From: Eledone cirrhosa
Taxonomy: Eukaryota
NCBI GenBank assembly: GCA_964016885.1
Contig: OZ024742.1
Span: 21,266,001 to 21,330,000, forward strand
DNA: 64,000 nt
Direction: 5' to 3'
The notes under the pieces were generated by a model, which did not search any database, was not told the origin of the DNA, and saw only the letters and a list, made by a program, of their open reading frames with translations. Made by a program: the position numbers and the translations under genes. Positions 1 to 64,000 of this stretch are shown in pieces. Numbering within the stretch: position 1 is the stretch's first letter; every line of letters starts with the position of its first letter.

Positions 1-823
1 TCAAAGATCTTCTCAGTCAGATATGTCCAGAGACTAAAAAAGACTTAACAGAGAATTGGACAAATCTACAGAACATTCTATTTACTGCTGTTGTTTACCA
101 CAGACTATACTTAACCATCCAGATTTATGAGAAAAGTTATTTTAGACTTTACAACGCACATTCCAATTTTTTTTTTGTCGAATATCATGGATTACATTGT
201 CGAATATGTTCCGACAGTTTCCAATAATGAGATTAATTTGGTGTTATGTCTAGCAGGTGAGCCCGCCAAGTAGGAGGCTCCCAGGATGGAAATCTATGAT
301 ACTAATGGCGCCATGAAAGTTGATAAATTTTCTGACTGTAATATCGAGAAATGGAAATCATCCGCTTAAGCTGTTAAGTGTGTTTTTAGACTTGCATTCA
401 AAAATATTTTAAAATATGTTAAACATATTTTATGATCTTTCTCAATAATAAACCGTTCGATCAAAGCATATTTTCCCGAATTTCTAAATATAAAATATAT
501 TTCTGGTTACTTTAGATTTTACGATAACTTTGGTTTGGAATTCAGTTTTTTGTATAGTCAGGTGTTTTATTTTTTAAGATGCATAAAGATAAAATTGTAC
601 TAACCTGGAAGAAATGGTAGATATAAATACTGGAATATGTATACCAAACAGAACTATCAATTTGCTTACTACTGCAGCAACAACATAAACAGAAGCTCAC
701 AATTTCATTGACCAGATGTGTCTATCTACATACACGAATTTATATATATAGTTCAAGGAGACAACAAATAAAGGAACAAAGCGTATTAGTTTCACGCTTT
801 ATATATATACATATATATATATA

Positions 824-1140
824 TTTCCATTTACTTTTAGCAAGCCAATATAATGCAGATAATTATAAACGATAGTTGGATAAGTCAGGTAAATCAGATT
901 CGGATGAAAACAAACAGAAAATCCACGGCTAACAACCCGCAAATCTCTCTCTCTCTATATATATATATGCAACCAGATGCACTGTGGTGTAATGTTTAAT
1001 ATGTTTTCAATATGCTGTAGATTTGCGGGTTGTTAGCCGTGGATTTTCTGTTTGTTGTCATCCGAATGTGATTTACCTGACTTATCCAGCTATCGTTTAT
1101 AATTATCTGCATTATATTGGCTTGCTAAAAGTAAATGGAA

Positions 1141-1141
<1 letters not shown>
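824..1141. repeat. ~120-bp inverted repeat pair (824-946 / 1019-1141) flanked by (TA)n; probable PLE terminal remnant
   Basis: tttccatttacttttagcaagcc...aacccgcaaatct recurs as its reverse complement with a few mismatches. The PLE assignment is by analogy with neighbouring inverted repeats only. Confidence 0.6.
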
Positions 1142-1227
<86 letters not shown>

Positions 1228-1357
1228 TAGGCTTGAAGGTTCACCACTGGATAGAGTTGGTCATTCCGTATGGTCAATCTTGATGTAATAATATGGAGAG
1301 TACTCAACGTAAAGCAGCTAAACCGTCTTCGTTTGTGTAGTTGGTGGTGCGAATACG

Positions 1358-2231
1358 GAGTCAAATATTATCATAAAATAACAGGAGGCTGGACTTGTGT
1401 AAATCCTTGAAAGGTTTATTATACTATGATCATTTGAATGACCGGGTTCCGTATGAATCCGGTGATATCATCAGGTATTCGAAATATAATAAATGAATGT
1501 AACATATAAAATCCATGGGGCTGAAAATCATAGACCCGAGGACGATCTACCATCTAGCATCTTCCACTTTAGCCAGTCGCCCTCAAGTGCAGGCTATACG
1601 GTCTACTTAAGGCTATCTGGTGAGGGGGCGAAAGCTTATAATGTGCTACTAACCTCCCGGTGAAAGAGAAACAAAGACAGAAAGAAAGAAGAAAAGTCAG
1701 CGTTAATGTCATGCTGCAATCAGGCTAGGAATTGCCGCGAAAAATGTTATTCTAAAGAACCTATATCATAACAGAGGTATATATTATAACAGAGGTATAT
1801 ATAGTGGGCGTCTGCATGGTATCATGTGTGAACAGAAAATTGGAACGTTAAATTTTTGTTTAGATTTATAGGATGAAATAAAAACAAATTAAATTAAAGA
1901 TTAAAATTATAAAATTTAAAAAATTAGAAAATTAAAAATTAAACAGTTTAAAAAAATTTAAGGTTTGGGTTGCGAGATTTAGTTAAAGAATTTACAGAGA
2001 GAGTCTTTTATGAAAAAATGTTAAGTGTATTATAGAGATCCAGTCGTCCTCGGATCTATGATTTTCAGCCCCATGGATTTTATCTGTTACATTCATCTAT
2101 TATACTTCGAATACCTGGTGATATCACCGGATTCATACGGAACCCGGTCATTGAAATGATCATAGTATAATAAACCTTTCAAGGATTTACACAAGTCCAG
2201 CTTCCTGTTATTTTATTATAATATTTAACTC
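1358..2231. mobile_element. Penelope-like remnant with inverted pLTRs (1358-1545 / 2044-2231)
   Basis: ~188-bp inverted arms, each carrying a minimal hammerhead motif, next to TA tracts. Confidence 0.7.
2111..2168 (+). ncRNA. minimal type I hammerhead ribozyme motif (mirror copy 1421-1478, minus strand)
   Basis: atac-CTG(G/A)TGA-stem II accgg..ccggt-GAAA-tgatca-TA-gtat; stem I atac/gtat; palindromic stem III. Each copy has one core mismatch. Confidence 0.65.
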
Positions 2232-2261
2232 TCTCTCTCTATATATATATATATAGAAGTG

Positions 2262-2477
2262 CTTACACAACAGTTAGTTCACCATACCGAGAACAATTGT
2301 TTCACCTGAGCGGATCCTCAGTTCGTAATTACGAGCTCGGATTACGAGCTGAGGATCCGCTCAGGTGAAACAATTGTTCTCGGTATGGTGAACTAACTGT
2401 TGTGTAACCACATCTACCTAACTCGTCCCATGGACTGAGTGCTCTACCACTACAGATATTACCTACCAGCGTTCTAC

Positions 2478-2480
<3 letters not shown>
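2262..2480. mobile_element. fold-back PLE pLTR fragment (inverted 2262-2328 / 2341-2407); same family as 36290-36430
   Basis: Near-palindrome; the right arm matches 36291-36430 closely; flanked by (TA)n. Confidence 0.7.
2345..2382 (+). ncRNA. minimal hammerhead ribozyme (mirror copy 2288-2325, minus strand)
   Basis: cgag-CTGAGGA-tccgctcaggt-GAAA-caattg-TT-ctcg: complete core, stem I, palindromic stem III. Confidence 0.75.
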
Positions 2481-2533
<53 letters not shown>

Positions 2534-3699
2534 CAAAGGAATTGTGGTAAGGAACCAGATGGACCATAACGCACCAGAGTACTCAATACTTAGGGTAGTA
2601 GAGTGGGAAATAGGGAAAAGTATGACCCCGACGGCAGAGCTCAAGCCGTTTCGACGCATATATATATATACGTTGGCAGAAATATATATACGTATATATA
2701 TATATACGTTGGCAGAAATCCGTAGATGAAAGGGCAAGGAAAGGAGTGTTTGATCTTTTTGAAGAGATCGTACTTAGTGTAAACAAAGTTCCATACACAT
2801 GTATATGCTATCAATGGTTTCAGGGTCCAGTCGTCATGGCCAACACTCTATATATCTGTATTAGCAGTCGCATTAATAAATTATGATTCGAATATATGAT
2901 CTACGTTTGCTGTTCTTCTATTCGGTATAGAGGAGTTGTCTTGTGTCATTCAACAACTCTCGAGGCTATAAATATCGTTAGTTCACTATAGAGATTGTGC
3001 ATGTCATGTTTCTCTTCAATCCGCCTCTCCTATGATTCTATATTTTATTATTACATAATGTGCAATTGCACTTCGACTGGAGGTGTTTGAATCTGTGACT
3101 GTTCATAGATGTGCATGTACAGAGTACAGCTTTTACAATCAATGGCAGTATATATTACATGTATTTTCTTAGTTTGCAGTGCTGTGACGAACCCTAAATT
3201 ATTGGTAGCTAGACAGTTATAACATTTATTTTTATGTTATTATACTCTATAAACAGTTATACCAGACACTCGGTATAATAATATTGTTTGTTTGTTTGTT
3301 TTGGTTTTTGTAATATTCATTTAGATAGTTTGCCTGGGAAGATGTTTACCTAAGATAATAAGGTAGTTGATACGTTTATTTTACATTCTATAATCAGTTT
3401 TGTTAAGTAAATAAATAGAAAATATACACCTACATGTATTCTGAGTTTTGAAAAGTTATAAAATTCTTTCACATAAACTTAAGTAATTGAATTGTCATCG
3501 CAGTCCGATAATTTATTACGAAGTCCAGTATAATTTCAGAAGTAAAACATCAAATATATGTTGATGTCATCAAATAAATAGAAGATAAATAATGAAAAAC
3601 GTGTAAAACAATATTTCAATGAGTTATACGTCAAATAGTATTTGAAAGTAAATATCAACTTAACAACATTTTCGATTACGAAACCGAAAACGTAATAAT

Positions 3700-3885
3700 T
3701 GTTTCTATTTTAGGCACAAGGCCAGCAATTAACAGTACATTACTGGTACTTTATTTTATCGACCTCGTAAGGATGAAAGGCAAAGTTAACCTCGGCGGGA
3801 TTTGAACTCAGATCGTAAAGGGACGTAACTATGCTGGGAAGCATAGGGGTCTGACTCTCTACCGATACTGCCAATCTACCGAAAA
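3700..3885 (-). mobile_element. tRNA-derived SINE with Meta-like core
   Basis: Reverse strand has B-box gagttcaaatcc followed by tgcctttcatcctt..gtcgataaaataaagtaccag; near-identical copies at 58712-59105. Confidence 0.75.
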
Positions 3886-4525
3886 CGTAATAACGGTACA
3901 AAATAAATAACGAAAAATATTTACCCCTTTATTTATTTGAGAAATGTCTATAGAATGAAACGCCTGTATGTAAAAGTGTAGTCACAATTTACAAATTTCA
4001 AGTCACAAATATTGAAATAAATTCACACAGATACGCAGAAAATAAACAAAACTTTTGTATATTTTATGAGGAAATATTTAATTTAGTAATCGTACACAAC
4101 TCATGTCTGTGTACGTCTACGTATTGATATAGTCAATCTGATTTATATCATTATTGCTTTATCATTAATACAGGATTCCGTTTGTTATTTTTAGTGTAAA
4201 TCTTTTATTTTGGAAGCTTTCAAACTAATTTGGATGGAATAAAATTAATTTTATAAGTGACGCTTCCGTTGAGGATACAGCAAGGTTTAATTAATTAACA
4301 ACGAAGCAAAAAAAGACAATTATATTTCCAATAAGCATTAATAAGATGAATTGAACCAATGAAATTGTTGCTGCATTAAGACACCGAACTAAATGCATCA
4401 ATTTATCAAAATGATACACCCCTCCTCCGCTACTAGTTTTAGCAAGGCCAAACACGATGTTAGTGAAATTATGTTATCCCTTCAGAAAGGATCAACATAT
4501 ATCAGTAATATAAGGTTAGCTTCCA

Positions 4526-4562
<37 letters not shown>

Positions 4563-4578
4563 TAATAATAATAATAAT

Positions 4579-4924
4579 CTGATTGTAGATGTGGCCTGCC
4601 CATTCGACACGAGATTGTAAGAGAAGGAGAGGGAGAAAATTAACCGATACCGGGACTTAAAGTGGGAGGTAAAAAGGATTTGCAACTGCCATGAAGTCAA
4701 AGTGGTCCCGATGTCATAGGCGCACTAGGTTCTATCTCAAGGAGTTTCCAGGGTTGGTTAAAGAAAATTGGCCCCGCCCCGCTTTTTGGAACACTTCAAA
4801 AGGCATGCTTGTGGGAACAGCAAGAAGCCTCCGATACGTCCTGAATATCAGAGGCTGCAGGTAGTGGCTTGATATTCATTTCAACAAACTTTCCAGTTAA
4901 CTAATATCAATGACTGGACTCAAA
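4579..4924 (+). mobile_element. 5'-truncated R4/Dong-clade element (3' end only)
   Basis: Encodes degenerate LIVDVACPFDTR..KINRY..LKWEVK, matching the 3' end of 53608-57181; (AAT)n on both sides. Confidence 0.85.
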
Positions 4925-4956
<32 letters not shown>

Positions 4957-5201
4957 CTTTCTTTATTAACCACAAGGGTTTACATAAAGTAGACATTAAG
5001 GACAGTACAGGACAATACAGGACGGTACAAATGGGCATTTCTGCGTGTAAAAAAAAACAGAGGATGTAATAAAAATAACAATGAAAAATTCCCCAATAGG
5101 GGGGAGACTTGCGAGGGACATTTGTGGAGAAATCCCATTAAAAGGCCACAGTGACTCTGACCACCAGGGCAAGTGCCCTCTCCCAGTTTTCCACCTTTAA
5201 T

Positions 5202-8200
5202 TTACAGACACATACTCAGAGTAGGCCCATTCACTCGGGCCATACTTGCTTCTCTCACCCATCTTTCAACAAAATGCTGGGAAGAGAGCACTTCCCTCTC
5301 TACGCTGATTTTCCTTCTCAAATGAAATTTGAAAAAGTTAATCAGGGCATCAAAGAAGAGGTAAGTGCTCGTCTTCAGCCCTTTCAAACGTGTCCACCAT
5401 ACTATCTCTTTCGCCATGGCCACCAGACAGATAAAAACTTCCTGCTCTTCCCGGCTAAAGGAAGAGGGCGGGGCAATCCTCACGATGGACTCAGCTGACA
5501 GCTGGATCCGTCCTACACGTGACAGCAGGTGTTCGACATAAACCCACAAGTCAGCAATGCTCGGACACTGGACGAGTGCGTGCAGGACGGTTTCGTCGGT
5601 CTGCGCGCATCTCGGACATGCTCGGCCGACGGCACCTCCATGCCTGTAGAGTTTATCCCGAACTGGCAAAGCTCCTCGGTAGCACTGCCAGGCCAGGGAT
5701 TTCTGGAAGTTGTCCATAGGCCCCGGCCCAAAAGTCCTTCCGAAGAGATTGGCTAGTTGATTTTCGTCGACGCCTAGATTTTCTCCAAGTACGTCGTCGC
5801 TCTTCCCATCCACTAATCCTCTATAGAACGCCAAGGTGGAGTTTCCATCGATCACATTGCCCGATTGGTCGAGGGCTGTGAGCGCCTGAAGACATTCCAG
5901 TCTCCAGGCGCTCCCTCTCGGTCTTCGCTTGGCCCAGGACTGCAGCTCCGCCAAGGAGACGAGCTGGAGAAAGACGTGTCTAGCAAACGGCGACCACATC
6001 TGATCACCGTCGAGGAAGAGGTGGAGATGTCGTAGCCTGAGCGCGTTTCTGCGCATCATCAGCCACGGCCTTCCCAGCCCTCCACGTGGCGGGTGTTGAC
6101 AGCAGATGGACCGTCTGATCATCGGAGCGAGTCCATTCCACAAAAAGCGAAAGAGCAAACGCTCCAGCGCAGTCAGGCGGGGCTTAGGACAAGGTACGAC
6201 GGACAGGCGGTAGTAGATGACGGACGCGATGTACGCGTTAGCCACCTCCGCTCGACCTTTCAGGGATAGCTTCCTCTCCGCCCATTTCTGGGTGAGAGAA
6301 GCCACCCTGCTCGTCACATCGTCCCAGTTTTTGCCCGTCTGGAGGTCCGGACCGAACCAGACCCCTAGCAATTTAACTGGTCCGTCCGTCCAGCGCCCGA
6401 CGACGCTGTTGGACGGCATGGACCTGCCTCTCCAGGTGCCGAGCTGCAAGCCCACTGACTTTTCCTGGTTGATCATTGCTCCTGTCACTGCTTCGTATTC
6501 TCTTAGTGTAGTGCTCATCGCCTCGATGTGTTTGGCGTTCGACACCACTACGGTGACATCGTCCGCATATGCTGACACGGTTCTTCTGCATCCCAGTTCG
6601 CGCGGGACCCCCCCCTCAACGTCTCCAGTTTGTGCAGTAATGGCTCGAGAGTCAATACGTACAAGAGGGACAATAGGGGACATCCTTGGCGGACCGAGCA
6701 CATGATGTTGAATGGTTCCGAAAGGTGACCGTTCACTCTCACCACAGAGCAGATGTCGCTGTGCAAGGCAGCGATCCAGCCTCTGAAGACGGGCCCAAAG
6801 CCAGCCGCCCTCAGGACTGCCGCTAGGTAACGATGGTCGACCCTATCGAAAGCTTTCGACTGATCTAAATTGATCAAGGTCCCACCCGTGCCAGGTTCCC
6901 TAGCTCCCCTCTCCAATGTATCGTATGAGTTGGAGGTTGTCGTGGATAGATCTGTCGGGAATGGCGCATGTCTGCGCCTCTCCCACCAGACCACCAACGA
7001 CAAGCGCCAACCTCTTTGTTAGCACCTTGGGCAAAATCTTGAACTCTGTGTTTAGCAGAGTTATGGGCCAGAAATTATCTATGTTATCCCCCTTGTTCGC
7101 ATGCTTTCTCACCAGCGCCACCGCTCCTCGGCTCATAGAGCTGGGAATTTTCCCATTCTGTTGCCAGTTGCAGTAGACGTCCGCCAAGAGGCCTCCGAAC
7201 AATAAGTACGTAAAGTTCATAGGGCAGACCATCGAAACCAGGTGATTTACCCCTTGTGCAGCCAGTCATTGCCTCCCGTACTTCAGCGCCTGTTATCGGC
7301 TTTTTACAAAACTCCGCCTCATTGGCCGAGAGCCGCGGCAGTCCGTCGAGGTAGACACTAAAGTCTATCCCTCTACCCGATCCACCGCTGCCCCCGAACA
7401 GCTGAGCGAAGTGTCGCAGAAAAGCTTCACACATTTGCCCGGGATCGAGTAGCATGCGCCCGTCGTGGTCCACCAAAGACCGGATCGTGGCTTTGTTGCC
7501 ACGACGCGCCTCCGCCACTCGGGCTCATTGAACGGCTTTCGTCCCCTCGTGTTTGAGAGCACGCACCCTAGCTCTGACGACGCAGCCTTCGTCACTTTGC
7601 ATTGAAGAATTGGTCAAGGGCCAATTTCGCCGCAAGTACGTCGGTCGCGATGCCTTTGCTAAGTGCCCCGTCTAATTTTCTGACTAGTTCTCCCTCTGCT
7701 CTATTTTTCTCTATAGCTAAAGCCTTACTAAACCTAATGGACCCTATTCTAATCGCTCTTTTCAGAGCAAACCACCACTTGTTGTTGACAATGGCCCTCG
7801 TCAACGTCCGCTTTACTAATTCGTTAATCCGGTCTCTGTATGCCTTGCGCGTTGGTAAGGACGCATTTAGCTTCCAGTAGCCGGGTCCTTTTCTATGAAG
7901 CCTATCTAGGTCAAGCACACAGATCACGAATTTGTGGTCCGTGTAGCTGACTATCTTGAATTTTGGACAGCCTATGCTAGACCTATCTATTTCCCTACAA
8001 AATCACAGTCCCAGCGTGCATCTAAGATCCCGTTCCAGTCGCCCACTAACACTAAAGAGCGGGCGTTCCAAGAAAGGTCTCCAGACGCCGGTAGAAATCA
8101 GGCCGCCCTGCTTCTGTCGGGACATAGACGGCCACTAGCCTGAAAGCTTGCCCGTCTCCGCTGGTCACGTCCAGCACCACCAACTTACCTTCTAGCTCCA

Positions 8201-8446
8201 GGAAGATGGCCCGTATGGCGAAATCCAAACCTCTCCGAAAAAGGACAGCAACTCCTCCCCGATCCAGGACAACTGGGAGATGCGTACACATCGTAGTCGC
8301 CGAAGATCGGTGTGAAGGCTCGTGCTTCGGAGATTCTGGTCTCGCTGATGGCCACTACATCTATGTAGGTCGTTGAGCTGGTGGCCCTGCTTCTATGACG
8401 ATCCCAAACCACGCGCATTTATGCTGCCTATTCTGAGTGAGGTCAT
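5202..8446 (-). pseudogene. Tx1 ORF2 (APE endonuclease, RT, C-terminal CCHC), frameshifted, with a deletion in the endonuclease
   Basis: GYWKLN, KSPGFDG, PITLLNTEFKIL, LDQSKAFDRVDH, VRQGCP, YADD, CPRC..ETVLHALVQC spread over several ORFs. Confidence 0.9.
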
Positions 8447-8480
8447 GTTGAAAAGGAATGGAAAAGATGGGAAAGACCAC

Positions 8481-9889
8481 TTACCTTACTTCTCGTAGAG
8501 GAAGGATGGTTTCTCCATCCTTTTCACTGCTTGTGGCCTCCTCCGGAAGGATGTACTTATAAATCCTCCTGGAGAGTGCTTGTCGGAAGTCTCCGATGTC
8601 TTTGGGGAATTTTTGTTTTAGTGTCGTGTACGTCTTCTGTGTGATGCGAGTGATTTGTATGTGTGGAGGTGGTGTGAACTTTTGGATTGTTGTGTAGTCT
8701 GTTTTCTGTGATGCCGGTGTTGTGTTGGATGTAGTGTAATAATTGGTTGTTGTTCAAATTTAATGCTGTGTAGTGTGTATCGTTTTGTTTGTTTTGTTTT
8801 GTTTGCGTTTGTTGTGGGTTTGTTTCTGTTTCACTTTTTCGTGACTTTTGTGGTGTTGGTGATGGTGGTGTTGGTGTTTGTGGTGATGGGGTTGGTGATG
8901 CTGGTGTGGATGGTGGCATAGCTGTCCTAACTTTTTTGTTTGATAGTTTATTTGTTTCCCTCTGTATTTTGTTTTTGAAGGGGGAAGGAAGAGGATTTCT
9001 TTCTTTTTTGGCTTCTTTTTCTTTTTTCCTGATACAGTTTCCGACTCCTCGTCGTCACAATCTGTTTCCGGTTGCGATTGGTTGGGGAGTGGAAAATCCT
9101 CCACAGGCGTTGGTTTTGGTTGTGGCGTGGTGGATGGTGGAGGCGCTGGTGCTAGTTCTGGCGCGGTGGGTGGTGGTGGTGTTGGTTTTGCTACTGTTGC
9201 TGGTGTTGTTGCTGCTACAGTTGCTTCTGTTGTTGCTGCTACAGTTGTTGCTGCCATTGCTGCTGCTGGTGGTGTTGATGGTTGAGTCACTGGGGTGGGT
9301 AAGAGAGGTGGCCTCAACTTTTTAGCCTGAGGGCAGAAAGCCTTTAGGTGGGTTCCTTCACCACAAACGACACACCCAGGCCTTCTACCGTCGACGATTA
9401 CGGTGAGATGGCTGCCTCAGTGAGAGCTATTACCTGTGGGATTTCCTCAATGCTTTTTTGGTCCGCTTGGATCAGTAGCTTCATCCCAGATCTGGACCAG
9501 TCCTCCTGCTTTTCTTTTGATATTTCAATTATTTTGATGTTGGCCTCGATGCCGGCGAGGACGGCAGCCACTAGCCAGGGAATTTCGATTGCCGGTGGAA
9601 CGTGGGTCACCTTGATCTTCACGAGTCTCTGGCCACAATAGATTGGGACGAGTGTGAAGTCGTCACTTCTTAATGGGGCCATGGAGTGTTCTCTAGCCTC
9701 CTGTGGTGTTTCAAAGAACACGTCCACGGTTCCATATGTCTGCCCACGTCTGATGTTTGTTTTTTTCGCACACACATGTCCCAAAGCTTTTGGGATTTGG
9801 GACTCGCATGCCCGATCCACTCGGCGCGACTTTGTGTTAATCGTCCGATAAGACACGGTGCATAGGTGCCGATGCTCCATTTTATTAGC
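8481..9889 (-). pseudogene. Tx1 ORF1 remnant (RRM-like region, zinc knuckle, Pro/Thr-rich tail)
   Basis: ORFs 9398-9880, 8760-9317 and 8557-8919 are collinear with ORF1 of copy C. Confidence 0.8.
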
Positions 9890-9939
9890 TGTGTGTGCTC
9901 TATGTAGCCTCCAGTACCCTTCTATGCTAGGTATTGTGT

Positions 9940-10360
9940 GCTTAACTCTAGTCTATTACTGATTTGAACGTGTGTTCTCGCTATTAATGCTTCTTTAATT
10001 CTGAGATTGCCGAGGTTTCTTTTTTTGTTGGTGTCAACCTTAACTGTTATTTTTTTTAGGTATCTTTAGGTATTTTTTTAGGTATTTTTAAAGGTATTTT
10101 TTAGGTATTTTTGTTGAAAGTGAAAGCGTTAGTGTTAATGTGTTCTTTAATCCTGATGTGCAAATGTCTGGTGGTACTACCTATATAGAAGTTGTCGCAT
10201 TTATCACAGTGGACTCTGTATATGACGTATGTTGATGGCATAAGTGTGTATTATCGACGGGCCAGTTGGCCAGCGTGCATTGGCCGCTGTGTTCAACAGG
10301 CCTCTAAGCGAATTTAAAGGGAAACGACTCTTTGCCCTTTTGACCTGTCTTGACCTTAAT
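9940..10360 (-). pseudogene. Penelope-like GIY-YIG endonuclease fragment (missing from the ORF track)
   Basis: Manual translation gives TYVIYRVHCDKCDNFYIGSTTRHLHIRIKEH, preceded after a frameshift by CTLANW..LCH. Confidence 0.75.
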
Positions 10361-10647
10361 TTTAATACAAAACAGTTAAAAATAAATAAATAAATTAATT
10401 AATTAATTAATAAATAAATATTAAAATCACTTCCGGCCAGCATGGTATAGAAAGCCACATCGGGCACTGGAATAGTTCGTTTATTTTCCTCGGTCGAAGA
10501 GATACTAAAAAGAACAAACCCTACTTTTTGTGCTTTTTGCGTTTTGATTTTTCTCTGTCGAAACCCTGCATTGTCGTGTCTTTCCAGCTTCGAATACCAT
10601 ATACCATATACAATGCTTCAAGTACACTACAAATTCCCTCTCTCTCT

Positions 10648-10720
<73 letters not shown>

Positions 10721-11204
10721 AGAGGGAGAGAGAGAGAGAATATGAGAGAGGGATTTGTTGGCTCCTCAGTCTCAGTATTGTAGACAACAATATATGTATT
10801 GAGCCTGTCACCACATCTAGGTAGCGAATATCATATATCTATATATATAAGTTGTAGTTCCTATCTGTTTGTTTGTTTATTTGTTCACGAACGCCTCCTA
10901 TGATTTTGGAGATAGAACCCATAACCGTATATATTGTGAAACTACATCGCCCAGGGTACTTTAATAATGTAATTTTGATTTGATATATTACAAAAAATAA
11001 TGTTTTCAAATTTTTCATGTATTTTACATTGAGTAATATTGAAATGCAGAATTTTTCTCCATAAATTATATCACTGATTTAAAATCAATCATCATTTTCT
11101 TACAAACAAAATGTGGGAAACGCAGCAAGACTCAGATAATTCGGCTAGTAAGAAATAAAATCAGTGTGTCATATATGCTGTTAGGCCTAAAAATCTGTCT
11201 CGAG

Positions 11205-11450
11205 CTCGGTGCTTATCCCGGCTCCAGTGGCATTAAGCCACTGAGGGTAGAAGACTCTCCTTGAACGGGATGCCTGTACATTGCAGGGTTAAACCTCCAG
11301 CTACTGTTGGTACACGTTTTTAGCTGAGTATACTGGTGCAACGTAAAATGCGGTGTTTTGCTCAAGAACCCAACACGCAACCCAGGGATTACACCCACGA
11401 CATTATGATGGTAAGCTCAGCACCCTTATCACTAGAGCACACGCCTCCAC
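11205..11450 (-). mobile_element. degenerate SINE related to 23800-23950
   Basis: agctgagtatactggtgcaacgtaaaatgcggtgttttgctcaagaac resembles agctgagtaaactggagcaatgtgaaataaagtgtcttgctcaaggaa. Confidence 0.55.
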
Positions 11451-12769
11451 TGTTAGGAGAGAGAGAGGTGGAGAGAGAGAGAGAAAGAAAGAGAAGAGAG
11501 AGAGGGAGAGAGAGAGAAATAAAGAGAAGAGAGAGAGGGGGAGATATGGGTGGGGTGGGGGGATAAAACATTCAAACTAAAATCCCAATGCAACAATGTG
11601 GAAGCCTCTGAAGTCACCCAGGAGCGGGCGTCAAAATGCCTGGTAGATTCAGTCTAAAACTCAATTGAACCTCGACTGGATTTGAATTCGGAATCCAAAG
11701 ATCTGGAACAAATATAAATTAATCTGTCCAATCCTCTAGCAATTTACCCAGTTAATTTACCTAGACGATTATTACCATTATCGATCTTTGAAAGTTGAAT
11801 AAATATATTACAAGTGAAAGATTTCAAGTGACATAACTGATTGTGACATAAACAGTTGTAGGTGATAATGGTTTAGTATTCTATTGGAATTTTACTTCAC
11901 AAGCCAGATGTTATTCGAATCTGACGAATGCTGCAGGGAAGATGTGTACTCAAGGCACAATGATTAAGTAGTCTCGTTTCGAGTACCATTCTAGGTCTTG
12001 TTACTCCACTTCTAAATTTAAAGCCCTACCTACGAAAAAAAGAAAAGGAAAACCGCTAAACATCAATTATTAGAAATCAAATATTTTCTTTGCGCCCTTA
12101 CTAAATTTCACAATGGCATTTTGAAAGAAAATAAATATAATATACAATTGTCTATGAGTCTTTTCAATTAAAAAAACATTATAGAAGCTGTTTGATAGAA
12201 AAGAAGTTAATTTCCCATAGGAATCATATGCTTCCATAATTCTTATACTTATTGAAATAAGCTCCAAATAGCAAACAGCTCTCTTCTATTTGAAGCCGAC
12301 TATATGTATGGTTGGCTTTTACAGGTGTTAATTAAAAGGTAGGCATTAACAGACTGTTAAATGAAAACAAACGCAATTTCAAGAGGTTGTTTGTTTTATC
12401 GAGTAAATAATCTACAGTGAAATTCATAATTACTTAAACAGTACTTGTTGATTGTCATCAAAATGAGATGTTTGGAGTAGGTTAAATGACAGACTTCCAT
12501 CATACTATATCCGCTCTTGATATAAACTGAAAACGTTCATTAAATAAAAACAAACTGTATAAAAACAGAGGAAAATATAACAGCGGCCAGAGTAATATAT
12601 ATCGAATTACTTGTTAGAAGTGTAATAATCAAACGGAAAAATCTCGTAACGTGACATTGTACTTCAATCTCACAGTTGACATAAACGAAACATTTACATT
12701 TCTTTATATGAAATGATTTTCCTTCTTGTCTGTTTTAACAAACTACGTTACCCCGGTACTATTCCCATG

Positions 12770-12995
12770 CATACAGCAGGGGGTCATTGGGACAATTGGT
12801 AGAGCGCCGGTGAAAATGACATTCCAGAATTTTTACCAGTTTTTATCTTCTCAGTTCAAATTTCCCAAACGTAAATGTTGCCTCTCATATTTCTGAGATC
12901 TATAACTAAAGAACCACTCAAGTTATGATGTGGATATAATCAAATATGCTCTTTACCCCAAAATATGATGATATTGTGCCTAACTTAGAAATCAA
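12770..12995 (+). mobile_element. old degenerate copy of the Meta-like SINE
   Basis: ttggtagagcg..cagttcaaatttccc..gttgcctctcat..ttgtgcctaacttagaaa is collinear with the younger copies. Confidence 0.45.
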
Positions 12996-13511
12996 TATCC
13001 TCACGTAAATAATTCAGTACCCGTCTAAAAGATTTTTACTGCCCAAGAAAAACATAAAGAATTAAATTATGCTAACTTTATTTTACACGTTTCCCAGTGT
13101 TTCGTTAGAATGAAGTTTTATGAAATAACAAACAATTAATAAATCTGTAAAAACTATGGAAAACATAATGTGGTGAATGAAGCGTCTTTTAATATTGAAA
13201 CCTCTCTGTCAATTATGACGTGTGGTGGAAATAGTAAAGAAGGTTGATAAATGAAGTTTGTTTATTTGGTTTCACATTGTCTGTCAACATTCTACAAAAG
13301 AGAGTTCATTGTCTCTTGATAAAACATTTATTAAAGGCATGTAGCTTACAAATAACATTCTACTTGTTTATGTATGTGTATGTATGTGTGTGTATGTCGG
13401 GAAAACATATGGCATACTCATATTGCTATACTTTCTTCACCAATCAAAGTCAAGATATCAACGTAAAACTTTAAAATTAAATATTTTGACTTTCTTACTA
13501 ATAATGCTTAC

Positions 13512-13645
13512 GGAAGAAACTCTAATCGACTGGATGGAGAAGACATTGTTCTGGAGGACGGAGAGGAAAACGCGCTCGAACAGTCACTCCAGCTCGGAGG
13601 TCTCTTACATTCGGGCAGTGAACAGGGATGTGACCCGATGTCCAT
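13512..13645 (-). CDS. candidate first coding exon of an unidentified host gene (MDIGSHPCSLPECKRPPSWSDCSSAFSSPSSRTMSSPSSRLEFL)
   Basis: Unique, GC-richer island; ATG frame open up to a GTAAG donor at 13511; CCGGAAGT motif next to the ATG. No homology recognised. Confidence 0.3.
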
Positions 13646-14889
13646 GTACACCGGAAGTTTCCACTACCACAAGCTCAAACATAAACCTCTCAGAGAGCGG
13701 CCGATACTTTGACAGTTTACCCTCTTCTTATGCTGTTTCAAATGAAGAACGGTATTATACAATAACTATAAAGTAACTCCTTGGAGTAAATCTACATATC
13801 TTGCTACAATAATAAGTAACGCATAACAATATCGAGTTGTCTTCTTCATCTAAAGACTTATCCTCTATTTATACATCAGAGTTATCGCTGTTAAAACACA
13901 CTTAAGAGCCAGATGCTAATGTTAAACCGAAAAGACTTTGAATATAGCATCCAAGACCAGTTGCAATACATTTGGCGAGCTTTCGTATAATTTCCGAATG
14001 TTACATTTTAGCCATAACCACAGGATTTGAACTAATGGAAAACATTTACCTATGTTTCTGTAAATTAAAAACTAACGCAGTACTAAGTGATTGCAGGGAA
14101 ACATTCGGAACCAAACTGTGATGTTTGTTTTTACAGTGCAGATAAGATTAAGTAGAAAGTCATGTCGCGTTAGAAGATTACACGGACAATATTTATTTCT
14201 AGCAGAAAAAATAAAAAATAAAAAAAATGGTCAACATATGAGTAAGCAGTGTACAGAAAATGCGTGGATACATTAAATGTATTTTTATAAATATTATAAA
14301 TCATTTGAAACCAAATTTCAGTTCTTATCTGCAACTCAAATATTATATATTCATTATAATAACAGAGATTGTATACAATGGAACATTACACCCTATCGAT
14401 AAAATAGACTCAATATGAAATGAATTTAGTTATCACCTTTTTTCTGAAACGTGCCTAGGTTGTATCTGACAAATCAGTCAAAATAAACATTATGATATTC
14501 AAATATTAAACACTAACATTGTCTTCCTATAAGATATTAATGATTGTTTAGACAATGTCATATGAATATTTCATTTGACCATTTCGTCCAAGAAAGGTAG
14601 ACATATAATAACGACGTGATAAATGTAATTTTATTATTTCCAACTCTGTATAAGTTCAAACAAGTCGTACATTCAATAAAATGTTTCGGTAATATAAAGG
14701 TAAGGGTATGGGAGGGGTGAGTCATTAGAACGTCGAATAGAATACTTTCCAGTATTTGTTCCTGCTATCTGAGCTCATTGAGTTCAAATCCCACTGAGGT
14801 CAACTTTGTCATTCATCATTTCGAGTTATTTGTTCAGAAAAAATTACCTGTTCAGTACATGAGACGATTCTTCACACATCAACTCTTAC

Positions 14890-14995
14890 TCTATCTGTTT
14901 CTGTTGAAGAAATCGGCTGTGTTCCAGCCTGGAAAGACGATGTGTTCCACTAAATTTAATGTGTTCAAGGCACACTCTACGTCGCGACGGTAGCC
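14890..14995 (-). other. candidate 106-bp exon
   Basis: ttgtgttgcAG acceptor and GTAAGA donor bracket non-repetitive, GC-richer sequence. Confidence 0.25.
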
Positions 14996-15179
14996 CTGCA
15001 ACACAATACGTAGATTCGGACCCATACATAAATATGGTATAGAGAGGAAAGTTTCGATCACCTATATGAATGCCCAAACCAAATTATTTAAAAATACCCC
15101 TATCACAATAAACATGTATCGTAACAAGGGATCCACGTAAGTCATTGCATAAAAGGAAAGGGATGAGTCCTATGATAAT

Positions 15180-15315
15180 TTCTACTATAGGCACAAGGCC
15201 AGCAATTTTGGATGAGGGAAAAGTCGACTAAATCGATCCCACTGCATTACTGGTGCTTTATTTATTGACCTATAAGGATGAAAGACAAAGCTAACATCAG
15301 CGAGATTTGAACTAC
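15180..15315 (-). mobile_element. Meta-like SINE fragment
   Basis: tttctactataggcacaaggcc..aaggatgaaagacaaag..gatttgaact. Confidence 0.7.
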
Positions 15316-15984
15316 TGCCATTCTACCCACCCATTTGAGTCCTATAATGAATGCTGTTCGACTTCAATGGATACACACTGGAGCATTTGAGTTTAGCATC
15401 CCATGTTAAATTACAATTTTACACTCGTGTTGTTAGGAATAATACATTGCTACTCATCTGCGGTGCCTCAACCTGGATAACTCTGCCATCGGAGATTAGT
15501 CTATTATATAATACAAAGGTGCACATTTTACATTGTAAGAAACACACACAACTCATTTGAAAATCACCACGCCTGTCTGGTTATGCAAATGTTCTAATTC
15601 AATATTTGTCATGGAAATCTCTAGATGCTTCTCCACATTTACGAAAGGGCATCTATCCGTCTTGCAGTTTAGTGAAGAATAATTATGATAGGTTGCACTC
15701 CTTCATGGACTCCTTTTTTATTTAAGGAATCTGGATGAAAACGTGTAGGGAAACGACATGTAAAAATAAATTAACTAGAATTTATATCTCGATAACGAAT
15801 CTATTGTAAATTCATAATTCTATTTCTCGTCCGATGATTTCTATGTATCCGTTGATAATTAAGAAGAAAACAATCTACAACTACTAATCAGATATGCATT
15901 GTTAACGAGACTTATGATCTGGTTTTGAATTTAGACAGAATTTCTCTCTTAACAACAATAAAATATATAATATATGTATATAAA

Positions 15985-16250
<266 letters not shown>

Positions 16251-17338
16251 GAATGTATGGAATTATTGTAATTATTCGGAGAAATACAGAAAAGGAGATT
16301 TCCATGGATAAAGGAATAATTGTTTCTGTTAATGTGGTTTTACTCGTACAAACAGGGTTTCATGAGATCTGTGTATTGAGAAATTATGCCAATTGTCTAT
16401 CAAAGGACAAAAACAAAAATATGATGGAATCTAGTATCTACAGGTATTGTCTGAAAGAAATAAAATATTTAATTCAAGGAAAAGAGTTATAAACGAAATA
16501 AACATATGCTTGCTTCTAAAAGGTTTATGCAATATAGTATTGGAAAAGTTGCTTTGATACATATTGTATGGAGCGTCCGTTTAAGTGAGAAAAAGTTTTA
16601 TATATTTGTAAAACCTAGACTGTTTGTACCATTCAATTTCATATAGGACAGTTTCATTAATCTATCTGCTGATGTTTACAAATTATGTGGATACTAATGT
16701 CGGTACTGCTCTCTATTATTTTGTATATAAAATTAGAAGATAAAACTTCATTCAGCTTGAAATTGATAATATCTGACTATGATTATTACAATATCTCTAG
16801 GATATTCACGCTGTATTTAGAAGAACTATTACTGAAAATATCTTAAGGGAAATGTGTGTGATAATTGAAAATTAAGAATGCCTCTTCTTTGAAAGTTGAT
16901 TTAGATAGGAATTCGTGTCAATCGCATCGCTATTATGTACGGATGGGTTACTGAAAGGCTACATTAAATCACATATTAAGTGATTATTCTGTCTAGCATT
17001 CTGTGGCAGATAGACAAATCACTTACATCTGGCTGTCATATAGTAAACACGGAAATACAGATGTAACAAATACTACAGATATGGTAATATATAATAAGTT
17101 ACAACTAAAATTGCATCAATTATAATGTAAATTGTGGGCTGCGTAATATAGTGACGTGACGTATCAAAAAACACTGACTAGAATGGTTCGGTACCAGACG
17201 GTGGTAAATATTTATTACACAGGTTTCCCAGATGGATGTTATAGATATTTGTGGTAGACGAAACATAGAAAGCGAATAATATCTGATGATTTTGAAGCCC
17301 ATATTTGTCCAATATACCTAAATAATCATAGAAAAAAA

Positions 17339-20300
17339 AATCACAAGGGATTGACACTCCAAATTCACTATTTTCCTTTTACTTTGCTCCACTTTTCAAA
17401 TTAAATGACACGACGGTTCAGTTATATTCAAATATTGTAAGCGCGTCCATTGAGAACATCGTCTTTGACAAAGTGCTTAGTTGCTCGCATGTGTGAGTGC
17501 TGAATTCTGGGTCTTTCCGCTGGGAACAACCCCTCCCCCCCTCGTTTATGTGTACATCCATCCATTCACTCATCCATTTACTGCCATTCTACCTTCCTGT
17601 GTCTCCCCCTCCATGCGACCCCTTTTCGCTCTCGTTTTCTGGCACCTTCATATATATAGGTGAGCTATGCTGCTCTCTCACCAGCACTTTTCCTTCCAAC
17701 CACACACACCAGCCACCCACCCCTGATGCCGTTCGGTGCCCCAGTCCCCGGCCCCACGCCCCATCCCCCACCCTTTCAAATCGACACCTGCAGCACTTGC
17801 GGCACTACTAACAAACGGAAGAGGGGCCCGAACTGTTTGGCGTGCGGCTGCTTCCACCACCTCACTTTCTTTAGCTTGACTCGTCGAGCTTCCAATGCCC
17901 TCGCAGCGTGTTGGAGCTGCCTCTTCCCCACGTCTTCCCAGCCACGGCCTTCTGGCACACCACCAGATGGGACAGCGAGCTTGCCTGACGCCCGAGCCTC
18001 GCTGGTCAACATCGCTCGGCTCAGGCGGCTCCGGAAGATGCCACTCAGGATCCCGAGAGCGGCACGGGTGCCGGTGGCTGATGTCCTCGCTTCCTCGATT
18101 GAGAGCGCCCTGGCTCCAATTGAGCCAGTGACTGGGAGCGGCTGTTCTATTTCGCCCCACTCGCCCTCGACCTCCCCAGCTCTGGCGCTGACCAGGGCGG
18201 CCGGGCAGCAGCAGCCTTCGTCAAGGCCAATGTCTCGTCATTTGGGCGAGCGCCCATTCCAAGCGTGCCCAGGGACGTCACACACCCCACACTCAGGTAC
18301 CCCTATCCTCCACCCCCGAGGCCTGCGCCAAGCGTTTGCGTGACCAGGTAAACGCAAAGCTTATCATGGGTGGTGTCTCGGCCGCAGTCAGAGTTGTTGC
18401 CTCAGAGGACACTGTCCTCCAACCCACCGAGGAGATCCTGGCTGCTCTGCAGCTCAAACACCCTGAACACCCACTGATCTCAGACCCATACCCCCACCCG
18501 ACCCCCACCCGCTCCTTGTGGCTACTGATGCAGATATCATGTCCGCCATCAGGTCCTTCCCAGCTAGCAGCTGCGAAGGTGTTGATGGTCTCCGACCAGG
18601 CCACCTCAAAGAGTTGACATCCCCCTCTCTGCTGAGGCCGGGCGGCGCCTTCTGAGTGCAATTGTGACGCTCATCAATAGGCTCATTCATGGTGCCCTCG
18701 ACCCTTACACCCGAGGCCTCTTTTTTTCGGCCAGCCTCACCGCTCTCAGGAAGAAAGAGGGTGGCATACGCCCCATTGCTGTGGGCAATGTCTTCCGGAG
18801 GCTGGCTGCCAAGGTGATCTGCAAGTCCGTCACACATGAACTGGGTGAGGAGTTTAGTCCGGTGCAACTGGGTGTCGGCGTGTCCGGTGGCTGTAAGGGA
18901 GCCTTTCATGCAATCAGGCAGTTCTTCAGCAGCTGCCCATCGGTTCCGGCATCCAGGGACTCCAGGCACCTCTCATTGTCAAGCTTGACATGAGGAATGC
19001 CTTTAACTCTTTACGCCGGGATCATCTGCTCTAGGCCTGCCTCAGCCGAGCCCCCTCTTCCTACCCGCTGGCCTACCTGTCATATGGAGCCCCGAGCATG
19101 CTCCTAGCTGCTGATACGGTCATACTCTCGGCTACTGGGGTCCAACAGGGCGACCCTTTGGCACCCCTCCTGTTCGCCCTTGGTATTGACCTCATAGCAC
19201 GGAGTATCACGGCCCCTCTCAACGTTTGGTATCTGGATGATGCTACGTTGGGCGGGTTCGTACGGACGGTCTGCCAAAACCTTCAATCGGTGATTACTGC
19301 CCTGGCGGGAATCGGCCTCCGGGTCAACTCGGCCAAGTCGGAGGTGGTGAACGTCAGCGTCGATGCTGTGTGCTTTGCAGCCTCCATCTTGGACGTGCGG
19401 TCCACACTCCGCCAGGTTCAGGTGACCCCCAAAGAGGATGTCCTCATCCTCGAGTCACCGATCCATCCGCCGGCCATCCGCTCCACCATCAGGTCCAGGC
19501 TTCAACAGCTCCAGACTCTCACGAGCCGACTGGGCTTGATTGACGGCCACCCACCTCTCTTTCTGCTAAGGAACTGCTTCGCCATGCCGAAGCTCCTCTA
19601 TACACTCCGCATCACTCCATGCTACACCCAGACATCTCTCCTCGCTGACCTCGATACTTGTATCCGAGCAGCAGCCGAGAGGATATGCAACGTCAAGTTT
19701 GACGACATAGGGTAACAACAAGCCACTTTACCGGTCATATATGGCGGCCTAGGCCTCCGGTCCCCGATCTCACTAGCTTTGCCGGCGTATCTTTCGTCGC
19801 TATCCTCGTGCCGCGTTATCGTCAGCAGGGTTCTTCAAAACACAACAGAACCCTCTGTGTTCAGAGAACGTGAGGCCGCTTGTGAGACGTGGGACCGGCT
19901 GGGACTTAGCCCAGTATACGTCTCTCCTCCTTCTCCCCCTGTTGACGTTAAGTCCCCCCAACGCACTTGGGATGCCATCCAGTGCAGCCTGGCCTGAGAC
20001 AGGCTCACGCGCCAGCTCGACCAGCACCGCCTTGGTTGTTTTCGTGCGGCCTCCAAACCCCACAGTGGTGCCTGGCTCCATGCTCTACCCTCGTTCTCCA
20101 CTGTCACGCAGCTATACAACAATAGCCTGCAAATCGGCGTTTCCCTGAGGCTCGGCCTCCGAATCTGCCAGCCACACCAATGTCGCTGCGGTTCCACCGT
20201 GAACTCTTTCGGCCTCCACTCGCTTTCCTGTCACCACAGTGCCGGCCGCATTCCACGCATACTGCTCTCAATGAGGTCATTAAGCATGGCCTGGACGTTG

Positions 20301-20782
20301 CAGGCTTCCTTTCGCAGATCGAGCCGGTGGCTGGATCGAGGGGACGGCAAAAGGCCAGATGACATGGCCATCTTCCCGTTCCGCGGTGGAAAACGCCTCG
20401 TCTGGGATGCCACTTGCACCGAAACTTTCTGCAGCCGCAACCTGGTGCAGTCTGCGACTGACCCAGGTTCTGGTAAATGTCGGGCTGAGGGGGCCAAACT
20501 CTTCAAATACCGGTCGCTCTCCGACAGGTTTGCGGTCGTTCCCCTGGCAGTGGAAACTTCTGGTTGCTCGGCCCCAGGGCTACCTCCTTACTCACCACCA
20601 TAGCGCTGAGCTGGCCAGCCGTAGGTGTGAGCCCCGCGAGTTGGAGTGTCTTTTCCAGCGCGTCTGCCTTGCCGTCCGCCGGGGAAACGCCTTCTCCATT
20701 CTGTTCGCCTGGGCTGTGGGTGGGCCCCATCGCGTACCATTACATTAGTTAAATACCATTCTTTCATCTCATACATATATAT
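17339..20782 (+). mobile_element. CRE-clade non-LTR retrotransposon (RT-RLE), near full length, decayed, with 18-bp TSD
   Basis: GIRPIAVG..RRLAAK, QLGVG, KLDMRNAFN, GVQQGDPL, YLDD, GGLGL, CCHC-like region, KRPD, WDATC, AVETSG. TSD aa(t/c)aatcatagaaaaaaa at 17321-17338 and 20783-20800. Confidence 0.85.
17660..20748 (+). pseudogene. CRE ORF with PHD-like N-terminus, RT and RLE; multiple frameshifts and stops
   Basis: Pieces at 17660-18343, 18336-18617, 18664-18993, 19098-19715, 19779-19997 and 20199-20603. Confidence 0.8.
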
Positions 20783-21239
20783 AACAATCATAGAAAAAAA
20801 TGTTTCACGTTACAACAAATAGCAACCTATATGTATTTATAAACAATACTATTTCGTCCATGTGGAGTATAGTAACATAGTTGTGTGTATTGAATATAAA
20901 GGAAAACTGAAGGGAAAGCATATGTTGTTGTTTAGCCCTTGATGACGCCTTAAGATCTATGAACAAAGGTGATTTTGTCTTTTATTTTACATAAAACAAG
21001 GAGCTGCGTAGTGCAATGTTTGCCCTTTTCTAACTGATTTGATGTGAAGTGTATTAGAATGTAACTTCCAGCAGGTCAGGCGACAGTAAAACGACTCACT
21101 ATTTGACTAATTATAGTGTAATTTCTTACAGACTGTAGAGTCCTCGTCTATGACCGTCGCTGTAACTTTGAGCAAGTCAACCGACTAAAAGCTATTCCTC
21201 CACATTGTTTAATATGGTGTATGTTGACTTCTTCCCAGA

Positions 21240-21480
21240 TCACTTATTCCTGTGAGGGGGGGGGGGGGGGGGGGGCAGAGTCCTCAAATACTCTTTCCAG
21301 CGGGTCCTGTCAGATCTGACCGTCTCTAATTGATCCGACTGGATCGCCAAGTGAGACCAGCCGAGCTCATGGATGTTATCCAATCATCTTGCTCGAGGTC
21401 TACCTATGGGTCTCTAGTCGGTTGGTGTTGCCAGTAAAATATGTCCAGCGATTCTTTCCTGAAATATTTTAACCACGTGC
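21240..21480 (-). mobile_element. RTE-like LINE 3' fragment
   Basis: Reverse strand encodes a degenerate HVVK..ILLATP..RPIGRPRAR..DNI, resembling the RTE C-terminal GRPR motif. Confidence 0.55.
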
Positions 21481-21584
21481 TGTTTGAAATATGTCAATAA
21501 TAAAGGGACTCAATAATACGCCTCCTTGACCTTTACCTTCAGATAACTATCACTAGATGGACCGTATGTGTCCAAAGACAAAAC

Positions 21585-21673
21585 ACCTTTCTTTTCTCCA
21601 CAGGTACTACCCCATCATCTTATTTCTTCCAGAAATAAGATGATGGGATAGTACCTGTGGAGAAAAGAAAGGT
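21585..21673. repeat. near-perfect 89-nt hairpin (43-bp arms, 3-nt loop)
   Basis: acctttcttttctccacaggtacta(c/t)cccatcatcttatttct-tcc-reverse complement, one mismatch. Confidence 0.9.
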
Positions 21674-23608
21674 AGTACCAAATGATCCTGCTAATACATC
21701 TTTCTGAAATATCCACTTCCAACCCTCTTCTAGATACAACCTCAGTCTTTGGGTCTTTTCGGAATGTAGCTCTCCTTTCTCTCCCATCACCTAAACCGGC
21801 TCATTTGTATGTACCTTCATGCCACAGTATGCCCTTTCATATCAATTCCTGACATTTGTCCACGATGTATACGTATGTATAATCAACTAATGTTCTACTA
21901 TCTATTAAGTAGCGACGATTATGTGAGCAATATTTCTAGCATTTCTGTGTGTCATGTGGCTAATATCAACTGGTTGCCTTTAATAAACGTTGGTACTGCT
22001 ATAAACGAGACGTTCGAGTATTGTTATTGCACACTTGTACGACAAGTATAAACTACCGTCTTAAACGAGATTATTGAATTTAGTGGTATAGCCATACATA
22101 TTTTAAATGCTGTCCTTATGAGTCACATTGGAATAAACAGCTACAGCAACATCTCTTCACAGGGATGTTTTACGGCAATGTTTTTATTAGTAAATGTAAC
22201 CTTTTTAGAGCTTGTGCATATGTCCACATGCAACACTGATCACTTGATTCTAACTGATCAAAGCAGAAACGACCATATGTGTCCGGATTTGTTTACCTTC
22301 ACACACTTGATTTTAAATTTAATTTTAAATGGTTCTCATATCATTATTCAAGTGAACCTTTACGAAAATAATTGTTTTATCTCGGTGTTCACAATGACTG
22401 TAATAGATAAACAGGTGTCTTTCCTATCAGACTGAGGGGCAACAATCTAGTAATACAATTAAATGTTCATGTTGATGTATTAATAGTGAGTGTATAGAAG
22501 TAGCAATACTTATCGAAATATTTTAAAATAACCATTTTAAGTAAGCTAAATTAGACATTTATAATACGAAATATTCTGGGAACTTTATTCCACTCACATT
22601 GGGTTTAATGACTAATAAATTTCATCTCGATGGTTTTCTTTCATCGATAATTATTATTAATGTTTATTAGATATTTTCAAATTATGAACTGAATAAATTA
22701 ATTCAAAACCTCAAGATATTACAGCAGTGTATGAGTTCCTTATGGTTGCCAAACTTAATCTAGTTGATATGTTTTTCTTACTCTATTTAATTATTCAAGG
22801 CATAAAACCAATTAGATATCCTATCAATTTGTTGTACCAACAATGATCTATCTATCACACCGCTGGAAATAACAAAAATTAACTTTAAAATGACTGCGAT
22901 TTTAAATTTAACTAGAACAGATATCACCTTTATGGGATTTTTAACGTATTGAAATGTTAAAATTCATAAATTGCTACGGCTATCACATAAATATATGATA
23001 TAAATTGAAGATTGTTATATTACGTTTAATAAAACATGACAATTTTAAAATGAAATTTTAATTATACTTAAATATAGCTATAAAATAATAATGCAAAATA
23101 TGAATTTTCCGAATTATATAAGATATTAACTCTTAAGAAAATGTTTGAGATATATAATTGTAGCTGAAACGATATAGTAAAGGCGGGGAAAATACGCTAA
23201 CCTTTTGAAATGAAGCTCGCTGGAATAAATATTCGTTCAGCTAAGAGTCTGACAAAATGTCTAATGTTTTCACTTGCAAAAGTTTAATAAATTTTGAGAA
23301 AGATCTTAGTGAGTGGGCTGAAGAAAATTCACATGTAATAGTATATGTCTCGCCTCCTAAATTTTATTCGCTGGAAACTTATCTGGATAAATTTCGACAA
23401 TATAAGGAGTGCTGTGAAATATATTTAATCCGAGAGGCAGCTTTTGTATTTGAAATTCAATGAGAAACACAAACCGCACACACACACAAATCTATATCGA
23501 TATCTATATGTGTATGTGTATATGTATATATATATACAAAATATATGTATGTATGTATATATATATATATGTATCACTTATATATATATATCACTTTCTG
23601 GTATATAT

Positions 23609-23950
23609 ATCATCATCATCATCATCATCATCATCATTTTACGTCCACTTTTCCCTGCTTGCAAGGGTGGGACGAGAACTGATTCTGGGTTGATTTCTAG
23701 AGCTGGATGCCCTTCCTAACACCAACCTCATTTACAGTGTGTGCTGGGTCCTTTTTTGCTGTGGCACCTCCACGACCACTTTGCAGTGGAATGATAGGAC
23801 TCCATCTCATTTCTACAGCTGAGTAAACTGGAGCAATGTGAAATAAAGTGTCTTGCTCAAGGAAACAACACATCATCCGGTCTAGGAATTGAACTCACAA
23901 TCTTTCGATTGAAAGGCCAATGCTCTAACCACTAAGCCATGTGCCTCCAT
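23609..23950 (-). mobile_element. tRNA-derived SINE with (ATG)n tail
   Basis: Reverse strand has ggaggcacatggcttagtggttagagc (A box), gagttcaattcc (B box) and ccttgagcaagacac core; (CAT)n at 23609-23637. Confidence 0.75.
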
Positions 23951-24115
23951 ATATATATATATATATACAATAATAATATATATATATAATTATATATATA
24001 ACTATATATATAATATATATTATTATTATTATTATTATATATATATTTATATACAATAATAATATATATATATAATTATATATATAAATATATATATAAT
24101 AATAATATAACGAAT

Positions 24116-24874
24116 AATAAAGCCCTCCAAAATAGCGGTTTTAGCGAACCGATTAAATACATACCCAACTATACTAACTCTATTAAACATAAAAACAGGA
24201 AAACAAAAATAATCTGGTTCAAACCCCCCTACTCTCTAGCAGTTAAAACTAATGTAGGCAAAAAATTCATAGAGCTCTTAGATAAACATTTCCCTAGAAC
24301 ACATAGATACTATAAGATCTTTAATAGAAACTGTGTCAAAATTAGCTACTCATGCGGTCCCCCTATTAAATCCTATATCATCAACAAAAAATCACCTAGA
24401 GAACATCAAAATTGCTCCTGTAGAATCAAAAGTGAATGCCCATTACAAGGTAAATGCAACACCAAAGCCATTGTATACGCGGCTAAAGTGACAACCATCA
24501 GCAACAACCAACGATATGTGGGTATGACGCAAGACAAATTCAAAACGCGTTATTACTCACATGTCGCATCCTTTCGACATCCAGAAAAAAGATTTACAAC
24601 AGCTCTGGCTAGCAGAATATGGGATTTGAAAGACCAAGGTATCCAATATAAATTGGATTGGTCAATTTTGAACCAATCTAAAGAATATGCAAGAGGAACA
24701 AGAAAATGCACGCTCTGTATAAATGAAAAATATTGGATTTTGCAAAACCTTAAATCACCAAAGACCTGCCTAACCACAAAGACAGAAATTTTCACCAGTT
24801 GCCCACACATGAAATCACACCTGCTTTTCAGCTCATATAAACTTAACACACTTTCAGATACTTATCCTCCATAA
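24116..24874 (+). mobile_element. 5'-truncated Naiad-like PLE ORF (RT thumb plus C-terminal GIY-YIG)
   Basis: Frame is open from about 24116, upstream of the tracked ORF: IIWFKPPYS..KHFP..KIFNRN..SYSC..CSC..CPLQGKC..IVY..YVGMT..CTLC..CPH. Confidence 0.8.
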
Positions 24875-24943
24875 GCTCTTATTATTCTCTTTAAGACTAC
24901 CTTTTCTGATTTACTTTCAATTTTAACCTTATTATTAATTTCA

Positions 24944-25178
24944 TTTTTATTTTTATTTTTATTTTTATTTTTATTTTTATTTTTATTTTTATTTTTATTT
25001 TTATTTTTATTTTTATTTTTATTTTTATTTTTATTTTTATTTTTATTTTTATTTTTATTTTTATTTTTATTTTTATTTTTATTTTTATTTTCATTTTTAT
25101 TTTTATTTTTATTTTTATTTTTATTTTTATTTTTATTTTTATTTTTATTTTTATTTTTATTTTTATTTTTATTTTTAC
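24944..25178. repeat. (TTTTTA)n hexanucleotide microsatellite
   Basis: Direct inspection. Confidence 0.95.
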
Positions 25179-26535
25179 TTCACATCCACCACTACCCTCC
25201 TCCCTTTATTCTCCGATTCACTTACCTAATATCTTCACTTTCCACTTTTTACTTCCCTATTTTCTTCACTACCTGATTAAACGAGTCACTTGCGTTTTCC
25301 ACTCCAGATATTTTCTGTTATTTCGCAGCCATTCTTATATTTTTTTTTATATTTGTACTCACTTATTCACAAGGCCGTTTTTACACCCTGTATCTATGTG
25401 TCTGAGCGTCTTTATGTGTGTATACTTTCTGTATATTACACGAACGCCTCCGTATGTGCGCGTGCGTGCATGTGTATATGTATATGTATGTGTATGTGTG
25501 TGTGTTTTTATATCTGTGTTTTTACATCTATTTTTTTACATTCTTATTTTTATGTGTGCGCATGTAAGCGGGTCAACGTGCGTGAGTGTATGTATGTGTG
25601 TGTGTATGTGTGTGTGTACGTACTGAATGTATGGATGTGTAAGTGTGCGTATGTATATATGTATGTATATATTTATGTGTGTATGTGTGTGTGAGTATAC
25701 ACTCGCGTACGTACGCGTGATTAGATATACATGGGGCGAAGTGTATGTATGTATATGTGTGCATCCTGTGTGTATGTATACTTACATACGCTTTTGTCTG
25801 CACGTTTTGCGTGTATATATATATATATATATTTTATAGATATACGTTTCTTGTAGATATGTGTGTGTATGTACGCGTGTACCTTGTTTGTTTTCTTTAC
25901 TTCGCAATTTTCTTTCTAAATTATTGTTCCATTTTTATAAATATATCGAGAATGATACGTTCTTTTTACTATTACACTCCCTTACCTCTTTTTCTTCCGC
26001 ATATAAGTGTACGCGCGTGTGTGTGTGTTTATACGCGTGCCTTCATATTCTTATAATGTATCTAATACCCTGTTTTTCTGCGCATCTGTCCACCGGACAT
26101 TCATGTCTGTGTCTGTAGTTACATATATACTTACCCTCATATATATATTTACGCACACATTTTCACTATACACACACATTTGTACATACATACATATGTA
26201 CATCAGTGAGTGTATATACATACATATACACACACCTAACTATATTTCTTAAAAAATGTTTATATGTTTTATATGTCTACTATAATTTTTTTTTTTTTTT
26301 GCATTTCTTGAGGAGACTTTCCAAATATTTAGCTATGTTTTATATTGCCTCGTCCTACGAACGAATGAAGACGTTTCTTTCGTATTCGCCTTATTCGGGA
26401 AACCTCTGGTAATGAGGTAATTATATTGTATTGTTGTTTTTTATACATAAAATTTTGCTCTGGTACTTACATAGAGCACTCTTCACTCTTATGACTTTTT
26501 CTGTTTTCAACGGAAACTTCAATACTTATAATAAT

Positions 26536-26605
<70 letters not shown>

Positions 26606-26616
26606 GTATATGTATG

Positions 26617-26660
<44 letters not shown>

Positions 26661-26674
26661 TATGTATATGTATA

Positions 26675-26749
<75 letters not shown>

Positions 26750-27887
26750 AAAAAGGGATGAAATCGAAAATGCAACTAAAGTCTTATTTTTTTTAAAATA
26801 TATATATTTATTTGGTTCCTTTACCGGTTTCGCAGTTCTTCTGCTTTTCAAAAGGTGAGTTGAGATGGAGGGTCTGTGGTTTTTCTCACATCTGGTTGGT
26901 CTCTAAATGTTACTTGTTTTATATGGAAAAACTGGCTCGAAAACCAGTTTTTTCGAGAAGTAATTTGATTGGTTTGTCAATAATTATAATAAATTTCGCG
27001 CCAGTTCGCGTTACAATAGTTCTTCAAATAAGAGAGGGGGGGGGGTTGTCACAGGTTGTTTTTTCATATATGAGTGTTTGAATTTCTTTTTACTTGAAAA
27101 AATGAGGCTCACGAAGGTTTTTTTTGGTTGGTTATAAATGAAATTTGGCTGTCACGTGAACAAGTTTTCATTACATTTTTGCGCCCTTATTTGGAAAACT
27201 ATTCTGTAGTCTATAGTGAATGTTATGACAATGGAGAGATAGTGGTCAAGGGAAAAGGGATTGGGAGAAATGTTCTGGTTCAGTGAATATGGCCAGCTGT
27301 CAGAGTTCAGGTGTCAGAGTTCAGATTTTCTATTGAGACTGAAGATATGTGTTTATTTGTGTGCTTGTGTGTGTGTATATATGTGTGTGTGTGTGTGTGT
27401 ATGTGTGTATTGGAAGATGATTCTATTAGTAGAGATGGGGGAGGGAGTTGTGTGTGTGTGTATATGGGTGTTATGTGTGTGTGTGCGAGTATGTTAGATA
27501 GAGAGAATATATATTTTTTGTGTGTGTGTATATATATATGTGTGTAGGAAAGTGGTTCTATTAGTAGAAATGGGGAGGGTGTTGTAGGTGTGGGGGTTTT
27601 TATGTGTGTGTATGGGTGTTATGTGTGTGGGAGTATGGTTAGCATGTTAAGATGAAGAGAATATATATATATATATATATTGTGTGTGTGTATGTGTGTG
27701 TGTAGGAAAATGATTCCTTTAGTAGGAATATTTTTGAATGAACATATTTTCCTGACTTTTTCGTGTTTGCTGTTGTATTGCCAGTGCAAACGTATGTTTA
27801 AGGTTTATTTAGTTCGGGTTTTTATTTTCTAAAGTAGGTGTTATGTGTGTGTGTGTATGTCATATTGTGGTGTTGACATAATGTATA

Positions 27888-29060
27888 TTAAACCTTATTT
27901 AATGTTGGTCTATATTTTTGAATAAACATATTTTCCTTATTTATTCGCATTTGTTCTGTTGTATTGTTAGCGCAAAGGTAAAATGGGAAGACTTGGAATT
28001 TGGGTGTCTTATTACTTGCGCAAATGTCTAGATGTGCACTTAGTGGTATTTTTCTCGTGGTTGGATCTCGTAATTGTTGGCGATGAACTGTCATTCTGTT
28101 TCTGAGTGTGAGTTTAGTTTGTCCTATATAATCTTCATTGCATCCTTTACATTTAATGGCATAAATTAGATTTTTTGATGAGCAAGTGAAGTGATTTTTT
28201 ACAGTAAAATTTTGTCCTGATTTAAATGTATACGTGTTGCCTTCAATGAGGTGAGTGCAGGTTCCACAATTAGAGCGACCACATTTTTTGATACTTGGTT
28301 GTGGGTTTGTGGTAGGTAATTTGGCATTGGTGAGTAATGTTTTCAGTGATTTTGGTTGTCTTTTGCTTTTGATTATTTTGTGTGTTTCAAGGGCTTTTTT
28401 CATTCTTGGGTTTTGTTTTAGTAGTGGGATGTTATTGTGAATAGTGTTGTAAGCTTCCGCATTTCTTGGGTTGTGTGTTGAGATATATGATAGAATATTG
28501 GACGTACCTTGAATTTGTTTCTGTTTCCGTAATTCATCAATGCCTATTGCTTTAGCCCTTTCTATTCCATTATTTATTAGTAATAGTGGGTACTCTCTCT
28601 CAAGTAGAATTTCCTTTAATTCTTGAAGTCTTTTATTTCGCGTTTCATAATTGGAGACAATTGTGCAAATTCTTCTTGCTAGGTTAAAAGGAATGTTCGT
28701 CTTCGTGTGCTTTGGATGGTTGGAGGTGAATAGCAGATATTGTTTGGAATCTGTTGGTTTGTAGTGTATGTCAGTTTCGATATTTGTGTCTTTTTTTGTG
28801 ATTAAGATGTCCAGAAATGGGAGTTGATCTTGGCTGTATTCCATTGTGAATTGGATGTGATTATTGATGCCGTTTATTAAGTTTTTGAAATCCTTCAGTT
28901 GGTCGAGTGTGTGGGACCAAAGAATGAGGCAATCATCCAAGTAGCGTTTCCAATTCTCTGATAAATATTTGTGGAAGTTCAATCCGTATTTTGATATGGA
29001 CTGTTCATATATCTGGACTTCTAAGTATGCCATGACTAAGTTGGCATAAGTTGGAGCGGC
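27888..29060 (-). CDS. PLE RT (partial), CxxxxCxxC linker and GIY-YIG endonuclease, uninterrupted
   Basis: APTYANL, RYLDD, LPFLD, YKPTD, CGRSNCGTC, LIYAIKCKGC..YIGQT..R..H, LN. Confidence 0.85.
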   Translation of the reverse strand, partial: AAPTYANLVMAYLEVQIYEQSISKYGLNFHKYLSENWKRYLDDCLILWSHTLDQLKDFKNLINGINNHIQFTMEYSQDQLPFLDILITKKDTNIETDIHYKPTDSKQYLLFTSNHPKHTKTNIPFNLARRICTIVSNYETRNKRLQELKEILLEREYPLLLINNGIERAKAIGIDELRKQKQIQGTSNILSYISTHNPRNAEAYNTIHNNIPLLKQNPRMKKALETHKIIKSKRQPKSLKTLLTNAKLPTTNPQPSIKKCGRSNCGTCTHLIEGNTYTFKSGQNFTVKNHFTCSSKNLIYAIKCKGCNEDYIGQTKLTLRNRMTVHRQQLRDPTTRKIPLSAHLDICASNKTPKFQVFPFYLCANNTTEQMRINKENMFIQKYRPTLNKV

Positions 29061-29136
29061 TTTTTCCATATAAAACAAGTAACATTTAGAGACCAACCAG
29101 ATGTGAGAAAAACCACAGACCCTCCATCTCAACTCA

Positions 29137-29174
29137 CCTTTTGAAAAGCAGAAGAACTGCGAAACCGGTAAAGG
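29137..29174 (+). ncRNA. hammerhead ribozyme, U3:A8 variant (copies at 26818-26855 -, 35073-35109 -, 37736-37773 +, 38253-38289 -)
   Basis: cctt-TTGAAAA-gcag aagaa ctgc-GAAA-ccgg-TA-aagg. Confidence 0.75.
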
Positions 29175-29304
29175 AACCAAATAAATATATATATTTTAAA
29201 AAAAATAAGACTTCAGTTGCATTTTCGATTTCATCCCTTTTTCTTTATACTTCCACTCGTGTAGGACACCTCGGTTATTTTTCATTTTGTAAAAAAAACC
29301 TCAC

Positions 29305-29344
<40 letters not shown>

Positions 29345-29409
29345 ATAATAATAAAAGAGGGCTCGATAAGGATAAATATATATCAAATATATAAGAACCG
29401 TAGAGCAAA

Positions 29410-30583
29410 TATTTATTAAAATAACAGATTAAAGTTTAAACAAAGAATCGCTGCTTTCACCCTTAACGGGATCTTCTGAAACTAACAAAGTCAATCTGTA
29501 AACGCAGAAGTCGATATTTCAAAAAACGTTGCAGCCTGAGGAAGACAGGAAGACGATACTTTGGTTCGTGGAAACGTTCCCTGGCAAAGAACGGGAAAAA
29601 ACGAATATAATACGTCATTAATAGGAGCGGTGAAAAACAATTACACGCAAAGACAGAACCACGTTTATGGTATAAAAGAAGTCGTAGAAGTATATAATAC
29701 CTGTATGTTTTGTCAAGGTACGTATACTTTCTGGTACGTATATTTGATTGTATATGTTATGGCGTATATTTTTATATATTCTGGTACATATGCTTTTGGT
29801 TATGTGTATACGGGAGTTTTGCGTCTGTGTGAGTATGCGGGTTCTTACGTATGTTGGGTGTATGTATGTGTACTTCATGTTTTGGTTGACATGCGTCTCC
29901 GAACATTTGTGTATTTACATGTAGGTATGTGTGTGTGCTTGTTATATACGAATTTATTTATTTATATACGTTTATTTAATTATTTAATTATTTATTTATT
30001 TGTATACACGCACGCACACACTTAAATATATGGGCGTGGTTTCGTATACCTATGGCGAGGGTTTTCGCGTGTATGTATTTATTTCATTTCAATTACCTCT
30101 GTATTGTATTTTATTTACTTTATTCCTAACTCTGAAACGGAGAATCATTCGGTTTCCTAGATAGAATTTTAGTCTACGACTTCTGCTATACCATTTACGT
30201 GGTTTTGTCTTTGCCTGCAATTCTTCTCCACGCTCCACATATGACGTGTTATCTTCGTTTTTCCGTACATTGCCAGAGAACGTCTCTATGAACCACCTAA
30301 GAGAACATTAGTCTACGACTTCTTTTATACCATAAACGTGGCCCTGTCTTTGCGTGTAATTGTTTTTCACCGCTCCTATTAATGACGTATTATATTCGTT
30401 TTTTCCCGTTCTTTGCCAGGTAACGTTTCCACGAACCAAAGTATCGTCTTCCTGTCTTCCTCCAGTTGCAACGATTTTTGAAATATCCACTTCTGCATTT
30501 ACAGATTGACTTTGTTAGTTTCAAAAGATCCAGTTAAGGGTGAAAGCAGCGATTCTTTGCTTAAACTTTAATCTGTTATTTTA

Positions 30584-30590
<7 letters not shown>
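29410..30590. mobile_element. inverted-repeat PLE-like remnant (29410-29688 / 30313-30590) plus a diverged third copy at about 30170-30300
   Basis: ~280-bp inverted arms; degenerate hammerhead-like caGAAGA-tcccgttaagggt-GAAA; (TA)n flanks. Confidence 0.6.
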
Positions 30591-30623
<33 letters not shown>

Positions 30624-30628
<5 letters not shown>

Positions 30629-33362
30629 AAAGAACACAAGAGCGTCTACAACATCAAAAGATTTTTATTGGCTTACAATGTTTCTTCCTTACGTAACCGT
30701 AGGATTCGTCAGAGCTATAAAAGGGGTTTGATTGGTGTTATGGACTCTACCAATCCTTTTTAAAAAATAATAGCACCCAATACAAACTTTTTTGGAGGAA
30801 GCTTACTAGATCCACGCCATACCGACCGCAGAGCGGAAGTTGTGACCTTTGTTTACTGGAATGCCATGCCATAATACACTCTAAACTGAACCTGCTTAAC
30901 GGGAAATCGGAAATGTTCTCCTCTTGCCAACACAAAATCCTGAGTTGCTTCTTCTATTTTAAACCTAGCACATAGACGTAACATATATCACGCAACCCCC
31001 ACCTAGACTATAGCTCCCCCCCAACCCGTAACCCAGATAGATAGGTACCCTAAGGGTGGAACAGTCCCCTACAAGGTTGGTGTTTTTGCGTATGTATGTA
31101 TGTGTGTGTATGTGTGTGTGTGTGTGTGTGTATTCTCCTTTTTTCTCTCACACACACACACACACACACACACAGACATATGTATGTGTGTGTGCGTACG
31201 TGTGTGCATGCATGCATGCATGTGTGCGTGCATTGTATGCATGTATATTGTATATATATATATATATATGTATATTGTATGCATGCGTATTATATTGTGT
31301 GTATGTGTATATGTGACATGTATGAGTATCAATGTATGTATGCGTATGTGTGTGTATGTGTATGTGTGTGTGTGTAATGTGTGTATGTATGTGTATATGT
31401 ATGTATACTTTTCTGTAGAAATCATCTCTATATGTGGTGTTTGTCATGAATTCCTCCTATAATACTCTTCTTTGAGAGGAGCACGATATGTAGAGTAACA
31501 AATATGTATTGTCGAAGTTGAAACTGAGAACCACCACCCCTCCTGCTGACCCAAATGTTTACTGAGGACCAGAACACCATTCTCCGCAATATAAGAGAGA
31601 AATGCGCTTGCCGGACTATTGATGACAATAACATCACATTCCAAGGTAATGGCAAAACACAGTGAATGCTATGCACGACCAGAACACCACAACATGCACA
31701 TCGGAACAACACATATATAATATCAATAGGCGAATCAACTGAATTTTTTAAGTTGAAATACATATAAATATGTGTCTGTGTGTATCGAACACACGTACAA
31801 ATAAAGAAGCTGCCGACCTAAATGTACCTGTCATGCCTGTCTGAATTCCTAAGGGAATTTTCGGCCAGTTGCTGTCTTGACCGATTGTAGAATCAGTGGG
31901 TGAATCAATTGAGTTTTTTGAGTTGAAATACATATAAATGTGTGTCTGTGTGTGTCGGACACACGTACACATAAAGAAGCTGCTGACCTAAATGTGCCTG
32001 TCATGCCTGTCTGAATTCTTAAGAGAATTTTCGGTCAGTTGCTGACTTGACCGATTAACCCCACAATTACTACGTAGCGGTTCTTGCACGTGACTGCTGG
32101 ACCCGGATGAAATGAAGACGAAGAATTTCCTTGCGTACCGTTTTGTACCACAGATGCGATCTCACCCTGCCTCGTTAATGTTCTATCGACACCAAAGTTC
32201 TACGGTCGGGGCAATAGAATTGAATCCAACCACCAACCACATAGTTGGATGACCGATACTCACACCAAACCGGAGTACTGTGATCCTTGTGATTTCGAGA
32301 TATACCACCACCGACACTGTTACGAAGACCAGAAAACCATACTCCATAATATTGAACCAAGTGATTGATTTGTGCGACCAAAATAACACCACACACATAT
32401 TGAACTAGGAATATTGGATCCTCCTCCAATGTCTGGGTGAGCAAAAATAGATTTCTATCTGCATTGGAATTTACGAACTTGTGCATCTGCTGTGGTGTCA
32501 AAAACAAACGCACATGACCGCACAGATAAACAATGAACTATGCCACGTGGCTTGAACCTGTAAGTGAATTGAAGGTTCTGTAATTCTGATATACAGATTG
32601 TTTATTATTAAGATGTATAAACTTGACATAACTATTATCATCTTATATTCTTCCAACTAATCACATTTGATCATATTTCTCTATCCCGTTTTCTCCCCCC
32701 ATAATTATAATATTTTTATTTTTATTTTTATTTGAAAAAAATCGGTTTTTTTACATTGTGTTTTCCCCTCCAAATACTCGCTTATATTTCTTTATATATT
32801 CTCTATATATTTTTTTACATATACATCTCTTATCTTTATTATTTTCACTTTTATCCTCCTTTATATTTTACCTTATTCTTACTTTTATACCTTATTATAG
32901 TGTAATCTTCCCCATGCCTTATTATACATTATTAATTATAGATTATTATTATTACTCTTTTTCCATTTCTAATTACCTCATGTACTTTCTCCTCCGTTAT
33001 ATATATATATATTGTATGCCCTTTGTGTCTGTGTGGCCTCTGAACACCCTCTGCACCATACTATCGACGCCACCCCATCTATGGTTCAGCTAACCACTCG
33101 ACTCCCGGGAATGAATATGACCGCAGCTAGTAAACAAGGACCCACACCCCACCCTCCCGCACCAAAATTAGACTTATCTTCCCCTACTTTTGCTCTTTAC
33201 TCTCTTTACTCTTTGTTCTGGAATGTTTGGTTGGTAGAGTCCATAACACCAATCAAACCCCTTTTATAGCTCTGACGAATCCTACGGTTACGTAAGGAAG
33301 AAACATTGTAAGCCAATAAAAATCTTTTGATGTTGTAGACGCTCTTGTGTTCTTTATCATAT
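30624..33362 (+). mobile_element. Naiad-like PLE remnant: inverted pLTR, endonuclease C-terminus, long 3' region, pLTR
   Basis: Inverted arms 30624-30753 / 33231-33362; 30765-30960 encodes YKLFWRK..PY..CDLCLLE..LLNGKSEMFSSCQHK. Confidence 0.75.
33269..33313 (+). ncRNA. hammerhead ribozyme (mirror copy 30671-30715, minus strand)
   Basis: gct-CTGACGA-atcctacggttacgtaaggaa-GAAA-cattg-TA-agc, with intact core. Confidence 0.75.
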
Positions 33363-33455
33363 ATACGCCTCTGCTCCAAAGCATAGAGCTAATTATTATG
33401 CTGCCAACACCTTAATGGGACACGGGTATACAATACCTAACTCCTATTAACCTAA

Positions 33456-33521
<66 letters not shown>

Positions 33522-33849
33522 TAAAATATGTCTTTAGAATCACTAGATATAATATATACCAATTCCTCTCCCAATTAGTATAATTAACCATATAAAAAAT
33601 CAATTAGACCAAGCTATAAGAATAAAGGCTTCTATGAAAAAATCTCCGACAAATAACCGAAAGCAGCCCCTTCGCGGTGGCTACAATAGATTATTTATCT
33701 AACATTTCGACAGCATGTAAACATCGACCAGATATACAGTCAACTAAACACAATTAGGTGTAAAATTGAACTTAGAAGAATTGCGTACATAGCTAAATAC
33801 CTCTACCATGGTTTCATCCATAATTTAAGAATCTGATAACGAGGAATGT

Positions 33850-33897
<48 letters not shown>

Positions 33898-33901
<4 letters not shown>

Positions 33902-34705
33902 CGCAAGAATCAAAGCTATGTTCAAAGCATTTATTCACTTAAAATTGTACTTACAATTTACTGCCGATAATAAACCGCTGTAAATTCTCGCAGCAGAATC
34001 AATCTATTCTATAAATTTGGATTAAATAACACTGAGCCGCAATAAGCTAAAATAATTTAATTTAATGAATCAAACATCCAATACGGAAACATCGTTATTT
34101 ATGTGATGGATGTAGACACTATAATTACTTTTCTTGAATGTGAAAATGGTGGTGGATACGAAAACCATAACTTTCTTTTGCTTCTCCTTTTTATTTTTAT
34201 TTTTCTGCACACATACTTTTTTATTATATACAAAAAATACCCTACCACTACAACCACCATAATACTCTTACTTACCCGCTTAAACTGCTTGTATTACATG
34301 TAACACCCTGCCACATAATAATCATATATAAATGGGACACACTTGCATGCCCCACGTGTAACTAACGCATACACTAACTACTACATCTGACTAACAAACT
34401 ATCCTCTTGCATTATCTGTGTTAACTGCCGAATGTATTTTAATTTTGTTTTAATTTTGTTTTAAATTTAATTTTCATTTGATTTTGAATTTGAATTGCTA
34501 TACAGAAATAATATAGTATAATATATGTCACTCCACTGTACATCAATATATATATATATATGTATCTGTATGTCTCTTGCGTTGGAAAGGAGGTCAATTA
34601 TGTGTACAAACATTGAAAAATGCTCCGAAGACAACAAGCCGAGGTTTAGATGAAACAATTGTAAGTGAATAAATGCTTTGAACATAGCTTTGATTCTTGC
34701 GAATT
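33898..34705 (+). mobile_element. PLE-like remnant with short inverted ends (33898-33940 / 34663-34705)
   Basis: ~43-bp inverted repeat; CCGAAGA..GAAA-caattg-TA motif at 34621-34667. Confidence 0.55.
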
Positions 34706-34876
34706 CTATTCTATATAACTGCTCTGTAGAACAACTGATGTTATTACATTGAGTTATTTATCTTACTGGTAATAAGGTAGTAATAAATTACTGACTTTCA
34801 CTGTTTAGGCTTTTAAATATACATAACTATAAAAAGTTTTAGTATATACATAACCATAAATAGTATCCTTAATATT

Positions 34877-34952
<76 letters not shown>

Positions 34953-35510
34953 AGAAAGTGATGTTTTTTTTACAAAATGTGTCCTACACGAGTGAAAGTA
35001 TAAAGAAAAAAAGATGAACTCGAAAATGCAACTGGAGTCTTATTTTTAAAAAAAAAATATATTTATTTGGTTCCTTTACCGGTTTCGCAGTTCTTCTACT
35101 TTTCAAAAGTAGAGTTGAGATGGAGGGTCTGTGGTTTTTCTCACATCTGGTGGTCTTTGAATGATACTTGTTTTATATAGAAAAAAGTGGCTCGAAACGC
35201 CAGGTTTTTAGAGAAGTAATTTGATTGATTGGTCAATAAGTATAATAAATTCGGGTCCGTTCGCGTTACAAAGTTCTTCAAACAAGGGGGGGCGGGCCCA
35301 GGTTGTTTTTTTCATATATGAGTGTTTGAATTTCTTTTTACTTTAAAAAAGAGGCTCACGAAGGCTTTTTTATAAATATCATTTGATTGGTTATAAATGA
35401 AATTATTGTTGTCACGCGAACAAGTTATTAAATATCGCGCCCGTATTTGAGAATTTATTTTGTAGACTTTTAGAGAATTTTATGACAAACAAAATATAAT
35501 GGTCAAGAGA
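34953..35510 (-). mobile_element. solo 3' region/pLTR of the Neptune-like family
   Basis: Collinear with about 26745-27270. Confidence 0.8.
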
Positions 35511-35526
35511 AATGGGATGGGAGAAT

Positions 35527-35623
<97 letters not shown>

Positions 35624-35637
35624 TATATATGTATATG

Positions 35638-36430
<793 letters not shown>

Positions 36431-36962
36431 ATATATGTGTGTATATATATATATATAGGAGGAAGTTATAGTTCACTTGAAGCATTGTGTAATGAGGTAT
36501 ACACGTTTGAATTTGTAAAGCCAAAACAATGCAGGTATGGACATAGAAGAAATAATGCAAATGCAAAAGATATTGTTGACAATTAGTCTTTTAGGTTAGA
36601 TTTATTTAAATGTCCTTAATTTTCGAGATAATATCTCTTCTTCGGAGGGAAGTAAAGTGGTTAAACCAGTGTTCTAAATAGCTTGCCAATTCATGCTGAC
36701 AGGAAATGGTATAGTGTATCTGTTCTATCTCTAATGTCAAAGAGTTAAGGTTAGGTGGATAAAGAGTAGTCTCCCTTTAAAAGGTTTTTTTTGGTACATG
36801 TCTGTTTAAGTGTGTTGGAGAATGCGTGAATGTGTAAATATGTGTGTGTGAGTGTGAGAAGATATGTCTATACGTAAATGTGGGGGATAGATGTTCTCTC
36901 GTGTTAGAACTGGTCTTTGTGTGTGTATGTGTGTGTGAGAGAGAATAAGTGGAGGTGTAAGC

Positions 36963-36993
<31 letters not shown>

Positions 36994-37038
36994 CGTATGT
37001 GTGTGCGTGTGTGTGGGATGGGGGTGTAGAAATAGAAG

Positions 37039-37180
37039 ACTGCCCACTTTCTAGCACCTCATCAAGACCCACAAGTATAGTACTAAGACACAAATAAGAC
37101 CCATCGTCTCTAGCATAGAAGGACTCCTATACAAAATCCCCTGGCTCCTCTCCCAGGTCCTCAAGCCTCTACTCTCCACC
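37039..37180 (+). pseudogene. PLE reverse transcriptase fragment
   Basis: Manual translation F*HLIKTHK..IRPIVSSIEG..YKI..LLSQVLKPLL, the PLE-type K.HK..RPIVS motif. Confidence 0.65.
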
Positions 37181-37703
37181 TTTCGCGGGCATGTCCCGTT
37201 TGAGCATTCGATGGTCTCATAGATCGTGCCTCGAGCTGGTCACCACAGAACCGATTGTAATATGTCCAATAAATTCCATTCGTCGCAACACTGATTCTCT
37301 TTTTTTCTGTGATATAAATATATATATACTACTCTATTACGTGTTTCAGGCGAGGGGCTGAGTCTATGCTGGGGCATCTTAGAAATTAAATGATCTCCAA
37401 TATACTGTTGAATGAAAGAATTACTCTTGAAGAATTAATTTGGATATAAATTTAATATGAATTTAATATAATTATTCTCTAATAACATATCGGGCAGCTT
37501 TTTTTTAAAACTATAGTGTTTTTCCGATCCCTTATTGAATATCAGCCTTAATTATAGATCATATACACAGGCAAATATATATATATATATTTAATTAGAA
37601 CAACACAATATACAACTACTCCATTACCTAAGGTTTCAGGGCCTTAGACAATATTAACATAGGTCTAGATCGTTCATCATACATATATATATATATATAT
37701 ATT

Positions 37704-37896
37704 GAGAAAAACCACTAAACCTCCATCTCAATCCTACATTTGAAAAGCAGAAGAACTGGGAAACCGGTAAAGGAACCAAATAAATATATATTTAAAAAAA
37801 AAGACTCCAGCTGCATTTTCCATTTCATCTTTTTTCCTTATACATTCACTCGTGTAGGACACCTCATTTTTTTTTCATTTTGTAAAAAAACCTCAC

Positions 37897-37962
<66 letters not shown>

Positions 37963-38073
37963 ATACTTGGGGAAGGTCATATTGTAATAATATTGGCAGA
38001 ATTAATAACAGAACACACTCACTGTTTGGTTGGTTTTCGCTTCTGTATCTTTTATATATATATTAGAAAGTGA

Positions 38074-38122
<49 letters not shown>

Positions 38123-38321
38123 GTGAAGTTTTTTTACAAAATGAAAAATAACCGAGGTGTCCTACACGAGTGAAAGTATAAAGAAAGAAAAGATGAAATC
38201 GAAAATGCAAGTGGAGTCTTATTTTTAAAAATATATATATATTTATTTGGTTCCTTTACCGGTTTTGCAGTTCTTCTGCTTTTCAAAAGTAGAGTAGAGA
38301 TGGAGGGTCTGTGGTTTTTGT

Positions 38322-38325
<4 letters not shown>
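37704..38325. mobile_element. two inverted Neptune-family pLTR fragments (37704-37903 +, 38116-38325 -)
   Basis: Match 29105-29310. Confidence 0.8.
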
Positions 38326-38364
<39 letters not shown>

Positions 38365-38401
38365 AGAGAGAGAGAGAGGTGGCAGAGAGGAGAGAGAGAG
38401 T

Positions 38402-38442
<41 letters not shown>

Positions 38443-38719
38443 GATTATTAGGAAGAAACTTTTATTTCCGTTATTTTCTTCTTTTTCTGGGGGGTTAGAA
38501 AATGCTTAAAACAAATTATTTTACATTCTGTGAAGTGTCAAAGTATTAAATAATTTATTTATTTATTAACAATACCATTTATTTATTTATTTATTTAATA
38601 ATTAACAATTACCGGTTTCAGCATTTTATGCATTTTCAAATTATGTGAGTGGGAGAGGAAAAAGAGGAATTTGTGTTTGTACAAAATGTAGAAGAGAAAT
38701 TAAATGTTCCTTCGCCACA

Positions 38720-38774
<55 letters not shown>

Positions 38775-38990
38775 GAATGCTATGGTTGACAGGAGGCTCG
38801 GCTCTGTAAGTTATTGTAAATTTTGACCGCTATAACAATTGTAAATTGTTTAAAACTTTAATCAACTTGTAGACAAAAACACCCTCCTCCTCGTGAGAGG
38901 GGTCTTTCTGCCCGTTATTTGGCTATTCGGGGTTAAATAACCGCTTATTGGGGTTTTGTGCCCAATATTTATTTTAAACAAAAAAACAAC

Positions 38991-41120
38991 ATGGCTACGA
39001 AAAAGAATTGTCATAGGTCACTCCCACTCATTCCGTCTTCTTCTTCTTCAATCGTCACTACAGCAGAGAGAAGATTGTCTCTCTCCCTCCCTTCTCTAAA
39101 TGTGTCTCTCTCCCTCCGTTCTCTTTCGCAAGCGACGCCAGAAAAGAAAAATCACGTGCAAAGCGAGCAAGATTTCTCCACGACGACGACGACAACGACG
39201 AAAAAGGTGTGCGGGAAATACGAAAACCCATTTCATTCGTCTGACGTCAGGAATAATAGCAGTAGCAGCCGTATTAACAGCAGCAACATTGACAAGGAAA
39301 ACAACAGTAGCAGCCACGACAGCATCAGCAGCAGCATAAACAACAACAGCATTAGCAGCAACAACAACAGCAGCAGCAGCAGCAACAACAACAACAACCA
39401 CAGCAACAGCGGCGGCGGCAGTAGTCGTAGTACCTGCAGCAACAACAAAAGTAAGAGCAGATCTGACGACAACAACAACAACAAAAGCAGCAAAGAAAAA
39501 CCAATCTCGTTTGCAGGTATCGCAAAGAACCTGGAAACCATCCTCATAACAAATGAGGAATTAGAGGAAGCGAAGAAGATGGTGACAAAAACTGGACACC
39601 GAGCAATCTGCAAGGCAGCCGAAATTTTTTTCGAAACCCAACAGCACTGTACGGTCACGTACCGTACAGTAAGTACAAAATCCCGTAGGGTTGAAAGAGC
39701 CACAGAGGCTCAAATACAAAAAGCCTTGGGGTATGTGTGGCAGCGGAAAACGCACATCACCCGAGGCAAGAAATATGCCACCGTAGACGTACTTTTTGCC
39801 ACACCCCAGAAAGCAAAGGCTCAATCCTTAGTGACCCTAAGGAGCGAGGAAATGGTGTTGGTGCCCTCCTACTGCGGGCAAAAACTTGTGAGGGTCAAAC
39901 TGACCCCCCCCCCCGGGATGGCCCCTTCTTGGCTGGCCGCGTCTGTCCTCGTCGGAATCGAGGACAAAACAACTGTACTGCAAGTACAGTATAAAGTAAG
40001 AGAAGATTGGGTCGGCACCTCCATTGAGATATTAATCCAAACCAACCAGGAGTGCATCGAAGCTATCCCGGATGTGATAGACTTCGATAACGGCACTCAA
40101 CTGCCAATAAGTGTTGAGGGCAAACGCCCGAAATGCTTTCGCTGTGGATCGAAGACTCACCTCAGGGCCTTCTGCAACGAGAAGACCCTGAGAAAGGAGA
40201 AAATCCCCCTCCTTCCGAAACCGGCTCCACGGCTCCCAGCAACAGGACAAGCGGCAACCAGGAACGATAGGTCCGTGGCACCCATACCCACATCACGGAA
40301 ATCAAAAACAGCAGCAGCAGTGGAAGTATTAACAACAACAACAACAATACCAAATGCAGCTGCAACAGAGACTCCAGTGCAAACATCACCAACAACAACA
40401 AGTGAAAGAGTGGAGCTGGTACCCCTCCCCAACCTCACAGAATCAGACATGGAGTGTGAGGTGGGATAGGGATGGCAAAAGGTCGTAAGAAGGCACAAAC
40501 GCAGAAGCAGCGCATCGTCGCCTTTGATAAGGGAGGAAAGAAATGAAAAAAGGGTAAAGGCTACTGCAAAGAGACTCACAGCAGCAACACCACCAACACC
40601 ATCACCACCCCCACTAGCACCACCATCACCACCGGCGACAACCCCACCGCCAGCAACAACAACACCTTCAACACCACCACCACAAGCACCAACATCGCAA
40701 ACACAACAACAAAACACACACACCCAGCAACAAAGACAAGAAAATAGTAGAGCCACACCTCACCCCCAGAAAAACAAATGCACGGCATTAAATACACACA
40801 ACAAGAAACTAATGACTTGAATAATTGAACACACAGACATTTCACAGCACGCCTACATAATACCAGCACCAATCAAAACGCCAACTAACATAAGACTGCT
40901 AAAAATAGCACAGAAACAAGACACAAACATTAAAACGAAATTCCCCAACGCAGTTGGTGATTTCAGAGACCTAGGAGGGTCACTTAACCGAAGAGTATAT
41001 TCGGACATACTCATAGAAGAGCCGACGACCAGCCGAAGGGACGATTCAACGGTCCCTTCACCAGACGATCAAGTGCAATGGGATGGAAAAACCATCCCTC
41101 CTCTACGAAAAGTGCGGTAA
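38991..41120 (+). pseudogene. Tx1 ORF1 type B (Ser/Asn-rich N-terminus, RRM-like region, CCHC knuckle)
   Basis: CFRCGSKTHLRAFC; in-frame stop at 40467; ends PLRKVR*. Confidence 0.8.
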
Positions 41121-41155
41121 GTGGTCTTCCCCATCTTTTCCACTCTATTTTAAAC

Positions 41156-44100
41156 ATGACCTCACTCAGAATAGGCAGCATAAATGCGCGTGGCTTGGGG
41201 TCGTCATGGAAGCAGAGTCACCTGCTCAACGACCTCAGGTCACTAAACATAGATGTAGTGGCCATCAGCGAGACCAGAATCTCTGAAGCACGGGCCTTCG
41301 CACCGATCTTCGGCGGCTACGATGTGTACGCATCTCCCAGCCGTCCTGGATCGGGAGGAGGACTTGCTGTGCTTTTTCGGAGAGGTTTGGATCTCGCCAT
41401 ACGGGCCATCTTCCTGGACCCAGAGTGTAAGTTGGTGGTGCTGGACGTGACCAGCAGAGACGGGCAAGCTTTCAGGCTAGTGGCCGCCTATGCCCCGACA
41501 GGAGCAGGGCGGCCTCATTTCTTCCGGCGTCTGGAGACCATTCTTGGAACGTCCCGCTCTTTAGTGTTAGTGGGGGACTGGAACGGGATCTTAGATGCAC
41601 GCTGGGACTGTGTGGGATTAGCGGATAGGGGTGGAGGGTGTAAGAGTCTCATCAACCTGCTCAGGCGTTTTGAACTGTCTGAAAGGTACCGATTGTATTT
41701 CCCGAATGTGCCAATGTGGACTTGGACAAATCGCATAAGGTCATCTAGATCATATCTAGATAGAGTATTTTGTAGAGAAATAGATAGGTCTAGCATAGGC
41801 TGTCCACAATTCAAGATAGTCAGCTACACGGACCACAAATTCGTGATCTGTGTGCTTGACTTAGATAGGCTTCATAGACGAGGACCCGGCTACTGGAAGC
41901 TAAACGCGTCCTTACCAGCGCGCAAGGCCTACAGAGACCGGATTAGCGAACTAGTTAAGCGGGCGTTGACGGGGGCCATCGTCAACAACAAGTGGTGGTT
42001 TGCTCTGAAAAGAGCAATTAGAATAGAGTCCATTAGGTTTTGTAAGGCTTTAGCAATAGAGAAAAATAGAGCAGAGGGAGAATTAGTTAGAAAATTAGAC
42101 GAGGCGCTTAGCAACGGCATCGCGACCGACGTACTTGCGGCGAAATTGACCCTTGACCAATTCTTCAATGCAAAGCGTGCTCTCAGACACGAGGGGACGA
42201 AAGCCGTTCAATGGGCCCGAGTGGCGGAGGCGCGTCGTGGCAATAAAGCCACGATCCGGTCTTTGGTGGACCACGACGGGCGCATGCTACTGGATCCCGG
42301 GTAAATGTGTGAAGCTTTTCAGCGACACTTCGCTCAGTTGTTCGGGGGCAGTGGCGGGCCGGATCGAGGGATGGACTTTAGTGTCTACCTCGATGGACTG
42401 CCGCGGCTCTCGGCCACTGAGGCGGAATGTTGCGAAAAGCCGATAACAGCCGCTGAAGTAAGGGAGGCAATGACTGGCTGCACAAGGGGTAAATCGCCTG
42501 GTTTGGAAGGTCTGCCCTATAGACTTTACGTACAGATGCCAGACTTGTTCGGAAGCCTCTTGGCGGACGTCTACTGCAACTGGCAACAGAACGGGAGAAT
42601 TCCCAGTTCTGTGAGCCGAGGAGCGGTGGCACTGCTGAGAAAGGATTGGAACAAGGGGGATAACATAGATAATTTCCGGCCCATAACTCTGCTAAACACA
42701 GAGTTCAAGATGTTGGCCAAGGTGCTAGCAAAGAGGTTGGCGCTTGTCGTTGGTGGTCTGGTGGGAGAGGCACAGACATGCGCCATTACCGACAGATCCA
42801 TCCTCGACAACCTCCACCTCATGCGATACATCATAGAGAGGGTAGCTAGGGAACCTGGCACGGATGGGTCCTTGATCAATTTAGATCAGTCGAAAGCTTT
42901 CGATAGGGTCGACCATCGTTACCTAGCGGCAGTCCTGAGGGCGGCTGGCTTTGGGCCCGTCTTCAGAGACTGGATCGCTGCATGCACAGCGACATCTGCT
43001 CTGTGGTGAAAGGGAACAGTCACCTGTCGGAACCGTTCAACATAATACGCCCGGTTCGCCAACGATGTCCCTTCTCCTCCCTCTTGTACGTATTGACTCT
43101 CGAGCCATTACTGCACAAACTGGAGACGTTGAGGGGCGTCCCGCGCGAACTAGCATGCGGAAGTTCCGTTTCAGCATATGCGGACTATGTCACCGTAGTG
43201 GTGTCGAACGCCAAACATATCGAGGCGATCGGCACTACACTAAGAGAATACGAAGCGGTGACAGGAGCAATGATCAACCAGGAAAAGTCAGTGGGCCTGC
43301 AGTCGGCACATGGAGAGGCAGGTCCATGCCGTCCAACAGCTTCGTCGGACGCTGGACGGACGGACCGGTTAAATTGCTAGGGGTCTGGTCGGTCCGGACC
43401 TCCAGACGGACAAAAACTGGGACGAGGTGACGAGCAGGGTCGCTTCTCTCACCCAGAAATGGGCTGAGAGGAAGCTATCCCTGAAAGGTCGAGCGGAGGT
43501 GGCTAACGCGTACATTCGCGTCTGTCATCTGCTACCGCCTGACTGTCGTACCTTATCCTAAGCCCCGCCTGACTGCGCTGGAGCGTTTGCTCTTTCGCTT
43601 TTGGTGGAATGGACGCGCTCCGATGGTCAGGCGGTCCATCTGCTGTCAAAACCCGCTACGTGGAGGGCTGGGAATGCCGTGGTTGATGATGCGCAGACAC
43701 GCGCTCAGGCTACGACATCTCCACCTCTTCCTCGACGGTGATCAGGTGTGATCGCCGTTTGCTAGATACGTATTTCTCCAGCTCGTTTCCTTGACGGAGC
43801 CGCAGTCCTGGGTCAAGCGAAGACCGAGAGGGAGCGCCTGGAGACTGGAATGTCTTCAGGCGCTCACAGCCTTCGAAAAATCGGGCAATGTGATCGGTAG
43901 AAACTCCACCTCGGCGTTCTATAGAAGATTAGTGGAGTGGAAGAGCGACGACGTACTTGGGGAAACTCTAGGCGTTGACGAAAATCAACTAGCCAATCTC
44001 TTCGGAAGAACTTTCGGGCCGGGACCTATGGACAACTTCCAGAAATCTCTGGCCTGGCAGTGCTACCGAGGAGCCTTGCCAGTTCGGGATAAACTCTACA

Positions 44101-44543
44101 GGCATTGATGTGCCGTCAGTCGGGCATGTCCGAGATGCGCGCAGGGCGACGAAACCGTCCTGCACGCACTCGTCCAGTGTCCGAAAATTGCTGATTTGTG
44201 GGTTTATGTCGAACACCCGCTGTCGCGTGTAGGACGGATCCCGCTGTCATCTGAGTCCATCGTGAGGATTTCCCCGCCCTCTTCCTTTAGCCGGGAAGGG
44301 CAGACAGTTTTTATCTGTCTGGTGGCCATGGCGAAAGAGATAGTATGGTGGACACGTTTGAAAGGGCTGAAGACGAGCACTTACCAGTTCGGTGATGCCC
44401 TGATTACCTTTTTCAAATACCATTTGAAAAGGATAATCAGGGTAGAGAGGGAAGTGCTCTCTTCCCAGCATTTTGTTGAAAGTTGGGTGAGAGAAGCAAG
44501 AATGGCCCGAGTGAATGTGCCTACTCTGAGTACGTATCTGTAA
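41156..44543 (+). pseudogene. Tx1 ORF2 (APE-RT), disrupted
   Basis: SINARG, ISET, GDWN, YLDR, TDH, KAFDRVDH; YADD changed to YADY; several stops and frameshifts. Confidence 0.9.
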
Positions 44544-44822
44544 ATTAAAGGTGGAAAACTGGGAGAGGGCACTTGCCTTGGTGGTCAGGGTCACTGTGGT
44601 CTTTTACTGGGCTTTCTCCACAAATGTCCCTCCGAAGTCTCCCCCCTATTGGGGAATTTTTCTTTGTTATTTTATTACATCCTCTGTTTTTTTACACGCA
44701 GAAATGTTCATTTGTACCGTCCTGTATTGTCCTGTACTGTCCTTAATGTCTACTTCGTGTAAACCCTTGTGGTTAATAAAGAAAACATTATTATTATTAT
44801 TATTATTATTATCGTCGTTATT

Positions 44823-47777
44823 CCTTGAATGTCAGTCATTGATGTTGGTTAACTGGAAAGTCCGTTGGAATGAATATCAAGCCACTACCTGCAGCCTCAG
44901 ATATTCAGGACGTATCGGAGGGTTCTTGCTGTTCCAAGCAAGCATGCCTTTTGAAGCGTTCCAAAAAGGTGAAGGGGCCGATTTTCTTTAACCATCCCTG
45001 GAAACTTTTGGAGATAGTCCCCAGTGCGCCTATGACAATCGGGATCACTTTGACTTCATGGCAGTTCCAAATCCTTTTCACCTCCCACTTTAGGTCCTGG
45101 TATCGGTTAATTTTCTCCCTCTCCTTCTCTTGCACTCTCGTGTCGAAAGGGCAGGCCACATCCACAATCAGACACGATCTTTTTTCTTTGTCCACAACCA
45201 CCAGGTCAGGTCTATTGTGTTCCAGTTTTTTGTCCGTCTGTATCCAAAAATCCCACAGCACCTTCACCTGATTGTTCTCCATCACCGCCTTTGGCCTGTG
45301 CTCATACCATTTCTCAGAATGTGGTAAATTGTTTACTTTGCACAGGTGCCAGTGGATCACCCTGCCCATCACATCGTGTCTCTAGCCCTTATAGTGGGTC
45401 TGGGCTAGGTGTTTACACTCGGACACAATGTGAGCCACAGGCTCCTCTCTCTCCCCACAGATCCTGCACAGTGGGCTAGCCTCCTCCTTGTAAATATGGT
45501 GCTTCAACCACTTCGTTTTGAGGGCCTGCTCCTGCGCAGCCATTAGCATTCCTTCTGTAGCCTTTTTGAGGTCTCCTCTTCTCAACCAGTTCCATGTCTG
45601 TGGATCTCTAAATTCAGTTTTCTCAAAGAAGGTACTATGAAGGGATTTTCCCTTAAGGCTGCTCTTCCTCCTTGATGTTATTTCCTCCTTGGACATCCCC
45701 TGGCCTACTGTCCCCTACTTCAGTACAGTTCTGAGCATTGGCTCCTTACTATAGGTCACGTATTTGTATAGGTTGTTTTTCTCCATCTGAACACAGTCCT
45801 CTATGCTGATAAGACCTATTCCACCCTCAGATCTCCTTAGGTAGAGTCTATCAACATCACACCTCTTGTGGAACATGTTGTAGATAGTCAATAGCTTCCT
45901 AGTCTTCCTATCCATTTCTTTTTGTTCAGCAACATTCCATCTCAGAATTCCCGCACTGTACCTAATAATAGACACAGCTCGGGAATTTACTGCGCTTATG
46001 GCATTTCTGCTGTTCAGATATGACTTCAATACGCTCCTTATTCTCCGAATGTATTCAGTTCTTAACAATTCCTTCATTTTTTTGTTCTTTATGCCATCAG
46101 CCTCCAGAACGCCCAAATACTTGTATCCTTCCTCAGAGTCAATTTCCTTTATCATCTCACCTGTTGGTATCTGGATCCCGTTACTTCTGCTCAACCTACC
46201 CCTCCTGATCACAATGACTCCACATTTACTAATAGCAAACTGCATACATATATCACTGCTGAAAATACGGACAGTGTCAACAAGCACATCCAACTCCTTC
46301 TCACTTTTCCCGAAGAGCTTAAGATCGTCCATGAAGAGGAGGTGATTGATGTAAAGCTCTCCCTTTCCCAACTTGTATCCTACTCTCACTTTTCGCAGCA
46401 TAATGGTCAAGGGCATCAGGGCAAGGACAAACAACAGAGGGGACAGGCTATATCCCTGGAAGATACCTCTCTTGATCTTCACGCTTCCCAAGGATACTCC
46501 AGTTGATGTCAACTCTGTCTCCCAGGACCCCATACTCCTGCCCAGCAACTGTCTGATGTTATCTGCCACCCTGACGATCTCCAGGCTTTTGGTGATCCAA
46601 GAATGAGGCACCATGTCAAATGCCTTTCTGTAGTCTATCCATCCCATGGCAAGATCAGTGTGTCTCCTCCTGCAATTCCCCATTACCATCTTATCAATAA
46701 GTAACTGGTCCTTTGTACCACGTGACTTCTTTCGGCATCCTTTCTGTTCGCCCGGTAACAAGTTGTTTGTGTGGAGGTGATGGTAGATTTCCTCAGACAC
46801 AATGCTCGTCAACAGTTTCCACATTACGGACAGACATGTGATAGGTCTATAGTTGGTAACATCATTACCCTTGATTCGGTCTTTCATTATCAGAACTGTG
46901 GTACCTTTTGTCAACCACTCTGGCACCTCACCCGACACCAAGCAGTCATTGAACATGGCCGTCAGCTTCGGGTGGAGGGATGTTAAATTTGTAATCCAAT
47001 ACCCCTGCACACCATCTGGGCCTGGTGATTTCCAGTTGGTTAGTTTTTTGGCCTGCTCCTTAAGAGTTTCAACTGTGATACTCAAATCAGTTTGTCGGTG
47101 TGCCTGCTCACCGATCTCCCTCTGTACTGTCTCAATCCACCCTGCCTGGACATTATGTCTAACATCCTGCTCCCATATTCCTCTCCAGAATGTTTTAGTT
47201 TGCTCCGCCCCACGGATCAAGTCGTTGCCTCTTTCTTTCCCCTCAAGCTGTCCAAACAGCATCTTCTGGTTGTTGTCGAACATGCGGTTCTGTTTATACT
47301 GACTGACTCTGTTCTCGTATCGCCTGATTTTTGCACTCTTTGCTACAATGCGTTGCTTCAGTTCCTCTATGATAATATTTAGCTTTTTCCTCCTAGTTTT
47401 GTACTTTATTTCCAGTCTATTTTTAGTGCCTATGTTTTTTAGTGTCCCATTCAGTAGTGACTCTAGCTTTCCTATGTCATTTCTCATTTCCCCGATTTGA
47501 CCACTCAGTCGTTTCTTCCACCACGGCTCTGCTCTTTCTTGTCTGTTGTTTCCTCTCGCTTTTATACCAAGTAGTTTCCTCACCGTATTTGCTGTTGCTT
47601 TGAGGATATTGTTGCACTGGTGAAGGCTCCTCGCCTCAAGGTATGGGATGACTTTGTTTACCTTAGCTGTTGTTTCTTTTAACTTTTTCCTGTCTACAAA
47701 TTTAGGTTCATAGGTCTCCGACTATCATTGTTCAATTCATCTACCACTAAATTTAGGATGTCAACCGAATCTTGTCC

Positions 47778-47779
<2 letters not shown>
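44823..47779 (-). mobile_element. R4/Dong-clade element, 5'-truncated, with nonsense mutations
   Basis: Near-identical to 53608-56567; TAG stops at 45715 and 45382; QGD changed to QGY; (ATT)n on both sides. Confidence 0.93.
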
Positions 47780-47856
<77 letters not shown>

Positions 47857-48067
47857 GGCGACCTACGTAGTAAATCGTATCATCGTGAGCTCCGCAAAGT
47901 TTTGTTATTTCTGTTTGTTAAAATATTGCCATTTATAGAGAATTTTTATTGTTAACTATATATAAGCGCACATACATTGCTTTCCGAAAAGGACACCCAA
48001 AAAGATTGGGGCCTTGTGCCCCAAATTTAAACTTTTATGATTATCAAAAAATTTCTTTGAAAAAAAA

Positions 48068-50061
48068 ATGGCTAATTCACCACTGCACCAAGCAGCTGAA
48101 AGCCTTTCTCACAAATTAACACCTCACACCGACACTACCATTGTAAATGATTATACGTCTTCCAACACAAACAATTTAAGCACTAGCAATATTTTAAATT
48201 TGTCTCAGGCAGACATTCATTTCCCGCCATTACCAATGACTGCAGGTGTTAAAGCCGCCACCACCACCACCACCACCGCGACAACCACCACCCCCACCAC
48301 CACCGCGAAAACAGAAACAAAAGGAAAAAATAAATCAGCTCGTGATGTCGAAATATTTTCAACCAAAATGGACTCTCCCAAACCGACTTTCACTGACGTC
48401 ACCACCACCACAACTGAAACTAAAATTAATAATAACAAAAATAACGATAGCAACAACAACAACAACAACAATGACATTAAAAAAACCACCCTGGGTTTTG
48501 CCAGAGTAGCAAAACAGTTCGAAGCATTTACGGTAACTCAAGAGGATTTAGAAAATGCCAAACAAATGGTAAAGAAAGATGGGTACAGGGTCGGCCTCGC
48601 CCCCGCACCTAATAAAATGGAGCATCGGCGCCCATGCACCGTGTCGTATCGAACAATAAATGTAAAATCGCGCCGAGTGGAACGGGCATCTGAGTCCCAA
48701 ATCCAAAAAGCTATGGGACATGTGTGGGCAAGAAAAACCCACATCAGACGTGGGCAGAAGTATGGAACCGTGGACGTGTTCTTTGAAACACCAGAGGAGG
48801 CTAGAGAACACTCCATGGCCCCCATTAAGAAGTGACGACTTCACACACGTCCCAAGCTATTGTGGCCAGAGACTCGTAAAGATCAGGGTGTCCCACGTTC
48901 CAGCGGCCATCGAAATTCCATGGCTAATAGCGGCCGTCCTCGCCGGCATCGAAGCTAACACAAAGATAATAGCAATAGCAAAAGAAAAGCAGGAGAACTG
49001 GTCCGGATCTGGGATGGAGCTCCTGATCCAAGCGGACCAAAAAAGCATTGAGGAGATCCCAGAGGTAATAGACCTCACTGATGGCAGCCACCTCACCGTA
49101 ATTGTCGAGGGCAGAAGGCCTAGGTGTGTCGTTTGTGGTGAAGGAACCCACCTAAGGGCTTTCTGCCATCAGGCTAAAAGGTTGAGGCCACCTCTCCTAC
49201 CCACCCCAGTGACACAACCATCAACATCACCAGTAGCAGAGATGGCAGCAACAACTGTAGCAGCAACAACAGAAGCAACTATAACAGCAACAACCCCAGC
49301 AACAGTAGCAAAACCACCACCACCACCACCAGCAAAACCAACACCACCACCACCCAACGCTTCAGAACTAGCACCAGCGCCTATACCATCTACCACGCCA
49401 CAACCAAAACTAACGCCTGTGGAGGATTTTCCACTCCCCGGCCTATCACAACTGGAGACAAATTATGACGACGAGGAGTGGGAAACGGTATCAGGAAAAA
49501 AAAAGAAACCAAAAAAGAAAAAATTCTCTTCCTTCCCCCTCCAAAAACAAAATACAGAGGGAAACAAATAAATTAACAAACATAAAAGTTAGGACAGATA
49601 TGCCACCATCCACACCAGCATCACCAAGCCCATCAACACAAACACCAACACCATCACCATCATTAACCCCAACACCACCATCACCTACACCACAAAAGTC
49701 ACCAAAATGCGAAACAGAAACAAACCCACAACAAACACAAACAAAACAAAACAACCAAAACGATACACACTACACAGCATTAAATTTGAACAACAAGCAA
49801 TTATTACACTACATCCAACACAACACCAGCATCACAGATAAAGACTACACAACAACCCAAAAATTCACACCACCTCCACACATACAAATCACTCGCATCA
49901 CACAGAAAACGTACATAACACTAAAACAAAAATTCCCCAAAGACATCGGAGACTTCCGACAAGCACTCTCCAGGAGGATTTATAAGGACATCGTTCCTGA
50001 GGAGGCCACAAGCAGTGAAAAGTATGGAAAAACCGTCCTTCCCCTACGAGAAGTAAGGTAA
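48068..50061 (+). pseudogene. Tx1 ORF1 type A/C, two frameshifts
   Basis: ORFs 48068-48835, 48720-49571 and 49465-50061; CVVCGEGTHLRAFC knuckle. Confidence 0.8.
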
Positions 50062-50095
50062 GTGGTCTTTCCCATCTTTTCCACTCCTTTTCAAC

Positions 50096-53000
50096 ATGAC
50101 CTCACTCAGAATAGGCAGCATAAATGCGCGTGGCATGGGGTCGTCATGGATGCAGGGCCACCTGCTCAACGACCTCAGGTCACTAAACATAGATGTAGTG
50201 GCCATCAGCGAGACCAGAATCTCCGAAGCACGGGCCTTCGCACCGATCTTCGGCGTCTACGATGTGTACGCATCTCCCAGCCGTCCTGGATAGGGGGAGG
50301 ACTTGCTGTGCTTTTTCGGAGAGGTTTGATCTTGCCATACGGGCCATCTTCCTGGAGCCAGAAGGTAAGTTGGTGGTGCTGGACGTGACCAGCGGAGAAG
50401 GGCAAGCTTTCAGGTTAGTGGCCGTCTATGCCCCGACAGGAGCAGGGCGGCCTGATTTCTTCCGGCGTCTGGAGACCATTCTTGGAACGTCCCGCTCTTT
50501 AGTGTTAGTGGGCGACTGGAACGGGATCTTAGATGCACGCTGGGAATGTGTGGGATTAGTGGATAGGGAAGGAGGGTGCAAGAGTCTCACCAACCTGCTC
50601 AGGCGGTTTGAACTGTCTGACAGGTACCGATTGGATTTCCCGAATGTGCCAATGTGGACTTGGACAAATCGCATAAGGTCATCTAGATCATATCTAGATA
50701 GAGTATTTTGTAGGGAAATAGATAGGTCTAGCATAGGCTGTCCACAATTCAAGATAGTCAGCTACACGGACCACAAATTCGTGATCTGTGTGCTTGACTT
50801 AGATAGGCTTCATAGACGAGGACCCGGCTACTGGAAGCTAAACGCGTCCTTACCAGCGCGCAAGGCCTACAGAGACCGGATTAGCGAACTAGTTAAGCGG
50901 GCGTTGACGGGGGCAATCGTCAACAACAAGTGGTGGTTTGCTCTGAAAAGAGCAATTAGAATAGAGTCCATTAGGTTTAGTAAGGCTTTAGCAATAGAGA
51001 AAAATAGAGCAGAGGGAGAATTAGTTAGAAAATTAGACGAGGCGCTTAGCAAAGGCATCGCGACCGACGTACTTGCGGCGAAATTGGCCCTTGACCAATT
51101 CTTCAGTGCAAAGCACGAAGGCTGCGTTGTCAGAGCTAGGGTGCGTGCTCGCAGACACGAGGGGACGAAAGCCGTTCAATGGGCCCGGGTGGTGGATGCG
51201 CGTCGTGGCAATAAAGCCACGATCCGGTCTTTGGTGGACCACGACGGGCGCATGCTAATCGATCCCGGGCAAATGTGTGAAGCTTTTCAGCGACACTTCG
51301 CTCAGCTGTTCGGGGGCAGTGGCGGGCCGGATCGAGGGATGGAATTTAGTGTCAACCTCGACGAACTTCCACGGCTTTCGGCCACTGAGGCGGAGAATTG
51401 CGAAAAGGCGATAACAACCGCTGAAGTACGGGAGGCAATGACTGGCTGCACAAGGGGTAAATCACCTGGTTTAGATGGTCTGCCCTATGAACGTTACGTA
51501 CAAATGCCAAACTTGTTCGGAGGCCTCTTGGCAGACGTCTACTGCAACTGGCAACAGAACGGGAGAATTCCCAGCTCTGTGAGCCGAGGAGCGGTGGCGC
51601 TGCTGAGAAAGGATCCGAACAATGGGGATAACATACATAATTTTAGGCCCATAACTCTGCTAAACACAGAGTTCAAGATTTTGGCCAAGGTGCTAGCAAA
51701 GAGGTTGACGACTGTCGTTGGTGGTCTGGTGGGAGAGGCACAGACATGCGCCATTCCCGACATACGCCATTCCCGTCTTCAGAGGCTGGATCGCTGCCAT
51801 GCACAGCGATATCTGCTCTGTGGTGAGAGTGAACGGTCATCTTTCGAAACCGTTCAACATCATACGCTCGGTCCGCCAAGGATGTCCCCTCTCGTCCCTA
51901 TTGTACGTATTGACTCTCGAGCCATTACTGCACAAACTGGAGACGTTGAGGGGGGTCCCGCGCGAACTAGGATGCGGAAGATCCGTGTCAGCATATGCGG
52001 ACGATGTCACCGTAGTGGTGTCGAACGCCAAACACATCGAGGCGATCGGCACTACACTAAGAGAATACGAAGCGGTGACAGGAGCAATGATCAACTAGTA
52101 ATAGTCAGTGGGCTTGCAGCTCGGCACCTGGAGAGGCAGGTCCATGCCGTCCAACAGCGTCGTTGGGCGCTGGACGGACGGACCGGTTAAATTGCTAGGG
52201 GTCTGGTTCGGTCCAGACCTCCAGACGGACAAGGTGACAAGCAGGGTGGCTTCTCTCACCCAGAAATGGGCCGAGAGGAAGCTATCCCTGAAAGGTCGAG
52301 CGGAGGTGGCTAACGCGTACATCGCGTTCGTCATCTACTACCGCCTGACCGTCGTACCTTGTCCTAAGCCCCGCTTGACTGCGCTGGAGCGTTTGCTCTT
52401 TCGCTTTTTGTGGAAGGGACTCGCTCCGATGATCAGACGGTCCATCTGCTGTCAACACCCGCTACGTGGAGGGCTGGGCATGCCGTGGCTGATGATGCGC
52501 AGACACGCGCTCAGGCTACGACATCTCCACCTCTTCCTCGACGGTGATCAGGTGTGGTCGCCGTTTGCTAGACACGTTTTTCCCCAGCTCGTCTCCTTGA
52601 CGGAGCTGCAGTCCTGGGTCAAGCGAAGACCGAGAGGGTGCGCTTGGAGACTGGAATGTCTTCAGGCGCTCACAGCCCTCGACCAATCGGGCAATGTGAT
52701 CGTAGAAACTCCACCTTGGCGTTCTATAGAGGATTAGTGGAGGGTAAGAGCGACGACGTACTTGGAGAAACTCTAGGCGTCGAAGAAAATCAACTAGCCA
52801 ATCTCTTCGGAAGGACTTTCGGGCCGGGGCCTATGGACAACTTCCAGAAATCCTTGGCTTGGCAGTGCTACCGGGGTGCTTTGCCAGTTCGGGATAAACT
52901 CTACAGACATGGAGGTGCCGTCAGCCGGGCATGTCCGAGATGCGCACAGACCGACAAAACCGTCCTGCACGCACTCGTCCAGTGTCCGAGCATTGCTGAC

Positions 53001-53311
53001 TTGTGGGTTTATGTCGAACACCTGCTGCCAGGTGTAGGACGGATCCATCTATCAGCTGAGTCCATCGTGAGGATTGCCCGCCCTCTTCCTTTAGCCGGGG
53101 AGGGCAGGCAGTTTTTATCTGTCTGGTGGCCATGGCGAAAGAGATAGTATGGTGGACACATTTGAAAGGGCTGAAGACGAGCACTTACCTCTTCGATGAT
53201 GCCCTGATGGTAGAGTGGGAAGTGCTCTCTTCCCAGTATTTTGTTGAAAGATGGGTGAGAGAACCAAGTATGGCCCGAATGAATGGGCCTTCTCTGAGTA
53301 TGTGTCTGTAA
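50096..53311 (+). pseudogene. Tx1 ORF2 (APE-RT), disrupted, internal RT deletion near 51765
   Basis: Same motifs as copy B; the LDQSKAFD block is missing. Confidence 0.9.
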
Positions 53312-53537
53312 ATTAAAGGTGGAAAACTGGGAGAGGGCACTTGCCCTGGTGGTCTTTTAATGGGCTTTCTCCACAAATGTCCCTCGGAAGTCTCCCCCCT
53401 ATTGGGGAATTTTTCTTTGTTATTTTATGACATCCTCTGTTTTTTACACGCATAAATGCCCATTTGTACCGTCCTGTATTGTCCTGTACTCTCCTTAATG
53501 TCTACTTTATGTAAACCCTTGTGGTTAATAAAGAAAA

Positions 53538-53595
<58 letters not shown>

Positions 53596-53607
53596 GTTAT
53601 TGTTATT

Positions 53608-56600
53608 CCTTGAATCTCAGTCATTGATGTTGGTTAACTGGAAAGTCCGTTGGATTGAATATCAAGCCACTACCTGCAGCCTCAGATATTCAGGACGTAT
53701 CGGAGGGTTCTTGCCGTTACAAGCAAGCATGCCTTTTGAAGCGTTCCAAAAAGCGTGAAGGGGCCGATTTTCTTTAACCATCCCTGGAAACCTTTGGAGA
53801 TAGTCCCCAGTGCGCCTATGACAATCGGGATCACTTTGACTTCATGGCAGTTCCAAATCCGTTTCACCTCCCACTTTAGGTCCTGGTATCGGTTAATTTT
53901 CTCCCTCTCATTCTCTTGCACTCTCGTGTCGAACGGGCAGGCCACATCCACAATCAGGCACGATCTTTTTTCTTTGTCCACAACCACCAGGTCAGGTCTA
54001 TTGTGTTCCAGTTTTTTGTCCGTCTGTATCCTAAAATCCCACAGCACCTTCACCTGACTGTTCTCCATCACCGCCTCTGGCCTATGCTCATACCATTTCT
54101 CAGAATGTGGTAGATTGTTTACTTTGCACAGGTGCCAGTGGATCACCCTGCCCATCACATCGTGTCTCCAGCCCTTATAGTGGGTCTGGGCTAGGTGTTT
54201 ACACTCGGACACAATGTGAGCCACAGTCTCCTCTCTCTCTCCACAGATCCTGCACAGTGGGCTAGCCTCCTCCTTGTAGATATGGTGCTTCAACCACTTC
54301 GTTTTGAGGGCCTGCTCCTGCGCAGCCATTAGCATTCCTTCTGTAGCCTTTTTGAGGTCTCCTCTTCTCAACCAGTTCCATGTCTGTGGATCTCTAAATT
54401 CAGTTTTCTCAAAGAAGGTACTATGAAGGGATTTTCCCTTAAGGCTGCTCTTCCTCCTTGATGTTATTTCCTCCTTGGATATCCCCTGGCCTACTGTCCC
54501 CTCCTTCAGTACAGCTCTGAGCATTGGCTCCTTACTATAGGTCACGTATTTGTATAGGTTGTTTTTCTCCATCTGAACACAGTCCTCTATGCTGATAAGA
54601 CCTCTTCCACCCTCAGATCTCCTTAGGTAGAGTCTATCGACATCACTCCTCTTGTGGAACATGTTGTAGATAGTCAATAGCTTCCTAGTCTTCCTATCCA
54701 TTTCTTTTTGTTCAGCAACATTCCATCTCAGAATTCCCGCACTGTACCTAATAATAGACACAGCTCGGGAATTTACTGCGCTTATGGCATTTCTGCTGTT
54801 CAGATGTGACTTCAATACGCTCCTTACTCTCCGAATGTATTCAGTTCTTAACAATTCCTTCATTTTTTTGTTCTTTATGCCATCAGCCTCCAGAACGCCC
54901 AAATACTTGTATCCTTCCTCAGAGTCAATTTCCTTTATCATCTCACCTGTTGGTATCTGGATCCCGTTACTTCTGCTCAACCTACCCCTCCTCATCACAA
55001 TGACTCCACATTTACCAATACCAAACTGCATACATATATCACTGCTGAAAATACGGACAGTGTCAACAAGCACATCCAACTCCTTCTCACTTTTCCCGAA
55101 GAGCTTAAGATCGTCCATGAAGAGGAGGTGATTGATGGTAAGCTCTCCCCTTCCCAACTTGTATCCTGCTCTCACTTTTCGCAGCATAATGGTCAAGAGC
55201 ATCAGGGCAAGGACAAACAACAGAGGGGACAGGCTATCTCCCTGGAAGATACCTCTCTTGATCTTCACGCTTCCCAAGGATACTCTAGTTGATGTCAACT
55301 CTGTCTCCCAGGACCCCATACTCCTGCCCAGCAACTGTCTGATGTTATCTGCCACCCTGAAGATCTCCAGGCTTTTGGTGATCCAGGAATGAGGCACCAT
55401 GTCAAATGCCTTTCTGTAGTCTATCCATCCCATGGCAAGATCAGTGTGTCTCCTCCTGCAATTCCCCATTACCATCTTATCAATAAGCAACTGGTCCTTT
55501 GTACCACGTGACTTCTTTCGGCATCCTTTCTGTTCGTCCGGCAACAAGTTGTTTGTGTGGAGGTGATGGTAGATTTCCTCAGACACAATGCTCGTCAACA
55601 GTTTCCACATTACGGGCAGACATGTGATAGGTCTATAGTTGGTAACATCATTACCCTTGATTCGGTCTTTCATTATCAGAACTGTGGTACCTTTTGTCAA
55701 CCACTCTGGCACCTCACCCGACACCAAGCAGTCATTGAACATGGCCGTCAGCTTCGGGTGGAGGGATGTTAAATGTTTAATCCAATACCCCTGCACACCA
55801 TCTGGGCCTGGTGATTTCCAGTTGGTTAGTTTTTTGGCTTGCCCCTTAAGAGTTTCAACTGTGATACTCAAATCAGTCTGTTGCTGTGCCTGCTCACCGA
55901 TCTCCCTCTGTACTGTCTCAATCCACCCTGCCTGGGCATTGTGTCTAACATCCTGCTCCCATATTCCTCTCCACAATGTTTTAGCTTGTTCCGCCCCAGG
56001 GATCAAGTCGTTGCCTCTTTCTTTCCCCTCAAGCTGTCCAAACAGCATCTTCTGGTTGTTGTCGAACATGCGGTTCTGTTTATACTGACTGACTCTGTTC
56101 TCGTATCGCCTGATTTTGGCACTCTTTGCTACAATGCGTTGCTTCAATTCCTCTATGATAATATTTAGCTTTTTACTCCTAGTTTTGTATTTTATTTCCA
56201 GTCTATTTTTAGTGCCTATGTTTTTTAGTGTCCCATTCAGTAGTGACTCAAGCTTTCCTATGTCATTTCTCATTTCCTCGATTTGCCCACTCAGTCGCTT
56301 CTTCCACCACGGCTTTGCTCTTTCTTGTCTGTTGTTTCCTCTCGCTTTTATACCAAGTAGTTTCCTCACCGTATTTGCTGTTGCTTTGAGGATATTGTTG
56401 CACTGGTGAAGACTCCTCGCCTCAAGGTATGGGATGACTTTGTTTACCTTAGCTGTTGTTTCTTTTAACTTTTTCCTGTCTACAAATCTTAGGTTCATAG
56501 GTCTCCCACTATCATTGTTCAACTCATCTACCACTAAATTTAGGATGTCAACCGAATCTTGTCCTAGCCCGTCAGCATTCATCTCCTCAGTGGCCGTATC

Positions 56601-57181
56601 TCTGTTCCAGGTATTATTTATCTCAGTATTCAGATCATTGTTTGCTTCGGGTGGTTCCTCCGTTCTCAGGACCTCCTCACCTTCATTTCCCGCTGGCTCG
56701 CTTGTCTGGCATACTACACCCGCCATCTCCAAGCCATTCTCTCTGCTCAGTTCCTCCAGTTCCAGCTCGCTTATCCACCCATTAGTTCTTATTACCCGAG
56801 CCTGCCCGGCCAATTTTTGTTCATCTAATTTAAATAAACCAATCTCGTTCCAGATGTTATGCATCCGTCTCCTGTAGCCCCTCTCCTTGGGGTTACTTTT
56901 CAGGTAGCATTGCATAACAGTTCTATTCAATTCTTTCGTCCAGTTGGTTCTGGCCCCTTTCCTTCTTCTTCTTCCTCCAACATCAGCAGTATTTGGTTGA
57001 CAGTCAGGTTCCTGCTGCTGAGCCAGGGGGCACCTGTTGGGTGAGAGTCTGTCACATGACGTTCTAGTCTCCATTTCACCGTTATTCGAACTGTTTATGT
57101 TCGATATTTAAACACTCTTATCGAGGATTGGCGAATGTATGTTTACATAGCCATCTGTGGATCCGCCATCCCACTTGGCCC
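53608..57181 (-). mobile_element. R4/Dong-clade retrotransposon, apparently full length
   Basis: Single ORF with short UTRs, flanked by (TAA)n on its sense strand, consistent with the known Dong target. Confidence 0.93.
53682..57074 (-). CDS. intact 1130-aa RT-RLE protein
   Basis: Myb-like WTKELN..W N-terminus, IDYRKAFD, GIFQGDSLSP, FMDD, CRIC..H...C, RHD, RPD..D..K..Y. Confidence 0.93.
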   Translation of the reverse strand: METRTSCDRLSPNRCPLAQQQEPDCQPNTADVGGRRRRKGARTNWTKELNRTVMQCYLKSNPKERGYRRRMHNIWNEIGLFKLDEQKLAGQARVIRTNGWISELELEELSRENGLEMAGVVCQTSEPAGNEGEEVLRTEEPPEANNDLNTEINNTWNRDTATEEMNADGLGQDSVDILNLVVDELNNDSGRPMNLRFVDRKKLKETTAKVNKVIPYLEARSLHQCNNILKATANTVRKLLGIKARGNNRQERAKPWWKKRLSGQIEEMRNDIGKLESLLNGTLKNIGTKNRLEIKYKTRSKKLNIIIEELKQRIVAKSAKIRRYENRVSQYKQNRMFDNNQKMLFGQLEGKERGNDLIPGAEQAKTLWRGIWEQDVRHNAQAGWIETVQREIGEQAQQQTDLSITVETLKGQAKKLTNWKSPGPDGVQGYWIKHLTSLHPKLTAMFNDCLVSGEVPEWLTKGTTVLIMKDRIKGNDVTNYRPITCLPVMWKLLTSIVSEEIYHHLHTNNLLPDEQKGCRKKSRGTKDQLLIDKMVMGNCRRRHTDLAMGWIDYRKAFDMVPHSWITKSLEIFRVADNIRQLLGRSMGSWETELTSTRVSLGSVKIKRGIFQGDSLSPLLFVLALMLLTIMLRKVRAGYKLGRGELTINHLLFMDDLKLFGKSEKELDVLVDTVRIFSSDICMQFGIGKCGVIVMRRGRLSRSNGIQIPTGEMIKEIDSEEGYKYLGVLEADGIKNKKMKELLRTEYIRRVRSVLKSHLNSRNAISAVNSRAVSIIRYSAGILRWNVAEQKEMDRKTRKLLTIYNMFHKRSDVDRLYLRRSEGGRGLISIEDCVQMEKNNLYKYVTYSKEPMLRAVLKEGTVGQGISKEEITSRRKSSLKGKSLHSTFFEKTEFRDPQTWNWLRRGDLKKATEGMLMAAQEQALKTKWLKHHIYKEEASPLCRICGEREETVAHIVSECKHLAQTHYKGWRHDVMGRVIHWHLCKVNNLPHSEKWYEHRPEAVMENSQVKVLWDFRIQTDKKLEHNRPDLVVVDKEKRSCLIVDVACPFDTRVQENEREKINRYQDLKWEVKRIWNCHEVKVIPIVIGALGTISKGFQGWLKKIGPFTLFGTLQKACLLVTARTLRYVLNI

Positions 57182-57189
57182 TTATTATT

Positions 57190-57251
<62 letters not shown>

Positions 57252-57377
57252 GGGTATGTGTGTGTTTCTGTGTGTGTTAAAACATATATCAACAATTATA
57301 CTCAATGTATATACGAATGAAATATGTTTATTTTCCCAGCTTAAACATTTAAACATCTAGATATCTGGTAAAGAGTG

Positions 57378-57570
57378 ACCAGATGCACGTTGGTGTGATG
57401 GTTAAAATCCCGGGTTCTTCATACAGCAGATACCTAGTTCGACCCTTCTAGCATCTCCGAAGAAGGACTAGGCTCCAAAACGTTAGATATTTTTTCCGTT
57501 ATTTCAAGCGTTAAACCAATATATTTCTTCAATATACTGTGTCGTTTGCTTTATTTTTGTTTACTTTTCA
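57378..57570 (+). mobile_element. short element with tRNA-like A/B boxes followed by a hammerhead-like motif
   Basis: tggtgtgatgg (A box), agttcgacc (B box), atct-CCGAAGA-aggactaggctcc-aAAA-cgtt-agat. Confidence 0.45.
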
Positions 57571-58042
57571 TACACACACACACACACACATGTGTGTGTG
57601 TATGTGTCTTTGTTTAAGCGTTTGTCAACGATATTCCACCAATATTCAACGTTTCTTATTTTAAACCATAAAGGCTTGCTATAAGGTAGAAGTGGCTGCT
57701 AGTTTTAGCATGTCAAGCAAACAAGAAGAAGACGTTCAGATTCCTTTAGACTGTGCAATATATTTGTAATTATAGTAGTTTGCCCTTGTCAACACAAATG
57801 CCATTCTACTACTTCGATTAAAATGTTTTCGTTACCAAGCAGCAACACGAAATTATGACAAGCTTGGTATCACGTGTTTCCGATCTCCATACATCTAGAC
57901 AACCCCAGAAATAATTTATTTTTTGATAATTTTCATTGTATATTTCAGTCTTTTTTCTTGTCTTAGCCATACAATTTGTAAATTTACTATTGTTTCCATC
58001 TGTATATTGTCTATATATATAGGGTTTACTCACACACACACA

Positions 58043-58136
<94 letters not shown>

Positions 58137-58175
58137 TATATATATATAAATGAAAATGTGTGTGTGTGTGTGTGT

Positions 58176-58223
<48 letters not shown>

Positions 58224-58246
58224 ACACACACACACAAATACACACC

Positions 58247-58298
<52 letters not shown>

Positions 58299-58711
58299 GA
58301 TACACACACACACACACGCACATATATATATATGTGTGTGTGTGTGTGCTTCTGCTTGTGCGTGTGCTTGCGTGTGTATGTATGCGTGTGCGCGTGCGTG
58401 CGTGTCCACGTGTACGTGTGTGTTGTGTGTATCAAAACAAACGAAATATCACACTGAAAATGTTCTAGGCGTTTGAACTGGAGGATAAATTGAGAGAAGA
58501 CAAATAAAGAAGGTTCAAAATAAAAATATTTTAGTGAAATATCCACGTTATCTAAACAGATATGCAGCAGGCTGAAATAATTTATCTCCTCTAGAAAATG
58601 TAATTAAGTGATGATAGGAATTTGTGCAACAGGAGCATAAAATAATGATAGTATTTAAAATAACAGTTTAAAATAAATATCAGGATGAGAAAAAAGGGCG
58701 AATTAAATACT

Positions 58712-59105
58712 GATTTCTAGTATAGGCACAAGGCCTGTAATTTGGGGATAGGGCAAAGTCTATTAAATCGACCCCAGTGCGTGACTGGTACTTTATTTCA
58801 TCGACCCCGTAAGGATGAAAGGCAACGTTAACCTCGGCGGAATTTGAACTCAGACAATAAAGGGCCGTAACTCTATACTGCAAAGCACGGCGTCAGAATC
58901 TCCACCGATTCTGCCAATTCACCACATAATTGTTTCTACTTTAGGTACAAGGCCAGCAATTACCCAGTACATTACTGGTACTTTATTTTATCGACCCCGT
59001 AAGGATGAAAGGCAAAGTTAACCTCGGCGGGATTTGAACTCAGACTGTAAAGGGACGTAGCTATACTAGAAAGCATGGCGTCCAACCTTCTCCGATACTG
59101 CCAAT
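58712..59105 (-). mobile_element. two tandem Meta-like SINE copies
   Basis: 58712-58920 and 58930-59105; same core as 3700-3885. Confidence 0.8.
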
Positions 59106-59544
59106 CCCCCACATAATACCAAACATTTTGCTCCGGGGAACAGACAGTGACACCAAATCTATCAACCATTTTATATCACAGGGCTCGACCTCCTATGAGA
59201 TACTCTCCTGCCAAGATAGGGCTTGTCCGTGAACAGTGGACATTAGGGATCTTGACTGTACTTAAACCATACCGTCGGTCAAGGCTCATAATCTGGATAC
59301 TCTCTTCTCTCCAACGATAAGGACGCCACTGACTGGGTTTGTGTCTCTATTCAAACATTCCCAGTGTGCTGTAACCTGAAATGTTTACTTCAGGAAAATA
59401 TAATTGATCGATTATTATGCGATAAAAAAGATTATTATATATTATTATACAAATGTGATTTAACTTATTTTTTCCATGTTGAAAACATTACCATAGTGAG
59501 AAAACCATTTTCTATTAAAAGTGAGGAAAAAAACGACACTGATA

Positions 59545-60660
59545 CACACATACACATACATCAATCACCACCACCACACAGATACACACATACATACATC
59601 AATGACCACCACCACACACATACACACATATATACATCAATCAACACCACAACACATATACACATACATCAACCACCACCACACACATACACACATACAT
59701 ACATCAATCAACACCACAACACATACATACATCAATCACCACCACCACACACATACACACATACATACATCAATCACCACTACCACACACATACACATAC
59801 ATATATACATATATCAACCACCACCACAACACATATACACATGTATACATCAATCACCACAACCACAACAAATACACACATACATCAGCCACCACCACAA
59901 CACCTACATACACATACATACACCAATCACCACCACCACAACACATATACACATACATACATACATCAATCACCACATACATACACACATACATACATAC
60001 ATACATACATCAATCACCACACCACAACACATATACACATACATACATCAATCACCACCACCACACACATAAACACATACATACACACACACACACACAT
60101 ACATACACATACATCAAGTACACCACCTCACAACACATACACATACATCAAGTACCCCACCCCACAACACATACATACATCATGTACCCCACCCCACAAC
60201 ACACAAACACATACAGCAAGTACCCCACCCCACAACAGACGCATACATCAAGTACCCCACCCTACAACACACATGCACATACATCAAGTACCCCACCCCC
60301 CAACACACACATACATCCTGTACCCCACCCCACAAAACAAATACACATACATCAAGTACCCCACCCACAACACATACACACATACATCAATCACCCACAT
60401 GATACGTACATCAACAAAAAACCCCACCCCCACCTCACATCATACATCCAGCAACAAACACCCCGCCTCCACTCAACATCCTACATACATCAACAAACAA
60501 CCCCCACCTCCACCCTACAACATATGTACATCAATAAACACCCCACCCCTACACCACATACATCAAGAAACACATCACCCCCACCCCTACAACACACATA
60601 CATCAATCCCGCCCCAACAAACCTACGCCAATCAGACCCGCCCCCGCCCCACAACACATA
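59545..60660. repeat. degenerate CA-rich minisatellite (acacatacatcaatcaccacc grading into acatcaagtaccccacccc)
   Basis: Direct inspection; source of the spurious His/Thr-rich ORFs. Confidence 0.85.
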
Positions 60661-60774
60661 AAATATAACCGGGATCAATAATCGTAATATTACCTTCTAA
60701 AAATTACATTCAATATCTGGGAATTCCCATTTTACGGATAATTGATCTTCGGAGAATTCCTTTTGACATTTAAC

Positions 60775-63700
60775 AATGTTACATATCACCTTTCTTCCAG
60801 TATACTTATCTGCTATTTATAAACCATGTGGTGTTCCCACAGCATACGTATCACCCTTCTTCCAGTATCTCTGATTGACAAATCTTCCAGTATACATGTC
60901 TGCTATTTATAAACCATGTGGTGTTCCCACTGCATACGTATCACACTTCTTCCAATATCTATGATTGACAAATCTTCCAGTATACATGTCTGCTATTTAT
61001 AAACCATGTGGTGTTTCCACAGCATACATATCACCATTCTTCCAATATCTCTGATTGACAAATCTTCCAGTATACATGTCTGCGATTTATAAACCATGTG
61101 GTGTTCCCAGAGCATACGTATCACACTTCTTCCAATATCTCTGATTGACAAATGTTCCAGTATACATGTCTGCTATTTATAAACCATGTGGTGTTCCCAC
61201 TGCATACGTATCACCCTTCTTCTAATATCTATGATTTACAAATCTTCCAGTATAAATGTCTGCTATTTATAAACCATGTGGTGTTTCCACAGCATACATA
61301 TCACCATTCTTCCAATATCTCTGATTGACAAATCTTCCAGTATACATGTCTGCTATTTATAAACCATGTGTTGTTTCCACTGTATACATATCACCCTTCT
61401 TCAAATATCTCTGATTGACAAATGTTCCAGTATACATGTCTGCTATTTATAAACCATGTGGTGTTTGCACTGCGTACGTATCACATTACACCAATATCCC
61501 TGATTGACAAATGTTACAGTATATATGTCTGCTATTTATAAACCATGTGGTGTTTCCACTGCATACATATCACCTTTCTTCCAATATCTCTGATTGAGAA
61601 ATGTTCCAGTATATATGTCTGCTATTTATAAACCATGTGGTGTTTCCACTGCATACATATCACATTTCTAACAATATCTCTGTGTGATAAATGTTCCAGT
61701 ATACATGTCTGCGATTTATAAACAATGTGGTATTTCCACTGCAAATCACATTTCTTCCAATATCTCTGATCGACAAATGTTTTTGTATACATGTGTGCTA
61801 TTTATAAAACATGTGGTGTTTCCACTGCATACATATCACATTTCTTCCAATATCTCTGATTGACAAATGTTTCAGTTTATAACTCTGCTATTTATAAACC
61901 ATGTGGTGTTTCCACTGCATACATATAACCTTCCTTCCTATATCTCTGATTGACAAATGTTCCAGTATACATGTCTGCTATTTATAAAACATGTGGGTTT
62001 CCACACCATACATATCACCTTTCTGCCAATATCTCTCATTGACAAATGTTCCAGTATATATGTCTGCTATATATAAACCATGTGGTGTTTCCACTGCATA
62101 CATATCTGATTTCTTCCAATATCTCTGATTGACAAATGTTCCATTATATATGTCTGCTATTTATAAACCATGTGGTGTTTCCACTGCATACATATCAAAT
62201 TTCTTCCAATATCTCTGATTGAGAAATACGTGTCTGCTATTTATAAACCATGTGGTGTTTCCACTGCGTACATATCACCTTTGTTCCAATATCTCTAATT
62301 GACAAATCTTCCAGTATATATGTCTGCTATTTATAAACCATGTGGTGTTCCCACTGCATACATATGCCCTTTCTTCGAATATCTCTGCTTGGCAAATCTT
62401 CTAGTATATATGTCTGCTATTTATAAACCATGTCGTATTTCCACTGCATACATATCACATTTCTTCCAATATCTCTGATTGACAATTATTCCAGTATACT
62501 TGTCTGTTATTTATAAACCATGTGGTGTTTCCACTGCATACATATCACATTTCTTCCAATATCTCTCATTGACAACTGTTCCAGTATACATGTCTGCTAT
62601 ATATGAACAATGTGGTGTTTCCACTGCATACATAACATCTTTCTTCCAATATCTCTGATTGACAAATCTTTCAGTATACTTGTCTGTTATTTATAAACCA
62701 TGTGGTGTTTCCACTGCATACATATCAACTTTCTTCCAATATCTCTGATTGACAATCTTCTACTCTACATGTCTGTTATTTAAAAACCATGTGGTGTTTC
62801 CACTGCATACATATCACATTTATTCCAACATCTCTGATTGACAGATGTTCCAGTATATATGTCTGCTATATATAAACCATGTGGTGTTTCCACTGCATAC
62901 ATATAACCTTTCTTCCAAAATCCCTGATTGACAAATGTTCCAGTATACATATCTGCTATTTATAAACCATGTGGTGTTTCCACTGCATACATATACACTT
63001 CCAATATATCTGATTGACAAATCTTCCAGTATACATGTCTGCTATTTATAAACCATGTGGTGTTTCCACTTCATACCTATCACCTTTCTTCCAATATTTC
63101 TGAATGACAAATGTTCCAGCATACATGTCTGCTATTTATAAACCATGTGGTGTTTCCACTTCATACATATCACCTTTCTTCCAATATCTATATTGACAAT
63201 CTTCTACTATACATGTCTGTTATTTAAAAACCATGTGGTGTTTCCACTGGATACATATCACATTTCTTCCAACATCTCTGATTGACAAATGTTCCATTAT
63301 TCATGTCTGCTATTTATAAACCATGTGGTGTTTCCACTGCATACATATCACATGTCTTCCAATATCTCTGATTGACAAATGTTCTACTATACATGTCTGC
63401 TATTTATAAACCATGTGGTGTTTCCACTGCATACATAACCCCTTTCTTCCAATATCTCTGATTGACAAATGTTCTAGTATACAGGTCTGCTATTTATAAA
63501 CCATGGGGTGTTTGCACTGCATACATATCACCTTTATTCCAATATCTCTGATTGACAAATCTACCAGTATGCATGTCTGCTATTTATAAACCATGTGCTG
63601 TTTGCACTGCGTACATATCACCTTTATTCCAATATCTCTGATTGACAAATGTTCTAGTATACATGTCTGCTATTTATAAACCATGTGGTGTTCCCACTGC

Positions 63701-64000
63701 ATACGTATCACCCTTCTTCTAATATCTATGATTTACAAATCTTCCAGTATAAATGTCTGCTATTTATAAACCATGTGGTGTTTCCACAGCATACATATCA
63801 CCATTCTTCCAATATCTCTGATTGACAAATCTTCCAGTATACATGTCTGCTATTTATAAACCATGTGGTGTTTGCACTGCGTACGTATCACATTACACCA
63901 ATATCCCTGATTGACAAATGTTACAGTATATATGTCTGCTATTTATAAACCATGTGGTGTTTCCACTGCATACATATCACCTTTCTTCCAATATCTCTGA
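60775..64000. repeat. 90-bp tandem satellite, about 36 units, running off the window end
   Basis: Unit ccagtatacatgtctgctatttataaaccatgtggtgtttccactgcatacatatcacatttcttccaatatctctgattgacaaatgtt. Confidence 0.97.

Follow-up and report, generated by a model that had tools for sequence, protein, structure and literature searches.

Why should four non-LTR retrotransposon copies of two families, Tx1-like and Dong-like, lie on opposite strands and in alternating order inside a single trinucleotide microsatellite? We analysed this locus in a 64-kb stretch of Eledone cirrhosa DNA, hereafter called the window. The reading that we prefer, with a probability of about 0.6, is that the four copies piled up in one (ATT/AAT)n microsatellite by separate insertions, the Tx1-like copies coming first and the Dong-like copies later.

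Structure of the array

The array measures 18,525 bp and consists of ATT tracts and four elements, each directly adjoining its tracts, with no other sequence in between: (ATT)18-Tx1B(+)-(ATT)8-Dong1(-)-(ATT)26-Tx1C(+)-(ATT)19-Dong2(-)-(ATT)21 (Table 1). The order, strands and coordinates of the Tx1(+)/Dong(-) array in one ATT microsatellite, as claimed by the first-pass annotation, all hold. Ten runs of at least six (ATT/AAT) units occur in the window, where they make up 0.57% of the sequence, and eight of them are found at these element ends; the clustering of elements with ATT runs is not due to chance. The alternation had also been taken as meaningful, but two of the six ways to arrange two copies of each family alternate, so that the order is a chance-level, 1-in-3 outcome and therefore not a signal.

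Table 1. Elements and repeat tracts of the array and of a second Tx1/Dong site in the window.
Feature	Position	Strand	Remark
(AT)15 and (TAA)6	4530..4577		5' flank of DongA
DongA, 348-bp 3' piece from a different Dong subfamily	4578..4925	+	antisense in Tx1A tail
(ATT)10 tail of Tx1A, AAT on +	4926..4955		repeat tract
Tx1A, third Tx1-like copy, same family, with C-type ORF1	4956..9891	-	5'-truncated
(ATT)18, phase (TAT)18	38720..38774		array left end; 5' flank of Tx1B; junction ...ATT/GAATGC
Tx1B, Tx1-like LINE, apparently full length	38775..44786	+	ORF1, ORF2, 3'UTR
(ATT)8	44787..44812		Tx1B tail; tail-to-tail junction with Dong1
Dong1, 5'-truncated Dong-like element	44813..47777	-	2 stops, one 1-bp loss
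(ATT)26, phase (TAT)26	47778..47856		from Dong1 5' break to Tx1C 5' end
Tx1C, Tx1-like LINE, apparently full length	47857..53538	+	C-type 5'UTR and ORF1
(ATT)19 (53539-53595) and degenerate units to 53607	53539..53607		Tx1C tail joined to Dong2 tail
Dong2, apparently full-length Dong-like element	53608..57181	-	open frame 57107-53682, 1141 codons
(ATT)21, phase (TTA)21, one interruption	57182..57244		array right end; 5' flank of Dong2

The Tx1-like and Dong-like copies

The Tx1-like family has two ORFs, with APE, RT and a C-terminal CCHC in ORF2 as the Tx1 clade requires. Pieces of the three copies matched Exo_endo_phos (E 2.5e-15), RVT_1 and zf-RVT (E 1e-7) in Pfam, with the APE motifs present, and in Tx1B and Tx1C the APE and RT pieces (Exo_endo_phos, RVT_1) lie on the plus strand. 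In Tx1B a B-type ORF1 (ATG at 38991, end at about 41120) carries a CCHC knuckle and in-frame stops; the broken APE-RT-CCHC ORF2 (about 41156-44543) has several frameshifting indels and, within 809 codons, four private stops, and the 3'UTR contains AATAAA without poly(A). The ORF2 of Tx1C is broken by three private stops, deletions of 152 bp and 36 bp and single-base losses. Tx1B and Tx1C can be aligned only from 41083 and 50024 onward, where ORF2 and 3'UTR differ by about 6%; upstream of this switch their similarity is about 34-62% in blocks of 250 columns, and 65% where the block includes the switch itself. Both ORF1 types contain C-x2-C-x4-H-x4-C, a Pfam search of the ORF1 types gave no support for an RNA-binding domain, and the Atlas look-alikes of ORF1 were CCHC and ZCCHC3-type clusters (0.91-0.93), which we regard as a lead only. 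A proxy protein (P0122), 68-80% identical to the Tx1-like ORF2 over the main aligned pieces, scored with phmmer, in a comparison of scores and not of trees, 281 bits against the ORF2 of a (TC)n-flanked metagenome relative and 174 bits against human L1 ORF2p.

The frame of Dong2 encodes an RT (RVT_1, E 2.9e-22) and, with its one long ORF and a C-terminal CCHC/RHD/PD-(D/E)xK-type endonuclease, has the traits of R4/Dong elements. The C-terminal motifs are CCHC 952, RHD 981, RPD 1037, DVACP 1054 and K..RY 1070, named here as RHD and PD-(D/E)xK-type motifs. This region aligns with the endonuclease region of R2, also the best relative of the Dong2 protein among solved structures, and the motifs are conserved in 15 sequences. 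An N-terminal block (W56, N61, C67, R81, W86, L99, I106) is invariant in 15 sequences. Thus the first-pass family types, an APE-RT element with two ORFs and a single-ORF RLE element, agree with the Pfam and motif evidence. An N-terminal SANT/Myb-like domain has been described for R4/Dong (PMC7998251) and an HDV-like 5' ribozyme for Bombyx Dong (PMC3774820), at least in the available text of these papers. For Dong2, Pfam gave no match to a SANT/Myb-like domain, and Rfam gave no ribozyme match at the Dong 5' end (0 matches at gathering score, 7 at chance level); a 5' stem begins at the first G (z -2.7). The 120 matches listed include no named Dong or R4 sequence.

Junctions and targets

All three Dong copies are flanked by (TAA)n on either side, two of them at a 5' truncation, and the break of Dong1 at 47777 shares a 2-nt microhomology with the adjoining (TAA)n. 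As TAA targeting by Dong is described in insects, molluscs and cnidarians in the portions available of PMC3812793 and PMC7998251, the claim that Dong targets TAA is borne out.

The target of the Tx1-like family is less certain. Tx1B and Tx1C, the two apparently full-length copies, both read (ATT)n/G at their 5' junction and GAAAAC/(ATT)n at their 3' junction despite their unrelated 5'UTRs, preceded by 18 and 26 ATT units that agree in strand and phase; a non-repeat target duplication was looked for at their ends and none was found. The left tract of Tx1B is the tail of no repeat detected by self-BLAST of the window. Tx1A has lost its 5' end inside ORF1 and is joined there to GIY-YIG-like DNA, not to ATT, either because the preference is loose or because that end was lost later. 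ATT is therefore on the 3' side of three and on the 5' side of two of the three Tx1 copies, all from one window selected for the array. In the available text of PMC4494074, a Tx1 family counts as microsatellite-specific when the target is on the flanks of more than 20% of its copies. Among the 24 rows listed out of 7,554 rows of loose read ends, none was at a Tx1 5' end. It is likely from these junctions that the Tx1-like family targets (ATT)n on the strand opposite from Dong; we go no further than likely because of the truncated Tx1A. The target shared by both families that had been claimed at first probably stands, given the ATT on both sides of the two apparently full-length Tx1 copies; a non-ATT 5' flank, which by the first-pass annotation's own criterion would refute it if most copies had one, was found in one copy of three. 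The opposite polarity of the two families is confirmed by the strands in the array.

An antisense Dong lies in the tail of every one of the three Tx1 copies in the window. The third case, Tx1A with a Dong fragment in its tail, was absent from the earlier annotation.

Divergence and probable order of arrival

The divergence between copies was calculated as K2P. Tx1 pairs differ by 0.059-0.070, with Tx1C as near to the distant Tx1A (0.059) as to Tx1B (0.062), whereas Dong1 and Dong2 differ by 0.023; DongA is at 0.106 and 0.126 from Dong1 and Dong2. Ages come from a three-way comparison for Tx1 and a two-way one for Dong, and include change in the master lineages (pN/pS 0.44-0.59). Private nonsynonymous changes were 55.5 in 1846 sites for Tx1B and 35.5 in 1791 sites for Tx1C; the Dongs showed 40 differences over 2271 sites (21 assigned to Dong1, 14 to Dong2 and 5 to neither). 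Stop counts were 4 in Tx1B, 3 in Tx1C, 2 in Dong1 and 0 in Dong2, and the decay tests separated Dong1 from Tx1B (p = 2e-5) and from Tx1C (p = 0.004-0.028). From these counts we infer the arrival order Tx1B, Tx1C, Dong1, Dong2, in which the placing of Tx1C ahead of Dong1 is the least secure. DongA has diverged further than Tx1A, chiefly at silent sites (private pS 0.18, pN 0.05), and could be the older of the two.

Since Tx1B and Tx1C show more decay than either Dong1 or Dong2, the supply of target appears one-way here, from Tx1 tail to Dong. The proposal of a mutual renewal of target by the insertions of the two families is not supported, as the Tx1 copies look older than the Dongs and no Tx1 was dated in a Dong tail. 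In one RAD run, 140,110 molecules have their start at the cut site close to the 3' end of Dong and extend in the direction of the tail, against a total depth of 2,883-3,453 in the Tx1 3'UTR (44686-44687), so that, with fragment-size bias uncorrected, no more than a small minority of Dong 3' ends can lie in tails of this Tx1-like family. The Tx1-like yield per 300-bp RAD fragment was 2,697-3,726 molecules, or 19,000-23,000 counting a related family. We withdrew an upper limit of about 10% for the share of Tx1 tails occupied by a Dong, because these yields give no bound when set against at most 3,453 junction reads.

Proposed mechanism and alternative explanations

In the mechanism that we propose, the two older Tx1-like copies would have arrived first, head to tail, one Tx1 probably landing in the tail of another, and the two younger Dong-like copies would then have landed in the ATT tracts that follow them. 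According to the literature, an element that enters a microsatellite keeps target sequence on either side. The Tx1-like APE may nick the (AAT)n strand at T/A, and the nicked strand would prime on an RNA ending in (AUU)n, and the Dong endonuclease would nick the other strand. The orientation of each family would be fixed by its own tail, and therefore opposite polarity and tail-to-tail junctions would result whatever the order of arrival.

The most serious alternative, though still improbable, is that ATT is no more than a tail for the Tx1-like family, which has at most a weak AT-rich preference, so that Tx1B and Tx1C came to lie in ATT by luck or local accumulation and Dong alone is targeted. 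Simple-repeat tails are common on many untargeted LINEs, the 5' junction of Tx1A agrees with this, and the window had been selected for the array. The two apparently full-length copies argue against it, with their ATT upstream in one strand and phase, as do the scarcity of ATT runs elsewhere in the window and the Tx1B left tract, which is the tail of no repeat seen by self-BLAST. Mutual feeding, in which both families are ATT/TAA-specific and alternating arrays are its signature, recurring above the expectation from shared targeting, we consider quite unlikely: a Dong is in every Tx1 tail, the 5' tract of Tx1C adjoins Dong1, and an older DongA would place a Tx1 in a Dong tail, but the alternation is at chance level, Tx1B and Tx1C are more decayed than Dong1 and Dong2, and the RAD counts of Dong ends far exceed the Tx1 depth.

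Very unlikely in our judgement is that unequal crossing-over at ATT tracts duplicated a Tx1-Dong unit in tandem and that recombination then altered it, with a 5' half swap and the Dong truncation. The element order is repeated in both halves of the array, which give a colinear 4.8-kb self-BLAST match at 94%, and one 500-bp ORF2 stretch is 98-99% alike in Tx1B and Tx1C (private changes in 268 of its columns: 15 in Tx1A, 1 in Tx1B, 1 in Tx1C). The Tx1 parts nevertheless differ by 6.2% and the Dong parts by 2.3%, Tx1C is equally near to Tx1A and Tx1B, the Dong1 break resembles a 5' truncation, and pN/pS below 1 points to change in active lineages and not only after a duplication. That the array is not a simple tandem duplication, as first noted, is supported by these values and by ORF1s that differ far more; the plain duplication of one unit and a co-mobilised Tx1-Dong composite were both rejected because the divergences of the partners disagree. 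The least probable alternative, which we hold to be highly improbable, is an assembly artefact joining separate loci via their ATT tracts. Every array junction passes through an ATT tract of 26-79 bp, and no spanning read piece was found among the listed pieces of four runs over 38445-50000. Against this, the tracts are short relative to the elements, an independent Tx1-tail/Dong junction exists at 4926-4955, and each of the four copies has its own private changes, such as the Dong1 stop at 45717 (327 of 340 reads differ) and 1-bp loss at 44968 (40,733 of 43,357 reads differ).

Relation to known elements

Separate insertion of known types of element, the reading we prefer, can be compared with described systems, as far as the available texts of the cited papers go. 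The window Dongs are like Dong of Bombyx mori, DongAg, DongBg and Darwinula Dong1/2 in their single ORF, RT and C-terminal restriction-like endonuclease (PMC3812793, PMC7998251, PMC3774820), and like R4/Dong members in being flanked by (TAA)n at either end, 5'-truncated copies included, and in that no N-terminal zinc finger was seen; in this comparison of traits nothing essential differs. Microsatellite families of Tx1 include Kibi in (TC)n, Koshi in (TTC)n and crocodilian families in (TTCC)n/(TTTC)n (PMC4494074, PMC3812793). The window Tx1 shares with them the two-ORF APE-RT structure and the same microsatellite on both sides, T-rich in the sense strand and without poly(A), and differs from these families in the target unit ATT, in two ORF1 types on one ORF2 and in a host that is probably an octopod. 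No Tx1 family with an ATT target was found described in the available text of the literature searched.

SART1 and TRAS1 are both of the APE type and belong to the R1 clade. These two LINE families of Bombyx mori occupy one repeat in opposite directions (PMC7265360), as the window pair does, but their target is telomeric (TTAGG)n and that of the window pair an interstitial trinucleotide repeat. Unlike them, the window pair combines an APE with an RLE element, for which we infer the specificity of the APE partner. Dong-R4 and L1-Tx1 are abundant and recently active in octopus, recent insertions numbering 1,129 and 421 in O. vulgaris (PMC13282606, PMC8967140, PMC9115989), and nothing on targets, tails or mixed arrays was found in the available text of these papers.

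Exact motifs of the window elements had no matches in metagenome, viral or prokaryote contigs, and protein scans found no further loci in viral or prokaryote contigs. In metagenomes such scans gave five distant loci, of which only L001, the relative of the Tx1-like family used above, was informative; it has (TC)n on both sides, and its ORF1 had no significant match to the window ORF1.

Implications

Dong TAA targeting and the sharing of a repeat on opposite strands (SART/TRAS) are already known; what is new is a Tx1-like family that likely prefers (ATT)n, probably with an octopod host, and, judging by the aligned copies, its exchangeable ORF1, two types on one ORF2. Only tentatively would we extend this to an (ATT)n-homing octopod lineage opposite Dong, whose tails build self-extending mixed arrays genome-wide and which exchanges whole ORF1/5'UTR modules while keeping its target. 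If the Tx1-like family did not target (ATT)n, the locus would be an ordinary Dong pile-up in repeat tails. If it does, ATT would join TC, TTC, TTCC and TTTC among the Tx1 targets, and the pair would offer two unrelated endonucleases acting naturally on opposite strands of one 3-bp repeat, easily compared in vitro. Part of the clustering of microsatellites and LINEs in a repeat-rich genome would then be explained.

Array structure

The alternating array claimed in the first-pass annotation is present as described, with five ATT tracts (18, 8, 26, 19 and 21 units) setting apart four elements over 18,525 bp. The array is real in the sequence as assembled, and known microsatellite targeting explains most of it; among the read pieces listed from four of fourteen runs on 38445-50000, none spans that stretch. 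ORF2 pieces of Tx1B and Tx1C matched Pfam Exo_endo_phos and RVT_1, and the best-scoring species-named relative of Tx1 ORF2 came from Argonauta hians (57-76% identity in the main aligned pieces), which points to a probable octopod host. The Dong2 frame carries RT, CCHC, RHD and PD-(D/E)xK-type motifs, and R2 proteins are its best relatives among solved structures. The Dong1 break corresponds to the 5' truncation directly onto ATT annotated for one Dong. At the Dong2 5' end (57082-57181, minus strand) a stem begins at the first G (z -2.7), and an Rfam ribozyme search there gave no match. Residues 16-771 and 767-1710 of P0002, a protein related to Dong (1710 aa), each match Dong2; it resembles two tandem copies fused in frame and may be an assembly product. 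The 90-bp satellite is 3.5 kb away from the array.

Features of the window and the related metagenome element
Feature	Position	Strand	Description
Palindromic elements	2254-2416, 21585-21673		two, short
Tx1A	4956-9891	-	third Tx1-like family copy, absent from first-pass annotation
Penelope-type fragment	9900-10290	-	decayed, GIY-YIG-like, adjoins lost 5' end of Tx1A
Non-LTR element	about 17500-20750	+	decayed, GC-richer, without ATT flanks; RVT_1 E 2.9e-6 at 19035-19715
G20 run	21256-21275
(TTATTT)41 tract	24929-25177
Penelope-like frame	27888-29195	-	435 codons, GIY-YIG domain
Tx1B	38775-44786	+	two reading frames
Dong1	44813-47777	-	5' end cut straight onto (TAA)n, 2-nt microhomology
Tx1C	47857-53538	+	two reading frames
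Dong2	about 53608-57181	-	one open frame, 1141 codons
Repeats	59542-64000		CA-rich 32-68-bp repeats, then 90-bp satellite (35.9 copies) past window end
L001 element	L001:1-5678		complete Tx1-like, metagenome contig; two ORFs, 443 and 1303 aa

Probable targeting of (ATT)n

Tx1B and Tx1C, both apparently full length, begin at an (ATT)n/G junction and finish with AATAAAGAAAAC/(ATT)n, and neither poly(A) nor a non-repeat target duplication was found at their ends. Their 5'UTRs are unrelated despite the same ATT junctions. ATT/AAT runs of at least 6 units make up 0.57% of the window, and eight of the ten runs lie at the ends of these elements. The tail of Tx1A is (ATT)10; behind it come a 348-bp antisense Dong 3' fragment (DongA), (ATT)6 and (AT)15. 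An antisense Dong is thus found in all three Tx1 tails of the window, and TAA flanks all three Dong copies at either end. Insertion of Dong into (TAA)n is stated in the annotation and described in PMC3812793 and PMC7998251. Many Tx1 families are target-specific (PMC4494074): Kibi targets (TC)n and Koshi (TTC)n, two families that the annotation names as microsatellite-targeting, and in crocodilians the targets are (TTCC)n/(TTTC)n. The L001 element is Kibi-like in being flanked by (TC)n on both sides; P0122, a proxy for Tx1-like ORF2, scored 281 bits against it and 174 bits against human L1 ORF2p.

We estimate a probability of about 0.7 that the Tx1-like family has a genuine (ATT)n preference, judging from three copies in a window picked for this feature. 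That small, selected sample counts against such a preference, as does Tx1A, whose 5' end was lost within ORF1 and is joined, without ATT, to GIY-YIG-like DNA (Pfam E 4.4e-4, under the curated cut-off). A tblastn of this fragment against the Penelope-like frame gave no match. The annotation named mostly non-ATT 5' flanks as the finding that would count against targeting; here one of three copies, Tx1A, has such a flank, and the other two have ATT. Among the loose ends listed (24 of 7,554), none lay at a Tx1 5' end. For the annotated convergence of APE and RLE elements on one target, the opposite polarity and the TAA target of Dong hold, and the Tx1 preference is likely. A comparable pair is SART1 and TRAS1, which insert into a common repeat with opposite orientations (PMC7265360). 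The available portions of the literature (including PMC3774820, PMC4640811, PMC8967140, PMC9115989 and PMC13282606) described neither an (ATT)n-targeting Tx1 nor a Tx1/Dong array; Kojima and Fujiwara 2004, Repbase or the PMC4494074 supplements may list an ATT/TAA-targeting Tx1.

Under an (ATT)n preference, the Tx1-like APE would nick the (AAT)n strand between T and A, and priming would occur on RNA read through into (AUU)n past the AATAAA signal. Dong would nick the opposite strand, and every insertion would divide one tract into two. In the array, Tx1 tracts probably supplied target for Dong.

Likely separate insertions and order of arrival

A duplicated or co-mobilised Tx1-Dong unit was rejected because the partners diverge unequally and share no common history: K2P over ORF2 and 3'UTR was 0.070 (A/B), 0.059 (A/C) and 0.062 (B/C) versus 0.023 for Dong1/Dong2, in agreement with the annotation's dismissal of simple tandem duplication. 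K2P between DongA and the two array Dongs was 0.106 and 0.126. The differences of DongA are mainly silent, with 10 of its 20 private changes being of this kind (pS 0.18, pN 0.05), and it therefore represents a separate Dong subfamily. One point favours local exchange: B and C are 98-99% alike across 500 bp of ORF2 (41635-42135 / 50573-51073) versus 94% overall, and in 268 columns A has 15 private changes where B and C have one apiece. The neighbouring copies may have undergone gene conversion, or the two may share a recombinant segment.

Alternation was discarded as a sign of mutual feeding, since two of the six possible orders of two Tx1 and two Dong alternate, and the fixed tails (ATT for Tx1, TAA for Dong) give opposite polarity and tail-to-tail junctions in any order. 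In the RAD run X12, whose start places coincide with, and suggest the use of, SphI and AATT sites, 140,110 molecules begin close to the 3' end of Dong and extend towards the tail, versus a Tx1 3'UTR depth of 2,883-3,453; by these counts, which are uncorrected for fragment-size bias and come from a run whose species label may differ from the window's, the Dong 3' ends that lie in a tail of the Tx1-like family are a small minority. Of the claim that each insertion regenerates target for the other, the feeding of Dong by Tx1 tracts stands; the reverse has no dated case here.

The likely order of arrival, from private changes, is Tx1B, Tx1C, Dong1, Dong2. Private nonsynonymous change and the number of private stops, in about 800 codons each, came to 0.030 and 4 for Tx1B, 0.028 and 1 for Tx1A, and 0.020 and 3 for Tx1C. 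Over 958 codons Dong1 and Dong2 differ at 40 amino acids, 21 derived in Dong1 (two being stops), 14 in Dong2 and 5 unassigned; by the reads, a stop and a 1-bp loss in Dong1 are private to that copy. The comparisons gave p = 2e-5 (Tx1B vs Dong1), 0.002 (Tx1C vs Dong2) and 0.004 (Tx1C vs Dong1; 0.028 with every unassigned change given to Dong1), and the counts are rough because they include active-lineage change (pN/pS 0.44-0.59).

Likely exchange of ORF1

As annotated, the 5' halves of the Tx1 copies differ: the DNA alignment of B and C begins only at the final dozen ORF1 codons (41083/50024). The 5'UTR/ORF1 modules (38775-41083 and 47857-50024) are distinct, with 47-52% protein identity between ORF1 cores, and the ORF2s behind them are 94% alike. 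ORF1 of Tx1A is C type (K2P 0.091 to C), and the ORF2s of A, B and C are roughly equidistant. In read run X5 the two families, and each of the two ORF1 types, occur at high copy. Summed depth was about 105,000-160,000 over most of the B 5' half, 130,000-186,000 over most of the C 5' half and 540,000-740,000 over ORF2, an excess that leaves room for further 5' types or related families. Depth rises between bins 48095-48480 and 48481-48866, near the start of the Tx1A match to Tx1C (48606).

Such sequence patterns suggest that 5'UTR and ORF1 were likely swapped recently between lineages. Comparable swaps are known in mammalian L1, and our literature search gave no Tx1 case among the matches listed. 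What is new here is the likely (ATT)n preference of the Tx1-like family, together with its likely exchange of ORF1.

Follow-up and report, generated by a model that had tools for sequence, protein, structure and literature searches.

In a stretch of 64,000 nucleotides of the Eledone cirrhosa genome (hereafter the window), three copies of a two-ORF retrotransposon carry the 5' splice-site sequence GTAAGT across the stop codon of their first ORF, and the question is what a splice donor does at the boundary between two ORFs. A preliminary description had read it as the start of a mini-intron whose removal would fuse ORF1 to ORF2 in frame, in place of reinitiation at ORF2. The element is a LINE of the Tx1/L1 group, although the label Tx1 is a name that we presume to apply and was not obtained from a tree with named reference elements. 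ORF2 of the intact genomic copy L111 contains PF03372 (APE), PF00078 (RT) and a C-terminal zinc-binding PF13966, with human L1 ORF2p as its best solved relative (E 4e-50), and the separate upstream ORF1, open over 625 codons, has a CCHC knuckle (CX2CX4HX4C) and no Pfam match above the cut-off. This knuckle, the APE/RT/zf-RVT order of ORF2 and a 3' end made of AATAAA followed by an (ATT)n simple-repeat tail are features in common with Tx1/L1-group elements. Membership in Ty1/Copia, LTR elements with a single gag-pol ORF, was discarded on account of the two ORFs and the APE/RT domains. Tandem arrays of these elements were also seen, and the N-terminus of gene model P0002 had no match to ORF1.

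Copy C (family F1C; 47778..53595, plus strand), delimited by blastn against L111 and by its domains, is decayed by frameshifts and retains the AATAAA and (ATT)n end. Its motif AAG|GTAAGT occupies 50055..50063 (plus strand; intron position +1 at 50058) and overlaps the ORF1 stop TAA at 50059-50061, ORF1 thus ending ...LREVR-TAA with the TAA at donor positions +2 to +4. There follow the inter-ORF spacer (50064..50095, plus strand), with CAAC directly before the ORF2 ATG (50096..50098, plus strand), and the CAG proposed as acceptor, in ORF2 codons 4-5 (50107..50109, plus strand). A second AAG|GTAAGT is found within ORF2, over E-G-K codons (50362..50370, plus strand). Copy B (family F1B; 38749..44812, plus strand) is chimeric, an F2-type ORF1 being followed by the end of ORF1, the spacer and ORF2 from F1C; the F2-type part ends at 41067..41073 (plus strand), which is the F2 donor position, and the motif of the copy itself, GCG|GTAAGT, is at 41114..41122 (plus strand; +1 at 41117), with the ORF2 ATG starting at 41156. 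Copy A (F1C type; 4923..9888, minus strand) is probably 5'-truncated, since its match starts within ORF1; on that strand its donor starts at 8484 and its ORF2 ATG at 8446.

As to the letters of the junction, the preliminary description was right: all three copies have GTAAGT over the ORF1 stop, the AG-free spacer is rich in pyrimidines, ORF2 codon 5 contains the first AG (ending at 50109, 41169 and 8433), and taking out 52, 53 and 52 nt, respectively, places ORF1 and ORF2 in one frame. It had also counted in its favor that copy B keeps the phase despite a spacer 1 nt longer, which is no support, as spacer length has no bearing on the phase, which the two ends determine. Nor is copy B independent, because from ~41 nt before the end of ORF1 through the spacer and ORF2 its sequence is shared with copy C (ORF2 is 92-99% identical, whereas identity is only 46% over the 200 nt preceding the switch). 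Moreover, the pyrimidine tract does not adjoin the codon-5 AG: the 15 bases leading up to the CAG include only nine pyrimidines, and the ORF2 ATG lies within that stretch.

The donor extends well beyond these copies. GGTRAGT was present at the ORF1/ORF2 boundary in 8/8 family representatives, its columns being identical in all eight except for one A/G change that creates another consensus donor (GTGAGT, in F6), whereas most flanking columns were identical in only 3-6 of the eight. Differences at fourfold sites amounted to 0.19-0.58 among the families of this genome and to 0.75-0.89 with respect to a distant relative (ORF2 41% identical), the one deeply divergent lineage, read from one record. 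The donor falls in phase 2 of ORF1 in F1, in phase 1 in F2, F3, F4a, F5, F6 and F8, and in phase 0 in F4b (199 copies). In the distant lineage AAG|GTAAGT, confirmed in the copies listed for it, sits downstream of the ORF1 stop, 13 nt short of the ORF2 ATG, a position that allows no fusion; in the families of this genome, the distance from donor to ATG varies between 37 and 41 nt. The ORF2 ATG itself is kept at the copy C position in 10/10 representatives, and distant homologs start with Met too. Under an order-2 Markov model, a GGTRAGT no more than 55 nt from the ATG had a chance of ~0.003-0.006 per element, and for AGGTAAGT in the corresponding window of the saturated lineage the chance was under 0.001. 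Neither F3, F6 and F8 nor the distant lineage conserve the second motif in ORF2, which therefore serves as an internal control. Likewise, a peptide constraint does not fix the motif, because a conserved G-K/R dipeptide of ORF2 yields a GGTRAGT-type sequence in only 3/9 representatives. Several F1 copies lack a 4-nt repeat and read E-G-K like the phase-1 families, one of them also with TGA, and older single copies have weakened donors, which may be decay. In the distant lineage a second GTRAGT lies 14 nt downstream of the ORF2 stop; next comes, in the commonest variants, a variable tract rich in U, with a YAG at 34-37 nt from the motif. Searches for more distant junctions found none in viral contigs and one locus of 24% identity in metagenome contigs; the 24%-identity locus L164 has no donor before its ATG and no evident ORF1 either. 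A QET-type pattern gave a single match in the genome, by chance, and no conserved hairpin was seen over the donor. Of the original proposal, the donor is supported as a real and deeply conserved nucleotide signal, and its role in an in-frame fusion replacing reinitiation is not supported.

That role would call for an acceptor. The conserved feature is the donor alone, kept as nucleotides whatever the frame of ORF1, and the nearby acceptor is not kept; a conserved YAG with an adjacent pyrimidine tract, as in U2-type introns, was not found. Across families the codon-5 AG is CAG, TAG or AAG, preceded by 7-9 pyrimidines in 15 bases, and the distant lineage lacks it. This AG is part of an Arg codon, and AGR accounts for 31-68% of Arg codons across these ORF2s. 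The largest family, F1, does have an in-frame CAG as its first AG, but it is in frame only because the F1 donor is in phase 2. If only a YAG at 45 nt or more were used, F3, F4a and F8 would join in frame too (TAG, 53-58 nt), so that an in-frame YAG at that distance exists in 4/8 families, all of them larger ones and three with one inherited TAG in common, and F4b would be in frame through a 30-nt intron. Against this, no AG within 100 nt is in frame in F2, the one encountered first in F5 is out of frame, F6 offers only GAG, and the TAG join removes a hydrophobic residue aligned with I9 of the L1 endonuclease. Two checks that the preliminary description had itself suggested turned out against it, since neither phase nor acceptor is conserved in related families and no intron-less fused copy exists among the exact matches sought: 0 against 3,415 unspliced copies in F1. 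There were likewise no exact spliced retrocopies in F3, F4a and F8 (1,042 unspliced) or in F4b or F2 (70 unspliced). By comparison, the excerpted text of a study on human L1 gives 131 spliced elements (SpIREs) among 6,609 full-length copies, that is, ~2% derived from spliced RNAs copied back (PMC5860796). This absence counts against splicing only if the elements favor their own RNA in cis, as has been shown for human L1 (PMC5860796, in the same excerpt). Three copies departing from the consensus near the donor were considered as spliced and rejected: one is a fragment, one an inversion, and the third a deletion whose start precedes the donor. At the protein level, none of 3 longer homologs matching the ORF2 N-terminus was fused, a search with the ORF1 C-terminus gave 0 matches, and no ORF1 fusion was seen among the 23 that were read of 150 representatives; the lack of a fused protein in databases is in any case a weak argument. 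Altogether, a fusing intron is poorly supported, and the persistence of a near-perfect donor in lineages far apart and in each of the frames argues against it.

The partner that the motif might have was looked for by base pairing. In 10/10 representatives, the donor motif and the 5' end of the host U1 were computed to form 7-9 Watson-Crick pairs, while the host 18S rRNA contains no exact complement of GGTAAGT and a single site that exactly complements only the rare GGTGAGT; pairing with 18S rRNA was thus discarded as weaker than that with U1. On the basis of this predicted pairing and of the conservation pattern, we think it probable, if only just, that the boundary donor binds U1 snRNP and controls RNA processing rather than protein fusion. 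Bound U1 would shield the 6-kb RNA from early cleavage and polyadenylation, on the model of the Copia element EVD, which has a donor at its gag end. The unspliced RNA would be both the genome and the mRNA of ORF2, translated from its own ATG, and a minority of transcripts, spliced or ended early, may provide an ORF1-only RNA as the source of surplus ORF1 protein, rarely copied back for want of ORF2 in cis. Replicating copies keep the motif unspliced. The in-frame join of F1 would then be incidental, the outcome of a 4-nt duplication by which the ORF1 stop was shifted onto the donor.

There are precedents for such a use of U1. In Arabidopsis EVD, a Ty1/Copia element, the excerpt of the corresponding report demonstrates an intron at the gag end and a poly(A) site, splicing yielding a Gag-only RNA and the unspliced RNA acting as genome and enzyme mRNA, and proposes that U1 blocks premature termination (PMC5580714). 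As far as that excerpt goes, EVD and these LINEs are alike in that the ORF for the structural (Gag-like) protein has a strong donor close to its end. Unlike EVD, which has LTRs and a single gag-pol ORF, the LINEs have two ORFs and an ORF1 with its own stop, are described here from sequence, and yielded neither an acceptor nor a poly(A) site that is conserved. Indeed, AATAAA/ATTAAA hexamers number 0-3 in the last 860 nt of ORF1 and 0-2 in ORF2, the same as in shuffled sequence, and those upstream in 6/8 representatives are not enriched. A conserved acceptor in the 3'UTR was sought in the families of this genome and rejected, a strong one being present in F1 only; F8 has no AG downstream of its U-rich tract. 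At the major splice donor of foamy virus, according to a partial text, U1 binding suppresses polyadenylation independently of splicing (PMC3694450); U1 sits on a donor there as proposed here, but it acts on a defined poly(A) signal in the 5' LTR. Human L1, in the excerpt cited, resembles these LINEs in having internal splice signals and an inter-ORF spacer with a stop, although the donors described there are in the 5'UTR and not at the ORF boundary (PMC5860796).

Other explanations deserve consideration. We regard as unlikely, if still worth entertaining, a broader scenario in which the LINE lineage kept mini-introns or alternative donors after its stops and the spliceosome splits the RNA into a genome, a message for ORF1 alone and, in certain families, an ORF1-APE-RT fusion acting in trans. 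The donors after the ORF1 and ORF2 stops of the distant lineage could then share one 3'UTR acceptor, and new families such as F1B may have been created by splicing between tandem copies via the donor.

It is rather improbable that motif and spacer form a signal for termination-reinitiation at ORF2 that only looks like a donor. The motif is within ~6 nt of the ORF1 stop in all families except F4b, the ATG is retained with its context, and in the distant lineage the ATG is overlapped by a TGA in frame with ORF1, and the second motif comes just past the ORF2 stop. Nevertheless, variation between GTAAGT and GTGAGT with AG before it is the pattern of a splice donor, the single exact 18S site fits only the rare variant, and the motif-to-ATG distance differs (13 versus 37-41 nt).

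That the motif has no function, and reflects inherited G-K-stop codons plus chance, seems to us quite improbable. ORF1 ends in G-K/E-stop across the motif in six families of this genome, the families have a common ancestry and recombine, and ~0.2-0.6 GGTRAGT are expected per element by chance, F1C having a second perfect one; but the motif survives two frame changes and a non-coding position, the residues preceding it do not align across families, and the chance values calculated above also hold for the saturated lineage.

We give about as little credit to an intron mimic, in which donor, tract and, in some families, YAG, too short for removal, would mark the intronless RNA as ordinary pre-mRNA and thereby aid export or avoid silencing. 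In F4, F6 and F8, 12-15 of 15 bases of the tract are pyrimidines and a YAG lies just 28-36 nt from the donor, and the 34-37-nt module in the 3'UTR of the distant lineage is similar. Unspliced introns protected reporters from HUSH in human cells, but protection grew with intron length, and neither a small artificial intron nor splice signals alone protected (PMC8770142); besides, F1, F2, F3 and F5 have no YAG before the ATG. Least credible of all is the 52-nt intron yielding a fusion protein that acts in trans on unspliced RNA, for which the splice-like structure of F1B (an F2 ORF1 cut exactly at the F2 donor and joined to F1C sequence just past a CAG) does not outweigh the missing fused copies, the ORF2 ATG retained in every family and the distant ORF1 that stops before its donor.

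In two-ORF LINEs, the high ORF1, low ORF2 and full-length genome obtained from one RNA are usually explained by translation, and our literature search did not find a conserved inter-ORF donor described in a LINE. A U1-binding donor at the ORF boundary, kept over a saturated distance and in three frames, would add a layer of RNA processing parallel to the U1 switch of Copia elements, and, with more than 4,700 such donors in the genome, parts of the elements could also be spliced into host genes.

The three sites of the preliminary description, each a GTAAGT-type donor followed by a spacer and a CAG, were confirmed by re-reading the window sequence. Matching to a genomic copy placed each of them within a decayed copy of an APE/RT LINE, at 47778-53595 (+; copy C), 38749-44812 (+; copy B) and 9888-4923 (-; copy A). 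In an intact genomic copy, ORF1 is open over 625 codons and ORF2 encodes 1,139 aa with APE, RT and zf-RVT domains. The LINE is putatively of the Tx1 type, the label used in the preliminary description. Its host is probably an octopus, as a match in Octopus sinensis suggests. The window also carries a second LINE family at 53682-57107 (-), where a 1,141-codon open frame with RT motifs is found, and at 45715-47721 (-), as well as frames that resemble Penelope-like RT and GIY-YIG fragments, as judged by eye from translation, at 27888-29195 (-), 24014-24874 (+) and 35645-36106 (+).

It had been proposed that a 52-53 nt mini-intron, running from the donor to the CAG at ORF2 codon 5, fuses ORF1 to ORF2. 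Should RT come from the fusion RNA, and should cis-preference hold, fused genomic copies would be expected to be common; in human L1, retrotransposition of spliced RNAs that retain ORF2p production accounts for 131 of 6,609 full-length copies (PMC5860796). A genome search with a pattern spanning the junction counted 3,415 unspliced copies of F1, the family of the window copies, versus none with the proposed join, and the sister families gave no spliced copies versus 1,042, 199 and 70 unspliced ones, all with exact patterns that mutated copies of both classes escape. Wider patterns, which took in the remaining local acceptors and the majority of alternative joins leaving the donor (some may let slip joins to an exon beginning with G), yielded 2, 49 and 1 matches in three genome searches for F1. 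The 49, which include repeat counts of the same place, were substitutions or small indels with three exceptions. These were rejected as spliced copies: one was a fragment, one an inversion, and one carried a deletion that lies off the site. The two matches of one wider pattern were copies of F1B, the copy B type, at separate loci and with an identical deletion, whose end can be placed at the codon-5 CAG. The deletion is out of frame and does not start with GT; these copies are not the proposed splice product. These two insertions (L255:1500 and L256:1500, G000:C2) are 92% alike and have lost about 60 nt.

Related families F2 to F8 were recovered from the same genome by degenerate patterns and a protein query; F5 and F6 are known from few copies, and F7, a single decayed copy, was excluded from counts. 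Between families, ORF2 identity is 59-87% and fourfold sites differ by 19-58%. The donor is retained throughout F2-F8, and so are a spacer rich in pyrimidines, which varies in length (shortened in one F5 copy), and an ATG 37-41 nt past the donor. The donor falls in phase 1 of the ORF1 frame in F2, F3, F4a, F5, F6 and F8 (G-K-stop or G-E-stop, with an upstream open frame of up to 640 codons), in phase 0 in F4b and in phase 2 in F1 only. None of the phase-1 families has the codon-5 AG in frame, and F4, F6 and F8 carry a YAG directly before the ATG, 28-36 nt past the donor. Conservation across related families held for the donor but neither for the ORF1 phase nor for the acceptor, whose position and frame differ. 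Since F1 pairs with F2 (support 96/99) within the phase-1 families, and several F1 copies, missing a 4-nt repeat, read E-G-K, phase 2 is likely a derived state. As to the copies themselves, F8 is very young, with an intact ORF2 (1,150-codon open frame) in many copies (L210-L237), some arrayed head-to-tail with a period of 5.84 kb, and two F4b copies at different loci (L071, L080) share a start about 45 nt before the donor, right after a (TAT)n tract.

Copy B does not bear independent witness to the kept phase, because F1B is an F2-type ORF1 joined to sequence of F1C, the type of copies C and A. The F2-type ORF1 runs exactly to the F2 donor (window 41067-41073; L102-L105, L249-L252), the F1C sequence starts just past a CAG 41 nt upstream of the F1C donor, and one added base at the join restores the frame of the ORF1 tail. 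Tandem arrays of the LINE exist, so that splicing between tandem copies is conceivable; it could account for the join, and F1B is possibly a family born in this way. A template switch at the common AG could also do so, and the CAG at the join has no pyrimidine tract.

Two observations speak for an in-frame fusion: a TAG 5 nt beyond the codon-5 AG is in frame in F3, F4a, F5 and F8, and a short intron in F4b would join in frame. F2 lacks that TAG, and a join there would cost the endonuclease a hydrophobic residue that is conserved near its N-terminal end. Overall, we consider the fusion quite improbable.

With the alignment anchored on the donor, 7-8 of the 8 family representatives agree at positions -3 to +6, versus mostly 3-6 elsewhere. 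Where a conserved peptide of ORF2 encodes G-K/R, its codons spell out this motif in no more than 3 of 9 representatives. The U1 snRNA sequence of the host was retrieved from its genome and is computed to form 7-9 Watson-Crick pairs with the donor; no exact complement of the common motif form was found in host 18S. The host 18S rRNA match (L271) is about 2,870 nt long versus 1,831 model positions. A second donor lies at window 50362-50370, and it may splice into host genes, since a tectonic-3-like gene model of Octopus sinensis (P0002) starts inside a fragment of a related ORF2, and the ORF2 similarity stops at LDPE, where that donor is located.

A more distant lineage was represented by 40 loci from a scan of prokaryote genome contigs, all in one record (CAXXMW01, 'uncultured Arenicella sp.'; L165-L204), in which many contigs are made up of tandem LINE arrays, probably mis-binned host DNA, that is, host contamination. 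The LINE that is tandemly repeated at the 40 loci is related to that of the window, with 41% ORF2 identity, a homologous ORF1 and saturated fourfold sites. The junction reads GAG TAA G|GTAAGT, seven bases and ATG in 8 of the 8 sequence variants seen, and the chance probability of the motif in the junction interval is 0.003-0.006. Here, the donor sits 3' of the stop codon of ORF1. Splicing from it therefore cannot join the ORFs, and any such splice would take out the ORF2 ATG. Another GTRAGT is found in these elements 14 nt past the ORF2 stop (L187, L182, L197; GTGAGT and GTAAGT forms), within a mini-intron-like 3'UTR module that continues, in the three commonest variants, with a U-rich tract, which is variable, and, 34-37 nt on, a YAG. 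Post-ORF2 donors in the families of the host genome are weak only.

Judged from its sequence, what marks the boundary between the two ORFs of this LINE is a splice donor that is deeply conserved and independent of the reading frame. The data show that a U1-type site at this boundary is under selection, that ORF2 keeps its own start and that the replicated RNA is the unspliced one. In searches of the open full-text literature, we found no description of a donor or intron lying between the ORFs of a LINE, nor of an ORF1-ORF2 fusion. The nearest precedent comes from Copia/EVD: a donor close to the gag end is bound by U1, which permits a spliced Gag-only RNA and stops the full-length RNA from ending early (PMC5580714). 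In foamy viruses, polyadenylation is blocked via U1 at a donor (PMC3694450). We lean slightly towards U1 control after the Copia/EVD model; it speaks against this model that neither an enriched poly(A) signal nor a conserved distal acceptor was found. ORF2 of L1 is made by termination-reinitiation, and the two mechanisms are compatible. By analogy with Copia/EVD, U1 at the ORF-boundary donor would block early ending of the full-length RNA, and the donor may also permit a spliced ORF1-only RNA comparable to the Gag-only one.
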